From an uncultured Spirochaetaceae bacterium (GTDB lineage: Bacteria; Spirochaetota; Spirochaetia; Treponematales; Treponemataceae), in assembly GCA_902789325.1 (NCBI GenBank), contig CADANN010000001.1, positions 38,024 through 102,023 on the forward strand: a stretch of 64,000 bases of DNA. The letters run 5' to 3'. A program made the translations under genes and the position numbers. The notes beneath the pieces are model-generated. The model had not been told where the DNA came from. It saw nothing but the letters and a program-made list of their open reading frames with translations, and ran no database searches. Shown piece after piece: positions 1 to 64,000 of this stretch (within the stretch, counting starts at the first letter, position 1; the number at the start of each line of letters is the position of its first letter).

Positions 1-1005
1 TTGTTGAAGAATAGTTTGCTTTTTATAAACAATGGAACGGGGCTATCTTTTATCAGACAGCCCCGTTTTTTTAACATTTTTTTAGTTTCGCTTATTTTTA
101 TCTTTGCCGCCCATGCTCAAGATGACGGCGTTAATAGAATTATCATCGAAAAAGAAAAGCTTCCGGTTATAGAAAGTCTTTCCCCTTCCCGCGCAAATAC
201 AGTATTAAAAGATTACAACAGCATAGTTGAATCAAACAGTAAACTTATTAGTGCAGGCCGTGAACCGGAATACATGTTTTTTCAATATAAAAACACAGAG
301 CACTTTACATTTCAGGCCTTAGCTGCCCGCTGCTGTATAACTCAGGAAACTCTTGCAACCCTTAATCAAATAGAAAACGCACAGGATGATATTAAGGGAC
401 AGACTTTGATTCTGCCGGTTGTAAGCGGACTTTTTATACCAATTGAACGAGGAATTAATTCTGTTGAGATACTTTTGCAGGAAAATTACAGTACTCAAAC
501 CTTAACAAAAAACACTATATATTATAATATTAATGGAAGGGACTATTTATTCTTGTGCGGAAAACGCTTTACACCTACTGAGCGCGCATACTTTCTTGAT
601 TCTGCACTTAGACTTCCTCTGGACAGCGATTCTTTCTGGGTATCATCTGAATTTGGAAAAAGAAAAAATCCGTTCTCTGGAGAAATGAAAAATCATAATG
701 GAATAGACCTTGCCGCCGCAGAAGGAACTCCAGTCTACGCAATTAAAGACGGAGCTGTTTATGCCGCAATTGAAAACGACGCTGAATTTGGTAACTATAT
801 TATTCTAAGTCACGACCAGGGAAAGATGACCAGCGTTTATGCTCATCTTTCAAAAATCAGACCGGAACGATATCAGTACGTAAAAAAAGGCGAAGTAATC
901 GGCTATGTAGGCCAGACGGGAATGGCAACTGGACCACATCTGCATTTTGAAATCCGTCAGGGTGGAAAAGCTGAAGACCCGAGAGCACGTTTGAATATAG
1001 AATGA
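1..1005 (+). CDS. LysM-domain / M23-family murein metallopeptidase (start at or just before window edge)
   Basis: ORF track. Hydrophobic signal-like N-terminus, LysM-like segment (FTFQALAARCCITQETLATLNQI), and M23 motifs HNGIDLAA and GPHLHFEIR. Confidence 0.85.
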   Translation: MLKNSLLFINNGTGLSFIRQPRFFNIFLVSLIFIFAAHAQDDGVNRIIIEKEKLPVIESLSPSRANTVLKDYNSIVESNSKLISAGREPEYMFFQYKNTEHFTFQALAARCCITQETLATLNQIENAQDDIKGQTLILPVVSGLFIPIERGINSVEILLQENYSTQTLTKNTIYYNINGRDYLFLCGKRFTPTERAYFLDSALRLPLDSDSFWVSSEFGKRKNPFSGEMKNHNGIDLAAAEGTPVYAIKDGAVYAAIENDAEFGNYIILSHDQGKMTSVYAHLSKIRPERYQYVKKGEVIGYVGQTGMATGPHLHFEIRQGGKAEDPRARLNIE

Positions 1006-2012
1006 AAAAGATAGATTGTGCATTGAATGCGAAAAAAGCTTTAGTTTCTCTTTTAATGTTCTGCGGAATCAGCGGATTTAAATTGCTGTCTGCAGAAAGC
1101 TTTAGAGTAAGTAAAGTTCACGAAGTTTCGGTAGCACAATCCTCTGAATCTGAAGCAGTTGCAAAACTTGGAATCAACGAAGCACTTGCAATTGCACTTC
1201 CCGCTGATCAGACTTTCATAGAAGGACTGGAGCTTAAATTTGATATTCCGGAAGCAGTTGCCTCATGGATGGATTCAGTAGCCTGCTCGGTTTATGGAAA
1301 CATCAGTCCAACTCCAAAGGCTTCACAGATTGACTACAGCGGAACAAGAGCTTATGTTAGAACGCTTCCTGGTAAGCTTTCGTGGGTACTTCAGATTCCT
1401 CTTAAAGCTGAAAATTCAATTAAATCAAATAATTATACGACAAAGGTTGATTCAGTAATCACTCCTTCAAAAAACATCATCTTTATCCGTCTTCAGCCTG
1501 TTATGAAGGGAGTACCTGAAGAAACTCTTAATTCAGTTGTTCCAATTACTGTAAAACCTATTCTCACAAACAAGGGACAGATTGCCTTTAATCTTGTTCC
1601 GCCAGAAGACAAGCTTGAGCCATGCACTATTTTTATTGATGACAAGATGACTACACTTTCTGCAAACGACAAGATTCTTCTGGATACTGGTGTTCATAAT
1701 ATTTCAATTATTTCTGAATTTTACCGCAATGAAGTTCGTACTGTCCGCGTAGACAAGGCTAAGACAACAGAGCTTACAGTTGTAATGAAAAGTCTCGAAC
1801 CTACCCTTTTGATTACCGCCCCAGAAGGCACAGAAGTGCTTTTGGATGATGTAAAATGCACAACACTGGGCAAGGAATTTGTAATCACAGAGGGTGAACA
1901 TAAAATCAAGTTCACAATTGGGGACTATGAGATTGTACGTTCTATTTCTGCGATTAAGGGCAAAACTTATACCGCAAACTTCTCTCTCGACCTCGATATT
2001 TCAGAAAACTAA
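1002..2012 (+). CDS. secreted hypothetical protein (signal peptide, beta-rich PEGA-like C-terminus)
   Basis: ATGA start/stop overlap with the M23 gene. N-terminal hydrophobic segment. No catalytic motif recognised. Confidence 0.55.
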   Translation: MKKIDCALNAKKALVSLLMFCGISGFKLLSAESFRVSKVHEVSVAQSSESEAVAKLGINEALAIALPADQTFIEGLELKFDIPEAVASWMDSVACSVYGNISPTPKASQIDYSGTRAYVRTLPGKLSWVLQIPLKAENSIKSNNYTTKVDSVITPSKNIIFIRLQPVMKGVPEETLNSVVPITVKPILTNKGQIAFNLVPPEDKLEPCTIFIDDKMTTLSANDKILLDTGVHNISIISEFYRNEVRTVRVDKAKTTELTVVMKSLEPTLLITAPEGTEVLLDDVKCTTLGKEFVITEGEHKIKFTIGDYEIVRSISAIKGKTYTANFSLDLDISEN

Positions 2013-2117
2013 AAATATTTTTTATTTCGATTAAAGATTTCGGGGGGTGAGGTCGATAATAAATATATCGGGAACATTTTCCCCTCCCACCCATGTTCCC
2101 GATTGCCTGATGGGCAT

Positions 2118-2144
2118 GGCTCGGATTCATTCCGAGCCTTTTTT
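2118..2144 (+). terminator. intrinsic terminator after 1002..2012
   Basis: GGCTCGGA-TTCAT-TCCGAGCC followed by TTTTTT. Confidence 0.7.
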
Positions 2145-2166
2145 ATTTTAAATTCACAATTCTTAT

Positions 2167-2329
2167 CTTTGAAAAACAAGAAAAAAGCGGGTCCCAGCGA
2201 CGGGAAAACTGAAAAAGCAATCTCCCAGGGTCCCATGCTTCTTGATTTTGTTTCACAAAATCTCGGCGCAACCCTGGGGCCCTCTTTTTCATTTTCCCTG
2301 CGTCCCACTTTTTTTCTTGTTTTTCAAAG
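2167..2329. repeat. 163-nt imperfect palindrome / long hairpin (candidate structured RNA or MITE-like element)
   Basis: The outer 20 nt, CTTTGAAAAACAAGAAAAAA (2167-2186), are perfectly complementary to 2310-2329. Inner paired blocks are GGGAAAA-TGAAAAAG, CCCAGGGT/ACCCTGG and GATTTTGT/ACAAAATC, with the apex near 2252. Confidence 0.6.
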
Positions 2330-2434
2330 CATTTTCCCGTGTTGTAAAAAAAGTCTCGGTATTCTTTTGGACTTTTCAAGGTTATGAGCCGTTATCTTGT
2401 TCAAGCCTTGTTTTTCTACTATAATAAGTAGGAT

Positions 2435-4975
2435 ATGATGAAAATTAAGAAATCTGGAATTGTTATCATCTCGCTGTTTTTTCTGGGTTCTATTGTCCTG
2501 GGTGCCTTTTTGGGATGGTCTGTTTCTGAAACCCGTAACATTATTAATTCTGAATATATAACTGATTTTGATACTGCTCTGCCTACTAAGCTGCTTGATA
2601 TAAATGGTGAAGTAATTACTGAATTTGCTTCTGACGAAAAACGCGAAATCATTGCTTATAACAAGCTGCCACAACAGATGATTGATGCCTTGATTACCCG
2701 CGAGGATAATGTTTTCTTCTCTCATAATGGTTTTAATCTTAAGGCTATTATGCGTGGTGTTGTTGGTATTCTTACCGGCCGTTCACTTGGTGGTGGTTCT
2801 ACCCTCACACAGCAGATTGCAGGTACTCTTTACTGCGACCGTTCAGATAAATCTGTCGTACGAAAACTCAAAGAGCTCTGGTGGGCCATTCAGATGGAAC
2901 GCCGCTATTCTAAAAACGAAATCCTTGAACTTTATCTTAATAAAATCTATTTTGGTGGTGGTACTTACGGAGTTAATGCCGCTTCAAAATATTACTTTGG
3001 ACACGGTGCTACAGAAATCACTCCGGCAGAAGCTGCAATTCTTGTAATTCAGCTTTCGAATCCGGCTTTCTATAATCCTTTTGATCATCCTAACCGTGCT
3101 ATGGACCGTCAGAAATACGTCTTGACTTCTATGGTTGACGCAGGATTCCTTACTCAGGAAGAAGCTGACGAATCTTTTGAAAACTACTGGGCTAACTTTG
3201 ACTACACACGAACTTCAACTTCTGCATACATGATGCGCGATGACAAGGCTCCATGGTTTTCTGAATATGTTCGCCGCGAACTTTCTGGCATGATTTATGG
3301 ATCTGATGATATTTATACTTCAGGCTTTACAGTAAACACAACACTTAACCTTGCTCATCAGCAGATTGCTCAGCAGGTTATGGAGAAATATATTGCCCAG
3401 GCAAACTCAAGATATAAAAAGGAACATTCTTCAAAAACAGGTGTTGCAACAAATGTCTACGTTCCAATGACAGAAATGCTTGCCCTGCTTTTTGATATTC
3501 CTGAATTGAAGGTTAGCGAGCAGCGCACAGAAATTGTTGCAAATAACACTTATGTAAATCAAATAAATCCAGTTCTTGATGTAGTTTCTATGATGACTGG
3601 AACTGAAAAACTCAAGGTAAATATTGTAAACCGCGCAGTTGCAATTGCAAAGCAGAATGAAGAAAAAACAACTATTGAAGGAACAATGGTTGCTCTCGAT
3701 CACTCAAACGGCTATATCGACGCTCTGGTTGGTGGTAGTAAATTTGATTCTGATAATCAGTTTATCCGCGCAACTCAGGCAAAGGTTCAGCCGGGTTCTA
3801 CTTTCAAACCGCTTTATTATTCAGCTGCAATTGATTCCCGCAAGTTTACCCCTACAACTCAGATTTCCGACAGTATGGTTGTATTCCACACTGCAGACGG
3901 TAAACCATATATTCCATTGAACTTCCGTGGTGAATGGGAAGGAAACGTTTCTCTCTGGTATGCTCTTACCCGTTCTATGAACGTTCCATCTCTTAAGATT
4001 CTTGATGGAATCGGCTTTGAAGCGGCAATTGACCGCGCATCAAAACTGCTTGGTATTCCACAGAATGAACTTGAATCACGAAGCTTTGTTCCTGTTTATC
4101 CACTTGGTCTTGGTGTATGTTCAGTTCGTCCTATTGAAATGGCACGCGCATATGCTATATTTGCTAATGGTGGTAAAGAGATTACTCCAATGGCAATCCG
4201 CACTGTTGAAGATAAGAATGGAAATGTAATTTTGAATCCTGAACTTGATATCCGAAAGGAACAGGTTGCTAAGGGAGAAAAGATTCAGGTTATTTCTCCA
4301 CAGACTTCTTTTGTAATGATTAAGTTACTCGAACAGACTGTAAATAACGGTGGTACACTTGCCGCTCAGAAATGGCATTTTGATTACCGCGATGCAAACG
4401 GAAACCGCTATACAATGCCAGCCGGTGGTAAAACTGGTACCACACAGAACTGGGCTGATGCATGGACTTGTGGTATTACTCCATATTACGCAGCCGCATT
4501 CTGGTTTGGATTTGATAAGCCTGGTCAGTCTCTTGGTTTGAATATTACTGGTGCAACTCTTGCCGGTTTTGCCTGGGGTGAATATTTTGATAAGATTCAT
4601 GCAGATTTACCACTTAAAAACTGGATTAAACCTCTTGAAGGTGTAATTGAGTGTACAGTTTGTGCAGACAGTGGTATGATTCTTACAGAATCTTGTGAGC
4701 ACTCAACAACTCAGTGGTATCTTGAGGGAACTCAGCCTACAGAAATTTGTCCTATCCACTCAAGCACTTCTAACTCTGTAATTTCGATTATTCGTCTTGA
4801 AAAAGAGATGTATAAGTCGGGTCAGAGAATGAGTTTTGATTTTGACACTACCCCACTCAGTTTTGATTTGAGTGCGCCACTTGCTTCAGAATATGATTCT
4901 GACGAAGAAGATGAAGAAGAAGAGGAAACGGTAGATAGTACATCGAAATTCGATTACAGTTTCTTGATGGAGTAG
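2435..4975 (+). CDS. class A penicillin-binding protein (PBP1A; glycosyltransferase + transpeptidase)
   Basis: 846 aa. N-terminal TM helix, GT51 motifs (EDxxFxxHxG, GGSTLTQQ, RKxxE), transpeptidase motifs STFK and KTGT, and an acidic tail. Confidence 0.95.
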   Translation: MMKIKKSGIVIISLFFLGSIVLGAFLGWSVSETRNIINSEYITDFDTALPTKLLDINGEVITEFASDEKREIIAYNKLPQQMIDALITREDNVFFSHNGFNLKAIMRGVVGILTGRSLGGGSTLTQQIAGTLYCDRSDKSVVRKLKELWWAIQMERRYSKNEILELYLNKIYFGGGTYGVNAASKYYFGHGATEITPAEAAILVIQLSNPAFYNPFDHPNRAMDRQKYVLTSMVDAGFLTQEEADESFENYWANFDYTRTSTSAYMMRDDKAPWFSEYVRRELSGMIYGSDDIYTSGFTVNTTLNLAHQQIAQQVMEKYIAQANSRYKKEHSSKTGVATNVYVPMTEMLALLFDIPELKVSEQRTEIVANNTYVNQINPVLDVVSMMTGTEKLKVNIVNRAVAIAKQNEEKTTIEGTMVALDHSNGYIDALVGGSKFDSDNQFIRATQAKVQPGSTFKPLYYSAAIDSRKFTPTTQISDSMVVFHTADGKPYIPLNFRGEWEGNVSLWYALTRSMNVPSLKILDGIGFEAAIDRASKLLGIPQNELESRSFVPVYPLGLGVCSVRPIEMARAYAIFANGGKEITPMAIRTVEDKNGNVILNPELDIRKEQVAKGEKIQVISPQTSFVMIKLLEQTVNNGGTLAAQKWHFDYRDANGNRYTMPAGGKTGTTQNWADAWTCGITPYYAAAFWFGFDKPGQSLGLNITGATLAGFAWGEYFDKIHADLPLKNWIKPLEGVIECTVCADSGMILTESCEHSTTQWYLEGTQPTEICPIHSSTSNSVISIIRLEKEMYKSGQRMSFDFDTTPLSFDLSAPLASEYDSDEEDEEEEETVDSTSKFDYSFLME

Positions 4976-5100
4976 CCTAAAATCGAAAATCCGTTAAAAA
5001 CTGAGCTGCGACAGCGGGTCAGTTTAGGATTATCGAAAAAACGGCTCAAGCAGCGAGACTATGCGAGCTGCCTAACGGCGAAAAGAAATCGGAGGTTTTT

Positions 5101-5499
5101 ATGTTAGTTCAAATCAAAGATATCAAAATCAAAAAGCGGGTCCGAAAGGATCTGGGAAATCTTGAAAACCTCAAAGACAGTATGAAAATCTACGGCCTTA
5201 TGAATCCTATTACCCTCAACAGCCGTTACGAACTTATTGCTGGAGAACGCCGTCTCCAATCTGCAATTCAGCTTGGCTGGACCAGCATAAACGCAAACAT
5301 CATAGATAATCTTTCTGAAGTTGAACAACTGGAAATGGAAATCGAAGAAAATAATCAGCGAAAGGAATTTACAGACGCCGAATTGCTCGAAGGTTACAAG
5401 AGACTTCAGCGACTTCGAAATCCAAACTTCTTTTACAGAATCTATCTTTTCTTTAAGCGTCTTTTCCAGAAGATTGCAGACTTTTTTGCAAAAAAATGA
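5101..5499 (+). CDS. small ParB/sulfiredoxin-like N-terminal domain protein
   Basis: 132 aa with a ParB-box-like NPITL...LIAGERRLQSA motif. There is no full ParB HTH or dimerisation region. Confidence 0.6.
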   Translation: MLVQIKDIKIKKRVRKDLGNLENLKDSMKIYGLMNPITLNSRYELIAGERRLQSAIQLGWTSINANIIDNLSEVEQLEMEIEENNQRKEFTDAELLEGYKRLQRLRNPNFFYRIYLFFKRLFQKIADFFAKK

Positions 5500-6014
5500 A
5501 ACGTACAATAAAATTAGCACTTGTTGCATTCACTCTTCTTTTCTGTTTTACAACTAAAATCTTCGCACTTGGAGCTGGAGCACAGATTGGTGGTGTACCA
5601 GGTCTTTTAATCAATCAGGATGATATCAGCCTGGAAAATATGACTGCCAATGTAACCGGAACCTTAAGGATGGAACGTGTTCCACTTACAGTTGGAAGTG
5701 GCCTTGAGTTCGGTAAAATCTATTCTGATTCTGTTTTCGGCTTTTCTTTATTTGCAGATTATCGAACTATTGATGTTCAGTTGATGAATACCTGGAGCTT
5801 TTATTCCGGCTTTGGTGCAACTGTAAAGTTTTTGACCAATGATTTTGCAGACTGGAGCATTGCAACCGGAGCAAGATTTTTTGCCGGAATGAACTGGCTT
5901 TTTTACGACGGATACCTTGAGTTCTATGTTCAGCAGAATGTGGTTCCGACGTATTTAAACAGTGACTTTATACTTAGTTTGCCGCTTGAGACTGGCGTGC
6001 GAATGCACTTTTAA
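5496..6014 (+). CDS. putative small outer-membrane beta-barrel protein
   Basis: Signal peptide, alternating Gly/aromatic beta-strand pattern and C-terminal Phe. ATGA overlap with the ParB-like gene. Confidence 0.5.
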   Translation: MKRTIKLALVAFTLLFCFTTKIFALGAGAQIGGVPGLLINQDDISLENMTANVTGTLRMERVPLTVGSGLEFGKIYSDSVFGFSLFADYRTIDVQLMNTWSFYSGFGATVKFLTNDFADWSIATGARFFAGMNWLFYDGYLEFYVQQNVVPTYLNSDFILSLPLETGVRMHF

Positions 6015-6882
6015 TAAAGCCAATAGCAGCGTTTACTTCTTCTTCCAGCTTCCAAGGTGCGTTTAGTACCAGCATTCCACTACCATAAAGTCGCGGCGGA
6101 TTTTTGCCTTCACTTGCACGGAACTCGTCGAGACTCACTTCTTTGTGTTCTGCTTTATCAAAAACTTCCAGACGCAAATCTGCAATTTCTATATTTGAAT
6201 TGAGAGCGCGGGCACCTTCGGTAATTCTATCAAGCATTGCTTCAATTTCGCCCTCGCGGTGAACAAGCAACGGATACCACAACATTATAATTCCGTTAGT
6301 CCATTTTTTATGCACAGCACAGATTGTATCAGCGGCATCAATATAATCAGAAGTTTCTTCATAACTTGGATCGATAAGAACTGCTCCGCGTTTTGTAACA
6401 GGAGGAGTAAGGGCCGTAAGCATTTCCCATCCATTACGATTGTGGATTTTTATTGACGGTAAGTTTTTGTTTTCACAAGGCCTTTTCATATTCGCCCGCA
6501 GATTTTCAATTTCCTGTGGATGAAGCTCTGAAAGAATCAAAGTATCCTGAGAGCGCATAAAAGAACGTTCAATTTCTGGTGAGCCCGGATAACGAGAATC
6601 ATCAATATAAGTTTTTACAAAATCAAGATAAAATTTAAGAAGTAATGGCAACTGATTTTCATTACCACACTCCCCTTGCAAAGCCATAATTCCTCTTCCA
6701 GCTTCGCCAGTTTTTAGGCTGCGACCATCTGTTAAATCATAAAGACCACTTGCTGCATGAGTATCAAAAAAAGTATAAGGCTTTTCTTTTTTATTCAATG
6801 AATTCAAAACATGTATTAAAACACAGTGCTTGAGAATATCTGCATGATTGCCTGCATGAAAAATGTGCTGATATGAGAGCAT
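5974..6882 (-). CDS. rlmJ: 23S rRNA (adenine2030-N6)-methyltransferase
   Basis: The N-terminus MLSYQHIFHAGNHADILKH is typical of RlmJ. I trimmed the ORF-track start to the second Met. Confidence 0.85.
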   Translation of the reverse strand: MLSYQHIFHAGNHADILKHCVLIHVLNSLNKKEKPYTFFDTHAASGLYDLTDGRSLKTGEAGRGIMALQGECGNENQLPLLLKFYLDFVKTYIDDSRYPGSPEIERSFMRSQDTLILSELHPQEIENLRANMKRPCENKNLPSIKIHNRNGWEMLTALTPPVTKRGAVLIDPSYEETSDYIDAADTICAVHKKWTNGIIMLWYPLLVHREGEIEAMLDRITEGARALNSNIEIADLRLEVFDKAEHKEVSLDEFRASEGKNPPRLYGSGMLVLNAPWKLEEEVNAAIGFIKSAFARQSQAAN

Positions 6883-6956
6883 GCTGCATAATATCACAAA
6901 TATTGAGAAAAAAGAAGAGAATAATTATAATTGCAAAAACAGGAAGGTAAATAGAA

Positions 6957-7850
6957 ATGATTATCAAAATTGAAAATGATGCATTTTCTGCAGAAATAAA
7001 CACAAAAGGTGCAGAACTCCAGAATCTTATCAGAAAAAATGATGGAATGGATGTTATCTGGCATGGAGATAAATCTGTATGGGGAAATCATGCGCCTCTT
7101 CTTTTTCCATACGTAGCGCGCTGTCTTGGCGGCTATTTTATGATTGAAGGAACAAAATGTGAATATACCCGCAATCACGGTTTTGCGCGTGACCTTGAAC
7201 ACAAGCTTATTAAGCAGACAGCAGACAGTGCAGTTTTTGAACTTACTCAAAGCGAAGACACACTTTACAGATTCCCATATGCATTCAGCTTTATTACAGA
7301 ATACAAGCTGTCAGATAAAGGCATTAACTGGAAAATTACAGTAAAGAACACTGGTGATAAAGCATTCCGTTTTGGAACAGGAACTCATGCAGCATTTGAC
7401 TTCAATGGAGGCGCTGCAGAAGATTTTGTTGTTGAGTTTGAAAAGAAAACTCCATTAACTGCTGTTGTCACAAATCCAGACTGCTATCTTGCAGCAGATG
7501 AAAACGGTAAAGCACCATATACAAAAGCTTACGGTGAAAAAGAAACTGGCTTTGTTCCAGTAACTTCTGAAGGCTTTGGAAACGGACACTTATTCCTGAA
7601 TAATGATTCAGAATGGGTTGGCCTCAAAAACAAAAAGACCGGCTCAATTATAAAAATCCAGACAAAGGGCTTCCCATATGTAATGATATGGCAGAATACA
7701 GCAGGCGCTCCTCAGTTTGTTTGTATTGAACCATGGCACGGACTTCCTGATGCAGAAAACACAGATCATCTCTGGCAGAACAAAGCTGGAATGAATGATC
7801 TGCCCGCAGGAAAAGAATTCAGCTGCGAGCAGAATATCTGGGTAGATTAA
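6957..7850 (+). CDS. aldose 1-epimerase (galactose mutarotase-like) family protein
   Basis: 297 aa. Mutarotase-fold signature: HGFAR, multiple conserved His/Glu, EPW...P near the C-terminus. Confidence 0.75.
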   Translation: MIIKIENDAFSAEINTKGAELQNLIRKNDGMDVIWHGDKSVWGNHAPLLFPYVARCLGGYFMIEGTKCEYTRNHGFARDLEHKLIKQTADSAVFELTQSEDTLYRFPYAFSFITEYKLSDKGINWKITVKNTGDKAFRFGTGTHAAFDFNGGAAEDFVVEFEKKTPLTAVVTNPDCYLAADENGKAPYTKAYGEKETGFVPVTSEGFGNGHLFLNNDSEWVGLKNKKTGSIIKIQTKGFPYVMIWQNTAGAPQFVCIEPWHGLPDAENTDHLWQNKAGMNDLPAGKEFSCEQNIWVD

Positions 7851-7864
7851 ACTTCGGACCTGAC

Positions 7865-10450
7865 TTATTTTGTAAAAATCAATTTGCCGTCAGCAGAGCG
7901 GACTTTTATTGTGTCACCGTCTAAGACAGTGCCGGCTAAGAGTTCGCGGGCAAGTGTATTTTCTACATAATTCTGGATAGCTCGCTTTACAGGGCGGGCA
8001 CCCATCGTAGGGTCGTAGCCTTTTTCACAAAGGAAATCCATTGCGCTCTGGTCAAAGTCCAGAGTGATTTTGCGGTCTGCAAGACGGGCTTGAACACGTT
8101 CCAGCTGCAACTTGATAATAGAAGCAATGTGCTCTTTTCCGAGCTGCTGAAACATAACAATTTCGTCTATACGATTGAGGAACTCTGGACGGAAAGTCTG
8201 GCGAAGCATTACGTTTAACTGATCACGCAAGCCTGCCTGTTTTTCCGGCGTATCTGCCTCAAGAATCAAATCACTTCCAAGATTACTTGTCATAATGATG
8301 ATAGTGTTTTTAAAGTCTACAACACGGCCCTGCCCGTCTGTAAGTCGACCATCATCAAGAACCTGAAGCAGTACATTGAAAACATCCGGGTGAGCTTTTT
8401 CAACTTCATCAAAAAGAATTACACTGTATGGACGGCGGCGAACTGCTTCTGTAAGCTGTCCACCTTCATCATAACCAACGTATCCTGGAGGCGCTCCAAT
8501 AAGACGAGTGACGCTGAACTTTTCCATGTATTCCGACATATCAATTCGGGTAAGAGCCTTTTCATCATTGAAGAGGAAATCAGCAAGAGTTTTTGCAAGT
8601 TCTGTTTTACCAACACCTGTAGGACCAATGAACATAAAAGAACCGAGCGGTCGGTTCGGATCATTAAGTCCACTGCGGTTTCGGCGGATAGCATCGCTTA
8701 CAACATTTACTGCTTCATCCTGACCAACAACACGTTTATGAAGAACGTTTTCCAGTTCAAGATATTTCTGTTTTTCACCAGTCATCATCTTGGCTACAGG
8801 AATACCAGTCCAGGTTGAAACAACCTTTGCAATATCTTCTTCTGTAACAGACTGACGGAGCAAGGAATCGCGGCCGCCTTCTGCACGTTCCTTTTCAGCG
8901 GCAAGAGCGGCATCGAGTTCTTTCTGCAAAGCTGGAATTGTAGAATATTTTAATTCTGCTGCCTTTTCGAGATTTCCTTCGCGGGTAAATTTTTCTTCCT
9001 CAAAACGAGCTGATTCGAGCTGCTCTTTTACCTTGCGGGATTTATCGATACTTTCCTTTTCGTTCTGCCACTGAAGTTTCATAGCATCGCGGCGGGAAGT
9101 AATTTCTGAAAGTTCTTTTTCGAGTTTTGAGAGACGCTCTTTACTTGCTTCATCATCTTCCTTGCTCAAAGACTGCTTTTCAATCTGAAGCTGAAGCATC
9201 TTTCTTTCAACCTGATCCAATTCGGTAGGCTGACTTTCAATTTCCATTTTGAGACGGCTTGCAGCTTCATCAACAAGGTCAATTGCCTTATCCGGCATAA
9301 AGCGGGAAGTAATATATCTGTTAGATAAAGTTGCAGCGGCAACGAGAGCTTCATCTTCAATGCGGACACCGTGATGGATTTCATATTTTTCTCGAAGTCC
9401 ACGCAGAATGGCAATAGTATCTTCTACGCTTGGCTCGGCACAATAAACCTGCTGGAAGCGGCGTTCAAGAGCAGCATCTTTTTCAATATACTTGCGGTAT
9501 TCATCAAGAGTTGTGGCACCAATTGCACGGAGTTCACCGCGAGCAAGAGCAGGCTTTAAAAGATTGGAAGCATCCATACTGCCTTCGCTTGCACCAGCGC
9601 CAACAAGAGTATGAAGTTCATCAATAAAGAGAATAATCTGACCTTCACTCTTTGTTACTTCTGTAATAAGGGCTTTAAGGCGCTCTTCAAACTCACCTCG
9701 GAACTTTGCACCTGCAACAAGGGAGCCAAGATCCAGTGCGAGAAGTCGTTTGTTTTTTAGTGATTCAGGTACATCACCACTTGCAATTCGACGAGCAAGG
9801 CCTTCTACAATGGCGGTTTTACCAACACCAGGCTCACCAATAATTACAGGGTTATTTTTTGTACGACGGCAGAGAACTTGCATAACACGACGGATTTCTT
9901 CATCACGGCCAATTACCGGGTCAATTTTATCCTGACGGGCAGCGGCTGTTAAGTCACGGCAGTACTTTTCGAGGCTACGAGTTTTAGCTTCAGGATCGTT
10001 CGAGTCAACCGTCTGATTTCCACGAACAGATTTCAATGCCTCAACCACAGCCTTATGATTAATTCCACTACGTCGCAGTAAATCTCCCGTGCGGTCATCT
10101 GCCTCGCTCATAGCAAGCAGAAGGTGCTCCGTAGAAAGGTACTGGTCGTGCAAAGCACTCATCTCGTTTTCAGCTTTAGCAAGCACCTTCTGCATTGGGC
10201 CAGAAAAATAAACCTGAGCCGCGCCCGATACTTTTGGATTCGACGCAACGAGTTCTTTTACTTTCTTTATGAGTTCTATCGAAGGAACGCCAATACGTTC
10301 CACAATTGGAGACACAAGGCCATCCTGCTGCTCAAGGAGAGCTTCAAGGACATGCTCGGTTCCTATTTCTGAGTTATCGTTTTTGTTAGCGATTGAAGAA
10401 GCTTCCTGCAAAGCCTCTTGAGTTTTGATTGTAAAATTTTCGTAATTCAT
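7865..10450 (-). CDS. clpB: ATP-dependent chaperone/disaggregase ClpB
   Basis: Clp N domain, two AAA+ modules ([16 protein letters not shown]) and a long coiled-coil M domain. The start MNYENF follows a GAAGGTGA RBS. Confidence 0.97.
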
Positions 10451-10511
10451 AATCATCACCTTCAATTATAAAATAATAATGAAAGTGATGATTCGGCAAG
10501 TTTTTTGAAAA

Positions 10512-11687
10512 TTAGAATTCGCCCTCTTCTACATGACCAAACTCGCATAATACTTTTGCAAGAGTTGCGTGTTCAATCTGTTCGAGAGTATTTCCAATAT
10601 GACGATAGAGTTTTATTTCTCCAGTTCCGGTTCCTCCTTCGAGGAGATTAAGAACCTTTCGCTGGCCTTCTGCTAATTCAAGTGTGCGGTTATTAAGTTC
10701 ACGGATTTTACAGAAAATATCAATATCAATTACCCAGAGTTTGCTGTTAAGACTTACTGACCAGTGCAAAAGATTTTCTTCAGGATTCTCTGCTTCCGGC
10801 ATTTGAGAACAATCCCAGACTACAGAGAACTGGCGCTTTGAACCGTCGGCACAAAGTTCAATATCAATATCTTCAAATTTTCCGATGAATGAAACGCGAT
10901 CATCAAAAATACCAGTGATTGCAAAAGAAGAATCTAAGAGAGTTTTTCCTGAAATTACGCTTGTACAGGTTCCTGCAGAAACATGGAAATAAGGTTCCGG
11001 CATTGATTTTCCCCAGAAACGGTCTGTATAACCACGGCAACGGCGTGGATCAACTGCATAATCATTTCCATCAAAATGAATTGTACCAGAAAAAACAGTC
11101 TGCAAACCAAATGGGAACCATCTGAAGAGATCAGACTTAAAGCCTGTCTTATAATCTTTTTTTATGGTATAAGAAAGCTCCCATTTTGCATAACCTGAAT
11201 CACAAAGATATTCAGGATGAGCAGCACGGTCTTCTTCTGAAACATTCAGGAAGCCGCCGATTTTATTTTCATTAAAATATTTATTGTCTACGATGATTTC
11301 GAAAGGCTTGTTGTTGAACTTTACAGCCTTTACAGGATAGTAACCACAAAGCTGTTTTCCATCTGTTCCAAAAGCACCAACTCTGATTGCACAATAAGAA
11401 GGCTGAATAATATCTTCTGTACTCAAGGATTTTGCTGAATCAGTTCCTGCAAGCGCATACTGCAAATCTTCTGCAGAGATTTTTACACGTGGTTTAAAGC
11501 CAAGAAGCACTTCCTCCTGAGAATTCCAGGGATTGAGCATTTCGAATTCGATATAAAACATCTGTTCGGAACCGGTAACTGTATTTATAGCGTTAAAAAC
11601 AAAACGCCAGCAGTTTATGCCGAGCTTTTTTTTGGCTCCGTTCATTCCGAACTTATAATCATTAGATATCTTTGTACTTGACTTCAT
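10512..11687 (-). CDS. hypothetical protein (family not recognised with certainty)
   Basis: 391-aa ORF with good coding appearance. Only a vague resemblance to tocopherol-cyclase/CrtC-like beta proteins, which I cannot confirm. Confidence 0.4.
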   Translation of the reverse strand: MKSSTKISNDYKFGMNGAKKKLGINCWRFVFNAINTVTGSEQMFYIEFEMLNPWNSQEEVLLGFKPRVKISAEDLQYALAGTDSAKSLSTEDIIQPSYCAIRVGAFGTDGKQLCGYYPVKAVKFNNKPFEIIVDNKYFNENKIGGFLNVSEEDRAAHPEYLCDSGYAKWELSYTIKKDYKTGFKSDLFRWFPFGLQTVFSGTIHFDGNDYAVDPRRCRGYTDRFWGKSMPEPYFHVSAGTCTSVISGKTLLDSSFAITGIFDDRVSFIGKFEDIDIELCADGSKRQFSVVWDCSQMPEAENPEENLLHWSVSLNSKLWVIDIDIFCKIRELNNRTLELAEGQRKVLNLLEGGTGTGEIKLYRHIGNTLEQIEHATLAKVLCEFGHVEEGEF

Positions 11688-11842
11688 GTTTAAAAACCTT
11701 TCGACGAGTCTATATTATATTTTCGACATTTTGTAATAAAAGTTAATAAAAAAAAGCCGTCTGAAACCACATTAGTTCCAACGACAGCCTTTTTTATATT
11801 GAATCAAATACTTTTTAGCTATAATTTTGTGAAAGAACAGAA

Positions 11843-12061
11843 TTACTTAAAGAGTTTATCGATAGTCTTATCGAGCTCTTTCTGCTCCTCAGGAAAATTG
11901 TCGTTCAAGTACTCAAAGCACTCTACGGCAGCACGCTGAGCATGCTCATACCAGATTTCATAAAGTTCGCTTTTAAGTTCTCCGCCTGGGAAAGGAGCTC
12001 CCTGAACATCAGAAACTAAATCACGCAGCATCTTTATGCACTGTTTTGTTCTCTTATCCAT
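11843..12061 (-). CDS. small helical hypothetical protein
   Basis: 72-aa ORF at the end of the minus-strand operon. No motif recognised. Confidence 0.4.
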   Translation of the reverse strand: MDKRTKQCIKMLRDLVSDVQGAPFPGGELKSELYEIWYEHAQRAAVECFEYLNDNFPEEQKELDKTIDKLFK

Positions 12062-12102
12062 AAACTGTTTCTCCTTTCATATTATGGAATCAATTTAATT
12101 AA

Positions 12103-15100
12103 TTATAGCGGAAGTTTTATTATTTTTCCAGCAAATTCCTCTGATTTATCAGATTTATTACTGAACACAGCCTTTGAGCATTTTTTTACAGAAGCTTCAT
12201 AAAGCCTGTCTGCAGCCTTTTCTACATCATCTTCTGTAACTTCGAGAATATTATCTACCCTTTTCTGCTTAAAATCCTGTGGATTTGCGTAGAGCATTCC
12301 TTCAAAACTGCGGGCTCCGCGGTCTTTTGGACAAGCTGGAACAATTGCATTTCCGTATGAAGCAACGATTGTTTTTTCAACTTCTTCTTTAGGAATTGGA
12401 GTGCTGCATAATTCTTTAAGTGAATCAAGATATACTTTGATAGACTTAAATGGTGTTGGGTCACGATAAGTTGTCATTACAACTGATTTTTCAATACTGT
12501 CAACCCAGCAGTTAGCACCATATGCTCCGCCAGTTGTTCTGATTTTATCCCACAAGGTATGACTTGAAATCCAGGCTGTGAAAATATTCTCTGCAGCGGA
12601 TTCTTTTGTAAGATACTCAGAAGACGGAGTTATAGTGGCAGCATAACCAGTCTGTCCGGAAACCTTAATAAACTGAAGTTCAGCTGAAGCTGCATCATCT
12701 GCCTGCCAGATATAAGGCTTAAGTTCATCCATTGTATAATTATGAATTGGAAGAAGTTTTGTAATTCCAGTTTTTTGTGCAAAATTCTGGAGAAGAGGAC
12801 GGATTTTCTTGAGAGATTCCTCATCTGCGGTAATATGAATGATTCCGCCTGCTTTTATACACTCGCTGTACATATATGCAAAGGTCTTAAGAAGATTTTT
12901 TGCATCATGCTTTTTATAATTTGAAACAGTATGAAGCTGACTCACACCCCACATGATTTCATTGAGAGCAAGTGTCGGACTCCACATTGAGCGGGCTCGC
13001 TTCTGGGCATAATCGCGGCCATTTGAAATAAGGCTGTTTTTCTTTTCTGCTTTAAGCTCACCTATAAGAGTTTCAAGATGCTTATGATCATCAAAATCCA
13101 TAGTGGTGATGATTTCTGCAAGCATATTCAAAGCTTCTTCTGCCTTTTCGCTGAGAGCCTTACAGATCAAGCCAATCCAGTTACGGCCACAGAAGTTGTA
13201 GTCTTTATATTTTGCAGCTTCTGCAAGACATTCAGGTGCATCAGGAATTGAACCGCAAAGAGTTCTTCCCCATATATCTCCCATTATGCATGAAGATTCT
13301 GCCGTACAACGATCCCAGCCCTTACCATTCCAGCCAAGATTTGTAATTACATCTGCAAGGAATGGAACATGCTGTAAATATTCCGGCGCAAGATTATCAA
13401 AGGGGAACAAGACATCAATATAGAAAATTCCGTTTGTATCTTCCTTGCTGACAAATAGCGGGATTTCAGAATTGTCGGCCCCTTTTACAAACTCAAGGCT
13501 TGTATGAGGAATGTCGATTTTTCTGTCGAGTTCGCTGATTTTTGTTGTAGGAATACATGCAGTTTCTTCTGCAGTTTCGATATGCTGCTGATATGTGTGA
13601 AGTTCGTCAAGCTCTTTTTTTAGCTGCTCGCGGTCTATATCTTTTCCGAGTTTTTCTATAAGGGCAGCTTCTGCTTCTTCGCGTTCCTTAAAATATTTAT
13701 CAGAAGGTTCTGATATAAAACGTACCTTAACAGCATCAGGGTCAAGGAAATATTTTTTGATAAGTTTTTTAGTATAATCCGGATCTTCACGAAGAGCCTT
13801 TTTTACCTTTTCAAATGAAGTAATAGGACTAAGCTGACTTGCACAGGAATCCCCATTGCACCAGCCTTTAAGAGCTTTTTCCATGAGCTGAATTGAGAAT
13901 GGTCCCCAGTAACGATTTACCTCGCGGAGTGCAAAATCAATTCCCATAACTGCAGAATCGATATCTTCCTGAGAAACTCCATTTTCATAGATATCATTGA
14001 GAGTTTTTTCTACAAGGTCGAATACCTTTTCTTCATCACCTTTTTGAACACCCCAGAGACCTGCTGTATAGAACTCTTCCTTGAACTGGCCGAAGCTCTG
14101 GAACTGAACATCATCTCCAAGTTTTGAATCTTTGAGAGCACGAGCAATAGGAGAACTGTCGTTTCCACAAAGAGCCTCACTCAAAAAGTATTTTTCCATA
14201 TCAGCTTTACCTGCATACCAGTTGAGGGTAACAAGGCTTCCGGTTGAGCCGGTTTCAGGTGCATAAGTTTTTATTTCAGTTGATTCTTTTAAGAACTCAA
14301 GTTTCTGAAGTTCGCGGACTTCATCTTTAATAAGAGGAGTTTTTGAAGTTGTATCAATATTGCTGATTACTCCACCTTCGCGACAGTCATATTTTTTTAC
14401 AAGCCGGCTGATAAATCTTTCATCAATAAAATCGAGCTGCTGATCTGTTGGAATATCCCCATAAAGGAAAAGAAGACAGTTATCTGGGCTATAGAACTTC
14501 TGATGAAAATCGAGGAAGTCCTGATATGTAAGTTCAGGAATATGAAGCGGATCTCCACCTGAATCAAAAGCAGGATAGCTGTTCGGGAACATTGCACCTA
14601 TAAGGTCGCTGAAGGCAATTGGCTGGAAAGAAGAATAATTTCCCTTCATCTCGTTGTAAACAACGCCCTGGATGCTGAGTTTTCCGTTTTCATCCATTTC
14701 TACACGATGACCTTCCTGAGTAAAGGTTTCGCGGTCAAGTTTTGGGAAGAAAACAGCATCGCCGTAAACGTCCATCATATTAAAGTAGTCTGCACGAACA
14801 ACAGATGCTCCAGGATAAACTGTTTTATCCGGATAAGTGAATGCATTCAAAAAAGTATTAAGACTTGTTGAAGCAAGTGTAATGAACGGCTCCTTGAGCG
14901 GATATTTTTCACTGCCGCAGAGAACCGAATGCTCCATAATGTGAGCTACACCACGCGAAGTTTTATCGAGAGTGCGGAAAGCGTAGGCAAAGAGATTTTC
15001 CTTGTCGTCTTTGATGATGTGGTAAACTTCGAGTCCAGTTATTTTGTGGCGAAGGTAAACACCTTTTGCCTTGTAATCTTTTAACTCATCAATTGAAAGT

Positions 15101-15156
15101 AAAACAAAATCCTTATAACTTTTTCCAATATTTGTTGTGTCTGTAAAATTAAACAT
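12103..15156 (-). CDS. M16C (PreP/insulinase-like) zinc metallopeptidase
   Basis: 1017 aa with the inverted zinc motif HIMEHSVLCGS (HxxEH). Confidence 0.9.
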   Translation of the reverse strand: MFNFTDTTNIGKSYKDFVLLSIDELKDYKAKGVYLRHKITGLEVYHIIKDDKENLFAYAFRTLDKTSRGVAHIMEHSVLCGSEKYPLKEPFITLASTSLNTFLNAFTYPDKTVYPGASVVRADYFNMMDVYGDAVFFPKLDRETFTQEGHRVEMDENGKLSIQGVVYNEMKGNYSSFQPIAFSDLIGAMFPNSYPAFDSGGDPLHIPELTYQDFLDFHQKFYSPDNCLLFLYGDIPTDQQLDFIDERFISRLVKKYDCREGGVISNIDTTSKTPLIKDEVRELQKLEFLKESTEIKTYAPETGSTGSLVTLNWYAGKADMEKYFLSEALCGNDSSPIARALKDSKLGDDVQFQSFGQFKEEFYTAGLWGVQKGDEEKVFDLVEKTLNDIYENGVSQEDIDSAVMGIDFALREVNRYWGPFSIQLMEKALKGWCNGDSCASQLSPITSFEKVKKALREDPDYTKKLIKKYFLDPDAVKVRFISEPSDKYFKEREEAEAALIEKLGKDIDREQLKKELDELHTYQQHIETAEETACIPTTKISELDRKIDIPHTSLEFVKGADNSEIPLFVSKEDTNGIFYIDVLFPFDNLAPEYLQHVPFLADVITNLGWNGKGWDRCTAESSCIMGDIWGRTLCGSIPDAPECLAEAAKYKDYNFCGRNWIGLICKALSEKAEEALNMLAEIITTMDFDDHKHLETLIGELKAEKKNSLISNGRDYAQKRARSMWSPTLALNEIMWGVSQLHTVSNYKKHDAKNLLKTFAYMYSECIKAGGIIHITADEESLKKIRPLLQNFAQKTGITKLLPIHNYTMDELKPYIWQADDAASAELQFIKVSGQTGYAATITPSSEYLTKESAAENIFTAWISSHTLWDKIRTTGGAYGANCWVDSIEKSVVMTTYRDPTPFKSIKVYLDSLKELCSTPIPKEEVEKTIVASYGNAIVPACPKDRGARSFEGMLYANPQDFKQKRVDNILEVTEDDVEKAADRLYEASVKKCSKAVFSNKSDKSEEFAGKIIKLPL

Positions 15157-16345
15157 AAACGTCGTCGTTCCTGTCTTGTATAATTAAGTGTCCCTCTTCG
15201 TATGCGCGTCGGAGTTTGCTGAAGAACTCGGACGTTATGCGCTCGCAGTCTGAGCGGCGCATTGGTTTTAAGATGTCTTCCTGTGCGCGAACTTCAGCGC
15301 GGCGGCCAGCAGAAATGTTGCTTAAGATTTTTTCGCGGAAATCATCAGGCTTAGCTGCAATAAGGAAGGCAATATCTACCTCTGTCATTTCGCGAAGTTT
15401 TTCCTGAACAAAACGATCGTCGGATTTTACAACATCGTCCATTGTAAAAAGACGACTGCGCAGGTCCTGTCCCAAATCTGGATCATCTTCGCTAAGGTAG
15501 GTAAGAATATCATTTTCGGCCCCGACATCCATCTTCTTAAGAATCTGGGCAAGTGCGTTGCGGCCATCAATATTTTCAGCTTTTTCAACAGTTTGATTAA
15601 GAGATTTTTCGTGCATAGCCTGATCTACACGGCGAAGTACATCCGGGCTGACAGGCTCCATTTTTGCAAGACGCATTACAACTTCCTTTTTTTCTTCGGG
15701 AGTCATAAGGTTAATGATTTTTGCAGATTTTTTTGGATCAAGATGAGAAAGTACCATGCACTGAACACCAGGATTTTCATCTTTGATTAAAAGATAGATT
15801 CGTTCATTGTCTGCGTCGCGAAGATAGTTGAAAGGAACCTTACCTTCAAGCGGCATAGCTCTTTTCAAAAGCTCGTCCGCACGTTTTTTACCGTAAGCCT
15901 TTTCGAGCATTTCGCGGGCAGTTTCAACACCGCCCTCCTCGCGCGCCTTATTCAAGAGGCCGTTAAATTCTTCAAGAATTACAGCCGCTTCTTCCTTGCT
16001 TACAGTACGGATAGAAGCAATTTCCGGAATTATTTTTTCAATCTGAGTTTCTGCAAGATGCGGAAGAATCTTAGCCGCTTCATCTTCGCCGATTAAAAGA
16101 AGAAACTTTGCAACACGTCGGTAAACAGAATCTTTTCCATCGGGAGTTGTCTGTTCAACAGGAACTTTAAGAAGTCCGCCTGTTTTCAAAAACGAAACAG
16201 ACTCTTCGAGTTCCTGAGATGAAGAAGGCTTATTTTGTGTAAGATCTTTTGCCTTTATATCTTCAGCGTTGTCTGCGGTGCTGTCATTTTTATTATTTGT
16301 TTTTCCAACACCGTAGGCTTTAGCACGGAAATCATTTTTATTCAT
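15149..16345 (-). CDS. fliG: FliG-family flagellar switch paralogue with ~60-aa N-terminal extension (FliG1-like)
   Basis: 398 aa with FliG middle and C-terminal domains. It overlaps the M16 start by 8 nt and lies outside any flagellar operon. Confidence 0.8.
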   Translation of the reverse strand: MNKNDFRAKAYGVGKTNNKNDSTADNAEDIKAKDLTQNKPSSSQELEESVSFLKTGGLLKVPVEQTTPDGKDSVYRRVAKFLLLIGEDEAAKILPHLAETQIEKIIPEIASIRTVSKEEAAVILEEFNGLLNKAREEGGVETAREMLEKAYGKKRADELLKRAMPLEGKVPFNYLRDADNERIYLLIKDENPGVQCMVLSHLDPKKSAKIINLMTPEEKKEVVMRLAKMEPVSPDVLRRVDQAMHEKSLNQTVEKAENIDGRNALAQILKKMDVGAENDILTYLSEDDPDLGQDLRSRLFTMDDVVKSDDRFVQEKLREMTEVDIAFLIAAKPDDFREKILSNISAGRRAEVRAQEDILKPMRRSDCERITSEFFSKLRRAYEEGHLIIQDRNDDVYV

Positions 16346-16372
16346 ATAATGATTTTATCATTTAGAAGTGAT

Positions 16373-18139
16373 TTACGCAAACACTCCCTGTACCATTTTC
16401 GCATAATGACCGCCAAGCTTTATCAACTCATCGTGGTTGCCGCGCTCAACAATCTCACCGTGGTCAACAAAGAAAATCACGTCGGCATTGCGGATGGTAG
16501 AAAGGCGGTGCGCAATAATAAAGCTTGTGCGCCCCTTCAAAAGTTCCCCAAGTCCCTGTTGAAGCGCTTTTTCAGTATGAGTGTCGACAGACGAAGTTGC
16601 TTCATCAAGAATCAAAATACGAGGATCGCTAAGCAGAACGCGTGCAAAACTTATCAGCTGTTTTTGTCCCTGACTCAAACCACCACCGTTTGCGCTAAGA
16701 ACCTTGTTGTACCCTTCCGGGAAAGCCGAAATAAATTCGTGAGCCTGTACTGCCTTGGCAGCTGCCATACACTCTTCGTCAGTGGCATCAAGTCTTCCGT
16801 AGCGGATGTTTTCCATAATGGTTCCGCTGAAAAGGAAGCTGTCCTGAAGCATTACACCAACCTGCTTACGGATAGATTTAATCTGGAGTTCCTGAATATC
16901 GATTCCATCTATCAAAATCTTACCCTTTTCTGCATTATAGAAACGGCTCAAAAGATTTACGATAGTTGTTTTTCCAGCCCCTGTTGGACCAACGATTGCA
17001 ACTGTCATACCAGGAGTAATTGTAAAATCTACATCCTTTAAGATAGGGTTACCCGGCTCATAGCTGAAATCAACATGATCAAACTGAACGTGTCCGCGAA
17101 TTGGAGGAAGTTCGCGTGCACCAGGTTTGTCTGTAATATCATCATTTTCGTCCAGCAATTCAAAAATGCGTTCAATATAAGCGCCGGTTGTTACCATAGA
17201 ATTGTAAAAGTTTCCAAGATTCTGAATTGGCTGCCAGAAACGCCAGATATAACCGGCAAAGGCAACAAGAGTACCAATTGTTACAGTTTCACCAAGCCAA
17301 TTGATACCAGCAAGGTAAACCAGCGTTACACCCAAAGTAGAAAGAATATCTACAGAAGGCCAGATAATATTGTTGATGTTTACGGCATGAATCCAGACCT
17401 TTTTGCACTTGCGGCAAAGTTCGTCAAAGATTCCCTGATTTACTTCTTCACGGGCAAAGCTCTGTGTTACCTTCATTCCATTTAAGCTTTCAGAAAGATA
17501 AGCTGTAAGATTTGAACGTTTGTAGCTTTCCTGCTTCCAGGCTTCGTGCTGCTTTTTCTTCATTGAAAAAAGAATGATAAAAAGAACCGGCAGTACAGCC
17601 ATACAAACTAACGTTAGTTTTACATCAATTGCAATCATAAAACCGATGATTACAAGCAAAGTAAACAAATCTGAAATCAGCTGAATGATTCCGTTAGAAA
17701 GCAAATCTGAAAGCGAGTTTACATAGTTTACAACGCGGATAAGAATCTTTCCGTGCGGACGGCTGTCAAAGTAACTGAACGGCAGTGACTGCAATTTTGT
17801 AAATACATCGCGACGAATGTTTACAATAATCTTTTGCGCTACGCGAGTCATAATTTTTAGTTTTTCTGCAAGAAGAATTCTTACAAAAAAGGTTGAAAAA
17901 AGCAGTATCGCAGAAATTATAACTAACAAACGATAGTTAGCCGTTGGAATTGCCTTATCAATTGCCATACGTGTTAAGTATGGACTACAAAGAGAGATTG
18001 CAGAAGACACCAGCATAATTACACAAGAAAGCACCATCCAGGCAGTGTAAGGCTTAATCCATTTTGAAAGTCTCATTACAACATGAGGATTAAATTTCTG
18101 TTCTATTTCTTCATCAGTATCAAATCTATTTCTTGCCAT
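16373..18139 (-). CDS. ABC exporter, fused permease/ATPase (heterodimer partner B)
   Basis: Six-TM domain, Walker A GPTGAGKTT, signature LSQGQKQ and Walker B ILILDEATS. Confidence 0.92.
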   Translation of the reverse strand: MARNRFDTDEEIEQKFNPHVVMRLSKWIKPYTAWMVLSCVIMLVSSAISLCSPYLTRMAIDKAIPTANYRLLVIISAILLFSTFFVRILLAEKLKIMTRVAQKIIVNIRRDVFTKLQSLPFSYFDSRPHGKILIRVVNYVNSLSDLLSNGIIQLISDLFTLLVIIGFMIAIDVKLTLVCMAVLPVLFIILFSMKKKQHEAWKQESYKRSNLTAYLSESLNGMKVTQSFAREEVNQGIFDELCRKCKKVWIHAVNINNIIWPSVDILSTLGVTLVYLAGINWLGETVTIGTLVAFAGYIWRFWQPIQNLGNFYNSMVTTGAYIERIFELLDENDDITDKPGARELPPIRGHVQFDHVDFSYEPGNPILKDVDFTITPGMTVAIVGPTGAGKTTIVNLLSRFYNAEKGKILIDGIDIQELQIKSIRKQVGVMLQDSFLFSGTIMENIRYGRLDATDEECMAAAKAVQAHEFISAFPEGYNKVLSANGGGLSQGQKQLISFARVLLSDPRILILDEATSSVDTHTEKALQQGLGELLKGRTSFIIAHRLSTIRNADVIFFVDHGEIVERGNHDELIKLGGHYAKMVQGVFA

Positions 18140-18141
18140 AA

Positions 18142-19869
18142 TTATCCTCTCTGTTCAAGCCATACTTCGCGATAATAACCGTCGTGGCTGATCAATTCTT
18201 CGTGGCTTCCCTTATCCACAATCTTTCCATCCTGAATAACAAGAATTACATCGCAGTTTTCAAATGATGAAACTCTGTGACTGATGATAAAAGCTGTATG
18301 GCCTTCACTGCGGCTCTTAATTGACTTGCGGATTTTATATTCCGTGTCGTTATCTACAGCACTGGTTGTATCATCAAGAATCATAACTTTAGGATCTGCA
18401 AGGAAAAGGCGCGCAAGGGCAATTCGCTGTTTCTGACCACCACTAAGTCCAACTCCGCGCTCACCTACAATTGTGTCGTAGCCGTCTGTCAGGTCGCCGA
18501 TAAATTCCTTTACTCTGGCCAGTTCAGCCGCAGCTTCTACTTCTTCAAACGAAGCATCTTGTTTTGCAAAGGCAATATTTCCTTCAACTGTATCGCTGAA
18601 CAAAAAGGCTTCCTGCATTGTTATCCCCACATTACGGCGCAGTTCCTGCAGGTTGTAGTCTTTTACATTTTTACCGTCAATCAAAACTTCACCAGAATCT
18701 GCATCGTAGTAGCGGCACATAAGATTTGCAATTGTAGACTTACCGCTTCCGGTAGGTCCAAGAATGCCGACCGTAGTTCCCGGCTCAATTACAAAGCTCA
18801 TATTTCTGATTACAGGAGTTTCGTTATAGGCAAAGGAAACATTACGGAACTCTACTCTACCTTGAATTGAAGTTACATCAGCTGATTCTGATTCTGGATT
18901 CTTTATCTTACTTTCAGCCTTCTGCAATTCAAAAAGTCTGTCTGCAGAAGCCCCGAAATTCTGAGTATTATCAACGAGCATACCAAACATATTGATTGGC
19001 TGAATGAAGGCCCACATCAAACCGTTGAACGTAACCAGCTGACCAATTGTCATTTCTTCCTGAATTACAAGATATCCACCAAACAAAATCAAAATAACAG
19101 GAAGTACCTGGCACAATGCATCGATCCATGGCAAAAACTTTACGCGCATATCAGCATTTGCAACAGAAACATCGCGGTAGCTTTCATTTTCTTTATCGAA
19201 TCTTTCTGTTTCATAACCTTCGCGAACAAAGGCTTTTACAACACGGTTTCCTTCGATATTTTCGCCAACACGGGTATTCAAAACTGCAAACTGGTCACGA
19301 ACCTTCATATGAGCCGGACGAATATGAATCTTAAACTTATGGACAAGAAAAAGAACCGGCGGCGCAATAACCATAAACGCAAGAGTCAATTTCCAGTTGA
19401 TTGAAGCCAGTGTAATGATTGAAAAAATATATATAAGACTGTTCTCAAGAATCTGATACACTACCCAGGCTACAAAGTGACGAACCTTGTCCAGATCAGA
19501 AGTAAGAAGAGTCATAACGTTTCCGCTTGGCGCATTATCATACCAGCTGAAATCAAGCTTTTGAATATGAGCATACAAATCTTCCCTCATCTTCAAAATT
19601 ACATTCTGTGAACAATGCTCAAAAATTACCTGATAGCTATAGCGGAAGATAGATTTACCAACTACAACACAAAGCATGATTGTAATGAGTTTGAATAAAA
19701 GCTCATGCTGCCCGCCCTTAATTACTTTGTCTACGATGTTTCCGGTTACAATCGGATTCACCATATTCATAGCAGCTACACATACGCTTAGAAAAAGTCC
19801 TGCAGCCATTCCAAAACGATAACGGCGTACATAAGACCACACCCATGAAAAAGCAGTCTTTTCTTTCAT
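18142..19869 (-). CDS. ABC exporter, fused permease/ATPase (heterodimer partner A)
   Basis: Walker A GPTGSGKST, signature LSGGQKQR and Walker B MILDDTTS. The start MKEKTAF follows a GAGGA RBS. Confidence 0.92.
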   Translation of the reverse strand: MKEKTAFSWVWSYVRRYRFGMAAGLFLSVCVAAMNMVNPIVTGNIVDKVIKGGQHELLFKLITIMLCVVVGKSIFRYSYQVIFEHCSQNVILKMREDLYAHIQKLDFSWYDNAPSGNVMTLLTSDLDKVRHFVAWVVYQILENSLIYIFSIITLASINWKLTLAFMVIAPPVLFLVHKFKIHIRPAHMKVRDQFAVLNTRVGENIEGNRVVKAFVREGYETERFDKENESYRDVSVANADMRVKFLPWIDALCQVLPVILILFGGYLVIQEEMTIGQLVTFNGLMWAFIQPINMFGMLVDNTQNFGASADRLFELQKAESKIKNPESESADVTSIQGRVEFRNVSFAYNETPVIRNMSFVIEPGTTVGILGPTGSGKSTIANLMCRYYDADSGEVLIDGKNVKDYNLQELRRNVGITMQEAFLFSDTVEGNIAFAKQDASFEEVEAAAELARVKEFIGDLTDGYDTIVGERGVGLSGGQKQRIALARLFLADPKVMILDDTTSAVDNDTEYKIRKSIKSRSEGHTAFIISHRVSSFENCDVILVIQDGKIVDKGSHEELISHDGYYREVWLEQRG

Positions 19870-19994
19870 CAATAATCCTCGAAATGTAAAAAAATTGAAC
19901 ATTTCTTTATAAGTAATTTTACTCTAGCATTACTTTTATTTCCGTGGTATAAGAAAAGGTGTAAATTATTGTACATTTCTCTACGGGAGATATT

Positions 19995-20867
19995 ATGGAC
20001 GATCTTTTTGAAGAAAGCGACAGCCTCAATGCACCTTTTCAGGCCTTTTCGGGCGACTGGAAATATGTAAAACCTCACTGGCATTATTTTACAGAAATGG
20101 TATATCTGGTTAGCGGTGTTCTATATGCTGAAGTAGACGGAAAGCAATTTACCATGAATCCGGGCGATATGATTATCTTCCATCCGAAACAGATTCATGC
20201 CTTTCTGGATTATCCTGTAAAGGAAGAATATCCCGACAAGCCATTTTTCTATGTAATCAAATTTGATGACATGATTCTCTCAAATACCACTCCGGGTTCT
20301 CCAAAGCTGCCAAAGCTTCTCGACAAAGCTAATTCTGATGCCGGAGCAACAAATCTTCTTACGGCACGCGATTTGCGTTTTAATCCTGTAAAAATGTATT
20401 TTGAATACTGTATGTGGGAAACAAAAAACCGTCAGTTCGGCTACGATATTAAGGTTGCTTCAATGATAAGCCTTATTATTACCGAGATTATAAGAATCTG
20501 GCTGCGTCACGGCTTTCAGTTTTCTACAAAAACAACTTTTGATCAGTTTTCTACAAAGGATTTTTCTGTACTCGAATATATTGATAAACACTCTTCAGAA
20601 AATATCAGCGTAGAAGATCTGGCTTCGAAATGCGGAATGTGCTATTCAAATTTCGCAAAGCAGTTTAAAGCTCAGTTTGGAAAAACCTGTAAGGAATACA
20701 TTGAATTCATAAGAATCTGTAAAGCAGACACTCTCCTGCTCTACACCGACAAAACCCTCGACTACATCAGCCAGGAAACAGGCTTTACAGATGCCAGTCA
20801 CTTTATCCGCACTTACAAAAAAGTCAGAGGAATAACTCCTAAACAAAGAAGAAATTCACAGATATAA
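19995..20867 (+). CDS. AraC-family transcriptional regulator with N-terminal cupin
   Basis: Cupin-like N-terminal half and a C-terminal double HTH (ISQETGFTDASHFIRTYKK). Confidence 0.9.
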   Translation: MDDLFEESDSLNAPFQAFSGDWKYVKPHWHYFTEMVYLVSGVLYAEVDGKQFTMNPGDMIIFHPKQIHAFLDYPVKEEYPDKPFFYVIKFDDMILSNTTPGSPKLPKLLDKANSDAGATNLLTARDLRFNPVKMYFEYCMWETKNRQFGYDIKVASMISLIITEIIRIWLRHGFQFSTKTTFDQFSTKDFSVLEYIDKHSSENISVEDLASKCGMCYSNFAKQFKAQFGKTCKEYIEFIRICKADTLLLYTDKTLDYISQETGFTDASHFIRTYKKVRGITPKQRRNSQI

Positions 20868-20873
20868 AAAAAA

Positions 20874-20907
20874 GGCAGGCATCCAACAAGAGAAATGAAT
20901 GCCTGCC
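20874..20907. terminator. bidirectional terminator between convergent genes
   Basis: GGCAGGCAT...ATGCCTGCC, flanked by an A-run on one side and a weak T-run on the other. Confidence 0.65.
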
Positions 20908-20939
20908 TGAAATCAGTTTATAAAATGGAGTGTTTTTAT

Positions 20940-22643
20940 TTACTGTTTCTTATAGATTTCGTTTGTAAGAGCTACAATCTTGTCTACATTAAGATTCTTA
21001 CAGCTTGAAACATATTCGTTCCAATCCTTATTGATATCTTTCTGGCCAGTTACAAACTTGAGTGTCCATGCATTGATGTTATCAATAAGTGGAACTGCCC
21101 AGAGGTTCAACTGTTCACGTTCATCTTCTGTTGGTTTAGCTTTTGGATCTACAGTTGCTACAGTCTTATATTTTCCATAGCGAGCATACAAATCCTGTAC
21201 TTCTGGAGTGAATGCATCTGTTGATTCTTCTGTTGAGTGACCATAGAAGTAGTTACCACCAGCATAACCCCACTTAAGACGGATATCAATAAAGTCATCT
21301 GGACCAGGAAGTCCAAGACCACCACACTTAAAGCCGTCCTTAAGCTTCTTAATCTTTGCACCGTTAGAAGCAGTACCCCATTCCCATGTCTTTCCTTCTG
21401 GACCCCACTTACAAAGTGAGTAAGCTTCCTTAGAATAGAACATCCAGTCAACAAAGCGCATAAGTTTAATGAATCCTTCTTTTCCGAGTTCATCAAGAGC
21501 CTTCTGAGAAATCATAACACCACATTCAAGACGTGAAGTTTCTGCAAGGTTCTTGTTTGTTCCAGATGGATAAGCAGTTACGTAGCATTTTGCGCTGTCG
21601 CCGAGAATCTTCTGAACACCAGCAATATCGTTTGCCATCTGTGAGCGGTTTGTAGACATAATTACAGTCTTTCCGCTGTAGAACTTGTTGTGAGCAACAT
21701 CATCAGCCTGTGTAAATGTTTCTGGATCAAGAAGACCATCTTTTACAAAGCTGTTAGCAACTGTAACAAGTTTCTTAAAATCATCACTAATAGAAGATGA
21801 GTAGAATTCTTTCTTGTTCCAGTCATATTTAATACCACCGTTTGAACCTTCAATAGCCCATCCAGAAAGAACATTGTAAGAAGCACCCATCAACTTAAGA
21901 AGGTTACCACCCTGTCCTTTTCCAGATTCACCACACCAGAGGTCAGACCAGATGTAGTCAGAGTCTTTGCAAAGGCCATTTGCAACCATGTATTTCTTTA
22001 CACCTACGAGAACATCGTGAAGGCTTTCCCATGTCCAGTCTTTTTCGAGTTCGCGGATATTGTAGCCAGCTGCTTCGAAAATGTCTTCACGAACCATGAT
22101 TGTATAGTCCTGAAGAGCAGCCTGATGCATACCTGGGAGACGATAGAATTTTCCATCGCTCTGGCGGATTGTATCAAGATCTGGATCCATGTTGTATTTC
22201 TTTACGAAAGCAGAGAAGTTAGGCATGTACTGAACATAATCAGATACAGGAACTACACCGCCTCCAGAAACATACTGGTTTTCATCATAAATCTTTGGAA
22301 TGATGTATGTTGGATTTCCAGAGTTGATTGCAAGGTTTACCTTCTGACCATAATCTCCAGAGTCATAAGATGTGATGTCGAGATGAACATTTGTTACATC
22401 CTCGATATCCTTGAATACACCTTCAGTCTTCCATGTATCCTGCATTGCATACCATGAAGCATCACTGAAAGAAATTGAATAAGTTACTTTTTCATCAGAG
22501 TGGAAAGTCTTTTCCTCTCCGAATGTGTAACCTTTAGCCTCAGCAGATGCAGCTCCGCCTTTTGCTGCAGTTTTGCCAGAACAAGCCGTAAACAAAGCAG
22601 CAGCACATGTGATTGCAACAGCAATAGTCGCAATTTTTTTCAT
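20940..22643 (-). CDS. extracellular solute-binding lipoprotein of a carbohydrate ABC importer
   Basis: 567 aa, lipobox LFTAC, large family-1 (LplA-like) SBP. Confidence 0.85.
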   Translation of the reverse strand: MKKIATIAVAITCAAALFTACSGKTAAKGGAASAEAKGYTFGEEKTFHSDEKVTYSISFSDASWYAMQDTWKTEGVFKDIEDVTNVHLDITSYDSGDYGQKVNLAINSGNPTYIIPKIYDENQYVSGGGVVPVSDYVQYMPNFSAFVKKYNMDPDLDTIRQSDGKFYRLPGMHQAALQDYTIMVREDIFEAAGYNIRELEKDWTWESLHDVLVGVKKYMVANGLCKDSDYIWSDLWCGESGKGQGGNLLKLMGASYNVLSGWAIEGSNGGIKYDWNKKEFYSSSISDDFKKLVTVANSFVKDGLLDPETFTQADDVAHNKFYSGKTVIMSTNRSQMANDIAGVQKILGDSAKCYVTAYPSGTNKNLAETSRLECGVMISQKALDELGKEGFIKLMRFVDWMFYSKEAYSLCKWGPEGKTWEWGTASNGAKIKKLKDGFKCGGLGLPGPDDFIDIRLKWGYAGGNYFYGHSTEESTDAFTPEVQDLYARYGKYKTVATVDPKAKPTEDEREQLNLWAVPLIDNINAWTLKFVTGQKDINKDWNEYVSSCKNLNVDKIVALTNEIYKKQ

Positions 22644-22681
22644 AGTTTTATCCTCCTTATTGATAAAAACTTTTTCTTAAA

Positions 22682-23575
22682 TTACTCTTTTACACCACCA
22701 AGCATCATACCCTCTACGTAGTACTTCGAGATGAATGGGTATATACAGATAATTGGCAGAGCCATAAGAACCATAGAACAAGACTTAATATTTGCGGCAA
22801 TCTGCATTTTTTCTGCAGTAGCCTCTCCAGGATCAGCAGATGTAGATGCACCAGAAATAATAGTCTTAAGATAATAAGCAACCGGCCACATTTCTTTCTT
22901 ATCAAGATAAAGGAATGCGTTGTACCAGTTGTTCCAGTATCCAACAGCATTGAACAAAATCATGGTTGCAATAATTGGCATTGAAAGAGGAAGAACGATG
23001 CGGATAAAAATACCGATAGGAGAAAGTCCATCAAGTTCACCTGCTTCTTCCAGTTCATGCGGAGTTTCTGCAAAGAATGATTTCATCAAAATGATGTAAT
23101 ATGTACTGAGCATTGACGGAATGATAAAGCCAGCAACGCGGTTAATAAGATGAAGCTTCATCATAAGAACGTAGTTTGGAATTAAACCGCCACCAAAATA
23201 CATTGTAAAGATTACAAACTTTGTAAGAACCTTATAGCCTTTCAACTCTTTTTTAGAAAGAGGATAAGCCATACAGCAGCTGAATACAAGAGAAAGAATT
23301 GTTCCCAAAACCGAATAAACTACAGTGTTCTTATAAGCATGCAAGAACTCACCTTTAGCAAGTACAGACTTATAAGTTTGAACATTAAAGCCGATTGGCC
23401 AGAGAGTTACTTTTCCCAAAGTAATTGCTTCTTCTGAAGAAAAAGACTGTGCTACAAGATACAGGAACGGATAAAGAGTTACCGCACATACAAAAATCAT
23501 AATTACGGTATTAAACCATTTGAATACGAGATAGCCTGTTGTTTCTCTTACTTTTACGCCAGTTGTTTCAGACAT
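22682..23575 (-). CDS. carbohydrate ABC transporter permease
   Basis: Six TM helices and an EAA loop (ELEEAGELDG). Start placed after an AAGGAGG RBS. Confidence 0.9.
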   Translation of the reverse strand: MSETTGVKVRETTGYLVFKWFNTVIMIFVCAVTLYPFLYLVAQSFSSEEAITLGKVTLWPIGFNVQTYKSVLAKGEFLHAYKNTVVYSVLGTILSLVFSCCMAYPLSKKELKGYKVLTKFVIFTMYFGGGLIPNYVLMMKLHLINRVAGFIIPSMLSTYYIILMKSFFAETPHELEEAGELDGLSPIGIFIRIVLPLSMPIIATMILFNAVGYWNNWYNAFLYLDKKEMWPVAYYLKTIISGASTSADPGEATAEKMQIAANIKSCSMVLMALPIICIYPFISKYYVEGMMLGGVKE

Positions 23576-23595
23576 TTTTCTATTCCTCCTTACCC

Positions 23596-24558
23596 TTACC
23601 ACAATCCTGAGCCAGAAACTTTCTTTGAAACCTTATTTGCAACAGTAAGCAAAGTAAGATTCAACAAAGCTTCAAATAAACCTACAGCAGTTGCATAGCT
23701 GTAGTTACCAGAACCAAGACCCATTCGGAATACGAAGGTAGAAATAATATCAGCTGTCTCATATGTCATTGGGTTATACAAAAGGAATACCTTTTCGAAA
23801 GCACCACCAGAACCAACAAGACCACCAATATCAAGAATAAGCAAAGTAGTAATTGTAGGAAGAATACAAGGAATTGTTACGTGCCATACGCGCTGGAAAT
23901 GATTTGCTCCATCAACTTCAGCAGCTTCATACAAAGAAGGATTGATACCCGCAATAGCAGCAAGATAGAGAATTGTACCCCATCCCAAAGCCTGCCATAC
24001 ACCCGAAATTACGAAAATCGGGTTGAAGTACTGAGGGAATGCAATGAATGAAATTTTATCTCCACCAAAATGAGCAATCAACTGATTGAGAGGACCACTT
24101 GTAGAAACAAGCTCACGAATCATACCAGTTACAATTACCATAGAAATAAAGTGTGGAAGGTAAGAAACAGTCTGTACAAACTTCTTCCACCAAAGTGCTT
24201 TAATTTCATTTAAAAGAAGTGCAAAAATCAGAGTTAATGGGAATCGTACCAGAAGATAAGAAATGTTAAGTACGAGAGTGTTTCTGAATGCACGCCAGAA
24301 TGTTTTATCACCAATAAACTGCTTAAAATATTTTAATCCACTCCACTTTTGACCAAAAAGACTTCCACCTGCACGATAACGACGGAACGCAATAATGTTT
24401 CCGGCCATAGGAATATAGCGGAAGATGATGTAATAGAGAATAGGAATCAAAAGCAGTGCATAGAACTGCCAGTACTTGCGAATATACTTCTTGAAATTCT
24501 GTGATTTTGCGGCAGAATTCAAGTCAGTAACCTGATTTTTTTGTGTTTTCTTGAACAT
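23596..24558 (-). CDS. carbohydrate ABC transporter permease (LplB-like)
   Basis: Membrane protein with an EAA loop (YEAAEVDGAN). Confidence 0.9.
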   Translation of the reverse strand: MFKKTQKNQVTDLNSAAKSQNFKKYIRKYWQFYALLLIPILYYIIFRYIPMAGNIIAFRRYRAGGSLFGQKWSGLKYFKQFIGDKTFWRAFRNTLVLNISYLLVRFPLTLIFALLLNEIKALWWKKFVQTVSYLPHFISMVIVTGMIRELVSTSGPLNQLIAHFGGDKISFIAFPQYFNPIFVISGVWQALGWGTILYLAAIAGINPSLYEAAEVDGANHFQRVWHVTIPCILPTITTLLILDIGGLVGSGGAFEKVFLLYNPMTYETADIISTFVFRMGLGSGNYSYATAVGLFEALLNLTLLTVANKVSKKVSGSGLW

Positions 24559-24599
24559 TTTATTACCTGTTTTTAAGATTGTATGCTATAATTTAATCG

Positions 24600-24627
24600 C
24601 AAGCGTACTTGCATACTAGTACGCTTG
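24600..24627. promoter_or_regulatory. candidate GntR operator (inverted repeat containing ATACTAGTA)
   Basis: CAAGCGTAC (24600-08) and GTACGCTTG (24619-27) lie in the divergent region between the sugar ABC operon and the GntR gene. The core ATACTAGTA is at 24613-21. Confidence 0.45.
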
Positions 24628-24737
24628 TACATTTAGTATAATATATCATAATGCATAAATGTCAAGAAAAATATCTGTTTTATAAGAAAAAACTAGTATT
24701 GACGGGTTATTACTTAAACTCTAATATGAGAGGATAT

Positions 24738-25412
24738 ATGAAAAATACTGCAAAACGTGAAAAAGAAACGAACAGAGAGTATGCTCTTCGTGTTATCAGA
24801 GAAAACATTGTAAAACTTGAACTTGCCCCTGGAAGTATGATAAGTGAGCAGGATATTGCAAATGAGTTGAATCTTTCCAGAACTCCAGTCCACGAAGCCA
24901 TGCAGGAGCTTTCTTCAACAAAGATAATCGAGATTCTCCCACAGCGAGGCAGTCATGTAAGTCTGATTGATATGGATCTTGTTGATGAGGCTATCTTTGT
25001 TAGAGCAACTATAGAATCTGCAATTACAGAAATGTGCTGTAAACAGGCAACAGAACAGGATATTCAAGAGCTGGAAGAAAACGTTACTCTTCAGCAATTT
25101 TATTTTGAAAAGAATAATCTTGATAAAATCATGGAACTGGATAATGACTTCCATGAAAAAATGTACCGCATTACAAAAAAAATGCAGTGCCACTACATGA
25201 TAAGATTAATCAGCATTCATTATGACAGAATTCGAGAGCTTCACCTTCACTCTTTTAATCCAGAATTAATAATTAATGAACACCAGGATATTCTCAATGC
25301 AATAAAAAACAGGGATGCAAAGGCTGCAAAAGAAGCAGTTAGCAAACATCTTTCACGAAAACACACTCAGGAAGATGAAATAAAGAAGATATTCCCACAG
25401 TATTTTGCGTAA
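24738..25412 (+). CDS. GntR-family (FadR/FCD subfamily) transcriptional regulator
   Basis: Winged HTH (LNLSRTPVHEAMQEL) plus a helical FCD domain. The start was trimmed to MKNTAK, which follows the promoter TTGACG-17-TAATAT (24699-24727) and a GAGAGGA RBS. Confidence 0.88.
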   Translation: MKNTAKREKETNREYALRVIRENIVKLELAPGSMISEQDIANELNLSRTPVHEAMQELSSTKIIEILPQRGSHVSLIDMDLVDEAIFVRATIESAITEMCCKQATEQDIQELEENVTLQQFYFEKNNLDKIMELDNDFHEKMYRITKKMQCHYMIRLISIHYDRIRELHLHSFNPELIINEHQDILNAIKNRDAKAAKEAVSKHLSRKHTQEDEIKKIFPQYFA

Positions 25413-25435
25413 AAAAAAATATTTAAAAATAAAAT

Positions 25436-25470
25436 TTGACATCTGCATTTTTTACAAATATACTAGTATA
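25436..25470 (+). promoter_or_regulatory. TRAP operon promoter with overlapping palindromic operator
   Basis: TTGACA (25436-41), 17-nt spacer, TATACT (25459-64). The 12-bp perfect palindrome TATACTAGTATA (25459-70) overlaps the -10. Confidence 0.55.
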
Positions 25471-25513
25471 CAAGTTAGGGGAAATCCCTTATGAAAAATA
25501 TTAGGAGTAAAAA

Positions 25514-26515
25514 ATGAAAAAACTATTAAAAATTTCAAGTGCAGTAACAATCGCATTAATTCTTTTGTTATCATCATGTTCAAAAAAATCTGAATCATCA
25601 GACAAAAAGATTCCAGTAACCTTCGCCGGAACAGAAGCCGCAACTACAGGTCAGAGCCGTATGATGCAGGCTGTTGCAGACAGACTCAATGCAACAGGCC
25701 GTTTTAGCGCTACAGTTCAGGTAGCAGGTGCTTTATCTGGTGATACAGATGCTCTGGTAACACAGGCAAAACTCGGTGTAAGCCTTGTTGTTCCTAGTGA
25801 CCCTGGACGTCTTGCAAGCCAGTTCAAAATCCCAGATCTGAACATTCTTATGGCTCCATATATTCTTACAGATCCAGCTTCTTTGAAAAAGCTTCCAGAT
25901 ACAAAGCTCTTTAAAGAATGGCAGGCTGAATTGGAAAAACAGGGCATTGTATATATCACAAACATGTATAACGGTTTCCGCTGCTTCTATACAACAAAGC
26001 CAGTAGCTCACGTATCTGATTTGTCTGGACTTCGCATCCGCGGATTTGGTAACTCAATTGGAAACAATCTTGCAAAGTATTTTGGTTTTGCTAATATCGG
26101 TATTTCATGGGGCGAAGTATTCCCTGGAATTCAGCAGAAAACTCTCGATGGTTGTGAAGTTCAGGTTGCAACCGCAGATGGTTCACGCCTTTATGAAGTT
26201 GTAAAGAACATTGCCATGACAAAGCACTATATGCTTCAGTCTGCATTCGTTTGTTCAGCAAACTTCTACAACAGCCTTTCTCCAAGCGACAGAGAAATCT
26301 TTGTAAAAACAATGCGCGAAGCTGCTCTTGAATATGGCGAAATCATCAGAAACGAAGAAGCCGGATATTATGACAACATGAAAGCTCATGGAGTTACAAT
26401 TACAGATGTAGATATTGCAGAATTCCAGAAAGCTATTGAACCTTTATATACAAATAATGATTTAGGATTTTCAGCAGGTTTAAAAGACAGACTTTTCAAA
26501 GAGTTGAGTGAATAA
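25514..26515 (+). CDS. dctP: TRAP transporter substrate-binding protein
   Basis: Lipoprotein signal (LLLSSC), DctP-family length and gene context. Confidence 0.88.
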   Translation: MKKLLKISSAVTIALILLLSSCSKKSESSDKKIPVTFAGTEAATTGQSRMMQAVADRLNATGRFSATVQVAGALSGDTDALVTQAKLGVSLVVPSDPGRLASQFKIPDLNILMAPYILTDPASLKKLPDTKLFKEWQAELEKQGIVYITNMYNGFRCFYTTKPVAHVSDLSGLRIRGFGNSIGNNLAKYFGFANIGISWGEVFPGIQQKTLDGCEVQVATADGSRLYEVVKNIAMTKHYMLQSAFVCSANFYNSLSPSDREIFVKTMREAALEYGEIIRNEEAGYYDNMKAHGVTITDVDIAEFQKAIEPLYTNNDLGFSAGLKDRLFKELSE

Positions 26516-26532
26516 ATTATTTGTAATTAATA

Positions 26533-26568
26533 AGAGGGTGCATCATTTTTGACGCATCCTCTTTTTTT
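26533..26568 (+). terminator. intercistronic hairpin/partial terminator between dctP and dctQ
   Basis: AGAGGGTGCATC-ATTTTT-GACGCATCCTCT followed by TTTTTT. Confidence 0.55.
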
Positions 26569-26581
26569 AAAGGTGCTATTT

Positions 26582-27073
26582 ATGAAAAAAATTTTAAAAT
26601 ATTTAGATCTGGCAGAAAAAGCCGTTTGTGGAGGCGGATTTGTTCTTCTTGTTCTGCTGGTTTTTATGTCTGCTATATTACGTTTCTTAAGAATATCAAT
26701 GTCCTGGAATATTGACCTGGCAATGCTTCTTCTGGCCTGGACCAGTTTTTTGGGTGCTGATATTGCCTGGAGATCTGGCCAATTGATAGGAATTGATATT
26801 TTGACCAGACATTTACCTCCTGTAGTTCAAAAGATTTTGTCACTGATTATTTATGTAATAATTTTCTTTTTGACATGTGTAATTTGTGTATATGGTGCAC
26901 GCCTTGTCTGGGTAGAAAGATTAAGAACATATCAGTCTATACCTATTCCCTACTCTGTAGTTACTTTGAGCCTTGTTGTTGCAACTTTTTCAATGGCTCT
27001 TTCTACAATCGGAAAAATCAAAAAAGTAATTCTTTCATTTAAAGAAGAAAAATCTGTGGAGGTATCAGAATGA
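26582..27073 (+). CDS. dctQ: TRAP transporter small permease
   Basis: Four TM helices. Start trimmed to MKKILKY, downstream of the hairpin. Confidence 0.85.
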   Translation: MKKILKYLDLAEKAVCGGGFVLLVLLVFMSAILRFLRISMSWNIDLAMLLLAWTSFLGADIAWRSGQLIGIDILTRHLPPVVQKILSLIIYVIIFFLTCVICVYGARLVWVERLRTYQSIPIPYSVVTLSLVVATFSMALSTIGKIKKVILSFKEEKSVEVSE

Positions 27074-28359
27074 CACTTCTACTTTTATGTTTTGTTTTAT
27101 TCCTTATTTTGGGAATGCCTATTGCCTATGTAATTGGACTTGCCGGTTTTGCTTACTTTTTGAGCCAGCCTGTATTGCCTTTTGAAGCTGCTACGCAGAT
27201 GGTTGTTTTACAGAGTCAGTCCTTCGCATTCCTGGCTGTTCCTTTTTTTATTTTTGCAGGAAACTTAATGAATGTTTCCGGAATTACAGAACAGCTTTTG
27301 AGTCTGGCCCGCCTTTTGACTCGCAGAATGTACGGTGGAACTGCTCAGATTTCTGTAGTTATGTCCACAATGATGGGTGGAGTTTCAGGTTCAGCAACTG
27401 CCGATGCTGCTATGGAAACAAGAATTCTTGGGCCGGAAATGCAGGCACGTGGTTACACAAAAGGCTACATCACTTCTGTAAATTGTCTTACAGCACTCAT
27501 AACCGCAACAATTCCTCCAAGCCTTGGTTTGATTATTTTTGGATTTGTAGGTGAAGTTTCTATTGGCCGACTTTTTGCTGCCGGTATTATTCCAGGCATT
27601 TTGATGATGATTTTCCTGATGGCTACAGTTTCTATTACAAGCCGCATAAGAAAATTTGACCCGCCAATGCATAATGCCACAAGACTAACAATTAAAGAAT
27701 TATTGCAGAATCTAAAAGTTTCTGTATGGGCACTTTTGTTCCCAATTATTTTGATTGTTGGAATTAGATTTGGTTTGTTCACCCCGTCAGAATCTGGAGC
27801 ATTTGCTGTAATTTATGCACTTATCGTCGGAAAGTTTGTTTATAAAAAACTCAATTGGGATAACTTCAAGGAAGCTCTTATTACCAGTGTAAAGGACACC
27901 GGTGCCATCATGCTGATAATTGCAATGTCAGGTCCTTTCAGCTATGCAATTACCTGGGTAAAACTCCCTGCAGTCCTTTCTAACTTTATTTTTGGAATTA
28001 CAGAAAATCCTCAGCTTTTGACTTTGTTAATGCTTGGCTTTCTCTTTATTTCAGGAATGTTTGTAGACAGTAACGTAAACTTCCTTCTTCTGACACCTAT
28101 TTTCCTTCCAATGGTAACAAGTGTTGGAATGGATCCAGTTCACTTTGGAGTTCTTATGGCTACAATCGTTACCCTGGGGGTTATGACGCCTCCTGTAGGT
28201 TCTGCATTGTACACAGTATGTGGAATAATAAACTGTCCTCCAGAAGAATACACAAAAGAAAGTATTCCTTTCTTTATTGCAATTTTGCTTGAGCTTGCAA
28301 TACTTGTATTCTGTCCAAAGCTGGTACTATTTATTCCAAATCTGATTTTTGGGGCTTAA
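27070..28359 (+). CDS. dctM: TRAP transporter large permease
   Basis: 429-aa polytopic membrane protein. ATGA overlap with dctQ. Confidence 0.9.
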   Translation: MTLLLLCFVLFLILGMPIAYVIGLAGFAYFLSQPVLPFEAATQMVVLQSQSFAFLAVPFFIFAGNLMNVSGITEQLLSLARLLTRRMYGGTAQISVVMSTMMGGVSGSATADAAMETRILGPEMQARGYTKGYITSVNCLTALITATIPPSLGLIIFGFVGEVSIGRLFAAGIIPGILMMIFLMATVSITSRIRKFDPPMHNATRLTIKELLQNLKVSVWALLFPIILIVGIRFGLFTPSESGAFAVIYALIVGKFVYKKLNWDNFKEALITSVKDTGAIMLIIAMSGPFSYAITWVKLPAVLSNFIFGITENPQLLTLLMLGFLFISGMFVDSNVNFLLLTPIFLPMVTSVGMDPVHFGVLMATIVTLGVMTPPVGSALYTVCGIINCPPEEYTKESIPFFIAILLELAILVFCPKLVLFIPNLIFGA

Positions 28360-28398
28360 AAAAAATTATAAAAATTTAAAAAAATATGATATTTGTTA

Positions 28399-28425
28399 TT
28401 GACATAAAATGCAGTTTCGTATAAT
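28399..28425 (+). promoter_or_regulatory. sigma70-type promoter for tRNA-Asp
   Basis: TTGACA (28399-404) with TATAAT (28420-25) or TAATAT (28422-27), about 15 nt upstream of the tRNA. Confidence 0.6.
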
Positions 28426-28439
28426 ATAACAAACATCAC

Positions 28440-28513
28440 GCGGGCGTAGCGAAGCTGGTTATCGCGCTGGCCTGTCACGCCGGAGATCGCGGGTTCGAGC
28501 CCCGCCGCTCGCG
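28440..28513 (+). tRNA. tRNA-Asp (anticodon GTC)
   Basis: Hand-folded cloverleaf. Acceptor GCGGGCG/CGCTCGC (one G-U), D stem GCGA/TCGC, anticodon loop CTGTCAC, T arm GCGGG-TTCGAGC-CCCGC. No encoded CCA. Confidence 0.93.
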
Positions 28514-28515
28514 CT

Positions 28516-28544
28516 AAGCCTTCCGTTCATCGGAAGGCTTTTTT
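28516..28544 (+). terminator. intrinsic terminator after tRNA-Asp
   Basis: AAGCCTTCCG-TTCAT-CGGAAGGCTT followed by TTTT. Confidence 0.7.
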
Positions 28545-28609
28545 ATTTCCTATTCGGGACGATGATGTCGCTTCCAGCGACATTCTCCGAGTTCTGACAA
28601 TTTTCTTTA

Positions 28610-28682
28610 CGGGTATTAGCGCAGCTGGTAGCGCGTGTCGTTCGGGACGATAAGGTCGCTGGTTCGAATCCAGTATACCCGA
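28610..28682 (+). tRNA. tRNA-Pro (anticodon CGG)
   Basis: Hand-folded cloverleaf. Acceptor CGGGTAT/ATACCCG, D stem GCGC/GCGC, anticodon loop TTCGGGA, T arm GCTGG-TTCGAAT-CCAGT. Confidence 0.93.
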
Positions 28683-28779
28683 TTTCTTTTTACTATTTTC
28701 CTTTAGTACAAACAAAGCGAAATTTCACATATCTTTAAGATTCAAGTATATAAATATTAATTACAAAGCAACTAAGCTT

Positions 28780-28830
28780 ATGACAGTCCCATTGTAAATC
28801 GATGACAGAACCAGAGTCATGTGTTATAAT
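28780..28830 (+). promoter_or_regulatory. candidate toxin-antitoxin promoter with direct repeats ATGACAG x2
   Basis: ATGACAG at 28780-86 and 28802-08; the second is in the -35 position. TATAAT at 28825-30. Confidence 0.4.
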
Positions 28831-28860
28831 AATTTTAGAAATTATCCAGGAGGTATAGAA

Positions 28861-29106
28861 ATGCCAAAACCAGTTGCTGACCTTTATGACACATTAACTC
28901 TAACTGCACAACAGGAAGCTTACGATTTTATGATGTATCTTTTACAAAAGCAGCAGAATCTCTCTGAAACAATGCAAAAAGACGTAAGAAAACAAAAAAG
29001 AATGGCAGCTCTTTCCGAATTTGCTGGAAGCATGAAAGACACCTGGAAAGATATAGATGCTCTTGAATATCAGAAAAAACTAAGAGAGGAAAGAACAATT
29101 GGCTAA
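28861..29106 (+). CDS. putative antitoxin (VapB-like partner of the PIN toxin)
   Basis: 81 aa. AGGAGG RBS, 8-nt overlap with the downstream PIN gene, small charged protein. Confidence 0.6.
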   Translation: MPKPVADLYDTLTLTAQQEAYDFMMYLLQKQQNLSETMQKDVRKQKRMAALSEFAGSMKDTWKDIDALEYQKKLREERTIG

Positions 29107-29515
29107 AAAAGTTTTTATAGATACAAATCCTATAATTTACCTTGTAAGCCAGCAAGAGCCATTTTACAGCAAGGTTGTAAAATTTATGTCTGACTGCATT
29201 GCAGATGATGCTGAATTTTACACATCAACCATTACTGATGCAGAGTTCCTTGTAAAGCCTTTTGAGATTGAAGATAAAGAGCAGATTGAAAAATATAGAA
29301 ATCTTCTTAATTCTCTAGAATTTTTGAAATGTTTTATAAACGATCAAGTTGGCGAAAAAGCTGCAAAATTGAGAGCTAAATATCCAGATATAAAACTTGG
29401 AGATGCATTACAGATGGCAGCAAGTATTGATTGTAATTGCGATACCTTCCTTACTAATGATAAACAACTAAAACAAGTCAATGAAGCTAAGGTCTTATAT
29501 ATTGGTGATTTGTAA
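29099..29515 (+). CDS. vapC: PIN-domain ribonuclease toxin (VapC-like)
   Basis: N-terminal FIDTNPIIYL (first PIN acidic residue) and later D/E residues (TDAE, TNDKQ). 138 aa. Confidence 0.8.
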   Translation: MAKKVFIDTNPIIYLVSQQEPFYSKVVKFMSDCIADDAEFYTSTITDAEFLVKPFEIEDKEQIEKYRNLLNSLEFLKCFINDQVGEKAAKLRAKYPDIKLGDALQMAASIDCNCDTFLTNDKQLKQVNEAKVLYIGDL

Positions 29516-29548
29516 GAGGTTTTATTAATATAAATTAGAATTCTATTT

Positions 29549-30097
29549 ATGTCAGAAAGAAATAATCCTATAAAAGTACTGAATGCTTTTTCCAGAAAAT
29601 TCGCAAAGATGAGTAATGATGATTTAGATGCTCAACCGGCACCAGTTTCGAAAGATAAAAAACTTCAGGATGAAATTAATAGCAGAGAAGAAGAACGAGA
29701 AACTTATTTACGCCGTCGATTTGAGGATTATGCAAATCCACGCACTCAAGATATTGAAGAGGATGAAGATAATCTGATAAAGGCTTATGAGTTCTTTTGC
29801 AAGCTTACAGAATTCTGTGAGAACGAAAAATCTGAAAATCAAAATACAAAACTACGCTCAATGGAACTTTCTTCTCCTCTTTGCCGAAAAGCTGATTACA
29901 CGCTTGGAGACGATATAGCATTTTTGAAACTCTGGTTTTTGCAAAAAAATCCGGACAGCAATTTTGTACCAGAATTTACCCGCGCAGACAATGGACAGTT
30001 TTATCTGAACTTTACTGCACGAGAACTCTGGAGCCCTACTTCACTTGAAAAAGAGATTTTGCGTACTTTGGAAAATTCCGAAGAGGAAAATGATTAA
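29549..30097 (+). CDS. acidic hypothetical protein
   Basis: 182-aa ORF with no motif recognised. Its 3' end overlaps the 3' end of purF by 4 nt. Confidence 0.45.
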   Translation: MSERNNPIKVLNAFSRKFAKMSNDDLDAQPAPVSKDKKLQDEINSREEERETYLRRRFEDYANPRTQDIEEDEDNLIKAYEFFCKLTEFCENEKSENQNTKLRSMELSSPLCRKADYTLGDDIAFLKLWFLQKNPDSNFVPEFTRADNGQFYLNFTARELWSPTSLEKEILRTLENSEEEND

Positions 30098-31509
30098 ACC
30101 GGATAATCTCCGCTGAAGCAGCCTCTGCAGAAAGCATTACTGCCCAAAGCTTTGAGCATTCCTTCAAGACTTATAAATGCAAGCGAGTCTGCACCAATTT
30201 CCTTACGGATTTCTTCGAGTTCATGAGTACTTGAAATCAACTCACCCTTACTTGGCGTATCGATTCCAAGATAACAAGGGAACTTTACTGGTGGCGAGCT
30301 TACACGGAAGTGAACTTCTTTAGCCCCTGCCCTTCTTAAAATCTGAACAAGACGGCGGCTTGTGGTTCCACGAACAATTGAATCATCTATAACAACAACC
30401 CGTTTACCACTCAAGTCACTGCCAATGGCATTCAGTTTTACGAATACCATATTCTCACGTTCTTTCTGAGTAGGAGCAATAAAGGTTCGGCCAATATATT
30501 TGTTTTTGACTATTCCAGTTACATAAGGTATGCCGCTTTCTTTTGCATATCCGATTGCCGCACCAATTCCACTATCTGGAACGCCTATTACAACATCAGC
30601 ATCAACTTTACTTTCCTGTGCAAGCATTGCTCCCATTTTGTAACGGGCTTCCTGAACAGGGATTCCATCAATTACACTGTCCGGGCGGGCAAAATAAACA
30701 TATTCGAAAATGCAGGTTCTCTTTGCAACCGCAGGTTCAGTAGACGAACTACCGTTAGTTAGGATACTTCGCATTCCATTTTTATCAACAACTACAACTT
30801 CACCAGGCGCAACATCTCTTACAAATTTTCCATTTACGGAATCAATTGCGCAAGATTCAGAAGTGATTATATAACTACCAGAGCCTTCATTAATCTCGCC
30901 GATACAAAGAGGACGGATTCCATTAGGGTCTCGTACTGCAATCAAAACATCCTGTGTCATAATACAAAGTGCGAAAGAACCTTTTATTGCTTTTACAGCC
31001 TCAACAACTGCTTCTATGAAAAGCTCCATATCATGACCAGAGTGTCCAGGCTTTCCACCTTTTTCTATATACTTGCGAACAATTAATTTTAAGATTACTT
31101 CACTATCACTAGACGAACTGAATGTACTTCCTGAATCTTCCAGAAGAGAACGGAGTTCCGTGTGATTTACCAGCTGACCATTATGTGCAAGAGCGATTGA
31201 ACCAAACTTATAGGTATTCAAAAACGGCTGTGCATTTTCTATTGTGCGACCGCCGGCAGTGGCATAGCGAACATGACCAACTGCAACAGATCCTTCAAGC
31301 TTGGCAATATCATCACTCTTAAAAACTTCGCCCACAAGGCCCATTCCCTTGTGAAGCTTTATTTTTCCCTCAGCATCTCCGTTACTAACAGCAATTCCCG
31401 CACTCTCCTGTCCGCGGTGCTGAAGACTTGTAAGCGCGTAGTAAGCAAGCTGAGCCGCACTCTGCGCGCCGTAAATGCCAACAACTCCACATTCGTCATG
31501 CAGTCCCAT
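30094..31509 (-). CDS. purF: amidophosphoribosyltransferase
   Basis: N-terminal MGLHDECGVVGIYG (Ntn Cys) and PRTase motif VVVIDDSIVRGTT. The start abuts the gltD stop (TAAATG). Confidence 0.96.
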   Translation of the reverse strand: MGLHDECGVVGIYGAQSAAQLAYYALTSLQHRGQESAGIAVSNGDAEGKIKLHKGMGLVGEVFKSDDIAKLEGSVAVGHVRYATAGGRTIENAQPFLNTYKFGSIALAHNGQLVNHTELRSLLEDSGSTFSSSSDSEVILKLIVRKYIEKGGKPGHSGHDMELFIEAVVEAVKAIKGSFALCIMTQDVLIAVRDPNGIRPLCIGEINEGSGSYIITSESCAIDSVNGKFVRDVAPGEVVVVDKNGMRSILTNGSSSTEPAVAKRTCIFEYVYFARPDSVIDGIPVQEARYKMGAMLAQESKVDADVVIGVPDSGIGAAIGYAKESGIPYVTGIVKNKYIGRTFIAPTQKERENMVFVKLNAIGSDLSGKRVVVIDDSIVRGTTSRRLVQILRRAGAKEVHFRVSSPPVKFPCYLGIDTPSKGELISSTHELEEIRKEIGADSLAFISLEGMLKALGSNAFCRGCFSGDYPV

Positions 31510-33072
31510 TTAGTTGGCCTCGCTTAAAAGGAAGTTATCAATCTGGCGCGCACATTCACGGCCTTCTGCAATTGCCCACACAACCAGTGACTGACCGCGA
31601 TGCATATCACCAGCGGTAAATACCTTTGTAACATTTGTAGCATATCCGTTTGGACTTGCTAACTCTGGAGTTGCATCTCCTACAGAAGCAACAGTTCCAC
31701 GAGGACCAAGTTCTGTTCCAAATTCCTGAGCAGTATATTCTTCACAACCGGTGAAGCCAGCAGCAACGAGAAGCAAATCACAAGGCAATGTTTTTTCTGT
31801 TCCTTCGCGTTCTACAAGCTGACGTTTTCCATCAATCATTTTGAATTCAACTTCTACAGTGCGTACAGCAGTTATATGTCCATTTTCTTTTATTACTTCT
31901 TTTACAGTTGTTTCGTAAACTCTAGGGTCATGGCCAAATTTTGCAAGGCTTTCTTCTGCACCATAATCTACCTTGAGCACTTTAGGCCACTGTGGCCATG
32001 GATTATTAGCAGCACGCTCTACAGGTGGACAAGGCATCATTTCTATCTGTGTTACAGATTTACAACCCAAACGAATTGCAGAACCACAGCAGTCGTTTCC
32101 TGTATCACCACCACCTACAATTACAACATCTTTTCCTTCTACTTCAATTCCAAAATCCTGAACAAGCATCTGATCAATCTGCTTATTTGCAGGAGCAATA
32201 CCAATTTCTTCAAGAGCATTACTTGTTGCAATAACACTCTTTGTAACTGCTTTCAAAAAGTCTACAGCAAACATTACCCCTTTTGCATCAACTCCAGGAG
32301 CAGTAAGGGCACGCGCTTTTTTTGCACCGCAGCACAAAGCGATTGCATCAAAATCTTTCAGAATCTGAGAAGCAGCATAACTGCGACCTACATCAGCATT
32401 GAAAATAAATTCAACACCCTCTTCCTTCATAAGCTCAATACGGCGATCAACAATCTTTTTGTCCAGCTTCATATTTGGAATACCGTACATCAAAAGTCCG
32501 CCGGCCTTATCTTCGCGCTCAAAAACAGTAACGCTGTGTCCGCGGCGGTTGAGCCAATCAGCTGCTGCAAGACCAGCTGGCCCCGCACCAATTACAGCAA
32601 CTTTTTTACCACTTCGCTGAGCAGGAACTTCTGGCTTCATATAACCAGTTTCAAAAGCTTTTTCGATTATAAAGAGTTCATTATCGTGAACGGTTACAGC
32701 GCCATCCCCTACAACAGGACTTCCACAGTTACAAGCCTTTTCACAAAGAGCAGGACAAACACGACCAGTAAATTCAGGAAAAGAAGATGTCTTCAAAAGT
32801 CTCCAGGCAGCCATATCAAACTGTCCGTTATAAAGAGCATCGTTCCACTCAGGAATATAGTTATGAAGCGGACAACCCGTTACCATTCCAGCAAGTTTAA
32901 TTGCACTCTGGCACATTGGAACACCGCAGTTCATACAACGTGCAGCCTGTTCACGGCGAGCCTTTTCATCAAGCTTTGGATGAAACTCTTTAAAGTTACA
33001 TATTCGCTCAAGAGCCGGAACGTTTCCATTTTCAACTCTCTGATAATCCATGAATCCTGTTGGTTTTGCCAT
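31510..33072 (-). CDS. gltD: glutamate synthase (NADPH) small subunit
   Basis: Cys clusters for Fe-S, then GAGPAG and GGGDTG dinucleotide folds. Start trimmed to MAKPTGF because the ORF-track extension runs into the leader T-tract. Confidence 0.93.
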   Translation of the reverse strand: MAKPTGFMDYQRVENGNVPALERICNFKEFHPKLDEKARREQAARCMNCGVPMCQSAIKLAGMVTGCPLHNYIPEWNDALYNGQFDMAAWRLLKTSSFPEFTGRVCPALCEKACNCGSPVVGDGAVTVHDNELFIIEKAFETGYMKPEVPAQRSGKKVAVIGAGPAGLAAADWLNRRGHSVTVFEREDKAGGLLMYGIPNMKLDKKIVDRRIELMKEEGVEFIFNADVGRSYAASQILKDFDAIALCCGAKKARALTAPGVDAKGVMFAVDFLKAVTKSVIATSNALEEIGIAPANKQIDQMLVQDFGIEVEGKDVVIVGGGDTGNDCCGSAIRLGCKSVTQIEMMPCPPVERAANNPWPQWPKVLKVDYGAEESLAKFGHDPRVYETTVKEVIKENGHITAVRTVEVEFKMIDGKRQLVEREGTEKTLPCDLLLVAAGFTGCEEYTAQEFGTELGPRGTVASVGDATPELASPNGYATNVTKVFTAGDMHRGQSLVVWAIAEGRECARQIDNFLLSEAN

Positions 33073-33199
33073 TTTTTTCCTCGCAAAAAACAAAAAGGCG
33101 CCGTAAGAAGAATCCGAAATTTTCAGACTCTTTTTACGGCGCCTTTGCCTTTAAACTAAATTGTTTCTATATTATCGCAAAATGACATATTGTTGTCAA
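33073..33199 (-). promoter_or_regulatory. gltD-purF leader: sigma70 promoter + GGCAAAGG-box terminator hairpin
   Basis: On the minus strand: TTGACA (33199-194), 17-nt spacer, GATAAT (33176-171), box AAGGCAAAGG, hairpin arms at 33146-33134 and 33106-33094, then TTGTTTTTT. A GAGG RBS and the ATG at 33072 follow. Confidence 0.7.
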
Positions 33200-33237
33200 G
33201 TTGCGATAATCTGGAAATTCAGCGTCACACTCTAAAA

Positions 33238-35646
33238 CTATTTAGTTTCTGGTGTGTGCCACTTCCAGTTTACTACCTCTGGTAAATCTTCACCGAGTTC
33301 TGAGATGTGCTGCTTGTGAGCAACGAGAGTATCATTCATCTTCTGAACGAGGTGGCTAGATTTGTTTCCAAGCTGTGGCAAGTACTGCAATGCAGCCTTT
33401 ACGAGGTCGAAGCGGTCAATCTTGTTCTGTACGCGCATGTCGAACGGAGTTGTGATTGTACCTTCTTCGTGGTATCCATAAACGTGGAGGTTGCGGTTTT
33501 CACGAAGATATGTGAGCTCGTGTACCAGCTTTGGATATCCATGGAATGCGAAAATGATTGGCTTGTCCTTTGTGAACAAAGCATTGTATTCGCTTTCGCT
33601 GAGTCCGTGTGGATGCTGATGATCGCTCTGGAGTTTCATCAAGTCTACAACGTTTACAAAGCGGATCTTGAGTTCTGGAAGATTATCGCGAAGGATTGTT
33701 GTAGCAGCAAGTGCTTCAAGAGTTGGTGTATCACCACAACAAGCCATTACGAGATCTGGTTCCTGACCATCATCGTTAGAAGCCCAGTCCCAGATACCAA
33801 TACCCTGAGTACAGTGTTTAACTGCCTGATCCATTGTAAGCCACTGGCAGCTTGGGTGCTTAGAAGCAACAATTACGTTTACGTAGTTCTTGCTCTTAAT
33901 ACAGTGGTCGAATGTAGAAAGAAGACAGTTTGTATCAGGCGGCAAGTACATACGTACAACGTCAGCCTTTTTGTTAGAAATATGATCGAGGAATCCTGGA
34001 TCCTGGTGTGTGAATCCGTTGTGGTCCTGCTGCCATACGTTTGATGTAAGGATGAGGTTCAAAGATGCGATTGGTGCACGCCACTTGAGCTGTGAGCAAA
34101 CCTTGAGCCATTTTGCATGCTGAGAAGCCATTGAGTCGATGATACGAATGAATGCTTCGTAGCTTGCGAAGAATCCGTGACGACCTGTAAGGAGGTAACC
34201 TTCGAGCCAACCTTCACACATATGCTCAGAAAGGTATGAGTCCATGATACGTCCGTTGTGAGCGAGCTTATCATCTGTTGGAAGGATTTCTGCGTTGAAG
34301 TCGCGGTTTGTAGCTTCGAATGCAGCATAAAGTCTGTTAGACATAGACTCATCTGGTCCGAAGATACGGAAGTTCTTGTTGTCTTCGTTGAGCTTAAGAA
34401 CATCGCGGATATAGTTTCCGAGCTCTTTCATATCCTGTGCTTTTACGCTACCAGGAGTTTTAACTTCGAGAGCATATTTTTTGAAGTCAGGTGTGCGGAG
34501 GTCCTTAAGAAGGTTACCACCGTTTGCATGTGGGTTAGCAGAAATTCTGTGTTCACCCTTTGGAGCGATAGCCTGGATTTCAGCCTTGAGGCGGTAGTTC
34601 TCATCAAAGAGTTCTTCCGGCTTGTAAGACTTGAGCCATGCTTCGAGTTCCTTCATGTGTTTTGCTTCATTTGGATCTGGCTTTGTGAGGTCGATAGGAA
34701 CCTGGTGTGCACGGAATGAGTTTTCAATTGGAAGGCCGTCGTCGTTGAACTTTGGACCTGTCCATCCCTTTGGAGTGCGGAGAACGATCATAGGCCAGAA
34801 TGGGCGCTCTGTTTTTCCGTTTACACGAGCATCGCGCTGAATCTTCTGAATCTTTTCAATACACTTATCAACAGCAGCAGCCATTGCGTGGTGTACTTCC
34901 ATGTGGTCTGTATCTGGAGTTGCTTCAACAAAGATTGGATCCCAACCACAACCGTGGAAGAAGCTCTTTACTTCGTCCTTAGAAATACGTGCAAATATAG
35001 TTGGGTTAGAAATCTTATATCCGTTGAGGTGGAGGATTGGAAGAACTGCACCGTCTGTTACAGGATTAAGGAATTTGTTTGAGTGCCATGCTGTAGCCAA
35101 TGGACCAGTTTCTGCTTCACCATCACCTACGATACAAGTTGTAATGAGGTTAGGATTATCAAATACAGAACCGAATGCGTGAGCGATAGAATAACCAAGC
35201 TCACCACCTTCGTTGATAGAACCTGGAGTTTCTGGAGCAACGTGGCTTGAGATTCCGCCTGGGAATGAGAACTGCTTGCAAAGACGGCTCATACCTTCTT
35301 CATCAAGACTTACGTTTGGATAAACCTCTGAATAGTAACCTTCAAGATAAGAGTTAGCTACGAAGAAGTTTCCTCCATGTCCTGGACCTGAAATAAGAAT
35401 CATGTCGAGATTGTATTTTGTGATAGCTCGGTTCAAGTGAGTATACACAAAGTTCTGGCCTGGAACTGTACCCCAGTGACCAACGATTTTTGTTTTTACC
35501 TGATCGCGTGTTAAAGGCTTTCTCAAAAGAGGATTCTCTTTCATGTAAAGCTGGGCAGCTGCAAGATAGTTAGTTGCACGCCAGTACTGATCAAGTCGGT
35601 TGAAGTATTCTTCTGAATCTTCAATGCGTTTTGCCTTTTTTGACAT
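33238..35646 (-). CDS. xfp: xylulose-5-P/fructose-6-P phosphoketolase
   Basis: 802 aa. Typical N-terminus ([14 protein letters not shown]...HWGTxPG) and a ThDP motif region GDGEAETG. Confidence 0.95.
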
Positions 35647-35746
35647 ATAAAACTCCTGAGTAGGTTTACCCGTGGGCTTTCCTACAAAAAATTACGATAG
35701 GAGTTTACTGGTATGCAAGTTTTATTGCAATAGGATTTTAGGGCTT

Positions 35747-35798
35747 TAACGCAAATTTTACCCATTTTTATTTATAAAAGGGGGTAAAATTTGCGTTA
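35747..35798. promoter_or_regulatory. 17-bp perfect inverted repeat upstream of the xfp promoter
   Basis: TAACGCAAATTTTACCC (35747-63) and GGGTAAAATTTGCGTTA (35782-98) with an 18-nt spacer. On the minus strand the xfp promoter TTGCAA-17-TAAACT lies at 35730-35702. Confidence 0.55.
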
Positions 35799-35919
35799 TA
35801 AGGTATTTATATTTTGTTATAAATCAACTTTTTCCCCTTTTTGATTCTTTAAAAGGGGTGATTTTAATTTATAAGCCATTTTCGAACTCAAAATAAAGTT
35901 TCAAATGGCTTATAAAGCA

Positions 35920-38900
35920 CTATGCAGTGCACTTACGGAATGCAGCAAGAACTGCATCTTCATGATTTGCAATTGTTTTTTCCTGCTCAACGATTTCCTT
36001 CATGATACGAAGGTAGTCATTAGGGATGATTTTCTTGAATTTTGTTTTCATATTATCCCAATCAGCAAGAATTGCTTTTGCACGCTCACTGCCAGTTTCT
36101 TTTGCATGCTGTTCGATGAGTGCGTAGAGATGATTTTCATCAGTTGTGCCACTAAGGGTTGTTGTCTCATCATCAAGAGCATACATTTTTACCAGTTCGT
36201 GATTCATGCGTTTATAAAGATCATGATTTTCATCAAGAACATAGGCTACACCACCGCTCATACCGGCACAGAGATTCTTTCCGGTTCCTCCAAGAATTAC
36301 AGCTGTACCACCAGTCATATATTCAAGACCATGATCACCACAACCTTCGGCTACAACAGTTGCACCAGAGTTTCGAACACAGAAACGTTCACCGGCTACA
36401 CCATTAATAAATGCAGTTCCGCTGGTTGCTCCAAACAATGCTACGTTACCTACGATTATATTTCCGTCAGCTTTACCTTCGAACTCTGCAGGCTTTTTGA
36501 TTACAAGCTTTCCGCCACTCAAACCTTTACCGAATGCGTCGTTTGCATCTCCAGTAAGGCGCAATGTAAGTCCCTTTGGAATAAAAGCACCAAAGCTCTG
36601 GCCTGCACCACCTTTGAAGTTTACGCAGTAAGTGTCATCAGAAAGTGTATTTCCGAATTTTTTCTGAATTTCAGAGCCGAGTATTGTACCAACAGTTCGG
36701 TCTGTAGACTGGATGTCGATTAAATCACCAGTTTTCTTATTTTCAAAATCCGGAACAAGTTTTGTAAGATCAATGCGTTTTTCAAGCTCAAAGTCAAAAA
36801 GTGAACGGTCAGCTTTCCAATCGCCGCCAGCTTCTGCATTAGCAAGAACACGGCTCATATCAACCAGCCCTGCTCTCTTGAAGCCCTGCTTATCCTTAAG
36901 CTTGAGCAAATCAGTTCTACCACAGAGCTCTTCTACAGTACGAACTCCAAGTTTTGCCATAATCTCACGCATTTCCTGAGCAATGAACTTCATAAAATTG
37001 ATTACGTATTCAGGCTTTCCAGGGAATTTTGCGCGAAGCTTTTCGTTCTGAGTTGCAACACCAAATGGACAGGTATCCAGCTGACATACACGCATCATAG
37101 AACAGCCCATAGCAATAAGAGGAGCAGTAGCAAAACCGAATTCTTCTGCACCAAGAAGAGCTGCAATTACGACATCACGACCACTCATAAGCTTACCATC
37201 AGTTTCAATTACAACACGACCACGAAGTCCATTCTGAATCAGAGTCTGGTGAGTTTCAGCAAGACCAAGCTCCCAAGGTAAACCAGCATGATGGATTGAA
37301 CTGATTGGAGCCGCACCTGTACCACCGTCGTGACCAGAAATCAAAATTACCTGAGCACCAGCTTTTGCAACACCAGCGGCAATTGTTCCAACGCCGGCTT
37401 CACTTACAAGCTTTACACTGATACGTGCTGCACGGTTTGCATTTTTCAAATCGTAAATCAGCTGAGCCAAATCTTCGATAGAATAGATATCATGATGAGG
37501 TGGAGGCGAAATCAAAGCAACACCAGGGGTTGCATATCTTGTTTTTGCAATCCAAGGATAAACCTTTTTACCAGGCAAATGTCCACCTTCACCAGGCTTA
37601 GCCCCCTGTGCCATCTTAATCTGGATTTCGCGGGCACTCAAAAGATATTCTTCTGTAACACCAAAACGTCCAGAAGCAACCTGTTTAATTGCAGAGTTAT
37701 ATTCTGTTCCAAGACGCTCCGGTTTTTCTCCACCTTCTCCACTGTTGCTTTTTCCGTGAATGGCATTCATTGCAGCGGCCATACATTTATGAGCCTCTTC
37801 ACTGATTGAACCATAACTCATGGCACCAGTCTTAAAGCGTTTTACAATCTCGTCTACACTTTCAACTTCATCAATTGAAATACCTTCACCGGCTTTTTCA
37901 AAATCAAAATCGAGCATTGCACGAAGAGTATGTGGATGAGAGTTATCGTCAACTAACGCAGTGTATTCCTTAAAGCGAGTGTAATCTCCATTGCGGGTTG
38001 CCTGCTGCAAAGCCACAATAGTCTCTGGATTATAAAGATGGCTTTCTGCCTGAGGGCCACGACGGAATTTATGCTTACCGAAAGAATCCAGATGCTGGTT
38101 TACAGTAAGGCCAGCAGGATCAAAGCCCTGATCGTGATGATAGCGAACGTCTTCTTCTATTTCTTTAAGACCTACCCCTCCAACACGGCTGACTGTATTT
38201 GTAAAATATTTTTCAACTACGTCACCGGCAATTCCAACTGCTTCAAAAATCTGAGCACTCTGGTAAGACTGAATTGTTGAGATACCCATTTTTGCAGCAA
38301 TCTTTACAATACCATTTATAATTGCCTTATTATAATCATCAATTGCTGTGTGATAATCTTTATCAAGAATTTTCTGATCAATAAGTTCTGCAATTGCTTC
38401 GTGTGCAAGATAAGGGTTGATTGCACGGGCACCATAACCAAGACACATTGCAGCCTGATGAACATCTCGAACTTCTGCAGTCTCAAGAATAATAGAAATT
38501 GCAGTACGCTTTTTTGTTCGGATTAAATACTGTTCAACAGCACTGGTTGCAAGGATAGCAGGAATTGCAGCGTGAGTTTCATCTACACCGCGGTCACTAA
38601 GAATGATGATGTTGTATCCATCGACATAAGCAGCATCGATTTGTGCAAAGAGTTTTTCAAGTGCAGTTTTCAACAGACTGTCACCCCGAACTTGTTTCGG
38701 GGTCTCATTTGTAGATGCTGAAACAAGTTCAGCATGACTATCTTTATTCAAATCAAATAAAATTGAAATTGTTTTTGTCTTAAGTCCCGGCTGATTCAAA
38801 GTACTGATTTTCATCAAATCTGTACCAGTCAAAATCGGATTATTAATTTCAAGAACACGACAGTTCTTTGCCTCCGGCTGCAAAAGGTTACCATCCTTTC

Positions 38901-40506
38901 CAACATAAACAGTAGTGTCAGTAACAACCTTCTCACGAAGACTATCAATAGGAGGGTTTGTAACCTGAGCAAAAAGCTGCTTGAAGTAAGAGAAAAGCGA
39001 CGGATGTTTTTCACTCATTACAGCAAGCGGAGTATCAACACCCATACTTGCAGTAGGTTCTACACCGTTACGAGCCATAGGCAGAATCATTTCATTTACA
39101 TCTTCATAATTCCAGCCGAAAGCACGGTACATGATATTTCTTTCATCCTGAGTAAATACAGGAATCTTTTTGTTTGGAATCTTCAGATCAGCAAGGTGAA
39201 TAAGATTCATATCAAGCCATTCACCATAAGGATAAAGTGAAGCATATTCTTTTTTACATTCTTCATCAGAAATGATTTTTTTCTGAACAGTATCTACAAG
39301 AAGGATTCTTCCCGGCTGCAAACGTGATTTAATTTTTATATTTTCTTCTGGAATATCAAGAACACCAACTTCACTGCTCAAAATAAGCATATTGTCTTTT
39401 GTGATGTAATAGCGGCTTGGACGAAGACCATTACGATCAAGAGTTGCACCAAGCAAATCACCATCACTAAACAGAATTGCAGCAGGACCATCCCAGCTTT
39501 CCATCATAGTTGCCCAGTAATGATAAAAATCTTTTTTATTCTGAGGCATATTATCATCGTGTTTCCAAGGTTCAGGAATACACATCATTACAGCAAGAGG
39601 AAGAGGAACGCCGTTCATAACCAGGAACTCGAGAGTATTATCGAGCATTGCAGAGTCAGAACCAGTAGTATCTACTGCAGGAAGGATTTTCTGCATCTGA
39701 GTTTTATCAAGTTTGGTAGAACTAACAGTTTCTTCTCGAGCAAGCATACGGTCAACGTTTCCACGGATTGTATTGATTTCTCCGTTATGCGCAATAAAGC
39801 GGTTTGGATGAGCACGCTGCCAGCTAGGCTGAGTATTTGTAGAAAAGCGGGAATGAACAAGAGCAAGAGCCGATTCATAATCAGCAGACTGTAAATCGCT
39901 GTAAAAAGTGCGGAGCTCATGAACAAGGAACATACCTTTGTAAACAATTGTACGGCTGCTCAAAGAACAAACATATGTTTTATGTTCGCTGTCCTGTTTT
40001 TCAAACTCGCGTCTGGCAATATAAAGTCTGCGGTCGAAATCAATTCCCTTCTCACATTCAGAAGGACGCGCAATAAAGGCCTGCCAGATATTAGGCATAC
40101 AGTCACGCGCCTTTTTACCAAGCACTTCAGCATTTACAGGAACTTTACGCCAGCCAAGGAACTTCAATCCTTCTGCAGAACAGCATTTTTCAAAACGAGC
40201 TTTTTCAGAAGCACAAACAGTATCGTCTCCAGGAAAGAAAAACTGACCAATACCGTAATCGCGTTCACCAAGCGAACCAATCAAATCCTGCACAGCCTGC
40301 TTATAAAACTTGTGACAAATCTGAACAAGAATACCTACACCATCTCCAGTTTCACCGCTGGCATCTTTACCTGCACGGTGTTCAAGTTTTTCAACGATAC
40401 TCAAGGCATTATCAACAATTTTGTGCGTTTTAGAACCGTCAATATTTACTACCGCACCAATACCGCAAGCATCATGTTCAAATGCTGGTTCATACAATGT
40501 TTTCAT
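35920..40506 (-). CDS. gltB: glutamate synthase large subunit
   Basis: 1528 aa. N-terminal Ntn Cys (FEHDACGIG), FMN/3Fe-4S central domains and a C-terminal GXGXG beta-helix domain. Confidence 0.97.
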   Translation of the reverse strand: MKTLYEPAFEHDACGIGAVVNIDGSKTHKIVDNALSIVEKLEHRAGKDASGETGDGVGILVQICHKFYKQAVQDLIGSLGERDYGIGQFFFPGDDTVCASEKARFEKCCSAEGLKFLGWRKVPVNAEVLGKKARDCMPNIWQAFIARPSECEKGIDFDRRLYIARREFEKQDSEHKTYVCSLSSRTIVYKGMFLVHELRTFYSDLQSADYESALALVHSRFSTNTQPSWQRAHPNRFIAHNGEINTIRGNVDRMLAREETVSSTKLDKTQMQKILPAVDTTGSDSAMLDNTLEFLVMNGVPLPLAVMMCIPEPWKHDDNMPQNKKDFYHYWATMMESWDGPAAILFSDGDLLGATLDRNGLRPSRYYITKDNMLILSSEVGVLDIPEENIKIKSRLQPGRILLVDTVQKKIISDEECKKEYASLYPYGEWLDMNLIHLADLKIPNKKIPVFTQDERNIMYRAFGWNYEDVNEMILPMARNGVEPTASMGVDTPLAVMSEKHPSLFSYFKQLFAQVTNPPIDSLREKVVTDTTVYVGKDGNLLQPEAKNCRVLEINNPILTGTDLMKISTLNQPGLKTKTISILFDLNKDSHAELVSASTNETPKQVRGDSLLKTALEKLFAQIDAAYVDGYNIIILSDRGVDETHAAIPAILATSAVEQYLIRTKKRTAISIILETAEVRDVHQAAMCLGYGARAINPYLAHEAIAELIDQKILDKDYHTAIDDYNKAIINGIVKIAAKMGISTIQSYQSAQIFEAVGIAGDVVEKYFTNTVSRVGGVGLKEIEEDVRYHHDQGFDPAGLTVNQHLDSFGKHKFRRGPQAESHLYNPETIVALQQATRNGDYTRFKEYTALVDDNSHPHTLRAMLDFDFEKAGEGISIDEVESVDEIVKRFKTGAMSYGSISEEAHKCMAAAMNAIHGKSNSGEGGEKPERLGTEYNSAIKQVASGRFGVTEEYLLSAREIQIKMAQGAKPGEGGHLPGKKVYPWIAKTRYATPGVALISPPPHHDIYSIEDLAQLIYDLKNANRAARISVKLVSEAGVGTIAAGVAKAGAQVILISGHDGGTGAAPISSIHHAGLPWELGLAETHQTLIQNGLRGRVVIETDGKLMSGRDVVIAALLGAEEFGFATAPLIAMGCSMMRVCQLDTCPFGVATQNEKLRAKFPGKPEYVINFMKFIAQEMREIMAKLGVRTVEELCGRTDLLKLKDKQGFKRAGLVDMSRVLANAEAGGDWKADRSLFDFELEKRIDLTKLVPDFENKKTGDLIDIQSTDRTVGTILGSEIQKKFGNTLSDDTYCVNFKGGAGQSFGAFIPKGLTLRLTGDANDAFGKGLSGGKLVIKKPAEFEGKADGNIIVGNVALFGATSGTAFINGVAGERFCVRNSGATVVAEGCGDHGLEYMTGGTAVILGGTGKNLCAGMSGGVAYVLDENHDLYKRMNHELVKMYALDDETTTLSGTTDENHLYALIEQHAKETGSERAKAILADWDNMKTKFKKIIPNDYLRIMKEIVEQEKTIANHEDAVLAAFRKCTA
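38680..38738. repeat. 59-nt double-hairpin repeat element inside gltB (copy A, complete)
   Basis: GTCA-CCCCGAA-CTTGT-TTCGGGG-TCTCATTTGTAG-ATGCTGAA-ACAAG-TTCAGCAT-GAC. It is translated in frame as SHAELVSASTNETPKQVRGD. Confidence 0.8.
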
Positions 40507-40713
40507 CTAACGTTCCTTATCATCCACCATAAAAAAAAGCCGCGGACACAATTACGCACCAAACGTAAAAGTTACCGCGGCCTCTTTGCCGGCTTAGAGA
40601 TTTTCACAAAACAAAAAAGGCCGTAGACACAATCTCATACCCATATGAAATTATATCTACGACCTCTTTGCCGTAATTTAAGTAATACTACAAAAATGCA
40701 GTGTTACTGTCAA
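40507..40713 (-). promoter_or_regulatory. gltB leader: sigma70 promoter + two tandem GGCAAAGAGG-box terminator hairpins
   Basis: On the minus strand: TTGACA (40713-708), 17-nt spacer, TAGTAT (40690-685).
- Hairpin 1: box ACGGCAAAGAGG (40674-663), arms 40664-56 and 40627-19, then T6.
- Hairpin 2: box CCGGCAAAGAGG (40592-581), arms 40581-75 and 40545-39, then T8.
The flanking gene is divergent, so these hairpins cannot terminate an upstream gene. Confidence 0.75.
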
Positions 40714-40781
40714 GAAAAACAAATAATTATTTTAATGAAAATCAAAAAAACGTGTAGTATAATTAAAAAAGAGGAAAAAAG

Positions 40782-41333
40782 ATGACAAAACAGGATTACA
40801 TAAAATTATTCAGCCAGATAAAACCCGGATTTTTTGAAAGAGACTATGTCAAAAACAGAGAAGACGAAGATATTTTCGATGAAATGATTCTTTGCCTTAA
40901 AGATTTTGATCCGGCAAAATATGTAAAACAATTTGGTTCTGAAGTTAGTTTTGACTATTTCAAAGGCGATATAAATGAACTCAAAGCACAGATTAAAAAA
41001 GTGGATGAATCATGGCCTCAATGGTTCAATGAAAACCAGACACTTTTCTGCGGCTACATTGACGGTAAAGTTGCCTGCTTTTGTATGATAGAAGATTTTG
41101 GCACTTACGAAATTGATGGTAAGCAGGCTCGAGTTGGAGGTCCAGGCTGTGTTGGAACCGTACCAGAATTCCGCAATAAAGGATTAGGCCTCACAATGGT
41201 AAACAAGGCCACCCAGATTGCAAAAGAACTCGGCTACGATTACAGCTATATCCATTACACAGGCGTACCTGGCTGGTATGCTAAGCTCGGCTATGAGACA
41301 ATTTTCAGATGGAATAAGCACGGAATTCTTTAG
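40782..41333 (+). CDS. GNAT-family N-acetyltransferase
   Basis: Acetyl-CoA motif A: VGTVPEFRNKGLGLTMV. Confidence 0.8.
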   Translation: MTKQDYIKLFSQIKPGFFERDYVKNREDEDIFDEMILCLKDFDPAKYVKQFGSEVSFDYFKGDINELKAQIKKVDESWPQWFNENQTLFCGYIDGKVACFCMIEDFGTYEIDGKQARVGGPGCVGTVPEFRNKGLGLTMVNKATQIAKELGYDYSYIHYTGVPGWYAKLGYETIFRWNKHGIL

Positions 41334-41356
41334 GTTCTGCTGAAGCTGCGCTTTTA

Positions 41357-42910
41357 TTATCCATTCAATATTTTTGCTGCCTCGTTTTCCCCATTTGATG
41401 TTGAATAAAAATAAGGTGTTTCAGCATCAAATTCGCCGGCACAGGTATCAACCATTTTGAAGGATATCGGAGGATACAACATTCCGCTGTTACTTTTTTC
41501 AGCCTTTGTAATATTTTCCAGCTTGCACAGGAACCACTCGTCAATTTTTGTAATTTCGTGAATCTGTTCAACTGAATAAAGTCCGCGTTTAAGGGCCTGA
41601 TAAATTGCAAATATTCTCTGATCGGTGCACTGTCCTACCCGTTCGCGTATTTTCTCATCACCTTCTTTTTCAAAGGCAGGAAGATTCAAATCTTTTACAC
41701 CAACTTCAAGTCCTCGGGCAGCCTTAAGAATTGCTTCTTCAAAGTTCTGGCCAATTGCCATAACTTCACCAGTTGCCTTCATCTGTGTACCAAGCTTACG
41801 TGCAGCATAAACAAATTTATCGAACGGGAACTTTGGCATTTTTACAACTACATAGTCGAGAACAGGTTCAAAGCAGGCTTTTGTCTTCTTTGTTACAAAG
41901 TTTGGAATTTCATCCAGAGTAAAGCCAACTGCTATGAGGGCTGCAACCTTTGCGATTGGATAGCCGGTTGCTTTTGAAGCGAGCGCTGAAGAACGCGAAA
42001 CACGAGGGTTTACCTCAATTACCGCATATTCAAAGCTGTCTGGATTAAGTGCAAACTGACAGTTACAGCCACCTTCAATTTCGAGGGCGCTGATGATATT
42101 GAGTGCGGCACTTCGCAGCATCTGATATTCTTTATCTGCAAGAGTCACAGTTGGTGCAATTACGATTGAGTCACCAGTATGAACACCAACAGGATCAAAG
42201 TTTTCCATAGAACAGACAGTAATTACGTTAGCATTGCTGTCCCGCATTACTTCAAACTCAACTTCTTTCCATCCGCTGATACATTTTTCTACAAGTATCT
42301 GATGAATTGGCGAACGATGAAGTCCGTTATGAGCAATTTCGTCCAGTTCGCGGTCGTTATTTACAATACCACCACCTGTTCCACCAAGGGTAAAGGCCGG
42401 ACGGATAATTGCAGGAAAGCCGATTTCGTTATGAACAAAATCAGCAGCATCTTCGTAAGTAGTTACAACTTTTGAAGGAATACAAGGCTCTCCTATTGCT
42501 TCCATTGTATCTTTGAACATCTGGCGGTCTTCTGCCTTGTCGATTGTTTCAGGGCGTGCACCAAGCAGCTGAACATTATGGCTCGCAAGAAAGCCGGATT
42601 TTGCAAGCTCCATACTGAGGGTCAATCCCGTCTGACCGCCAAGTGTTGAAAGCAGGCTGTCTGGTTTTTCTTTTTCGATGATTCTTTCAAGAGTTCGCAG
42701 AGTAAGCGGTTCCATGTAAATCTCATCTGCCATTTCGTGGTCAGTCATTAAAGTTGCCGGATTTGAGTTTACAAGACAAACTTCAAGTCCAAGAGATTTC
42801 AGAGCCTTACATGCCTGATTTCCGGCATAGTCAAATTCCGCTGCCTGTCCAATTACAATCGGACCGGAACCAATAATCATTACTTTGTGAATATTTTTAT
42901 TGAGAGGCAC
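41357..42910 (-). CDS. carB: carbamoyl-phosphate synthase large subunit, N-terminal half only
   Basis: 517 aa. It begins [25 protein letters not shown] and ends at ...[20 protein letters not shown], the junction between the two homologous CarB halves. A stop follows, and then a convergent GNAT gene. Confidence 0.9.
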
Positions 42911-42911
42911 T

Positions 42912-44042
42912 TTATTTTTCCTCCATCATTTTTAAGAATCTGTCGAATAAAAAGTTTGTATCGTGCGGGCCACCGCAAGCTTCCGGATGGAACTGTACGC
43001 TGAAGGCTGGAATATCTGTATAATCTACACCTTCAACTGTTCCGTCGTTTACATTAAAGAAACTCATTTTTGCAAAGGACGGCAAAGAGGTGTTTTCTAC
43101 TGCATAACCATGATTCTGACTTGTAATGTAAACACGATTTGTTGCTGTATCTTTTACCGGATGATTTCCACCGCGGTGTCCGTATTTTAATTTGCTGGTT
43201 TTTGCACCACGTGCAAGAGCGAGCATCTGATGTCCAAGACAGATTCCAAAGATTGGAATTTTTCCGTACTCGCACAATTTTCTAATTTCTTCTATAACAC
43301 CAACATTGTCTGCAGGGTCTCCAGGGCCGTTACTGAGCATAACTCCATCGGGATTTTGTTTGATTACTTGTTCTGCAGTGGAATTATATGGAACGACTGT
43401 AACACGACAGCCACGTTTTTCGAGCTCGCGCTGAATATTTAATTTTGCGCCAAAGTCATAAAGGATGACGTGGGGGGCGTTGCGGGGGCTCTCCCCTGCA
43501 GAAGGGGGTGTGGCGAAGACCGCTTGCGGGCTGAGCCCAGGGGGAAGGCTTTCCCCCTCACTATGCTGGACACTTTCAACAGCTTTTTCTATTTTATAAT
43601 TTTTGATTTCTTCAAGCAGTTTGTCGGAAACTTCCTGGCATTCTCCGCTAACAATCATGCCGTTCATTACGCCAGATTCGCGAAGTCGTTTTGTAAGGGC
43701 GCGGGTATCAATTCCACAGATTCCAACAACCCCCTGCTCTTTCAAAAAATCATTCAACGAACCAGCACAGCGGAAATTAGAAGGCGCCTCACACAGCTCA
43801 CGAACTATATAACCGCGCACCCAGGATTTTTTACTTTCAAAATCCTCTGGCATTACACCATAGTTTCCAATTAATGGAAAAGTCTGTGTAACTATCTGCC
43901 CGTAATAACTTGGATCTGTAAGGGTTTCAATGTAGCCGGTCATTCCTGTAGTAAAAACTGTTTCACCGATTGTAGTGCCTACCGCTCCAATTGAAGTTCC
44001 TTCAAAAACCGTCCCGTCTGCGAGAATTAACCAAGCCTTCAT
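42912..44042 (-). CDS. carA: carbamoyl-phosphate synthase small (glutaminase) subunit
   Basis: 376 aa with the triad motif GICLGHQ...HPE. Contains a GC-rich linker segment (see findings). Confidence 0.95.
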
Positions 44043-44172
44043 TTTGACTCCTATGTCAGGCCTCTATGGCCAAAAAAAAAAGACGCTCATTCCATTTGAA
44101 GACAATAAGTCTATAAATCGAATGAACGTCTTTGTTCTTTAATGTTATACAGTGTTTACAAATTGTGGTCAA
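44043..44172 (-). promoter_or_regulatory. carAB leader: sigma70 promoter + A-tract/terminator hairpin
   Basis: On the minus strand: TTGACC (44172-167), 17-nt spacer, TATAAC (44149-144). Then AGAACAAAGACGTTCATTC...GAATGAGCGTCTTT (arms 44133-120 and 44092-079) plus T10, followed by an AGGAG RBS. Confidence 0.65.
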
Positions 44173-44270
44173 TACGTTTTACTTCTTTTAGTAGTATTAA
44201 TTAGTACTACTATTGACACTTTTTTTAGTTATTGGTAAAACAAAAAAAATTGTCATAGGAGGCTGCAAAA

Positions 44271-45128
44271 ATGATATTCACAAAAATGCAGGGGTGTGGT
44301 AACGATTATGTTTATGTTGACTGCACCAACGGACTGCAAATAAAGGATGAAGCACTTGCTGCTCAAAAAGTTTCGGACCGTCATTTTGGAATTGGCAGCG
44401 ATGGATTAATTTTAATTAAAAAGGGCCATCTTGCAGATTTTGAAATGGTTATGTACAACGCAGATGGAAGCCGCAGTCAGATGTGCGGAAACGGCATTCG
44501 CTGTGTTGCAAAATATGTATATGATAAAAAATTAACTAACGGTCGTGAGTTCACAATTGAATCTATGGGCGCTGTAAAACACATCACAATTACAAGTGGT
44601 GAACCAGGAGATAAAGTCTGCTATGCACGCGTAGATATGGGAAAACCAATTTTGCAGGCAGAAAAGATTCCAGTTCTAACCACAGGTTCGAAAGTAATTA
44701 TGCATCCACTTAATGTTGCTGGCACAGAATATAAAATCACCTGTGTTTCTATGGGAAACCCTCACGCAGTTGTTTTCCTCGACAAAAAGCCTGCTGAATT
44801 CGACGTTTGCGGCATCGGGCCTTCTTTTGAACACAACGAGTTCTTCCCAGAACGAACAAATACCGAATTTGCTTACGTTGCAGACCGTCGTACAATTTTT
44901 ATGCGAGTCTGGGAACGTGGAACCGGTGAAACTTTAGCCTGCGGAACCGGAACTTGTGCAACTGTAGTTGCCGCAATTCTAAACGGCCTTGTAGATGCAG
45001 GAGAAAAAATCACAGTACATCTGCTTGGTGGAGATCTGGAAATTGAATGGAGCGGCAATGAGGCCGACAGTGTATTCATGACCGGCCCTGCCACCACAGT
45101 ATTCGAAGGAGAAATTGAAGGAGTATAA
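44271..45128 (+). CDS. dapF: diaminopimelate epimerase
   Basis: N-terminal FTKMQGCGNDYVYVD and the two catalytic Cys motifs (MCGNG and ACGTG). Confidence 0.95.
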   Translation: MIFTKMQGCGNDYVYVDCTNGLQIKDEALAAQKVSDRHFGIGSDGLILIKKGHLADFEMVMYNADGSRSQMCGNGIRCVAKYVYDKKLTNGREFTIESMGAVKHITITSGEPGDKVCYARVDMGKPILQAEKIPVLTTGSKVIMHPLNVAGTEYKITCVSMGNPHAVVFLDKKPAEFDVCGIGPSFEHNEFFPERTNTEFAYVADRRTIFMRVWERGTGETLACGTGTCATVVAAILNGLVDAGEKITVHLLGGDLEIEWSGNEADSVFMTGPATTVFEGEIEGV

Positions 45129-45134
45129 ACTGCT

Positions 45135-46334
45135 ATGAAAATCAACAAAAACTTTCTTGACTTAGAGGAGTCCTACCTCTTTTCAACCGTTAACAAAAAG
45201 ACCCGTGAATTTGCTGCGGCTCATCCCGAAGCAGATATCATAAAACTTTCTATTGGTGATGTTACCCGCCCGCTCTGCCCTGCCGTAATCGATGCAATGC
45301 ATAAAGCAGTTGATGAAATGGCAGATGAAAAGACCTTCCGCGGATATCCGCCAGAACAGGGCTACGATTTTGTTCGTCAGGCAATTCTGGAACACGATTA
45401 TTTGAATCGAGGAATCGAATTGAAGCTTGATGAAATATTCCTTTCTGATGGCGCAAAGTCAGACTGCGGAAACATCGGTGATATCTTTGCAACTGATAAT
45501 ACGGTTGCAATCTGCGATCCTGTTTACCCGGTTTATATCGACACAAATATCATGAATGGTCGCAAAGATAAAATCATCATTCTGCCTTGTAGTGCTGAAA
45601 CTAACTTCCTGCCGGAATTACCAGCTCTAGGTTCTGCAGTGCCAGATATTATTTATCTTTGTTTCCCAAATAATCCGACAGGAACAGTTGCTTCAAAAGA
45701 ATATCTGAAAAAATGGGTTGATTACGCAAATGCTAATCACAGCCTGATTTTATATGATTCAGCTTACGAAGCATTTATTACCGACGGCAAATATCCAAAA
45801 TCAATTTATGAGATTGAAGGAGCAAAGTCTTGTGCCATTGAACTTCGTTCCTTCTCAAAAACTGCAGGTTTCACAGGTCTTCGCTGTGGATACACTGTAG
45901 TTCCTCATGATCTTGTTTTTGATGGAACAGAATTAAATAAACTCTGGTTCCGCCGCCAGTCTACAAAGTTTAACGGCGTTTCTTACGTTACTCAGCGCGC
46001 CGCAGAAGCCGTTTATTCAGATCAAGGACAAAAGCAGATTCAGGATAATCTTTCATTCTATCGTGAAAATGCAAAGATTATTTTTGAAGGAGTAAAAGCT
46101 GCAGGATTCAAAGCCTTTGGTGGAGAATATTCACCTTATGTATGGCTCCAGATTCCTGAAGGCTTTACAAGCTGGTCTTTCTTTGATGAACTCCTGGAAA
46201 AATGCAATGTTGTAGGAACTCCAGGAAGCGGATTCGGAAAGATGGGCGAAGGTTATTTGCGACTAACAGGCTTTGGAAGCCGCGAACGAACCTTAGAAGC
46301 AGTAGAGAGAATTAAAAAAATTTTTTCTAAATAG
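45135..46334 (+). CDS. dapL: LL-diaminopimelate aminotransferase
   Basis: 399-aa PLP aminotransferase ([12 protein letters not shown]). The DapL-type N-terminus and its position next to dapF support the call. Confidence 0.8.
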
Positions 46335-46552
46335 TTGACAAAAATATTTAGAAATTGTATAAAACAAATAACAAACGACAATGAGGTCGCAGAACAGGGG
46401 TTTCTGCGACCTTTTTTGTTTTAAAATCATTCCGACTGCCGTTGGCATGTTCGGAGAAACTAACAATCGGCAAAGGCGCTGCGTTTTCATTTTGATGTAC
46501 ACAGAATGAAAGTGCGGCGTTTTTTTTGTCGGTTATATATAAGGATAATAAA
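46335..46552 (+). promoter_or_regulatory. type III GS leader: sigma70 promoter + two tandem box/terminator hairpins
   Basis: TTGACA (46335-40), 17-nt spacer, TATAAA (46358-63).
- Hairpin 1: ACGACAATGAGG box, arms GGTCGCAGAA (46385-94) and TTCTGCGACC (46402-11), then T6.
- Hairpin 2: TCGGCAAAGG box (46468-76), arms 46477-91 and 46505-19, then T8.
RBS AAGGA, ATG at 46553. Confidence 0.75.
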
Positions 46553-48658
46553 ATGGACGAAGTTACACAGATTTTTGGTGAAAACGTTTTTAATGAAACG
46601 GTTATGAAGGCTCGACTGCCAAAAGAAACTTTTAAGCAGTTGATGAAGACAATTGAAGGCGGCGAAAAACTCGACGCTTCTGTTGCTACTGTTGTTGCTA
46701 ACGCAATGAAAGATTGGGCTGTCGAAAAAGGTGCAACTCATTATACACACTGGTTCCAGCCATTAACTGGAATTACTGCAGAAAAACATGATAGCTTTAT
46801 CAGCCCTCTTGATGGCGGAAAAGTAATCATGGAGTTCAGCGGAAAAGAACTTGTTCAGGGTGAACCTGATGCTTCAAGCTTCCCAAGCGGTGGTATTCGT
46901 GCAACATTCGAAGCACGCGGTTATACAGCATGGGACCCAACAAGCTACGCATTTATTAAAGACGGAACACTTTGTATTCCAACTGCATTCTGTTCATACA
47001 CAGGAGAAGCTCTTGATAAAAAGACTCCACTCCTCCGCTCTATGCAGGCAATCAGCAAGCAGGCTGTTCGTGTTTTGAAATTATTTGAAGGCAACGAAGC
47101 CGTAACCTCTGTAAAGACAACAGTTGGTCCAGAACAGGAATACTTCCTCGTAGACAAATCAGTTTATGACAAGCGCGAAGACTTGATTTACACAGGCCGC
47201 ACATTGTTTGGTGCAAAAGCTCCAAAAGGCCAGGAACTCGAGGATCACTACTTTGGTATGATTAAACCTCGTGTACAGGAATTCATGAAGGATTTGAACA
47301 AAGAACTCTGGAAGCTTGGAATCCTCGCAAAAACAGAACATAACGAAGTTGCTCCAGCTCAGCATGAGTTGGCTCCAATCTTCTCAACAACAAACATTGC
47401 CTGCGACCACAACCAGCTTACAATGGAAATGATGAGAAAGATTGCTTCTAAACACGGAATGGTTTGTCTTCTTCACGAAAAACCATTTGCAGGTGTAAAC
47501 GGAAGCGGTAAACATAACAACTGGTCAATTTCAACAAATACAGGTAAAAACCTTCTTGATCCAGGTGCTACACCAGATCAGAACGCACAGTTCCTTTTGT
47601 TCTTGTGTGCAATCATTAAGGCAGTTGATGAGTATCAGGATTTGCTCCGTATCTCTGTAGCAAGTGCCGGAAACGACCACCGTCTTGGAGCAAACGAAGC
47701 GCCTCCAGCAATCATCTCAATCTTCCTTGGTGATGAATTGAGCGAGATTCTTGAATGCATTGAACAGGGCAAACCATATGGTAAGCACGAAAAAGAAAAG
47801 ATGCAGATTGGTGTTACAGTTCTTCCAGATTTCAACAAGGATACAACAGACCGTAACCGTACTTCACCATTCGCATTTACTGGAAACAAGTTCGAATTCC
47901 GTATGCTTGGTTCAAACGAATCAATTGCCTGCGCTAACGTATTCTTGAACACAGTAGTTGCAGAAGAGTTGTCTCAGTTTGCAGACATTCTTGAAAAATC
48001 AAAGGACTTCAAGGGCGACCTTCATGATTTGATTTTGAAAACAATCAAAGAGCACAAGAGAATCATTTTCAACGGAAACGGATATGATGATTCTTGGGTT
48101 AAAGAAGCTGAAAAACGCGGACTTTACAACCTCAAATCTACACCAGAAGCTCTTCCACACATTCTTGATGAAAAGAACGTTAAAGTATTCGAAAAGTTTG
48201 GTGTATACAGCAAGGTTGAACTCGAAAGCCGCTACGAAATTCACAACGAGAACTATTCAAAGATTATCAACATCGAAGCAGAAACAATGCTCGAAATGGC
48301 AAACAAGTTCATTCTTCCAGCCGCAAGCAAATATGCAACTTCACTTGCAGGAACAATCGGCTTGAAGAAAGCAAGTGGTGATGTAGACGCAACTTACGAA
48401 ACAGAAACACTCAGCAAGGTTTCATCACTCACAAGCAGCATCTACAAAAAGACTGCAGCTCTCGAAAAAGCAGTACTCGATGCAAAAGAACTTGGCGCAA
48501 GCGGTGTTCCATCAGGCAAAATCTCACTCTTCTACCGCGAAAGCGTATTTGCCGCAATGGGCGAACTCCGCGCAGTAGTTGATGAACTCGAAGTAATCAC
48601 ACCAAAAGAATTGTGGCCATTCCCAAGCTACGGTGACTTGCTCTACAGCGTACGCTAA
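46553..48658 (+). CDS. glnN: glutamine synthetase type III
   Basis: About 700 aa, which is the GSIII length. Motifs [19 protein letters not shown] and [10 protein letters not shown]. Start trimmed to MDEVTQ because the ORF-track start lies in the leader T-tract. Confidence 0.93.
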
Positions 48659-48696
48659 AAAAACGTCATTACTGACATTTTAAGTTTTGACCTAAG

Positions 48697-48735
48697 TCTC
48701 CTCTAGTTATATAATAGAAACTAGAGGAGATTTTT
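48697..48735 (+). terminator. terminator hairpin after glnN that also contains the RBS of the next gene
   Basis: TCTCCTCTAGTT (48697-708) and AACTAGAGGAGA (48719-30) followed by TTTTT. The ATG of the next gene is at 48739. Confidence 0.7.
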
Positions 48736-48738
48736 CTT

Positions 48739-50646
48739 ATGAAAAAAACTATTAAATCAAAAATGTTTATTGGAGCAATGATGATTGGCTTTTCATTATT
48801 GCTAACTGGATGTCCACAACCTGCGAGTGGTGGTGGAGAAAATTATGATGAACCATTACCTGAAATTAATGATATTCTTTTCGGTGATCCTGATTGGGAT
48901 ATAACTTATAATAGTATATCAGGAGTGATTGATTATGATCCTGTATTAGCAAGATATCCACAGTATGGTGATGCTCTTGTAAATACACATGGCAAAATAA
49001 TTAGAATAGCAACTCATATAGAAGAAGGAGGTAAATATTATTATTCTACCGATTCATCAATGACTATTAATGATATTACTGTTACAGAAGAATCTGCTCT
49101 TTCATTTGATTATAGATGCGATTTACTTAATTGGACAAATGGAACAGAAACATACGTCAATTATTTTGTGGTATACATTGATAATGAAGAATTACCTGTT
49201 TTTACACAAACTGGCTCAGGTCAAATGTGGCAAAACACTTCTTTGATCCTTTCACCTGGCTCTCATACAGTTAAGTTTTGTACTGTTCTTGATGAAAGTA
49301 AATACCGTGCAGAAGGTCTTTCAAATGCAGTATATTTAGATAATATCACACTTGCCCCAAATAAAATTGCTTCTGTAGATATCTATCCAAAAGGATTGCA
49401 GGAAACTTATGTAAATGGAGACACAATTCAGTTTACTGCAAAAGCTCTTCGTTCCGATGGCTCAGTAATTCCAGGAGAAACTGTAACATGGACAGCAACA
49501 GGCGGTTCAATTGACAGCAACGGTTTATTTACACCAGGAAGCTCAACAGGAAACGTTTCTGTTACAGCAACTATTAATGGAAAATCAGCTTCAAATACAA
49601 CAGTAAAAGTTCATGGTTCAAGTTACCTCACAGATCCTGTAACAATTAATGGACATACATTTACTGGAAAAATAACAAAGATTGATAATACTGCATTTAC
49701 TGATACTAATAATATAACATTTGTTTCCCCTACTCCTAGATACAGTAACTTCTATGCAGATGGTTTCTTTGTTTTGAAAGGAACTGCAACTGGCACAAAT
49801 CCTGTTTTATTCATGAGAAAACGAGGTGACGGATATTTAATTAACAACGAATACAATCCAAAGTATCCTTATCAGTCAACAATTGTTTTACCATCAGGAG
49901 ATTTTGAACAGAGAATCTGGTTACGATGGGGAGACGGAATTTACGATATTTGGATTGAAGAAGGTGAAGTTACATATAATGAAAGTTATGATGGTTATGA
50001 AGGAGCATGGGTTACCTGGCATCTTCCTCGTAACGCAGGAGAATCTACATACTTTTATGTAGTAAATCAATCTAACTTCAAATATTCTACAGAAGACTGT
50101 GCTTTCCTTATGCCTTCAGACAATTGTCAATGTGATGATTTCCTTATTACAAATGCATTTAATGCAGTAATGGCAGAATTACCAGATGATGCAACACTCG
50201 GTATGAAGCTCCAGGCATTATATGACTGGGAAGCTCGAAGAAGTCATTATGATTATGTAAGTTTTACAACCACCTCTACCACAAAACGAAAGCGTCAGGA
50301 TGCTGTTCATGTTCTAAAATATGAAATGGCTGTATGTGAAGGTTATGCTGATCTTTACACAGCCTTTGCACGTCTTTTAGGAGTAAAGTCTGCATACCAA
50401 TCTTCAGAAAACCTATGTCATGCATGGACAGAACTTTATTATAAAGGAAAGTGGAAAATGGTAGATATTACCTGGGATGATCCATCTGCGAATATGTCTA
50501 CAGACAAAAATCCAACCGCAGAAAACTACTGGTATTTCTTAATCGATCCTGACGATGCTAGTCATGCGAAACGAGACAGCGAAGGCTATACTATCGAGCC
50601 ATATCAATACGATAGAGTAACAGACTACAGTCGTTCTGCGAATTAA
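48739..50646 (+). CDS. lipoprotein with Big_2-like Ig domain and transglutaminase-like cysteine-protease core
   Basis: Lipobox LLLTGC, an Ig-like repeat (TVTWTATGGSIDSNGLFTP) and a transglutaminase triad context (CEGYADLY...HAWTELYY...VDITWDD). Confidence 0.75.
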   Translation: MKKTIKSKMFIGAMMIGFSLLLTGCPQPASGGGENYDEPLPEINDILFGDPDWDITYNSISGVIDYDPVLARYPQYGDALVNTHGKIIRIATHIEEGGKYYYSTDSSMTINDITVTEESALSFDYRCDLLNWTNGTETYVNYFVVYIDNEELPVFTQTGSGQMWQNTSLILSPGSHTVKFCTVLDESKYRAEGLSNAVYLDNITLAPNKIASVDIYPKGLQETYVNGDTIQFTAKALRSDGSVIPGETVTWTATGGSIDSNGLFTPGSSTGNVSVTATINGKSASNTTVKVHGSSYLTDPVTINGHTFTGKITKIDNTAFTDTNNITFVSPTPRYSNFYADGFFVLKGTATGTNPVLFMRKRGDGYLINNEYNPKYPYQSTIVLPSGDFEQRIWLRWGDGIYDIWIEEGEVTYNESYDGYEGAWVTWHLPRNAGESTYFYVVNQSNFKYSTEDCAFLMPSDNCQCDDFLITNAFNAVMAELPDDATLGMKLQALYDWEARRSHYDYVSFTTTSTTKRKRQDAVHVLKYEMAVCEGYADLYTAFARLLGVKSAYQSSENLCHAWTELYYKGKWKMVDITWDDPSANMSTDKNPTAENYWYFLIDPDDASHAKRDSEGYTIEPYQYDRVTDYSRSAN

Positions 50647-50679
50647 TAAAAATATTTCTTACGAAATTTAAAAACTGTA

Positions 50680-50931
50680 TTGACAACTTTTTTTAATTTC
50701 GGTATAAAGAAAAACATCTAAGGCAAAGAGGTCGTAGGAATAATCCTTCGACCTCTTTTCTTTTTTAACAAACATGGCAATGGCGCTGCGTATACTACGT
50801 TTCTAACTAACGTTAGTTATCCGCAGCGTTTATTTTTTACGGCGATGATGTCGGGCATTTGTGCACAATGTCTGAAATTGTCGCCGTTATTTTTTTAATG
50901 TGATTTTCGAACTTACACAGGAGGTATACAG
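50680..50931 (+). promoter_or_regulatory. amtB leader: sigma70 promoter + three tandem terminator hairpins
   Basis: TTGACA (50680-85), 17-nt spacer, TATAAA (50703-08).
- Hairpin 1: AAGGCAAAGAGGTCG, arms 50725-34 and 50749-58, then T-run.
- Hairpin 2: ATGGCAATGGCGCTGCG (50774-90) pairing with CGCAGCG (50822-28), then TTTATTTTTT.
- Hairpin 3: ACGGCGA (50839-45) pairing with TCGCCGT (50881-87), then TATTTTTTT.
RBS AGGAGG, ATG at 50932. Confidence 0.75.
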
Positions 50932-52602
50932 ATGAGTGAAGTTTGGAGTGTATGGTTTTTAATCGGCGCTGCACTTGTATTCTTTATGCAGTGCGGTTTT
51001 GCAATGGTTGAAACAGGTTTTACAAGAGCGAAGAATGCGGGAAACATCATTATGAAAAACCTGATGGATTTCTGTATCGGAACTCCTATGTTTATGCTTC
51101 TCGGCTTTGGTTTAATGATGAGCGAGAACTATTTCTTTGGTGTAATTGGTAAACCAAATATGCAGTTGTTTACAAACTTTGCTGAAGGCGACTGGTCAGC
51201 ATTCGTTTTCAATCTTGTATTCTGTGCAACAGCTGCTACAATCGTATCTGGTTCTATGGCAGAACGAACTAAGTTCTCTGCTTACTGTATCTACTCTGCT
51301 GTAATTTCTGCAGTTGTTTACCCTATCGAAGCTGGTTGGGTTTGGAACTCACAGGGCTGGCTCGTTCAGCTTGGTTTCGTAGACTTCGCTGGTGGTGCTG
51401 CAATTCACTCAGTAGGAGGGACCGCTGCATTGATTGGTGCAATCTTCCTTGGTCCTCGTATTGGAAAGTATGATTACGATAAGGACGGAAAGGTAACAAA
51501 GGTACACGCTATTCCTGGTCACTCTTTGACACTCGGTGCTCTCGGAACTTTCATCCTCTGGTTCGGATGGTACGGCTTCAACGGAGCTGCTTGTACACAG
51601 CTTCTTGGAGTTGGAGGTCTTGCTGCAGTATTCACAACAACAACAATTGCCCCTGCAGTTGCTGCTGTTACTACAATGATTTTTACCTGGGTAAAGAACG
51701 GTAAGCCTGATGTTTCTATGACACTCAACGCTTCACTTGCTGGTCTTGTTGCTATTACTCCTACATGTGCCACAGTTGATGCACTTGGTGCAAGCATCAT
51801 CGGTATCGTTTCAGGTATTATCGTTGTAGTAGTTGTTGAATTCCTTGATATGAAGCTCCACATTGATGACCCGGTTGGTGCTGTTGCAGTTCACCTTGCA
51901 AACGGTATCTGGGGTACATTAAGTGATGGTTTATTCAACGTTGAAAACGGTGTATTCTACGGTGGCGGTGTAAAGCACCTTGGAGTACAGTGTCTTGGTG
52001 AGTTCACAATTGTTGCATGGACAACAGTTTGTATGATTATCACATTCAGCCTTATCAAGAAACTCCATGGACTTCGTGCAAGCCGTGAAGAAGAAATCAT
52101 CGGTCTTGATAAGCTCGAGCACGGAATTGATTCAAGCTACGCAGGATTCATCATGGCTCCACAGGTTCTTGGCGGAGACAGCCCTGCATCAGGAGAAAGC
52201 GTTCCTGTTGAAAAGGCAGTTCCAGTTGCAAAGGCAACAGCTCGTCCAGATGCAAAGTTCCATATGGTTACAATCATTACACGCCAGAGCAAGTTCGACG
52301 AGCTCAAGGCTGCAATGAACGACATCAACGTAACAGGTATGACAGTTACAAACGTACTTGGTTGCGGCCAGCAGCACGGAAACGTTCAGAAGTATCGTGG
52401 TGTTGAAATGGATATGACATTGCTTCCTAAGATTAAGGTTGATATCGTAGTAAGCGAAGTTCCAGTTGATCTTGTTGTAACAGCCGCTAAGGAAGTTCTT
52501 TACACAGGCCACATCGGCGACGGAAAGATTTTCGTATACGATGTTCAGAATGTTGTAAAGGTTCGTACCGGAGAGGAAGGATACGAAGCTTTGCAGGATT
52601 AG
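50932..52602 (+). CDS. amtB: ammonium transporter fused to a C-terminal PII (GlnK/GlnB) domain
   Basis: Residues 1 to ~400 are an Amt/MEP polytopic domain (AGGAAIHSVGG, WFGWYGFN). A Pro/Ala/Ser linker follows. The last ~115 aa are PII-like (FHMVTIITR...T-loop GQQHGNVQKYRG...GDGKIFVYDV). Confidence 0.9.
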   Translation: MSEVWSVWFLIGAALVFFMQCGFAMVETGFTRAKNAGNIIMKNLMDFCIGTPMFMLLGFGLMMSENYFFGVIGKPNMQLFTNFAEGDWSAFVFNLVFCATAATIVSGSMAERTKFSAYCIYSAVISAVVYPIEAGWVWNSQGWLVQLGFVDFAGGAAIHSVGGTAALIGAIFLGPRIGKYDYDKDGKVTKVHAIPGHSLTLGALGTFILWFGWYGFNGAACTQLLGVGGLAAVFTTTTIAPAVAAVTTMIFTWVKNGKPDVSMTLNASLAGLVAITPTCATVDALGASIIGIVSGIIVVVVVEFLDMKLHIDDPVGAVAVHLANGIWGTLSDGLFNVENGVFYGGGVKHLGVQCLGEFTIVAWTTVCMIITFSLIKKLHGLRASREEEIIGLDKLEHGIDSSYAGFIMAPQVLGGDSPASGESVPVEKAVPVAKATARPDAKFHMVTIITRQSKFDELKAAMNDINVTGMTVTNVLGCGQQHGNVQKYRGVEMDMTLLPKIKVDIVVSEVPVDLVVTAAKEVLYTGHIGDGKIFVYDVQNVVKVRTGEEGYEALQD

Positions 52603-52644
52603 GCTAACTAACGTTATGTTGTTTTCTATTTACTCATAATATTT

Positions 52645-52669
52645 GCCCGGTGAAAGCCGGGCGTTTTTT
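52645..52669 (+). terminator. intrinsic terminator after amtB-PII
   Basis: GCCCGG-TGAAAG-CCGGGC followed by GTTTTTT. Confidence 0.75.
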
Positions 52670-52809
52670 ATATATTCGGTTTCAGACCAGTTAGGAATGT
52701 TTGTTTAAAATAAATATAATAAGTTGTTATATTTAAAACAGATAAAAGGACATAAATGAGTTGAATTGGTAAAATAGTTAAAAGAAATTTCAAAAAACAT
52801 AGGAGAAAA

Positions 52810-54135
52810 ATGTTTATGAAAAAAATGAAATTGATTGCCGTAGCGGCAATGATGGTACTGGCGTCAGCTTTTACAGGCTGTAATAATTCAGTTGGAACAG
52901 AACCTGCAAATGAAACTCAAAAACAAAATGAGATGGCATTTGTTATACAGCTTCCAAAAGCAACCAAAGCAAGAGTTGCATATTATGAACAATCTGATGC
53001 AACCTCTTACAAAGTACAGCTTTTGAAATCTGGTACAGTTCTTAAGACTGAAACTGGCAATCCAGGCGACAAAATCAGACTTACAGTAGCAGAAGAAGGC
53101 TCTTACTCAATTAAGGTAACAGCCTATAAAGACACTACAATAATTGCAGAAGGTTTGTCATCAGTTTCAATCAGCCTTGCAGATGGCGATGTAAAGGTAA
53201 ATGTAAAACTGATTCCAAATGCAAAAGAAGTTGGTATTGATGTTGAGATTGAATGGGGAAGTGGAGCAGAAACACCTGTTTTATCAGCTAACTTTGTAAA
53301 GGTAGAAGGTTCTACGGTTGTAGGAGGTACAAAGTTTGCTTATTCAGGAGACTTTGATAATAATGATTATTATAAAGGTGTATTCCGCGAAGGCCGTACA
53401 GTAACTATAGATAGTTTTTACATGTGCGACCATGAGGTAACTCAGGCAGAATATGTAAGTATAATGGGAACTAATCCTAGTTATTTTAACAATAATGCAG
53501 CAGATGGTGAAGTTCAGGAGAACCTGCCTGTAGAATATGTAAACTGGTATGACGCAATTGTATATTGTAATAAAAGAAGTATTGCAGAAAAGCTTACACC
53601 TTGCTATTCAATTAGTGGCAGTACGAATCCGGAAGACTGGGGTGTTGTTCCTTCAAGCAATGATTCAACATGGGATGCAGTAACCTGTAATTTCAAGGCA
53701 AATGGATATCGTTTACCAACAGAAGCAGAATGGGAATATGCTGCACTTGGGGGAAAAAATGGTGTAACAGCAGATGATCCAACAGATTACGCAGGAACAA
53801 ACGACATATCAGAACTTGGTGAATATGCTTGGTATACATCAAATAGTGGAAATAAAACACATGAGGTGAGAAAGAAATTATCAAATGCTCTAGGCCTTTA
53901 TGATATGTCTGGAAATGTATTGGAATGGTGCTGGGATTGGTATGATAATGAAAATACTCCAAGCATAATATCTTCAACACCTGCAACTGGCGTGTCGTCT
54001 GGTTCCGACCGCGTTTTTCGTGGTGGTAGCGGGGGCGATGATGCCGAGTACTGCTCTGTTGCGGGCCGGTACAACTTCGTCCCGAATGCCTTCTTCGTCG
54101 GTTTGGGCTTCCGCGTGGTTCGCTCCGCTCAGTAA
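52810..54135 (+). CDS. lipoprotein with C-terminal FGE-sulfatase (SUMF1-like) domain
   Basis: Lipobox AFTGC. FGE-domain motifs: MCDHEVTQAEY, VNWYDA, GYRLPTEAEWEYA, GNVLEWCWDW and RGGS...GFRVVRS. Confidence 0.8.
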   Translation: MFMKKMKLIAVAAMMVLASAFTGCNNSVGTEPANETQKQNEMAFVIQLPKATKARVAYYEQSDATSYKVQLLKSGTVLKTETGNPGDKIRLTVAEEGSYSIKVTAYKDTTIIAEGLSSVSISLADGDVKVNVKLIPNAKEVGIDVEIEWGSGAETPVLSANFVKVEGSTVVGGTKFAYSGDFDNNDYYKGVFREGRTVTIDSFYMCDHEVTQAEYVSIMGTNPSYFNNNAADGEVQENLPVEYVNWYDAIVYCNKRSIAEKLTPCYSISGSTNPEDWGVVPSSNDSTWDAVTCNFKANGYRLPTEAEWEYAALGGKNGVTADDPTDYAGTNDISELGEYAWYTSNSGNKTHEVRKKLSNALGLYDMSGNVLEWCWDWYDNENTPSIISSTPATGVSSGSDRVFRGGSGGDDAEYCSVAGRYNFVPNAFFVGLGFRVVRSAQ

Positions 54136-54215
54136 TCCCCTTAGCAAAAGGAAAGTTCGTTTGGAAAGCAAGGAAGCAGGCGGTAGCCAGCGACCGGCTT
54201 TTCCAAACGTGTAAG

Positions 54216-54243
54216 TCCGCGCGAGAGCGCGGATTTTTTTTTC
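54216..54243 (+). terminator. intrinsic terminator after the FGE-domain gene
   Basis: TCCGCGC-GAGA-GCGCGGA followed by T10. Confidence 0.8.
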
Positions 54244-54289
54244 TCTATCAATGAATTCATAATATTCTGGAGGTTCCCGCGTAGTTTTA

Positions 54290-54724
54290 TTAATTAATTG
54301 ATTGAATTATAAAACAGGCAACCAATCCTATACTCATAAAAGGAATAAAAGCAAAAGGCTTTTTACCGAACTTTTTATTTATAACGATTAAAGCAACTAC
54401 ATCTTCAATTATAAAACAAAAAGGAATTAACCGAGGAATCAAAAATAATCCCTGAAAAAATCCGAACCATACGTCAGCAGGGCCCAACTTGTTTTTTGTT
54501 ATTTTTCTGACGGCAAAATAAAAAGTGCCACAAATCATACTCGAGATAATATAAATCCACATTCCTTCACGAGCAAAAATCAGATGACAGATTAAGGCCG
54601 CAAAAATTGATACCCATTGAAAATGAATGCTGACTTCCAGTTTTTTTATATCTTGGATTGAAAGAATCAAAGAAAACAACAATATAATAGAAAAAGACGT
54701 TATTGAATATAATGTAATGTTCAT
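54290..54724 (-). CDS. small polytopic membrane protein, prepilin-peptidase (A24)-like
   Basis: 144 aa with 4-5 TM helices and a conserved-looking Asp in SIQDIKKLEV. The assignment is tentative. Confidence 0.45.
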   Translation of the reverse strand: MNITLYSITSFSIILLFSLILSIQDIKKLEVSIHFQWVSIFAALICHLIFAREGMWIYIISSMICGTFYFAVRKITKNKLGPADVWFGFFQGLFLIPRLIPFCFIIEDVVALIVINKKFGKKPFAFIPFMSIGLVACFIIQSIN

Positions 54725-54779
54725 AAGAAAAGTATAAAATACTGTTCGTTAATGGTCAAATTTATGTTACACTACCCCT

Positions 54780-56516
54780 ATGGACTACACAAAACATCCG
54801 CTTAAGATTTTCTTCTCGTATTACAAACCTCATGTGGGCCTCTTCATTGCCGATATGATCTGCGCATTTTTTATGGCCGCTATAGATGTTGCATTTCCAA
54901 TGTTCACCCGTTATGCATTAAACACACTGATTCCCAATCATCAGCTTCGAACATTTTTAATTCTTGTAGTAATTCTTTTTGCAGGATTTTGTCTTCATAA
55001 AGCCTGCAACTGGTTTGTAGCCTACTGGGGACACGTTTTCGGAAACCGAGTTGAGCAGGATATGAGGCGAGATGTTTTTGATCACCTTGAAAAGTTACCC
55101 TTCAGTTTTTACGACACAAACCGAACCGGTAAAATCATGTCGCGTGCAACCACAGATCTTTTTGAAATCACAGAACTTGCACACCATGGTCCAGAAGATT
55201 TTTCAATCGCAATGCTGAATCTCATTGGTTCCTTTGTACTTCTTCTTACAATCAGATGGGAACTTGCGATAATTGTTTTTATCATGCTGCCTCTGATTTT
55301 CTTCATAGTATATACTTCGCGAAAAAATCTTACTCAGGCTTCTACAAAAGTAAAAGAAACAACTGCCGAAGTAAACGCAGGTCTTGAATCCAGCATTTCG
55401 GGAATCCGCGTAACAAAAGGCTTTTGCAACGAAGATTTTGAACGAGAACGCTTCGCCGTTTACAACAAACAGTACAGTGCCGCAAAACAGGGCCGCTTCC
55501 GCTATATGGCAAGTTTTTTCTCAAACATCGAATTCTGTAATAATCTTCTTTCACTTCTTACTATTGCAGTTGGTGGATATTTTATCATGCAGGGAAAAAT
55601 GACACTCCCAGATTTAGTTGCCGCTAACTTATTTGTTGCAAGTTTTGTAGGACCAATTAAACGTTTAAACGGATTTGTAGAACAGTTTGCAACCGGTATG
55701 GCAGGCTTCAACAGATTTATTGAACTTATGAACACAGCGACTGAACCAGCCGATGCTCCGAATGCAGTAGAAATTCTTTCTGCCCGTGGAAACATCAGCT
55801 TTAAGAATGTTGATTTTTCTTATACTCCAGACTTCCCTATTTTGCAGAATGTAAATCTCGAAATTCATTCCGGAGAAAAATTTGCGCTCGTTGGTGCAAG
55901 TGGAGGTGGAAAAACAACAATCTGTAATCTTATTCCACGCTTTTATGAAATTACCGGTGGCTCAATCAGCCTCGATGGAATTGATATTCATCAGATAAAA
56001 AAACAATCCCTCCGTACTCAGATTGGCATTGTACAGCAGGATGTTTTCCTTTTTGCCGGAACTATCCGCGAAAATATTGCATACGGAAAACCGAACGCTA
56101 CACAGGAAGAAATTGAGCTTGCAGCTCGTCGTGCCGAAATCCACGAAGACATCATGAAAATGCCTAACGGCTACGACTCCGTGGTGGGCGAGCGCGGTAT
56201 TAAGCTCAGTGGCGGACAAAAACAGCGCGTCTCAATCGCCCGCTGCTTCCTCAAAAATCCCCCAATCTTAATACTCGACGAAGCGACATCCGCCTTAGAC
56301 ACCGCGACCGAGATCAAGATACAGCACGCATTCGATGAACTTTCCCGAGGTCGCACTACTCTTGTAATTGCACACCGTCTTTCCACCATCAAAAATGCCG
56401 ACAAAATTGCCGTGGTAAATGACCACGGCATAGTAGAACTCGGCACACACGATGAGCTTATGGCAAAACACGGTGAATACTACAAGCTACAGAGCGCTCA
56501 GGTTACCGTGCAGTAA
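54780..56516 (+). CDS. ABC exporter, fused permease/ATPase (MsbA/multidrug-like)
   Basis: Walker A GASGGGKTT, signature LSGGQKQR and Walker B ILILDEATS. Confidence 0.92.
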   Translation: MDYTKHPLKIFFSYYKPHVGLFIADMICAFFMAAIDVAFPMFTRYALNTLIPNHQLRTFLILVVILFAGFCLHKACNWFVAYWGHVFGNRVEQDMRRDVFDHLEKLPFSFYDTNRTGKIMSRATTDLFEITELAHHGPEDFSIAMLNLIGSFVLLLTIRWELAIIVFIMLPLIFFIVYTSRKNLTQASTKVKETTAEVNAGLESSISGIRVTKGFCNEDFERERFAVYNKQYSAAKQGRFRYMASFFSNIEFCNNLLSLLTIAVGGYFIMQGKMTLPDLVAANLFVASFVGPIKRLNGFVEQFATGMAGFNRFIELMNTATEPADAPNAVEILSARGNISFKNVDFSYTPDFPILQNVNLEIHSGEKFALVGASGGGKTTICNLIPRFYEITGGSISLDGIDIHQIKKQSLRTQIGIVQQDVFLFAGTIRENIAYGKPNATQEEIELAARRAEIHEDIMKMPNGYDSVVGERGIKLSGGQKQRVSIARCFLKNPPILILDEATSALDTATEIKIQHAFDELSRGRTTLVIAHRLSTIKNADKIAVVNDHGIVELGTHDELMAKHGEYYKLQSAQVTVQ

Positions 56517-56527
56517 GCAGTAAAACT

Positions 56528-56572
56528 GTCATTCCGAACTTGTTTCGGAATCTAAATCAAGTTCAGCATGAC
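56528..56572. repeat. double-hairpin repeat element, copy C (second hairpin half-deleted)
   Basis: GTC-ATTCCGAA-CTTGT-TTCGGAAT-CTAAATC-AAGTTCAGCATGAC. It overlaps the last 3 codons and the stop of the minus-strand gene. Confidence 0.75.
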
Positions 56573-57876
56573 TCAACCACACGGATTGCAAAAGTGTCAT
56601 CGGCAATGCAAACTTCGCCGCGTGCAACAATTTTGCCTGAGCGGATAATCTGTGCAAACTCTCCGGCCCTCTGTTTCAAAATAACATAAGAGCCCTGATG
56701 CAGGCCTGCAACTTCTTCTTTTGAAAGGTAAGCGCTTCCAAGCTGAATCGAAATATAATCTTTTTCATCGTAGATGATTTCATTCAACTGAGGATTTTCA
56801 GCAATTCTCATTCCAAAAAGTTCATCAATTGCAACAGTTTTACCAGTGTGAATTACACGGTTCTCATAAACAAGATTTAGTCCTTCATTTTCCTTTTTAT
56901 CCAGAATTAAAATCAAGCCCGGTTCAAGAGAAACATTTTCCGGACGGAATCTTCCAAGTTCAATAAAAACATTGTCCGGCTGCTGATGACTTTTTATATT
57001 TGAAAGATTCTGAAATCTTATTTTTCCACCAACAGTTCCTGCATTTCCGCCGTCACCAAAAAAGCCGCCCATAACCATTTCTTCAAGAAGAGTGTCACTA
57101 AACTGAAGATTTATCCAGCCTTCCTGACCGGCAACATTTCCCTTAAGAGCAAGCAGCAGCATCATGCAATTGTCTTCCTGCCGAGTCGTATTGGAATTTC
57201 CTGCAGCCACAGCTTTTCCCAGCTCAAACTTTTCGTCAGAAACCTTCCCGTCTGTGCGCCGACAGATTTCTTCCTTAAGCATTCCTGTTACAGTTTTTAC
57301 AAAATAATTCTTAAAAACATCAATATCAAATTCAGTAATGGCCTCGTATTTCGTGCAATCCTGTTTGAGCAGTGCCTTTGCAATCAGAGCATCTGCTTCA
57401 ATAGTAAAACCTGCATTCGAATAATCAAAATCATAGAAAAAACATTTCTGCGGAATCGAATGTAAAAACTCGGAATTAATCATCTGATCCACAAGTGACA
57501 CAGAAAAATCACAGCGCTCATTCATCATGGCAGTAAATTCATGATTTATAAGACGGCAGATATCCTCGCCCAGAATCCAAAGCTCCCGCTGCATATAACG
57601 CGGATAACGGTCTGGCTGGCGGAAGTTATACTCCTTAATTTTCTTTCCGCTCACATCCTGACTCACAGGCAATTCGCCGTTCATAATCGACTCAACTTCA
57701 ACTCCAAATACTTCGGCAAGTTTAGGAAGTACTGTCACATCCGGGCAACCTTCACCACGCTCCCACTTTGAAACAGCTTTGTCGGTTACATTACATTGTT
57801 CTGCAAGTTCCTTTTGAGTAAGTCCCTTTCGATTTCGTAATTCATAAATCAAAAATCCAGTTTTTTCTGCATTCAT
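56563..57876 (-). CDS. XRE-type HTH fused to FliM-like middle domain and FliN/SpoA-like C-terminal domain
   Basis: - HTH: LRNRKGLTQKELAEQCNVTDKAVSKWERGE.
- FliM-like segment: IKEYNFRQPDRYPRYMQRELWILGEDICRLINHEFTAMM...
- FliN-like end: GSYVILKQRAGEFAQIIRSGKIVARGEVCIADDTFAIRVVE.
The start follows an AAGGAG RBS. Confidence 0.75.
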   Translation of the reverse strand: MNAEKTGFLIYELRNRKGLTQKELAEQCNVTDKAVSKWERGEGCPDVTVLPKLAEVFGVEVESIMNGELPVSQDVSGKKIKEYNFRQPDRYPRYMQRELWILGEDICRLINHEFTAMMNERCDFSVSLVDQMINSEFLHSIPQKCFFYDFDYSNAGFTIEADALIAKALLKQDCTKYEAITEFDIDVFKNYFVKTVTGMLKEEICRRTDGKVSDEKFELGKAVAAGNSNTTRQEDNCMMLLLALKGNVAGQEGWINLQFSDTLLEEMVMGGFFGDGGNAGTVGGKIRFQNLSNIKSHQQPDNVFIELGRFRPENVSLEPGLILILDKKENEGLNLVYENRVIHTGKTVAIDELFGMRIAENPQLNEIIYDEKDYISIQLGSAYLSKEEVAGLHQGSYVILKQRAGEFAQIIRSGKIVARGEVCIADDTFAIRVVESC

Positions 57877-57962
57877 AATAATTCTCCTTAGCAGTTTCCC
57901 GCTTACATTCAAAATCGTAACACGGAAGCTGCAGTCTGTAACCCGACGTGTAGTTTAACAGA

Positions 57963-57986
57963 GTAGAATTCTAAGTAGAGTTCTAC
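57963..57986. promoter_or_regulatory. tandem palindromic half-sites upstream of the HTH-FliM/N gene (operator candidate)
   Basis: GTAGAATTCTA-A-GTAGAGTTCTAC. TAGAATTCTA is a perfect 10-bp palindrome. The site lies about 90-110 bp upstream of the start codon. Confidence 0.35.
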
Positions 57987-58172
57987 TGAAAAACAACTGA
58001 TTTTACAGTCAATTCTTCAAATTTCTACACACAACTCTACTTAAGCATAACATGAATACTGTAACTTTCAATAAAAAAATCAGTTATTTAGATGATTTTA
58101 AGTGACATTATTATTTTTTTTATATTCTACAAAGGTCTAAATAAGATTTAATAACATAAGATTCAAAAACTA

Positions 58173-58456
58173 TTGCAAATCAACGTTTAAAACGATAATA
58201 TAGTAGAAACGACAAAGAGGTCGTAGATAAAATCCTTGAAAACAACAGGGGTTCTGTCTACGACCTCTTTTTTTTATTTGTGAAAAGGAGGAAAAGGACC
58301 GTCCAAAATCAATTTGGAAGATTCTAAAAAGTTGCTCCACGTATTCGCAACTTTTTTTAACGAATCTTCGATAGACCGCATGAACATTTTCGGGTTGAAA
58401 CCTAAAATTGCTTCACAGCGGTTCAGCAATTTTTTTACGGTTTCTTCGATAAGAGT
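58173..58456 (+). promoter_or_regulatory. asnB-carB'-pyrG-glnA leader: sigma70 promoter + three tandem terminator hairpins
   Basis: TTGCAA (58173-78), 17-nt spacer, TAATAT (58196-201).
- Hairpin 1: ACGACAAAGAGGTCGTAGA, arms 58214-27 and 58257-70, then T8.
- Hairpin 2: AAAAAGTTGC (58326-35) and GCAACTTTTT (58347-56).
- Hairpin 3: AAAATTGCT (58404-12) and AGCAATTTT (58425-33), then TTT.
ATG at 58457. The upstream gene is divergent. Confidence 0.75.
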
Positions 58457-60247
58457 ATGTGTGGTTTTGTAGGATGCTTTGATTTGAACTCAGGTAGCGC
58501 GCCTATTGCAGAAGGCTTGAAAGAAGAACTTCGTGCGCAGGTTCTGGAGATGTCTAAGAAAATTCGTCACCGTGGTCCAGACTGGAGCGGTGTTTATACC
58601 GGTAATAATGCTATTTTAAGCCATGAACGTCTTTCAATCGTAGACCCACTTTCAGGAAAACAGCCTTTGGTCAGCGATGATGAAAAAATCATTCTTGCCG
58701 CAAACGGTGAAATCTACAATCACAAGGAAATCCGAGCAAAGTTTGATGGTTCATATAAGTTCAGAACTGGAAGTGACTGCGAAGTTATTATTCCTCTTTA
58801 TAAAAAATACCGCAAATCTGGCGATTTCACAAAGATGATTGAAGAGCTTTCGGGTATCTTCGCATTCGCACTTTATGACAGCGAACACGACACATATCTG
58901 ATTGCCCGCGACGAAATCGGTGTTATTCCACTATATCAGGGCTGGGACAAAGCAGGCCGCTATTATGTTGCAAGCGAACTCAAAGCTCTCGAAGGCGACT
59001 GCCAGACAATTGAAGAATTCCCTAATGGAAGTTATTTATACAGCGGCCGTCATGCTGAACTTGTTTCAGCATCAACTGATGAGACCCCGAAACCAATCCG
59101 CTGGTATCACCGCAACTGGGAATCATATGAAAGCGTAAAATCAGCCCCAAAAGCAACCGACGAAAAAGGCGAAGTAATCAACCCAAGCGTAATCGAAAAA
59201 GTACGTAACGGACTCGAAACTGCAGTAAAAGCCCAGTTGATGTCAGACGTTCCTTACGGCGTACTTCTTTCCGGCGGTCTCGACTCATCAATCATCGCAG
59301 CAATCACACAAAAATACAGCAAAAAACGTATTGAAACAGACAGCAAGGAAGCAGCCTGGTGGCCACAGCTCCACTCATTCGCAGTTGGACTTGAAGGTTC
59401 TCCAGACCTTATCGCTGCTCAAAAGGCCGCAGACTATATCGGAACCGTTCACCATGAAGTACACTTTACAATTCAGGAAGCACTCGATGCTCTCCCTGAT
59501 GTAATTTACCACATCGAAACTTACGACATCACAACAGTTCGTGCCTCTACCCCTATGTATCTGCTTGCGCGTGTAATCAAATCTATGGGAATCAAGATGG
59601 TTCTTTCGGGCGAAGGAAGTGACGAGCTCTTTGGTGGTTACCTTTACTTCCACAAGGCTCCAAATGCACAGGAGTTCCATGAAGAACTTGTACGTAAAAT
59701 GAGTAAACTTCATCTTTACGACTGTCTCCGTGCAAACAAATCTCTTATGGCATGGGGTGTTGAAGGCCGCGTTCCATTCCTTGATAAAGACTTTATCGAC
59801 ATCGCAATGGGCCTCAACCCAAGTGATAAAATGAACATCAAATTACCAGATGGTAAACAGAGAATGGAAAAATGGATTCTCCGTAAAGCCTTTGAAGATC
59901 TTCTTCCAGAAAGCATTGCATGGCGCCAGAAGGAACAGTTCTCAGATGGTGTAGGCTATAACTGGATTGATACCCTCAAAAAGATGACAGAAGAAAAGGT
60001 AAGCGACGCAGAATTTGCACGCCGCGAAAACCGCTTCCCTGTAAATCCTCCAAAAACAAAAGAGGAATATTACTACCGCGAAATCTACAGCCGCCTCTTC
60101 CCAAGCGACAGTGCAGCACGTTGTGTTCCACACGAAGCCGGAGTTGCATGTTCAACAGCAAAAGCCCTCGAATGGGATGCAGCATGGAAGACTATGGATG
60201 AACCGAGCGGACGCGCAATTGCAGGAGTTCACGATAATGCCTACTAA
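58457..60247 (+). CDS. asnB: asparagine synthase (glutamine-hydrolysing)
   Basis: N-terminal MCGFVG (Ntn Cys) and PP-loop SDVPYGVLLSGGLDSS. 596 aa. Confidence 0.96.
   Translation: MCGFVGCFDLNSGSAPIAEGLKEELRAQVLEMSKKIRHRGPDWSGVYTGNNAILSHERLSIVDPLSGKQPLVSDDEKIILAANGEIYNHKEIRAKFDGSYKFRTGSDCEVIIPLYKKYRKSGDFTKMIEELSGIFAFALYDSEHDTYLIARDEIGVIPLYQGWDKAGRYYVASELKALEGDCQTIEEFPNGSYLYSGRHAELVSASTDETPKPIRWYHRNWESYESVKSAPKATDEKGEVINPSVIEKVRNGLETAVKAQLMSDVPYGVLLSGGLDSSIIAAITQKYSKKRIETDSKEAAWWPQLHSFAVGLEGSPDLIAAQKAADYIGTVHHEVHFTIQEALDALPDVIYHIETYDITTVRASTPMYLLARVIKSMGIKMVLSGEGSDELFGGYLYFHKAPNAQEFHEELVRKMSKLHLYDCLRANKSLMAWGVEGRVPFLDKDFIDIAMGLNPSDKMNIKLPDGKQRMEKWILRKAFEDLLPESIAWRQKEQFSDGVGYNWIDTLKKMTEEKVSDAEFARRENRFPVNPPKTKEEYYYREIYSRLFPSDSAARCVPHEAGVACSTAKALEWDAAWKTMDEPSGRAIAGVHDNAY
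59049..59093. repeat. double-hairpin repeat element inside asnB (copy B, 3'-truncated)
   Basis: GTC-ATGCTGAA-CTTGT-TTCAGCAT-CAACTGATGAG-ACCCCGAA-AC. It is translated in frame as RHAELVSASTDETPK. Confidence 0.8.
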
Positions 60248-61826
60248 TGATTCTGCAAAATCAAAAGGAACAATCGTAGTTCTTGGTTCAGGCCCAATCC
60301 GAATCGGTCAGGGAATTGAGTTCGACTACGCGAGCGTTCAGTGTGTACGCGCCCTCAAAAAACTTGGGTATGAAGTTGCAATCATCAACAACAACCCGGA
60401 AACTGTAAGTACCGACTTTGATACTGCAGACCGTCTTTATTTTGAACCACTCACTCCACCAGATGTTATGAACGTAATCAACGATGAAAAACCTCTTGGT
60501 GTAGTAGTTGCATTTGGCGGTGGAACAGCAATTAAACTTGCAAAATATCTGGACAGTCAGGGAGTACGTATTCTCGGAACTTCTGCAGATGCAATCGACC
60601 TTGCCGAAGACCGTGAACGTTTTGAAGAACTCTGCGACCGCCTCAACATTAAGCGCCCTCGCGGACTTACAGTGTTTACAGAAGTAGAAGCCCTCGAATC
60701 TGCTGCAAAAATCACCTACCCTGTTCTCATGCGACCAAGCTACGTACTTGGCGGTCAGAACATGATTGTTGCCCGCAACAATGCAGATGTAAAAGAATAC
60801 ATGAAAATCATTCTGCGTCAGGGAATTGAAAATCCGGTTCTTATCGACAAATATATGGAAGGAACTGAGCTCGAAGTAGACTGTATCTGCGACGGCGAAA
60901 ATGTTTTGATTCCTGGAATTATGGAACACGTTGAGCGCACTGGTATTCACTCAGGTGACTCAATTGCAGTTTATCCAGGTCAGTTCACTCCAGAAATTGA
61001 AGAAAAAATCGTTCGTCAGTCTACAGACCTTGCACTTGCACTTGGAACAAAAGGTCTTGTAAATATTCAGTATCTTATTTACGACAATGATCTTTATATT
61101 ATCGAAGCAAATCCACGTTCAAGCCGTACCGTTCCTTACCTTAGTAAGGTTTCTGGTGTACCAATGATTGACCTTGCAACCCGCGCCATGCTCGGAGAAA
61201 AAGTTCGTGAACTTGGTTATGGAACAGGTCTTTACCGTAAACCAGATTATTGTGCCGTAAAAGTTCCAGTATTCAGTTTTGAAAAACTGATGGATGTGGA
61301 TACACATCTTGGCCCGGAAATGAAATCAACTGGTGAAGTTCTTGGCATTGCCCCTACCCGCGAAGAAGCACTCTTTAAAGGAATGGTTGCTGCAGGATGG
61401 AAGATGATTAAAGAAGGCGGCATTCTGTTCTCAGTTCGTGAATCTGACCTTCCGGAACTTCCAGCCCTTGCAAAAAAGTTTTATGATCTTGGCTTTACTC
61501 TTTATGCAACAAGCGGAAATGCCTCAACAATTGAACGCAGTGGTATGCCCGTAACCCACGTTGCAAAAGTTCACGAAAATTACAATGACAATGTAATGAC
61601 TCTTCTGGAAAGCGGAAAAGTTGTTTACGTAGTTTCTACATCTGCAAAAGGACGCGATCCTGTAGCCGAAAGCGTAAAGCTTCGCCGTCTTGCTGTAGAA
61701 CGAGATATTGATTGTCTTACAGCCTTGGACACTGCTAACGCACTCGCAGACTGTCTTGCAAGTCCATACACATTAGATAACGTAAGCGTAGTTGATATCA
61801 ATCACGATTTAAGAATTCATAACTAA
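60237..61826 (+). CDS. carB: carbamoyl-phosphate synthase large subunit, C-terminal half (second ATP-grasp + MGS-like allosteric domain)
   Basis: It starts MPTNDSAKSKGTIVVLGSGPIRIGQGIEFDYASVQ, matching the second CarB repeat, and ends with an MGS-like domain (ILFSVRESD...LYATSGNA). The ATG at 60237 overlaps the asnB stop by 11 nt. The upstream part of the ORF-track ORF overlaps asnB and is discounted. Confidence 0.9.
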   Translation: MPTNDSAKSKGTIVVLGSGPIRIGQGIEFDYASVQCVRALKKLGYEVAIINNNPETVSTDFDTADRLYFEPLTPPDVMNVINDEKPLGVVVAFGGGTAIKLAKYLDSQGVRILGTSADAIDLAEDRERFEELCDRLNIKRPRGLTVFTEVEALESAAKITYPVLMRPSYVLGGQNMIVARNNADVKEYMKIILRQGIENPVLIDKYMEGTELEVDCICDGENVLIPGIMEHVERTGIHSGDSIAVYPGQFTPEIEEKIVRQSTDLALALGTKGLVNIQYLIYDNDLYIIEANPRSSRTVPYLSKVSGVPMIDLATRAMLGEKVRELGYGTGLYRKPDYCAVKVPVFSFEKLMDVDTHLGPEMKSTGEVLGIAPTREEALFKGMVAAGWKMIKEGGILFSVRESDLPELPALAKKFYDLGFTLYATSGNASTIERSGMPVTHVAKVHENYNDNVMTLLESGKVVYVVSTSAKGRDPVAESVKLRRLAVERDIDCLTALDTANALADCLASPYTLDNVSVVDINHDLRIHN

Positions 61827-61841
61827 GATGGGAGAAAAGAT

Positions 61842-63437
61842 ATGAGTAAATTTATTTTTGTAACAGGAGGTGTTGTATCCGGCCTTGGTAAAGGAATTAC
61901 AGCAGCCTCACTCGGACGCCTTTTAAAATGCAGAGGCCTTAAAGTTGCATCACAGAAGCTTGACCCATATATGAACGTAGACCCGGGTACAATGAGCCCT
62001 TTCCAGCACGGAGAAGTTTTTGTTACAGATGATGGTGCAGAAACAGACCTTGACCTTGGACATTACGAACGTTTTATAGACGAAAACCTCACAAAATATT
62101 CTAACATGACAAGTGGGCGTGTTTACTGGAATGTTTTAAACAAGGAACGCCAGGGAGAATATCTTGGACAGACCGTTCAGATTATTCCTCATGTAACAAA
62201 TGAAATTAAAGATTTTATTCTTAAAAATGCAGAAGTTTCTCAGGCTGATGTAAGTATTGTAGAAGTTGGTGGTACAATTGGTGATATTGAAAGCCAGCCT
62301 TTCCTTGAAGCAATCCGTCAGCTTGCAATTGAAGTTGGTCGCCGCAACTGTCTCTTTATTCACGTTTGTCTTGTACCTTATATCAGTGGTTCAGATGAAT
62401 TTAAATCAAAGCCAACACAGCACTCTGTGAAGGAGCTCATGGCAGTTGGTATTCACCCGGATATTATCGTAGCCCGCTGCGATGAAGAAATCCCTCTTGA
62501 TATCCGCAAGAAAATCAGCTTGTTCTGTAACGTTGGTGAAGACTGTGTAATCAACAATACAACCTGTAAGAGTCTTTATGAAGTACCACTCATGCTTCAT
62601 GCTCAGAATATGGATGATGTTGTTTGCCGCGACCTTGGCATTGAAAATACAAGAAAAGATTATCCTGAACTTGCTGCATGGTCAAAGATGGTAGAAACCA
62701 TTCATGCACGTCAGGGAGAAATTCAAATTGCACTTGTTGGTAAATACGTAAAACTTCACGACTCATATTTGAGTATTGTTGAATCCCTCAACCATGCAAG
62801 CTTCGTAGTTGGTAAAAACGTAAAAATCAAATGGGTAGATTCAGATACAGTAACTGACGCTACTGCTCCAGAAGTTTTCAAAGACTGTGCTGGAATCATT
62901 TTGCCAGGCGGATTCGGACACCGCGGAGTTGAAGGCATGGTTTGCTCATGCCGCTATGCCCGAACTCACAAAATGCCATATTTTGGAATCTGTCTTGGTA
63001 TGCAGATTGCAGTAATTGAATTTGCAAGAAGTGTCCTTGGTTATGCAGATGCAAACAGCCGCGAGTTCGATGAACTTTGCGAACATCCAGTAATTGACCT
63101 TATGAAAAATCAGGAAGGTGTAATCAAGGGCGGTACAATGCGTCTTGGATCTTACCCTTGTAAGGTAGCTTCTGGAACTACACTCGAAAAAGCCTATGGT
63201 GCAAGCCTCATCAACGAACGCCATCGCCACCGCTATGAGTTCAATAATGATTACCGTACAAAGATGACAGAAGCCGGACTAACAATCAGCGGAACATCGC
63301 CAGATGATACCCTTGTTGAAGCAGTAGAAATTAAAGGCCAGTTCCATGTCGGCGTTCAGTTCCATCCAGAATTTAAGAGCCGACCAAACAATGCAGGGCC
63401 ACTCTTTGTAGAATTCTTGCGCGCCTGCGAAAAGTAA
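61842..63437 (+). CDS. pyrG: CTP synthase
   Basis: N-terminal KFIFVTGGVVSGLGKG and the glutaminase motifs GICLGMQ and HRHRYE. Confidence 0.97.
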   Translation: MSKFIFVTGGVVSGLGKGITAASLGRLLKCRGLKVASQKLDPYMNVDPGTMSPFQHGEVFVTDDGAETDLDLGHYERFIDENLTKYSNMTSGRVYWNVLNKERQGEYLGQTVQIIPHVTNEIKDFILKNAEVSQADVSIVEVGGTIGDIESQPFLEAIRQLAIEVGRRNCLFIHVCLVPYISGSDEFKSKPTQHSVKELMAVGIHPDIIVARCDEEIPLDIRKKISLFCNVGEDCVINNTTCKSLYEVPLMLHAQNMDDVVCRDLGIENTRKDYPELAAWSKMVETIHARQGEIQIALVGKYVKLHDSYLSIVESLNHASFVVGKNVKIKWVDSDTVTDATAPEVFKDCAGIILPGGFGHRGVEGMVCSCRYARTHKMPYFGICLGMQIAVIEFARSVLGYADANSREFDELCEHPVIDLMKNQEGVIKGGTMRLGSYPCKVASGTTLEKAYGASLINERHRHRYEFNNDYRTKMTEAGLTISGTSPDDTLVEAVEIKGQFHVGVQFHPEFKSRPNNAGPLFVEFLRACEK

Positions 63438-63464
63438 TATATAGTGAAATTAAAAGAGGTGATT

Positions 63465-64000
63465 ATGTACACAAAAGAAGAAGTATTAGATTTTATTCAG
63501 GAAGAAGACGTTAAGTTCATTCGTCTTGCATTTTTTGACCTTACAGGAAAACAGAAAAATATTTCTATAATGCCAAGCGAACTGGAACGTGCCTTCGAAC
63601 ATGGAATTCCATTTGATGCTTCTGCTATCGAAGGTTTTGAAGGTCCTCAAAAATCTGAGTTATACCTCTTACCAGATCCTTCTACCCTCGCAATCATTCC
63701 ATGGCGCCCTGCAACAGGAAAGGTTGTTAGAATGTTCTGTAATATTCTAACCCCTGATGGAACTCCATATTCAAAAGACAGCCGTACAATTTTGCAGAAT
63801 GCCTGCCGCAAGCTCAAAGAAGAATGTGGTATTGAAATGATGGTTGGAACTGAAGTTGAATTCTATCTCTTTAAGTTAGATGAAAAAGGAGAACCAACCA
63901 CTGAAACTTTTGATAAAGCAGGCTATATGGATATTGCCCCGGAAGACCACGGAGAAAATATCCGCCGAGAAATCTGTTTTACTCTTGAACAGATGGGAAT
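63465..64000 (+). CDS. glnA: glutamine synthetase type I (5' part; runs off window end)
   Basis: Absent from the ORF track because there is no stop in the window. I translated it by hand: MYTKEEVLDFIQEEDVKFIRLAFFDLTGKQKNISI...GTEVEFYLF, the GSI beta-grasp and first catalytic motifs. A GAGGTG RBS lies 5 nt upstream. Confidence 0.88.
   Translation, partial: MYTKEEVLDFIQEEDVKFIRLAFFDLTGKQKNISIMPSELERAFEHGIPFDASAIEGFEGPQKSELYLLPDPSTLAIIPWRPATGKVVRMFCNILTPDGTPYSKDSRTILQNACRKLKEECGIEMMVGTEVEFYLFKLDEKGEPTTETFDKAGYMDIAPEDHGENIRREICFTLEQMG

Follow-up and report, generated by a model that had tools for sequence, protein, structure and literature searches.

The question raised by one gene in a 64,000-nucleotide stretch of DNA from an uncultured Spirochaetaceae bacterium, a rumen Treponema (assembly GCA_902789325.1; hereafter the window), is what a protein might do that carries a DNA-binding head on parts of the flagellar switch. 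Few components of the flagellar motor are as conserved or as thoroughly studied as FliM and FliN, which have structural and switching roles in it and are not known to occur in transcription factors. The gene product, here called HTH-FliM/FliN, joins an XRE/Cro-type helix-turn-helix (HTH) to a FliM/FliN chain. With this combination, and with a conserved repeat array in its promoter, the protein resembles a transcription factor that controls its own gene, is assembled from motor parts and has not been described before. In full-text literature searches, neither an HTH-FliM protein nor a SpoA-domain regulator came up, and a look-up of the protein cluster among public names returned none. The features of the locus are listed in the table.

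Table. Features of the HTH-FliM/FliN gene and its upstream region (window positions)
Feature	Position	Strand	Basis or remark
CDS, HTH-FliM/FliN-like protein, 437 aa	56563..57876	-	TGA stop at 56563-56565; orthologues colinear from MNAEK to the C-terminus
Ribosome-binding site AAGGAG	57884..57889	-	Spacing of 7 nt to the start codon, ATG at 57876
XRE/Cro-type HTH, aa 1-66	57679..57876	-	Pfam HTH_3, E = 2e-16; P22 C2 profile match; Foldseek
Short linker GELPVSQDVSGK and invariant IKxYxFxxPD (equivalent to FliM linker L1)	57601..57678	-	Alignments; without EIDAL peptide
FliM middle-domain (CheC-like) fold, aa 93-269	57070..57600	-	GGXG loop deleted, invariant KALLKQD in its place
Gly-rich disordered linker with conserved FFG...LSNIK	56971..57069	-	Aligned to FliM L2 segment
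SpoA domain 1, aa 303-360	56797..56970	-	Aligned to C-terminal SpoA of canonical FliM; FliMN_C match
SpoA domain 2, FliN-like, aa 375-436	56566..56754	-	FliMN_C match, aa 375-435; TIGR02480 and 1yab/1o6a matches; canonical FliM lacks such a domain
Putative extended -10 (TGT TACGAT)	57914..57922	-	Position conserved in 13 aligned promoters
GTCGGG box fused to putative -35 (GTCGGGTTACA)	57937..57947	-	Most conserved upstream block; 11-mer unique in the genome
Proximal array GTAGAA CTCTAC TTAGAA TTCTAC ... TTAAACTAC	57950..57986	-	Covers palindromes at 57963-57986; composite pattern unique in the genome
Distal half-site pair GTAGAG N6 GTAGAA	58023..58040	-	Half-site scan

The gene is real and intact. 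Near-identical full-length proteins of 437 to 441 aa come from more than 100 separate contigs (120 listed), and the isolate genome of Treponema bryantii XBD1002 also encodes the fusion, which is thus no artefact. The initial annotation had allowed that the HTH might be a separate ORF joined to the rest by a sequencing error; these contigs, at least 13 other genomes and the isolate exclude this. Homologues with 34% to 70% identity are free of stops, and frames that stay intact across identities from 34% to 99% imply purifying selection on the family. A longer start, at the TTG at 57912, was rejected because that codon sits within the putative -10 and transcription-start region, with the start predicted near 57907, and because every orthologue begins with MNAEK or MNAQK.

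The HTH claimed for the N-terminal ~65 aa is borne out by Pfam HTH_3 (PF01381), which matches aa 10-62 with 60.2 bits (cut-off 23), and Foldseek matches the head to ClgR and C.BclI (TM 0.64-0.74). Pfam FliMN_C (PF01052) matches two stretches and also exceeds its cut-off (50.1 versus 23.8 bits), but Pfam FliM (PF02154) is confined to aa 83-145 and, at 23.3 bits, stays under its cut-off of 27. The profile check proposed earlier for these three models therefore succeeded for HTH_3 and FliMN_C and fell short for FliM. TIGR01397 (fliM_switch) scores 30.2 bits against a threshold of 219.6. TIGR02480 (fliN) scores 70.2 bits, below its equivalog threshold of 84.05, which indicates that the protein carries a FliN-type domain without being a FliN.

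A profile built from HTH-bearing homologues alone, and searched against the PDB, matches the middle domain of Helicobacter pylori FliM (4gc8/4fq0; E = 4e-15, aa 77-268), FliN (1yab/1o6a; 3e-13) and the P22 C2 repressor (4e-7). The AF2 model of the protein has a pLDDT of 79.8, with low values at aa 71-88 in the linker region. In Foldseek, the model matches FliM middle domains (TM 0.74-0.81) and the FliM(SpoA)::FliN structure 4yxb_A (E 9e-10, TM 0.68). The profile match and the fold similarity agree with the earlier description of the remainder of the protein as FliM-like from its FDF-like segment onward. That description ended in a single FliN-type SpoA domain; the domain is present, but it is one of two, as a second SpoA precedes it and aligns to FliM_C of the genome's own FliM. 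Judged from these alignments, the C-terminus is a covalent pair of FliM_C-type and FliN-like SpoA domains.

Other SpoA- and CheC-related identities were considered and rejected. A regular-expression search did not find the active-site motif [DS]xxxExxNx(22)P of CheC/CheX/FliY CheY-P phosphatases, and in Foldseek FliM is matched better than CheC/FliY. Membership in SctQ was discarded on a TIGR02551 (SpaO_YscQ) score of 15 bits, compared with a cut-off of 100.8.

Relative to canonical FliM (that of the same genome, of Salmonella, 8umd/9n49, and of H. pylori), the protein is colinear from the IKxYDFxRPD segment of L1 through the middle domain and L2 to the first SpoA domain, and the middle-domain folds are alike (TM 0.8). 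Linker L1 has been defined, and the L2 helix described, previously (PMC11087270). In our alignment, both linear motifs (L1 and L2) stay near the canonical sequences, as does the FliN-like strand 'GEVCIADDTFAIRV'. Identity to the genome's own FliM is 21%, however, and in a phylogenetic tree HTH-FliM/FliN falls in a clade apart from canonical FliM with support of 100/99. It further differs in having the XRE HTH where FliM has the EIDAL peptide, in lacking the GGXG loop, in its additional terminal SpoA domain and in the location of its gene outside the fliL-fliM-fliY operon.

In canonical FliM, the GGXG loop is the contact with the middle domain of FliG, and the EIDAL peptide docks CheY-P or FlhG. 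Alignments reveal no EIDAL (LSQxEIDALL) peptide in the 437-aa protein, which has the linker GELPVSQDVSGK at that place, whereas canonical FliM/FliY of the same genome have the peptide; the absence of the CheY-binding peptide, asserted in the initial annotation, thus holds. Likewise, GG.G occurs nowhere in the protein. Opposite LFGGRGAT of the genome's own FliM is an eight-residue deletion, at which all family members have KALLKQD, with K167 and K171 invariant. Because GGXG is deleted in every member, canonical docking to the C-ring is probably weakened, and with EIDAL also lost, the two best-understood contacts of FliM are gone.

The upstream region bears on whether the protein acts as a regulator. 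The tandem palindromes noted earlier at 57963-57986 (GTAGAACTCTAC and TTAGAATTCTAC) are real, and they are part of an array of TCTAC repeats and a GTCGGGT(T/G)AC(A) box that adjoins the -35 box. Half-sites are spaced by 10 to 12 bp, or at some loci by about 20 bp, and the GTCGGGT(T/G)AC(A) box overlaps the -35. Most of the conserved elements are TCTAC direct repeats rather than clean palindromes. Six half-sites occur in 170 bp, where the frequency in the genome would predict 0.18 (Poisson P = 3.7e-8). The array is kept upstream of every homologue examined, 16 in total (13 aligned loci from two paralogue clades, and three more distant ones) that stand in unrelated gene neighbourhoods. This conservation with the gene, across species and both clades, makes the array a plausible candidate operator, as had been supposed for the palindromes.

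The conserved block is read as a sigma-70 promoter with a weak -35 and an extended -10; by eye, its spacing does not fit a sigma-28, sigma-54 or ECF promoter. The putative promoter is missing from the list of a generic scan because it scores 8 of 12. The whole assembly, which is 94.6% complete, was scanned for the 12-bp palindrome (at most two mismatches), the CTCTAC-N-TTCTAC composite, TCTAC-N5-GTAGA and the GTCGGGT box. These four scans returned the gene's own promoter or single sites at chance level, and the composite operator was not found at flagellar promoters.

The gene lies outside any flagellar cluster, as the initial annotation had stated: it is solitary amid housekeeping genes, its neighbours are not flagellar, and canonical fliL-fliM-fliY-fliP are on another contig (C8). 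All-against-all BLAST of the ORFs at ten homologous loci and in the window revealed no conserved partner gene, and no flagellar or chemotaxis genes are conserved in the neighbourhoods of the gene and its homologues. Sporadic neighbours are a membrane GGDEF protein in three genomes and, in one subclade, an upstream 151-aa ORF without a Pfam match. One homologue, on a single metagenomic contig, has a FliG_C-only ORF two genes downstream.

Besides the T. bryantii isolate, at least 13 other Treponemataceae genomes encode full-length homologues. A survey of the architecture, suggested earlier, gives a patchy distribution: it occurs in about 13 of the 151 Treponemataceae genomes sampled and, among 125 Spirochaetota genera, in its own genus only. 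On present sequences, the family is a small one, restricted to Treponemataceae of the gut and rumen. It has a sister clade, B, whose proteins combine the HTH, an EIDAL-type peptide (SLTASEIEQLLHAISTG) and a FliM-like body. Clade B is colinear with canonical FliM from FliM residue 2 (E = 1e-23), and its peptide is near-canonical. The second copy in T. bryantii belongs to this clade; a clade-B copy is also seen in a same-species MAG and is absent from the GCA_902789325.1 assembly. Because clade B keeps the peptide behind the HTH, the HTH was probably added to a complete FliM-like protein, and clade A, which includes the window protein, lost the peptide later. The earlier proposal that the HTH simply replaced the CheY peptide is thereby contradicted. 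The same HTH head is joined to other sensor-like domains in Treponemataceae, which suggests that it is a modular one-component head.

We favour, at somewhat below even odds (about 0.45), the explanation that HTH-FliM/FliN is an autoregulated one-component transcription factor whose input module is a diverged, single-chain paralogue of FliM/FliN. The part that does not bind DNA would comprise the FliM middle domain, the FliM_C-type SpoA and the FliN-type SpoA. The two SpoA domains of a chain would pair with each other, as they do in 4yxb or SctQ, and such pairs might then associate into dimers or tetramers. At least two HTH heads would thereby meet on the repeat array that spans the -35, where they would most likely repress the gene's own transcription. 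Binding of a partner to the FliM/FliN-derived body, or co-assembly with one, would change how many heads reach the DNA; candidate partners are switch SpoA proteins (FliY, FliM_C), FliH-type peptides or a CheY. The family may have originated when the HTH was placed before a complete FliM-like protein. Because clade B still has the docking peptide, a partner of the CheY or FlhG type probably provided the input in the ancestor, through a tether that clade A appears to have lost. Points that weigh against this explanation are the mainly direct orientation of the conserved repeats, the lack of a further operator copy in the scanned assembly, neighbourhoods that offer no conserved partner gene, and the loss of both GGXG and EIDAL.

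A second explanation, which we judge possible but unlikely, is that the body is fully exapted. It would then have no flagellar or chemotaxis contacts and would serve as an oligomerisation scaffold, or would bind a new ligand or partner through KALLKQD, in control of a non-motility regulon. The replacement of GGXG by a new, family-invariant motif, the loss of EIDAL in clade A, the solitary gene among housekeeping neighbours and the absence of the operator from flagellar genes in the genome scans are all consistent with this, as is a patchy occurrence even though treponemes are all flagellated. Clade B, however, retains its near-canonical peptide, and the L1, L2 and FliN-like strand motifs have diverged little. 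Moreover, a same-clade relative, P0146, is fused to FliG_M/FliG_C, and the FliG_C-only ORF near one homologue likewise speaks against full exaptation.

Two further explanations give the motor a more direct part, and we consider both improbable. One is that the family is a direct wire from chemotaxis and the motor to gene expression. In clade B, the docking of CheY-P or FlhG to a switch paralogue on the DNA would alter transcription. FliM-like bodies would lie side by side as in the C-ring, with one HTH for each TCTAC repeat; a 12-bp repeat spacing corresponds to about 4.1 nm, and the FliM-FliM spacing in the C-ring is similar. The clade-A protein of the window would be a derived form that reports free versus assembled switch subunits. 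The other, equally doubtful to us, is assembly-coupled feedback, the narrowest version of the sequestration at the C-ring suggested in the initial annotation. The HTH would then do nothing except repress the protein's own synthesis while the protein is unassembled, in the manner of PutA or of ribosomal proteins whose unbound form represses their synthesis. The sole recognisable operator in the genome is indeed the gene's own, and the FliM/FliN self-assembly features (L1, L2 and the 4yxb-like SpoA pair) are all retained. Nevertheless, without GGXG the protein could not dock to FliG by the known route, most treponemes make motors without it, its gene is not co-localised with motor genes, and its HTH head family acts elsewhere as a one-component regulator head. 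Finally, the idea that the gene is an assembly chimera or a FliM duplicate turned pseudogene, to which the sub-threshold Pfam FliM score might point, is effectively refuted already by the same product on more than 100 independent contigs and in an isolate, the stop-free homologues, a confident structure prediction and the conserved promoter.

An autoregulated factor of the kind favoured here would be a natural DNA-binding head on a complete FliM-FliN chassis, and thus a testable case of motor parts re-used in regulation. It might reveal that a single-domain CheY can control transcription by way of a FliM-like adaptor. Even if fully exapted, it would provide XRE regulators with a new domain for sensing or oligomerisation, and structural work on the C-ring with a natural single-chain FliM_C-FliN pair. 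Because the family is present in T. bryantii, a cultivable rumen spirochaete, ordinary experiments are feasible.

Known regulators that couple flagellar assembly to transcription include FlgM/sigma-28, FliX-FlbD of Caulobacter and FlgSR of Campylobacter, which senses FliF/FliG. They share the concept put forward in the initial annotation, in which transcriptional output would be tied to how far the basal body or C-ring is assembled, but HTH-FliM/FliN has no link to flagellar promoters in our scans. These regulators are secreted anti-sigma or two-component proteins, and we know of none that is a switch paralogue with its own DNA-binding head. With the XRE regulators SinR, ClgR, DdrO and P22 C2, the protein shares an N-terminal HTH_3 head, repeated putative half-sites over its own promoter and probable autoregulation, although in the literature searched none of them ends in a flagellar switch module.

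Among spirochaete relatives, the orphan fusion P0146 consists of two EIDAL peptides, a FliM-like region, two SpoA domains and FliG_M/C. P0146, P0151 and P0197 share with HTH-FliM/FliN the FliM-like clade, 'LLKQ' in place of GGXG and tandem SpoA domains, and P0151 and P0197 have no FliG fusion. L055 lacks an LLKQ-type motif and lies outside the tree sampling. All four have CheY-docking peptides, FliG domains or both, but no DNA-binding domain; their genes are solitary, like that of HTH-FliM/FliN, with the contigs of P0146, P0151 and P0197 being short. The nearest structural parallels are FliM(SpoA)::FliN (4yxb/4yxc) and SctQ/SpaO, which likewise have two SpoA domains per chain, with similar predicted pseudo-dimer packing. 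In sequence, HTH-FliM/FliN resembles FliM of spirochaetes far more than it does any injectisome protein, and whereas 4yxb is an artificial construct, HTH-FliM/FliN is a natural protein.

P0001 is encoded by a single open reading frame of 437 amino acids, whose start codon is assigned to the ATG preceded by a ribosome binding site. A longer TTG start at 57912 was rejected because it lies within the inferred -10/TSS region and because all orthologues begin with MNAEK or MNAQK. The initial annotation had considered that the helix-turn-helix (HTH) part might be a separate frame joined by error, but near-identical full-length proteins are found on more than 100 independent metagenomic contigs, so the fusion is one genuine reading frame and not a sequencing or assembly join. 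A hairpin repeat located where the two convergent genes meet extends over the stop codon. The orthologues stop at the equivalent position (VVESC versus VMEVCE, VLESK and VIEVK), and thus the overlap touches at most the last two P0001 residues.

The domains initially proposed are partly recovered by Pfam. HTH_3 matches amino acids 10-62 (60.2 bits) and FliMN_C matches two stretches (50.1 bits), whereas FliM is restricted to amino acids 83-145 and scores 23.3 bits, under the cut-off of 27; NCBIfam results agree with Pfam. Because the FliM match is weak, three further tests were applied: a profile search against PDB sequences, an AlphaFold2 model and Foldseek. The profile, built from nine homologues that all bear the HTH, matches the H. 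pylori FliM middle domain (4gc8/4fq0, E=4e-15, amino acids 77-268), FliN (1yab/1o6a, 3e-13, amino acids 370-431) and the P22 C2 repressor (4e-7). The AlphaFold2 model (mean pLDDT 79.8) resembles, among PDB structures compared by Foldseek, whole FliM chains of the Salmonella C-ring determined by cryo-EM (9n49_M, E 3e-10) and FliM middle domains (4gc8_B, TM 0.81), with CheC and FliY as weaker matches than FliM. Its HTH matches ClgR and C.BclI, and its tandem C-terminal domains match 4yxb, an engineered FliM(SpoA)::FliN fusion (E 9e-10, TM 0.68). The first SpoA domain aligns with that of FliM, and the second is an additional FliN-type domain. Profiles, model and Foldseek therefore confirm the proposed order of HTH, FliM middle domain and SpoA, except that the C terminus holds two SpoA domains rather than one.

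Features of the P0001 gene, its protein and related loci
Feature	Position	Orientation	Remark
P0001 gene	56563-57876	minus	
RBS AAGGAG	7 nt 5' of ATG at 57876	minus	
ABC exporter	54780-56516	convergent to P0001 gene	
Hairpin repeat	56528-56572		ATTCCGAA..TTCGGAAT
Inferred -10 TACGAT	57914-57919		
Inferred -35 GTTACA	57937-57942		overlaps GTCGGG box
Exact palindromes	57963-57986		GTAGAACTCTAC and TTAGAATTCTAC
Distal half-site pair	58023-58040		GTAGAG-N6-GTAGAA
Promoter-like site	58087-58114	plus	
Half-site GTAGAA/TTCTAC	58125-58130		just 3' of promoter-like site
asnB operon	begins 58457	divergent from P0001 gene	
FliG paralogue	15149-16345	minus	398 aa
Module: TCTAC half-sites			two to four; spacing 10-12 bp, ~20 bp in some loci
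Module: TAAAC or CCTAC box			
Module: GTCGGGT(T/G)AC(A) box			
Module: TGn-extended -10	17 nt beyond GTCGGGT(T/G)AC(A)		
Five-helix HTH	aa 1-66		AlphaFold2 model
Disordered stretch	aa 71-88		AlphaFold2 model
Alpha/beta domain	aa 93-269		AlphaFold2 model
Gly-rich disordered stretch	aa 275-298		AlphaFold2 model
Two beta-rich domains	aa 303-360 and 375-436		AlphaFold2 model
GGDEF neighbour	L026:5783-6955; L029:8843-10018; L031:9281-10438		
151-153-aa ORF	L033:7083-7538; L030:5940-6401; L034:6075-6536; L049	same strand as HTH-FliM/FliN gene	28-54 nt upstream

From the IKxYDFxRPD motif to its end, canonical FliM of the same genome aligns colinearly with P0001. The alignment contains no counterpart in P0001 of the EIDAL peptide (VLSQDEIDQLL in canonical FliM), which is the docking site of CheY-P (PMC6946799). 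The LFGGRGAT loop of canonical FliM, whose GGXG motif contacts FliG, is deleted, and KALLKQD, with two invariant lysines, occupies its place in every family member. P0001 also has no CheC-type phosphatase motif. The linear motifs IKxYxFxxPD and FFG...LSNIK are near-canonical, though disordered in the model. In the Salmonella C-ring, the corresponding segments are L1, located at the FliM-FliN interface, and the L2 helix, which domain-swaps with the adjacent FliM subunit (PMC11087270). P0001 thus retains the parts that join FliM and FliN subunits to each other, and has lost the links of FliM to CheY and FliG.

The HTH forms comprise two clades. Clade A, which includes P0001, starts with MNAEK and has a linker of 14 residues (GELPVSQDVSGK); clade B starts with MDAQ, has a length of approximately 460 amino acids and shares about 35% identity with P0001. 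Both are present in Treponema bryantii and in a metagenome-assembled genome of the window's own species, and the window's assembly (94.6% complete) has clade A only. In clade B, the linker that joins the HTH to the FliM-like body holds an EIDAL-type peptide (SLTASEIEQLLHAISTG in T. bryantii versus VLSQDEIDQLLTAISSG in canonical FliM), and in BLASTP this region is colinear with canonical FliM from FliM residue 2 (42% identity, E=1e-23). The peptide is more degenerate in other clade-B members. Thus, the CheY-binding peptide is indeed absent from P0001, but the idea that the HTH replaced it does not hold for clade B, where the two occur together. This retention indicates that the DNA-binding head was added ahead of a complete FliM-like protein and that clade A later shortened the linker.

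A maximum-likelihood tree places all HTH forms in a single clade (support 100/99), apart from canonical FliM and from two-SpoA FliM paralogues. The clade also includes three proteins that lack the HTH and share with the HTH forms both the LLKQ replacement and the SpoA domains in tandem. Two of these (P0151 and P0197) have EIDAL peptides, and the third (P0146) consists of two EIDAL peptides, a FliM-like body, two SpoA domains and, according to Pfam, FliG_M and FliG_C. L055, an 817-amino acid frame of Treponema sp. RUI378 (contig JAILRG010000137.1), is an orphan one-chain switch protein with an alpha/beta-hydrolase-like N terminus, a FliM-like body, two SpoA domains and FliG_M/FliG_C, as assigned by eye and by tblastn with a FliG_C query. 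FliM-FliG fusions therefore exist among P0001 relatives. The two-SpoA paralogues (L018, also L032:7225-8361 in genome G033; L058; and P0178) are separate, solitary proteins of roughly 380-395 amino acids that keep EIDAL, score 73 bits with Pfam FliM and group with canonical FliM.

Full-length homologues are found in about 13 of 151 Treponemataceae species genomes, in three GTDB genera; among 301 sampled Spirochaetota genomes from 125 genera, P0001's own genus alone scored. When 1.84 billion cluster representatives were searched exhaustively with HMMER, the full architecture was present in about 11 clusters (50% identity). Where a source is named, the family comes from treponemes of the rumen or hindgut (cattle, buffalo, water deer, horse and Hadza people), among them the isolate T. 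bryantii XBD1002. Public records hold no protein name for P0001, and full-text literature searches found no description of an HTH-FliM or SpoA-domain regulator.

The host is a Treponema assembly of 3.15 Mb in 101 contigs (94.6% complete). Contig C8 carries the ordinary fliL-fliM-fliY-fliP genes, and the neighbours of the P0001 gene have no relation to motility, consistent with the initial placement of the gene outside any flagellar cluster. The asnB synteny is common only to the window and one other genome (G082). A FliG paralogue (FliG_C, 82.9 bits) lies 41 kb from the P0001 gene, flanked by a peptidase-like gene and ABC exporters; it has a long low-complexity N-terminal extension and resembles the spirochaete FliG1 type. 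Canonical fliG is elsewhere, at two contig ends (fliF-fliG at C4:251974-253145, with a frame break, and fliG-fliH-fliI at C12:95008-95313), which looks like an assembly split and not a duplication.

In three other genomes, a multi-pass membrane GGDEF diguanylate cyclase (RYGGDEF) adjoins the HTH-FliM/FliN gene; none is present in the window. A subclade at 44% identity has no TCTAC/GTCGGG module immediately upstream. It has a conserved small ORF, likely an operon partner, that lacks Pfam matches and is absent from the window's genome. Two genes 3' of a distant homologue (P0127), on the same strand, is a 177-amino acid protein with a coiled coil and a FliG_C domain (L120:2167-2700).

The palindromes first noticed upstream of the P0001 gene are exact. 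When upstream regions of homologues in very different gene neighbourhoods are compared, a promoter module accompanies the gene. An alignment of 13 upstream sequences drawn from both clades shows no variation in the second TCTAC box and almost none in the first or in GTCGGGT; the adjacent DNA is unconserved. This pattern recurs in three of the most distant HTH forms (34-40% identity, metagenomic contigs), one of which has GTAGAGTGACA instead of GTCGGGTGACA. Six half-sites occur in 170 bp upstream of the P0001 gene, versus 0.18 expected (P=3.7e-8). This promoter (score 8/12) is missing from the output of a generic promoter scan, and its assignment derives from conservation. Neither the composite site nor the GTCGGGTTACA 11-mer has a second copy in the assembly (94.6% complete), by a search that finds close motif copies only. 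The natural reading is that the gene would be autoregulated, probably by repression, because the boxes overlie the -35. The half-site near asnB could reflect chance or cross-regulation of that divergent operon, which the plus-strand promoter-like site may serve.

What the analysis establishes is the domain architecture, the lost features, the conserved cis-module and the course of evolution, in which the HTH was gained before the peptide disappeared. The most likely reading, to which we assign a probability of 0.45, is that P0001 is a one-component autoregulator whose FliM/FliN-derived body is the input and partner contact the signal. SpoA domains pair obligately, and P0001 holds two in one chain, modelled like 4yxb. 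Pairs associate further in FliN tetramers and FliM_C:3FliN units (PMC11087270); similar association of P0001 would gather at least two HTH heads on the phased repeats. As input, contact of the FliM/FliN-like body with another protein is the most plausible candidate. In the family ancestor and clade B, that protein would be of the CheY or FlhG type and would bind the EIDAL peptide; in P0001 it may be a SpoA partner (FliY, FliM_C), a FliH-type peptide or a binder of the KALLKQD surface.

Alternatively, the body might be fully exapted, with no remaining motility link, which we consider rather unlikely. More doubtful still is a narrower model, in which P0001 serves chiefly as an accessory subunit of the C-ring and, until it is assembled there, represses its own gene. 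The possibility that P0001 is sequestered at the C-ring, as first proposed, is weakened by the missing FliG-docking loop.

The one-component autoregulator reading has a parallel in other Treponemataceae proteins, in which the same HTH head is joined to a desulforedoxin/SOR-like domain; this fits a modular one-component design with the C-terminal part as input. Four such proteins (L019, L021, L023 and L024) are approximately 194 amino acids long, with a head about 50% identical over amino acids 1-85. To this head are joined a CxxC...CC motif of desulforedoxin type and a domain resembling superoxide reductase, so that these proteins may be one-component regulators that sense redox state or iron. 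The HTH-FliM/FliN family is approachable by experiment in T. bryantii, and the combination, chiefly that of HTH and CheY-docking peptide in clade B, would surprise flagellar specialists. Because P0001 is built of known domains and its DNA end probably works as an ordinary autoregulated XRE protein, it does not constitute a new category.

Follow-up and report, generated by a model that had tools for sequence, protein, structure and literature searches.

The leader of asnB (glutamine-hydrolysing asparagine synthase) in the window, by which we mean the whole 64-kb stretch of DNA that was analyzed, contains three successive hairpins with A-tracts and U-tracts. The first-pass annotation had described them as a box-terminator followed by two further terminator-like hairpins, which raises the question of whether all three belong to the same regulatory device. 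We conclude that two unrelated things share the asnB leader, an antitermination switch and inserted repeats, and that the switch does not extend to hairpins 2 and 3. Based on sequence comparisons and predicted folding, hairpin 1 is probably an attenuator of the ANTAR/GnfR type, and hairpins 2 and 3 probably represent dispersed palindromic repeats that were inserted between the Shine-Dalgarno (SD) sequence and the ATG of asnB.

The asnB leader and hairpin 1

The region 58173-58456 is the 5' leader of asnB, located between a divergent upstream gene and the asnB ATG at 58457. The features of this region are as follows:

56563-57912, minus strand: upstream gene, divergent, with HTH_3 and FliM/FliN domains
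58173-58201, plus strand: sigma-70-like promoter, identified from the sequence (TTGCAA 58173-58178, 17-nt spacer, TAATAT 58196-58201)
58209-58224, plus strand: antiterminator mini-hairpin and putative site of an ANTAR regulator (stem ACGAC 58209-58213 / GUCGU 58220-58224, hexaloop AAAGAG 58214-58219)
58214-58275, plus strand: intrinsic terminator, hairpin 1, identified by folding and the terminator scan (arms 58214-58238 and 58246-58270, T8/U-tract 58268-58275)
58285-58291, plus strand: AAGGAGG, the ancestral asnB SD, positional orthologue of the SD of relatives
58457-60247, plus strand: asnB (Pfam Asn_synthase, 2.9e-89, and GATase_7)

The divergent orientation of the upstream gene was confirmed, and so were the sequence elements of the putative promoter. 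The latter scores 8/12 against the consensus, which is under the threshold of the promoter scan, and most orthologous leaders have a TTGACA-17-TATAAT-like promoter at the same distance from hairpin 1. Near-consensus promoters of this kind lie 5-14 nt 5' of hairpin 1 in both orthologous and paralogous leaders. Judging from the sequence, transcription of asnB is predicted to start at about 58207-58209. The start codon of asnB is fixed by the N-terminus Met-Cys-Gly, and the start sequence ATGTGTGG is kept in all relatives. The genes 3' of the leader are asnB, the C-terminal half of carB, pyrG and glnA, with the window ending inside glnA. The identification of the region as an asnB-carB(C)-pyrG-glnA leader was upheld, but not the count of four genes, as a fifth gene, encoding an ANTAR regulator, probably lies just past the window end, where it is seen in the same-species strain L201.

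The leader region as a whole folds far beyond chance (z = -6.4). Rfam searches of the whole window at the gathering threshold returned two tRNAs and nothing else, and a search of 57850-58600 at E <= 10 yielded chance-level hairpin matches far under the threshold, with no riboswitch, PyrR site, T-box or glutamine riboswitch. A leader peptide or uORF was rejected as well, since neither the 52-aa ORF at 58314-58472 nor the short ORFs 3' of the SD in the relatives L003 and L139 are conserved in frame or extent.

Hairpin 1 consists of 57 nt followed by U8, with a dG of -34.3 kcal/mol (z = -7.9), and none of 200 shuffled sequences folded as well. It has the G+C-containing stem, the loop of 3-8 nt and the direct U-run of a Rho-independent terminator, and the terminator scan lists 58247-58268 plus T8 as terminator-like. 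The description as a box-terminator is thus correct insofar as hairpin 1 is a genuine, recurrent regulatory terminator. However, the A-tract is not just the partner of the T-tract: AAAGAG is kept even where the terminator partner is not CUCUUU, which contradicts the claim that it merely pairs with the T-tract. Hairpin 1 probably works via a small alternative hexaloop hairpin, ACGAC-AAAGAG-GUCGU, which was missed in the first reading. According to predicted folding, this mini-hairpin, with a dG of -4.7 alone, is the fold adopted by the nascent RNA. Within the 5' arm of the terminator (58214-58238) lie both the hexaloop and the 3' strand of the antiterminator stem, so that the two folds are mutually exclusive. 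With the antiterminator enforced, the helix next to the U-tract was lost and only an apical hairpin was left, 9 nt from the U-tract, with a dG of -18.0.

Hairpins 2 and 3 and their repeat family

The structures downstream of hairpin 1 have a different composition:

58317-58374, plus strand: repeat module A (hairpin 2), outer stem GAAGATTC 58317-58324 / GAATCTTC 58362-58369, module dG -17.9
58326-58335 and 58347-58356, plus strand: inner stem of hairpin 2, AAAAAGTTGC / GCAACTTTTT, with an 11-nt loop
58375-58382, plus strand: ACCGCAUG, a diverged inverted copy of the asnB start region within the unit B spacer, able to pair with 58460-58465 (codons 2-3)
58397-58456, plus strand: repeat module B (hairpin 3), outer stem GAAACC 58397-58402 / GGTTTC 58439-58444, dG -14.4
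58404-58412 and 58425-58433, plus strand: inner stem of hairpin 3

Module A, the outer stem of which was missed in the first reading, contains a conserved CUAAA at 58324-58328, then U7 followed by a bulged AAC-G junction, and a GAUAG tail. Module B contains a U7-AC-GG junction and a tail, UUCGAUAAGAGU, that reaches the asnB ATG. Hairpins 2 and 3 form a 78-nt tandem direct repeat. In orthologous copies of module A (L002, L003, L031, L139 and L001) the inner stems differ in sequence, with complementarity kept.

A total of 85 structurally valid copies of this repeat were identified in the sequences searched, in both orientations and in unrelated contexts, with the orientation classes relative to neighbouring genes being about even. 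One of these copies is located elsewhere in the window, at 4976-5040. The comparison with orthologous asnB leaders, which the first-pass annotation had suggested, spoke for the promoter and hairpin 1, both of which recur, but not for hairpins 2 and 3, which are present in 0-3 copies and absent from L004, L005, L011 and others. A possible AAGAG duplication flanks one repeat subfamily, some copies come with long duplicates of the 3' ends of flanking tRNAs or genes, and an inverted copy of the downstream flank accompanies repeats beside tRNA 3' halves (L117, L089). The copies do not represent tRNA introns or tRNA-like structures, as ARAGORN finds complete tRNAs upstream and just duplicated 3' halves after the modules. 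From these comparisons, hairpins 2 and 3 appear to be a tandem pair of units from a dispersed palindromic repeat, a bulged hairpin, that is found in rumen and gut treponemes and that reached the SD-ATG spacer by insertion or duplication. In asnB and GSIII leaders, the repeats keep their structure at orthologous positions and could be functional there rather than neutral.

The family is uncharacterised, and we compared it with two known types of element. Like REP, BIME and MITE sequences, the repeats are imperfect palindromes of about 60-80 nt with many intergenic copies in both orientations, occur in tandem units and vary in presence between close relatives. They differ in that the flanks and the 2-nt bulge are kept whereas the stem and loop sequences vary widely, in that copies often abut a TAG stop codon, and in that some copies have direct and inverted duplicates of the target flanks, including 30-nt tRNA 3' ends. 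The attC sites of Treponema integrons (PMC3607928) come from the same genus, measure 63-68 bp, keep structure more than sequence and are often directly 3' of a stop codon; the repeat ends CCTAAA / TTTAGG(C) also weakly resemble the inverse-core GCCTAAC and the core GTTAGGC. However, the repeat lacks the R''-L''...L'-R' architecture and cassette arrays and is found in both orientations, and it showed no similarity to eight representative attC sites from T. denticola. Inspection against the attC sequences of this species showed that the CCTAAA end has no distal partner in the required order, and hairpins 2 and 3 were therefore rejected as an integron attC.

In repeat-free relatives (L004, L005, L011, L017, L032), the U-tract of hairpin 1 is followed after 10-25 nt by the SD, which in turn precedes ATGTGTGG by 5-8 nt. 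The AAGGAGG of the window had been described as unused, and it indeed has no start codon 5-12 nt downstream, but it is an orphan by displacement: it corresponds to the asnB SD position of the repeat-free relatives and is separated by about 165 nt from the asnB ATG because the repeat units were inserted between them.

The repeat hairpins might act in translation, either by bridging the SD to the AUG or by sequestering the start region, in which case asnB translation would be fold-dependent. A split ribosome-binding site with a stable hairpin between the SD and the AUG is present in phage T4 gene 38, and the one-repeat relatives L006 and L007 and the last unit of L001 fit this geometry, having the SD, 3 nt, a hairpin, 9 nt and the AUG in succession, with hairpin sequences that differ. 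In contrast to gene 38, the window has two units and long unpaired spacers; 25 + 27 + 12 nt stay unpaired between the SD and the AUG after folding, because of which bridging fails geometrically and a hairpin-bridged ribosome-binding site would not form. Sequestration is suggested by a helix (58375-58380 / 58460-58465) that is contained in the MFE structure of the window and is predicted in all five two-unit leaders, with changes compatible with pairing. A role in translation is also consistent with the fact that repeat-bearing leaders have no SD adjoining the ATG, and that the hairpin structure persists despite sequence turnover. Analysis of five closely related leaders with RNAalifold kept pairs 14-19 / 102-107, with one-sided changes that preserve pairing, which is weak evidence. 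However, these five leaders are from close relatives, and inverted flank copies are also found beside tRNA 3' halves (L117, L089), so the sequestering helix may be a by-product of insertion. On balance, we consider a role in translation unlikely.

The reading of the first-pass annotation, in which three successive regulated terminators specific to asnB form a multi-stage attenuator within one leader, is still less probable, and we give it little credence. U7-U8 does follow each of the three hairpins, tandem attenuators do occur in the window (gltB, GSIII and amtB each carry two), and in the GSIII leader of L003 a repeat module is found at the position of the second hexaloop attenuator of the window. 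Hairpins 2 and 3 are also, as claimed, A-tract/U-tract hairpins, but by simple criteria they are poor terminators, and they belong to another, dispersed repeat family and are missing from many orthologous asnB leaders (L004, L005, L011 and others). Despite their U7, they do not resemble Rho-independent terminators: the loops are 11 and 13 nt, the AU-rich stems contain no more than 3-4 G-C pairs, the dG of the inner hairpins is only -5 to -9, and neither was called by the terminator scan. They have neither the hexaloop motif nor an alternative antiterminator, and they were rejected as degenerate hexaloop attenuators since no RANGRN hairpin is present. The repeats are moreover found at unrelated loci in both orientations, and in L002 they are located inside an operon, between two halves of carB-dependent functions, without hairpin 1. 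A sigma-54 promoter in the TTGC motifs of hairpins 2 and 3 was also rejected, as the GG-to-GC spacing judged by eye is 17-19 rather than 12. As inserted repeats, hairpins 2 and 3 may nevertheless add weak extra termination, occlude the start region through pairing of 58375-58380 with 58460-58465, or do both.

The hexaloop-terminator family and its distribution

Nine copies of the hairpin 1 family were identified in the window, each 5' of nitrogen-assimilation genes. In addition to the copy in front of asnB, they are located after promoters at the following positions:

46380 and 46472: GSIII glnA, two copies
50725 and 50779: amtB-PII, two copies
44133, minus strand: carA
40669 and 40587, minus strand: gltB, two copies
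33146, minus strand: gltD

About 40 further copies were found in spirochaete relatives, where the same element precedes asnB, amtB, gltB, carA, carB, GSIII and pyrG. As the switch precedes gltB, gltD, carA, GSIII glnA, amtB-PII and asnB in the window, it would define the nitrogen-assimilation regulon of this gut Treponema, where it is placed in front of all the nitrogen-assimilation operons.

Family members have a covarying stem of 3-7 bp and the hexaloop RANGRN. Among 39 distinct members, loop position 1 is A in 36 (92%; G in the other three), A2 is invariant and G4 is present in 39/39. The stems showed 44 changes on both sides, as compared to 18.4 +/- 4.5 in shuffled sequences (0/500) and at most 18 in slid controls; the set was selected for at least three pairs, which inflates the per-cent-paired figure but does not affect the diversity of pair types. 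With a requirement of at least three flanking pairs, 50 of 86 terminators with the motif at the 5' base qualified, versus 77 of 1146 other terminators. In all 47 family members, the hexaloop hairpin shares its 3' part with the 5' arm of the terminator. No second conserved AxxGxx hexaloop hairpin was found from -45 to +70 of the 47 sites, and there is no room for an upstream hexaloop P1 because the -10 box is located just 5-14 nt upstream.

This distribution argues against the idea that hairpin 1 terminates a small-RNA gene, composed of the promoter and a hairpin RNA of roughly 65 nt, with asnB being transcribed from another promoter. Together, promoter, hairpin and U8 would give rise to a stable short transcript, about 65 nt long, and a weak promoter-like match is found at 58381-58408. 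However, all nine units are directly 5' of nitrogen genes and co-oriented with them, without another consensus promoter, and the arrangement is kept across genera. Promoter-like matches in the region are at chance level (17 vs 14.3 expected). The conserved alternative hairpin is accounted for by attenuation but not by a small RNA, and we regard the latter as very improbable. Even less credible is a DNA operator for a nitrogen repressor: the inverted repeat ACGAC-N6-GTCGT at +1 to +16 has a common position for repressor binding, but the box is always coupled to a terminator, and the half-sites vary freely (GAC/GTC, GTC/GAC, GGC/GCC, AAC/GTT, GAAAC/GTTTC) while the spacer is conserved. An operator would show the reverse pattern, and the one observed is typical of RNA hairpins.

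The attenuator reading of hairpin 1 agrees with known ANTAR systems. The hexaloops targeted by ANTAR proteins carry A1 and G4 and are found mostly at nitrogen genes including asparagine synthase (Ramesh 2012, PMC3369931). In Geobacter sulfurreducens, the receiver-ANTAR protein GnfR controls nitrogen-fixation genes by antitermination (Ueki and Lovley 2010, PMC2995071) and binds CAGGCAANGGCGCC, overlapping the terminators of nitrogen genes. The gltD site at 33146 on the minus strand, AGGCAAAGGCGCC, matches this consensus at 13/14 positions, and the asnB site, with the loop AAAGAG, resembles it in part, by its shape and at positions 1, 2 and 4 of the loop. In both systems the site overlaps the 5' side of a terminator in nitrogen-gene leaders (stem-AANGGC-stem at glnK, amtB and nif in Geobacter), and the regulator is a small protein with receiver and ANTAR domains. 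The differences are that the window is from another phylum and has promoters of sigma-70 type rather than the RpoN type of Geobacter, that assimilation and amidotransferase genes (asnB, gltBD, carA, GSIII, pyrG) take the place of nif as its targets, that the spirochaete regulator has a gene coupled to glnA and an apparently degenerate receiver, and that the stem of the asnB site is ACGAC/GUCGU.

The short stem, the hexaloop with A1 and G4 and the 3' half overlapping a terminator are also shared with EutV, NasR and AmiR targets, as are the link to nitrogen metabolism and the multiple sites per regulon, at times several per transcription unit. Canonical ANTAR targets have two hairpins joined by a strict linker, and antitermination by EutV requires both hairpins (PMC8934654). 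A single hexaloop constitutes the minimal ANTAR site (Walshe 2022, PMC8934654). In contrast to the two hexaloops at fixed spacing needed by EutV, the family in the window has one hexaloop per terminator, placed right at the start of the transcript and without P1. Hairpin 1 appears to belong to a known type of switch, the ANTAR protein-controlled terminator.

The ANTAR regulator gene and the proposed switch

A receiver-like protein of 188-189 aa with a Pfam ANTAR domain (about 1e-15) is encoded directly after glnA in L002 and L201, a position outside the window, which ends in glnA. L201 is from the same species, with 96.6-97.7% DNA identity to the window and an identical PyrG; its 189-aa ANTAR protein is encoded at L201 positions 3679-4248. 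In L018 and L025, the ANTAR gene directly precedes the asnB leader. In the clade of the window, the conserved Lys and one acidic residue are missing from the receiver domain of the ANTAR protein. The clostridial glnA-nitR is a precedent that resembles this arrangement of glnA and a regulator gene. A literature search for that precedent returned nothing relevant, and a search for papers linking ANTAR to spirochaetes found none in the collection searched.

We propose that transcription starts a few bases 5' of 58209 and that the nascent RNA would first form the 5-bp hairpin with the hexaloop AAAGAG. With the regulator absent, the far stronger terminator 58214-58270 plus U8 would displace the mini-hairpin, and the transcript would end near 58275. 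When active, for which we infer nitrogen or glutamine limitation as the signal, the regulator would bind and hold the hexaloop hairpin. The base of the 5' arm of the terminator would then be sequestered, so that RNA polymerase would continue into asnB-carB(C)-pyrG-glnA. As the regulator gene is the last gene in the same operon, this would result in positive autoregulation.

A broader interpretation is conceivable but doubtful. It holds that the whole spirochaete nitrogen-assimilation regulon is under minimal ANTAR control, with one hexaloop at the 5' end sufficing and with a degenerate-receiver regulator that is translationally coupled to glutamine synthetase (GS) and possibly senses glutamine via GS instead of phosphorylation. 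Separately, the bulged-hairpin repeat would be a new kind of mobile element that copies its flanks in direct and inverted orientation and is tolerated between the SD and the AUG without abolishing translation.

For genome annotation, the U-tract hairpins of the repeat will be mis-called as terminators or attenuators. The repeat can also part a gene from its ribosome-binding site, which poses the concrete question of how asnB is translated. Next to nothing has been established about how Treponema and other spirochaetes regulate nitrogen metabolism, and the window offers a directly testable regulon of nine attenuators and one regulator. It also provides a natural test of whether one hexaloop suffices for ANTAR antitermination, which the structural work on EutV did not settle.

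The asnB leader and its putative attenuator family

The AsnB protein is 92% identical to those of Treponema MAGs and 88% identical to that of T. zioleckii; the source organism is a rumen or gut Treponema. The first-pass annotation described a promoter, hairpin 1, an AAGGAGG without a start codon and two A-tract/T-tract hairpins at 58173-58456, and all of these were found there. It had missed the outer stems around hairpins 2 and 3, and that these hairpins with their spacers form a 78-nt tandem direct repeat.

Features of the asnB leader locus
56563-57912, minus strand: divergent neighbour gene, HTH_3 and FliM/FliN domains
58173-58201, plus strand: promoter TTGCAA-17-TAATAT (sequence)
58209-58213, 58214-58219, 58220-58224, plus strand: mini-hairpin (ACGAC, AAAGAG, GUCGU)
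58214-58238 and 58246-58270, plus strand: arms of hairpin 1, then T8 (sequence and folding)
58285-58291, plus strand: AAGGAGG without a start codon (sequence)
58317-58324 with 58362-58369, plus strand: outer stem round hairpin 2
58375-58380, plus strand: ACCGCA in the unit B spacer, a diverged inverted copy of the asnB start
58397-58402 with 58439-58444, plus strand: outer stem round hairpin 3
58457-60247, plus strand: asnB, then C-terminal-half carB, pyrG and the start of type I glnA

In the divergent neighbour, an XRE-type HTH_3 domain is joined, unusually, to domains of the flagellar switch proteins FliM and FliN.

Hairpin 1 has a folding energy of -34.3 kcal/mol (z = -7.9), and none of 200 shuffled sequences was equally stable. 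Its 5'-arm sequence, GAGGTCGTAGA, matched five sites in the window, as compared to 0.39 expected by chance. Reading of these sites, followed by a structure-aware scan, identified nine hexaloop-antiterminator/terminator units in the 64 kb, with the downstream genes assigned by Pfam. A near-consensus promoter (TTGACA-17-TATAAT) is located 5-14 nt upstream of most units.

Putative attenuator units in the window
Loop 58214, plus strand: asnB operon
Loops 50725 and 50779 (within 50715-50840), plus strand: amtB-PII fusion
Loops 46380 and 46472 (within 46370-46520), plus strand: type III glutamine synthetase (glnA, GSIII)
Loop 44133 (within 44055-44140), minus strand: carA
Loops 40669 and 40587 (within 40520-40680), minus strand: gltB
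Loop 33146 (within 33085-33150), minus strand: gltD

The ammonium transporter and PII domain form a single 556-aa ORF (50932-52602, plus strand). The large subunit of carbamoyl-phosphate synthase is split (41357-42910, minus strand; about 60250-61826, plus strand), with the N-terminal half beside carA, the C-terminal half in the asnB operon, and an attenuator for each; both clusters are merged into one operon in the related locus L002, and locus L004 has a full-length carB. A phosphoketolase gene (33238-35646, minus strand) lies between gltB and gltD. With a separate attenuator in front of gltD, the genes for the glutamate synthase subunits do not form a simple co-transcribed pair.

The layout of hairpin 1 is common to about 30 spirochaete asnB leaders (Treponema, Sphaerochaeta and others), and further copies in these relatives precede amtB, gltB, carA, carB, GSIII and pyrG. 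The Bacteroidota loci from the same search gave only noise. Three readings of hairpin 1 were rejected: a riboswitch or PyrR site, given no Rfam match and a conserved core of about 16 nt; a DNA operator, since the half-sites vary and the spacer is conserved, the reverse of expectation; and an sRNA gene, since every unit immediately precedes, in the same orientation, nitrogen genes for which there is no other promoter.

The proposed antiterminator hairpin and its putative ANTAR regulator

In every family copy, the terminator is preceded and partly overlapped by a small hairpin with a stem of 3-7 bp and the hexaloop RANGRN; the loop and 3' strand of this hairpin double as the base of the 5' arm of the terminator. 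Among 39 distinct sequences, hexaloop positions 2 (A) and 4 (G) were invariant, position 1 was A in 36, and the closing pair was C-G in 38. The stem varies yet pairs (ACGAC/GUCGU, GAC/GUC, GUC/GAC, GGC/GCC, AGC/GCU, AAC/GUU, GAAAC/GUUUC), with 44 cells changed on both sides as compared to 18.4 +/- 4.5 in shuffles (0 of 500 as high) and at most 18 when the partner column was slid. Because membership of this set required at least three pairs, its per-cent-paired figure is inflated. In an independent control on spirochaete terminator-like sites, at least three flanking pairs were found in 50 of 86 sites with the motif at the 5' base, as compared to 77 of 1,146 terminators without it. AAAGAG is kept even opposite terminator strands that differ from CUCUUU (e.g. 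40587 and 46380), and its conservation is thus not merely for U-tract pairing.

The asnB mini-hairpin alone has a folding energy of -4.7 kcal/mol, as compared to -34.3 for the complete terminator. Nascent RNA is predicted to fold into the mini-hairpin before the terminator 3' arm exists. When the mini-hairpin was enforced, only an apical hairpin remained, 9 nt from the U-tract (-18.0). This deficit of 16 kcal/mol implies that a trans-acting factor must hold the antiterminator; such a factor would keep the mini-hairpin folded against the stronger terminator.

The signature of ANTAR-domain antiterminators is a short-stem hexaloop with A1 and G4 that overlaps a terminator, at nitrogen genes, and asparagine synthase is among the associated genes listed for Clostridia and Mahella (Ramesh et al. 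2012, PMC3369931). In Geobacter, the ANTAR response regulator GnfR binds CAGGCAANGGCGCC, overlapping the nifH, glnK and amtB terminators (PMC2995071). The GnfR site, GGC-AANGGC-GCC, corresponds in shape to the hairpin of the window family, and 13 of its 14 positions are identical in the gltD site AGGCAAAGGCGCC. In canonical ANTAR targets a fixed linker joins two hexaloops, both required for antitermination by EutV, and the minimal binding unit is one hexaloop (PMC8934654). The window family, in contrast, has one hexaloop per terminator: no second conserved hexaloop was found in the 47 sites examined, and the promoter is too close to leave upstream space for one. Instead, two complete attenuators stand in tandem in three operons (gltB, type III glnA and amtB-PII). 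Our literature search brought up no account of ANTAR control in any spirochaete. Based on the sequence comparisons, we conclude that hairpin 1 is a putative attenuator of the ANTAR/GnfR kind, in a single-hexaloop form and within a nine-site regulon, and going by that search the first such case in this phylum.

Several of the compared loci encode a protein of 188-189 aa whose N-terminus resembles a receiver and which carries a Pfam ANTAR domain (about 1e-15). The gene is located directly upstream of the asnB leader (L018, L025), downstream of asnB (L005, L008, L011), or, in L002 (the closest relative), at the end of the asnB-carB(C)-pyrG-glnA operon, 3 nt behind glnA. The window stops inside glnA, and the position of the gene was read from these relatives and from L201, a contig of the same species with an identical PyrG protein and 96.6-97.7% DNA identity. 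In L201 glnA is followed by the ANTAR gene, which implies that the regulator belongs to the operon that it would control. The L201 glnA (2392-3670) was called as two ORFs (191 and 232 aa), which points either to a pseudogene in this strain or to a frameshift or misassembly. The receiver of the window clade lacks the conserved Lys and one residue of the acidic pair, suggesting that phosphorylation may not be its input; that it senses via the adjacent glutamine synthetase is speculation.

Hairpins 2 and 3 as dispersed repeats

The first-pass interpretation of hairpin 1 as a regulatory terminator stands; hairpins 2 and 3, which it had also called terminator-like, are inserted repeats and lack the RANGRN hairpin. 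They are weak as terminators, with loops of 11-13 nt and AU-rich stems, and were not called by the terminator scan. The conserved base of the repeat consists of an outer stem, a C-G pair, a 2-nt bulge (AC) on the 3' strand and UAAA paired with UUUA, followed by a variable inner stem and loop and a tail (UUCGAU.../UGCUAU...). The inner stems differ in sequence from copy to copy, with pairing always kept.

Among asnB leaders, three copies were found in L001 and L031, two in the window, L002, L003 and L139, one in L006 and L007, remnants only in L009 and L010, and none in L004, L005, L011, L017, L032 and all more distant relatives. L002 has the repeat hairpins inside an operon and no hairpin 1. 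In L005 (about 5960-6000), UUUUAACGGAUUUU, the repeat's conserved 3' junction, directly follows the hairpin 1 U-tract, a remnant or a coincidence. Copies were also found in GSIII leaders (L003, L086, L157, L186) and after amtB-PII (L003, sense; L006, two copies, antisense), a site that is empty in the window. The third window copy (4976-5040, minus strand) stands immediately behind the stop codon (TAG) of a gene for 846 aa and in front of a ParB-like gene. In loop and flanks it is nearly the same as one of the L006 copies behind amtB-PII, and the stems of the two differ by compensatory changes (CUGA/UCAG vs GCGA/UCGC).

A metagenome scan with a pattern that required no hairpin returned 120 stretches, and structurally valid copies in these and the genome loci amounted to 85. 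Their orientation relative to neighbouring genes is mixed. At least 17 of them face a convergent gene whose TAG is contained in, or directly adjoins, the tail ...TTTTAGGCTA. Several are flanked by a complete tRNA (Val, Pro, Glu, Met) on one side and by a duplicated 30-nt tRNA 3' end on the other, with an inverted copy of the latter flank upstream of the hairpin. At L117 (1595-1860), L089 (2330-2720) and L151 (1-420), the tRNA is Val-TAC or Pro-TGG, the duplicated end is accompanied by a terminator, and the inverted junction copy is CUCCCGACAU; in L151 a unit of about 195 nt is in turn tandemly repeated. These loci suggest an unusual insertion or duplication mechanism. In L003 (4170-4360), the last codons of amtB-PII (GYEALQN-stop) recur in diverged form behind the repeat copy that follows this gene, as though insertion had duplicated the 3' end of the gene. 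The element is a palindromic repeat, dispersed and probably mobile. Integron attC sites of Treponema resemble its ends weakly, but the element has neither the attC architecture nor a place in cassette arrays. We conclude that hairpins 2 and 3 represent inserted members of a repeat family not yet characterised.

Consequences for the asnB ribosome-binding site

In relatives without repeats, the Shine-Dalgarno sequence (SD) is located 10-25 nt after the hairpin 1 U-tract and 5-8 nt before ATGTGTGG. The window AAGGAGG occupies the same position, with about 150 nt of repeat units between it and the ATG. The asnB start cannot move because in class II amidotransferases Cys2 serves the glutaminase domain as catalytic nucleophile. 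Single-repeat leaders read SD, 3 nt, hairpin, 9 nt, AUG, and folding of the hairpin could plausibly bridge the gap. In the window, 25 + 27 + 12 nt would still be unpaired after folding, which makes bridging geometrically unconvincing. ACCGCA (58375-58380) is able to pair with codons 2-3 (58460-58465), and RNAalifold retained this helix across five two-unit leaders, with one-sided, pairing-preserving changes that give thin support for its conservation. The helix may be an insertion by-product, since the tRNA-linked copies show the same inverted-flank feature. The repeat insertions have split the asnB ribosome-binding site.

Follow-up and report, generated by a model that had tools for sequence, protein, structure and literature searches.

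A probable decayed CGTC-2 repeat dimer carried in frame by the asparagine synthetase B gene of a rumen Treponema

The asparagine synthetase B gene (asnB) of a rumen Treponema carries, at positions 59049-59093 of the window (the whole stretch of 64 kb analysed here), 45 nucleotides that we take, with a probability of roughly 85%, to be a decayed CGTC-2 dimer, carried in frame as a tolerated passenger peptide and forming no functional module. The element belongs to a known bacterial family that is very widespread, the CGTC-tagged REPs (here of type CGTC-2), alias Ssn-related motifs.

The asnB insert and its companion copies

The host gene encodes a glutamine-hydrolysing AsnB of 596 amino acids (58457-60247, plus strand, in the ORF list), the homologues of which are named asparagine synthase B in Treponema bryantii and Treponema sp. 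Alignment to E. coli AsnB, PDB 1CT9 (E-value 9.6e-227), confirmed the E. coli sequence given in the initial annotation and places the insert instead of the turn S182-I187; from this alignment the insert is predicted to form a surface loop. The AlphaFold model of the window AsnB reached a mean pLDDT of about 33, the underlying alignment of 39 sequences (all above 90% identity) being too shallow.

The nucleotides at 59049-59093 are as the initial annotation gave them and translate within the asnB ORF to RHAELVSASTDETPK. The insert as a whole (59048-59093) consists of one complete hairpin unit and half of an inverted second unit. The forward unit (59048-59075, plus strand), which encodes (R)HAELVSAS, is composed of the tag CGTC (59048-59051), the stem ATGCTGAA (59052-59059), the loop CTTGT (59060-59064) and the stem TTCAGCAT (59065-59072), followed by the tail CAA; as single-stranded DNA it forms an 8-bp hairpin (-6.7 kcal/mol, z = -2.6), and it matches the unit seen in at least 120 genome loci. 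The spacer CTGATG (59076-59081, plus strand), delimited by alignment to the full allele L003 and to the gltB copy described below, leads to the truncated inverted unit AGACCCCGAAAC (59082-59093, plus strand), of which the tail, the 5' stem and the first loop bases are left. This unit ends after ACCCCGAAAC: the full allele L003 goes on with AAACAAGTTCGGGGTGACGGTGTTTATTTAAAACCA where the window asnB has AAACCA, and compared to L003 it lacks 30 nt that lie between two AAAC repeats, in agreement with the label '3'-truncated' given to this copy before. A hammerhead ribozyme at 59076-59093 (CTGATGAG...CGAAAC) was treated as a chance resemblance, as there was no Rfam match in the window at gathering score, an Rfam scan of the gltB copy (38620-38800) at E<=10 gave chance-level matches only, and stem II, read from the sequence, would be a single base pair.

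Three repeat loci are present in the window, in asnB, in gltB and between genes, and a 42-nt pattern occurs twice at up to 3 mismatches (0.00 expected from 100 shuffles). The gene gltB (glutamate synthase large subunit, 1528 amino acids, 35920-40506, minus strand, in the ORF list; homologues are named glutamate synthase subunit alpha) is the host of the second in-frame copy, a full heterodimer of 59 nt (38680-38738, minus strand) that reads GTCATGCTGAACTTGTTTCAGCATCT, spacer ACAAATG, AGACCCCGAAACAAGTTCGGGGTGAC on the coding strand and folds as two 8-bp hairpins (-16.2 kcal/mol, z = -5.5). It encodes SHAELVSASTNETPKQVRGD; the full element reads SHAELVSASTNETPKQVRGDS, in the frame and orientation of the asnB copy. 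The common frame noted previously was thereby recovered, and so was the common orientation as an observation, but the latter weighs little for a dimer that reads almost the same on both strands. GltB orthologues from Spirochaetes and other bacteria do not contain the insert residues; the search returned only fragments of at most 77% identity, which suffice for the absence of the insert and do not include a close presence/absence series.

A third, intergenic copy at 56528-56572, absent from the initial annotation, is located between convergent genes. It comprises the forward unit GTCATTCCGAACTTGTTTCGGAATCTA (56528-56554, plus strand), which L003 and L004 carry at the orthologous place, and the partial inverted unit GTCATGCTGAACTTG (56558-56572, minus strand). 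The GCTGA of this partial unit ends the minus-strand ORF 56563-57912, providing its last codon and its TGA stop (...VVESC*).

A tagged hairpin conserved as DNA

No Rfam family matched the hairpin, be it in the window or in the six repeat-rich loci that were scanned, and a literal sequence query of the literature led to unrelated primers only; the element was identified via its tag and its associated gene. A genome scan with a 25-nt pattern detected at least 162 units in at least 120 loci of many phyla. The four variable stem positions are fully complementary in 141 of the 162 units listed, compared to 31 on average and 43 at most for shuffled stem partners, and the peptide shifts with the stem (HAELVSAS, HSELVSES, HPELVSGS) while the base pairing is kept. 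The conserved level is the DNA hairpin with its covarying stems, not the codons.

The units have the hallmarks of the CGTC-2 family. An unpaired 5' CGTC, for which TGTC is accepted, directly precedes the hairpin: the 162 units listed carry the tags CGTC (84), TGTC (61), GGTC (9) and AGTC (8), and within the window CGTC is found in the asnB unit, TGTC at 38680 and 56528, and AGTC in the gltB coding-strand unit. An 8-bp stem that usually starts with AT encloses a 5-nt loop, the window hairpins being ATGCTGAA-CTTGT-TTCAGCAT and ATTCCGAA-CTTGT-TTCGGAAT. The elements are multi-copy, mainly extragenic and arranged as inverted heterodimers, since most units listed are not spanned by long ORFs, many of them form inverted dimers or arrays (66 forward-reverse dimers among the units listed), and the window dimers combine TGCT and CCCC stems.

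The CGTC families were described by Di Nocera, De Gregorio and Rocco (2013, BMC Genomics 14:522, PMC3733652), who give the sizes of stem and loop and report a tail close to CCA, an occurrence in Spirochaetes and intragenic copies, with CGTC-2 dimers being mostly heterodimers. CGTC-2 and the window element agree in the unpaired (C/T)GTC tag, the 8-bp stem, the 5-nt loop and the short tail, in the inverted, mainly heterodimeric arrangement, in a mainly extragenic position near gene 3' ends with possible overlap of ORF ends, and in occasional in-frame intragenic copies, of which the supplement lists one, a CGTC-2 element in Sulfurovum SUN_0512 that is read as RHSELVSGS. They differ in the tail, which is CAA, CTA or CTC in the window units (CTN or CAA) and CCA in the published consensus (the cross-phylum units listed have TCCA in 46 and TCT(C/A/G/T) in 103 cases, the majority), and in one window unit the stem of which begins with AC (ACCCCGAA) instead of the published AT. 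The host, a rumen Treponema, the host genes asnB, gltB, carB-like and trpCF, and a multi-allelic hot spot at one protein loop do not appear in the parts of that work covered here, where two Xanthomonas recB genes are mentioned that carry different REPs at roughly one position.

CGTC-type elements are now called Ssn-related motifs (SRM/NTS) after Ssn, the single-domain GIY-YIG nucleases of which they are the cognate ssDNA hairpins. Neisseria and Wolbachia homologues of these small ssDNA nucleases were reported to bind and cleave the single-stranded hairpin in a strand-specific manner, with the C directly after the palindrome as the base most critical for binding and with no action on RNA or double-stranded DNA (Chenal 2025, Nat Commun 16:2388, PMC11893778). 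This C is present in all window units. We recovered the nuclease association independently, in agreement with that study. A GIY-YIG ORF was found near hairpin units in 4 of the at least 120 hairpin loci and directly adjoins units of the family or of a loop variant in L015, L045 and L104. In the reverse direction, 80 metagenome loci with a GIY-YIG gene were examined: a forward unit lies within 100 nt upstream of the gene in 54 of 77 loci and a reverse unit within 100 nt downstream in 61 of 73, and the hairpin density amounts to 7.6 per kb in the flanks versus 0.41 per kb beyond 500 nt. A cognate single-domain GIY-YIG gene (cd10448) flanked by hairpins of the family occurs in other genomes (e.g. 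L104, L045, L129-L137), and GAACTTGTTTC hairpins flank the gene on both sides in L104, L129-L137, L143, L159, L194 and L205. This IS-like layout, with directional 5' CGTC-tagged hairpins on both sides of a single-domain GIY-YIG gene of about 95 amino acids, is the one described for Ssn-related motifs, for which IS-like behaviour is only a hypothesis in the literature (PMC11893778). The model motif of that study, ATTCCCGC-N4-GCGGGAAT, differs from the window unit in stem and loop, and the N. meningitidis NTS copies are intragenic in only 2% (PMC11893778). An ssn gene was found neither in the window nor in the other Treponema loci examined.

AsnB alleles, reading frames and a proposed history

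The comparison of the window AsnB to its 120 closest cluster representatives (at least 90% identity) revealed no insert in 68, CGTC-2 peptides rearranged in several ways in 18, and other inserts in 34 (23 of the type 'PST..SG' and 11 others). Two of these 34 were checked and both are palindromic repeats; the PST..SG allele L007, the one examined as DNA, contains a different widespread hairpin. AsnB proteins of more than 97% identity may have the insert or lack it, or carry it truncated or rearranged, and the insert-free protein P0006 is 99.2% identical to the window AsnB outside the loop. We conclude from these sequence comparisons that the insert is probably dispensable. The full dimer is kept in AsnB alleles of 608 amino acids, and the window protein is 10-12 residues longer at the loop than insert-free Treponema alleles (586 and 584 amino acids).

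The initial annotation had proposed an in-frame repeat insertion and had named two observations that would speak against it. AsnB and GltB orthologues without the nucleotide repeat also lack the peptide, and therefore the first of these, a peptide kept without its repeat, was not found. Neither was the second, an equal representation of frames and orientations, because frame use among coding copies is strongly skewed. The accompanying suggestion that only one of the six frames is free of stops proved too narrow: the dimer has two open frames out of six (SHAELVSAS..ETPKQVRGD and VMLNLFQHL..RPRNKFGVT), and three of the six frames of the consensus unit are, by reading, always open. Hydrophilic frames are used in soluble proteins, and the single case of a hydrophobic frame was found in the C-terminal region of a glycosyltransferase, in a hydrophobic-reading stretch past the GT2 domain. 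Tolerance counts besides the absence of stops. The in-frame copies of the CarB-like (L001), TrpCF (L005), GltB (L074) and PMT/TPR (L063) proteins lie between Pfam domains, that of an Asn-synthase fusion protein (L097) just within the start of an F420-ligase-like domain and that of HsdM (L088) within the N6_Mtase domain; all six are in the H.ELVS.S or ..KQV..D frames. Dimer length equals 2 modulo 3 in 38 of the 66 listed dimers, the copies not being independent.

At the DNA level, asnB is a mosaic of insert-bearing and insert-free relatives. Since alleles with and without the insert also differ in the codons beside it (YLYSG..KPI versus YFWSK..KPV in asnB; KEGG versus RPQK..DIPG in CarB), neither a target-site duplication nor a clean empty-versus-filled junction was definable in the allele comparisons of asnB and CarB. 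The scattered phylogenetic distribution would fit allele exchange by homologous recombination as well as repeated insertion. From the alleles we assume that a full dimer landed in, or recombined into, the codons of the last beta-turn of the AsnB glutaminase domain. The insert presumably survived because its length kept the frame, the frame was hydrophilic and had no stops, and additional residues are tolerated in the loop. Most simply, the window copy would derive from this full dimer by a 30-nt deletion between the AAAC microhomologies, which would have removed the distal half of the second unit.

Alternative explanations and significance

A wider reading, which we regard as rather doubtful, is that the inter-domain turn of AsnB and similar linkers of GltB, CarB-like and TrpCF proteins are recurrent landing pads, that at least 3-4 unrelated palindromic repeat types invaded them independently in rumen Treponema, and that core nitrogen-metabolism enzymes actively gain and lose length in frame as Ssn-type hairpins are inserted, rearranged and excised, perhaps guided by some DNA feature at the site and not only filtered by selection. 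If so, this would be a natural, ongoing, repeat-driven evolution of protein loops.

It is improbable that the intragenic hairpins act as nucleic-acid elements, either as mRNA hairpins at domain boundaries (ribosome pausing or mRNA stability) or as Ssn ssDNA sites that lower recombination or transformation across the gene and so promote allelic divergence. Most in-frame copies are indeed located at or beside domain boundaries, but purifying selection for protein tolerance alone would give the same placement. The asnB loop is hypervariable in a gene that is mosaic among strains, transformation in Neisseria is modulated by Ssn/NTS (PMC11893778), and REPs downstream of genes are thought to be RNA elements (PMC3733652); however, more than half of the close AsnB relatives manage without the insert, the window asnB copy has lost half of its second hairpin, and no gene for the nuclease, which is inactive on RNA and double-stranded DNA, was seen in the Treponema sequence examined.

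Even less probable is the co-option of the HAELVSAS..ETPK peptide, already considered in the initial annotation, as a functional module of AsnB and GltB, such as a loop for interaction or regulation in enzymes of nitrogen assimilation. The peptide is common to two glutamine-dependent enzymes of one nitrogen-metabolism gene cluster, and its frame recurs in CarB-like and TrpCF proteins; the loci examined were picked through AsnB, though, and the apparent enrichment of nitrogen-metabolism genes is therefore a sampling bias. Co-option is disfavoured by the presence/absence and truncation polymorphism among nearly identical AsnB proteins, by the unrelated peptides at the same loop in other strains, by the identical DNA unit between genes and in unrelated phyla, and by stem changes that alter the peptide and preserve pairing. 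A classical REP/REPIN of the GTAG type, moved by a RAYT (Y1/HUH) transposase, can practically be dismissed, because, in spite of a similar layout (unpaired tetranucleotide, tagged hairpins, inverted doublets, arrays, mostly extragenic copies and one nuclease gene with repeats of its own on both sides), the units carry (C/T)GTC instead of GTAG, the flanked gene encodes a GIY-YIG nuclease without demonstrated transposition and not an enzyme of the HUH/Y1 fold, and Di Nocera 2013 (PMC3733652) treats CGTC elements as a separate superfamily without RAYT. All-against-all clustering of the ORFs of the 120 loci listed, which was not Y1-specific, yielded no recurrent hairpin-adjacent gene family besides GIY-YIG and housekeeping genes. 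GTAG REPs are reported to supply stop codons (PMC3733652).

The decayed, passively carried CGTC-2 dimer is new neither as a kind of element nor in its mechanism. In-frame copies are already documented with the Sulfurovum RHSELVSGS and the Rickettsia palindromic elements (RPE). The latter are likewise palindromic repeats that lie in frame within genes whose products are likely functional (PMC3733652); as described there, the likeness is one of behaviour (in-frame insertion) and superfamily. According to the same source, RPE-4 and RPE-6 correspond to CGTC-4 and CGTC-1, that is to CGTC-type REPs of other families than the CGTC-2 of the window, and RPE-1 is a longer palindromic insertion. The RPE hosts are obligate intracellular, whereas the host of the window element is a free-living gut anaerobe; the in-frame REP 'decoration' of housekeeping enzymes, best known in Rickettsia, is now met in free-living gut spirochaetes. 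The AsnB loop offers a rich series of natural alleles at a single codon position, from the empty site through full and reversed dimers, single units and truncated forms to other repeat families, which is usable for studying gain, rearrangement and loss of Ssn-type hairpins and the tolerance of a loop for extra sequence. For annotation, H.ELVS.S and ..KQV..D peptides in proteins or small ORFs are to be read as translated repeats; a protein search with a concatenated peptide query of 43 amino acids returned 5 candidates only.

In-frame hairpin repeats in asnB and gltB

The gene for asparagine synthetase B (asnB, 596 aa, 58457-60247, forward strand) carries at 59048-59093 (+) the sequence CGTC-ATGCTGAA-CTTGT-TTCAGCAT-CAA-CTGATG-AGACCCCGAAAC, which is translated into the peptide RHAELVSASTDETPK. 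A second copy, GTCATGCTGAACTTGTTTCAGCATCT-ACAAATG-AGACCCCGAAACAAGTTCGGGGTGAC (38680-38738), is present inside the minus-strand gltB ORF (35920-40506) and gives SHAELVSASTNETPKQVRGD in the identical frame. Re-reading of the window and translation of both ORFs confirmed the asnB repeat sequence, its translation and the common reading frame as they had been given in the initial annotation, and the E. coli AsnB sequence quoted there agreed with that of 1CT9. With a 42-nt pattern, two matches were obtained in the window at up to 3 mismatches compared to none in 100 shuffles. The names borne by the nearest AsnB proteins point to a T. bryantii-group rumen Treponema as the source of the DNA. In the alignment with 1CT9 the insert stands in place of the turn S182-I187 of E. 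coli AsnB. This turn lies a few residues ahead of the glutaminase/synthetase domain boundary.

The basic unit of the repeat consists of GTC, A-NNNN-GAA, the loop CTTGT, TTC-NNNN-T and a tail starting with C; the four N positions of the stem vary among units (TGCT, CCCC, TTCC) while complementarity is kept. The gltB element comprises two inverted units and a 7-nt spacer (59 nt in total), and each unit of this dimer forms a separate 8-bp hairpin in the computed fold (z-score of the full dimer -5.5). That the copies have the same orientation, as had also been claimed, is true but says little, because the dimer is nearly self-complementary. A third copy (56528-56572), located between convergent genes, has a forward unit and a partial second unit. 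An HTH/FliN-like gene (56563-57912, -) ends within the partial unit, GTCATGCTGAACTTG at 56558-56572 (-), which contributes its last codon and its TGA stop; the encoded protein terminates in ...VVESC*, and the same arrangement is found in the related loci L003 and L004. A hammerhead ribozyme core formed from CTGATGAG...CGAAAC (59076-59093) was considered and rejected: an Rfam scan of the full window did not return it, stem II would have only one base pair and the resemblance is judged to be chance.

Alleles of the AsnB loop

The AsnB loop, with its series of alleles, is the most interesting part of the system: strains differ at one codon position, and between them they carry there two or more distinct hairpin families of wide occurrence as well as other palindromic repeats. 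Loop classes were assigned in the 120 closest AsnB cluster representatives, each at least 90% identical. A short loop without insert (SKDEKP, SKDSTQKP or SGKEKP) was present in 68 of them, a 'PST..SG' insert in 23, peptides of CGTC-2 units (the family of CGTC-tagged REPs to which the asnB/gltB repeat is assigned) in 18 and other long inserts in 11. The various CGTC-2 arrangements include the full dimer, partial duplications, the truncated form of the window, a reverse unit followed by a forward unit (SGKETLKQVQGDSCHAELVSASP) and a lone reverse unit (SGKETLKQVRGDGKP). In locus L007, the only PST..SG allele inspected as DNA, the insert is a different hairpin, CCTGAGCTTGTCGAAGG, that is also repeated elsewhere in L007 and in other phyla. 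The only insert of the last class that was inspected (L008) has GC-rich palindromes, one of which recurs intergenically in related Treponema loci and at window position 43541. Since the loop is polymorphic among such close representatives, the insert is dispensable and the loop is a hot spot.

The 608-aa AsnB of other strains (locus L003) holds a complete dimer, SGKQSHAELVSASKDETPKQVRGDGVYLKP. Compared as DNA, the allele of the window departs from that of L003 in two respects only: its 5' junction differs by 6 nt, and it lacks 30 nt between two AAAC repeats, so that the second unit is left without its distal half. The simplest reading is that the window copy is the product of a secondary deletion from the full dimer. 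The truncated allele is also present in a second assembly (protein representative P0002, 98% identity). Without the loop, the window AsnB is 99.2% identical to the insert-free representative P0006 and only 97.9% identical to P0003 with the full dimer. The nucleotide differences along asnB form a mosaic, in which the window resembles L001 or L003 alternately in blocks of 100-300 nt; such comparisons of sequences indicate frequent homologous recombination at the asnB locus among rumen Treponema strains. The loop alleles may have spread via new insertions or via homologous exchange of a loop cassette, and exchange is plausible because the flanking codons go with the insert state (YLYSG..KPI with insert versus YFWSK..KPV without). 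The dimer would have reached asnB either through the repeats' own spreading mechanism or through recombination with an allele already carrying it, and its persistence would be due to its being in frame, stop-free and hydrophilic and to its position within a permissive loop.

The sister hairpin family (G)TC-CCTGAGCTTGTCGAAGG-G occurs in many phyla (L007 at 10592-10608 and 7898-7914, L049, L054, L070, L090, L103 and L104); in L007 it is what fills this AsnB loop, in another frame, giving a PSTSSGT-type peptide. The GC-rich palindrome GGGGAAGGCTTTCCCC lies between genes at 43541-43556 of the window and in L001 (7398), L003 (3235), L007 (7972) and L008 (14759), and a near-identical copy in L008 (10592) is part of the long in-frame AsnB-loop insert; it may represent a second repeat family able to become coding. 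In the AsnB locus L006, a row of small, prophage-like minus-strand ORFs (12262-21782) is located directly downstream of asnB. Pfam matches in this run to baseplate, wedge and sheath-initiator proteins were no more than weak or faint; CHAP and RVT_1, a reverse transcriptase (14170-15309), were matched as well, the latter possibly being part of a diversity-generating retroelement.

Other coding copies and their frames

Two further in-frame dimers turned up in the DNA fetched for the AsnB alleles, both between Pfam domains: RHSELVSESTSTEMLKQVQHD in a CarB-like protein (L001), where relatives have KEGG and the orthologues of L003, L007 and the window are without dimer, and RHAELVSASNKKIPKQVRND in a TrpC-TrpF fusion protein (L005). 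Single in-frame units were found in a cross-phylum sample, in which Pfam backs every host protein except an uncharacterised one (L021). These units lie between Pfam domains at a second GltB site in a horse-gut Treponema (L074) and in a PMT/TPR membrane protein (L063), just within the start of the F420-ligase-like domain of an asparagine-synthase fusion protein (L097), after the GT2 domain of a glycosyltransferase (L116) and inside the N6_Mtase domain of the type I methylase HsdM (L088). The tagged hairpin family is multi-copy, and its in-frame copies are polymorphic and mostly located at domain boundaries. Two half-size ORFs of the window resembling the carbamoyl-phosphate synthase large subunit, 41357-42910 (-) and 60111-61826 (+), show 70-73% inverted-repeat similarity; the strain L001 counterpart of the latter holds an in-frame hairpin dimer.

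The suggestion that only one of the six frames is stop-free did not hold, as six-frame translation revealed two open frames for the dimer. In the consensus of the single unit as read by eye, H.ELVS.S, V..NLF..L and the opposite-strand ...KQV..D are the three frames that never contain a stop. In confirmed coding regions, forward units use the H.ELVS.S frame at eight independent gene sites, the published Sulfurovum case counted; one unit is read in the hydrophobic frame, within the hydrophobic-reading C-terminal region of the GT2 protein (L116), and reverse units are always read in the ..KQV..D frame. This usage fits selection for stop-free, hydrophilic and loop-compatible frames.

The hairpin family and GIY-YIG nucleases

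The in-frame asnB repeat is real and belongs to a known kind of element, of which the link to a nuclease is also already described. Di Nocera et al. 2013 (PMC3733652) defined a superfamily of CGTC-tagged REPs and divided it into four families. The stem measures 8-9 bp and the loop 4-5 nt, the tail is close to CCA, and CGTC-2 forms heterodimers. The authors report occurrence in five phyla, Spirochaetes among them, and in-frame copies within genes, equate Rickettsia RPE-4 and RPE-6 with CGTC families and state that no dedicated transposase was known as of 2013. In the supplement, RHSELVSGS of Sulfurovum SUN_0512 is a CGTC-2 element; its frame is the same as that of the window copies.

A scan for GTCANNNNGAACTTGTTTCNNNNTC in one genome per species yielded at least 120 loci; hosts among the matches listed are Sphingomonadales, Bacteroidota, Ignavibacteria, Melainabacteria, Patescibacteria, Nitrospirota, Elusimicrobia, Treponema and others. 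Among these matches, 141 of 162 units show full complementarity at the variable stem positions, versus 31 with shuffled partners, and the copies are mostly extragenic, many of them in inverted dimers or arrays. No Rfam model matched the hairpin. Long arrays of units in alternating orientation are present in L156 (26-1383; 20 units around a GIY-YIG match and overlapping its ends), L047 (1446-1677, 82-nt period) and L126 (146-900 and 7131-7770). Of the 66 forward-reverse dimers of all loci, 38 have a GTC-to-GAC length of 2 modulo 3 (59, 62, 68, 86 and 89 nt); most of these are non-coding, and the pattern could follow from family structure and non-independent copies, not from coding constraint.

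Clustering of the ORFs of the hairpin loci gave one small protein family, found in four unrelated loci among the matches listed. The small ORF encodes a stand-alone GIY-YIG nuclease domain (Pfam) and directly adjoins units of the asnB/gltB hairpin family or of a loop variant in three loci (L015, L045 and L104). For the reverse test, 80 metagenome loci were selected solely for encoding this GIY-YIG protein. A forward GTC-hairpin was located within 100 nt upstream of the gene in 54 of 77 loci, a reverse hairpin lay no more than 100 nt downstream in 61 of 73, and 46 had hairpins on both sides; hairpin density was 7.6 per kb in the flanks versus 0.41 per kb further away. The sequence of the flanking hairpins differs by lineage, with a constant frame of tag and tail, and the loci nearest to the Sphingomonad query have the exact ATGCTGAA-CTTGT-TTCAGCAT hairpin of the window. 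Chenal et al. 2025 (PMC11893778) described hairpins (NTS/SRM) flanking single-domain GIY-YIG proteins (Ssn, cd10448). Ssn binds the hairpin solely as single-stranded DNA and in one orientation, and its cut falls a few nucleotides to the 5' side of the tag; the IS-like layout of ssn and hairpins was noted there, mobility not being demonstrated. The association was found independently in the present analysis and agrees with the values of that paper, in which 71% of ssn genes have a nearby motif and 42% have a motif on both sides.
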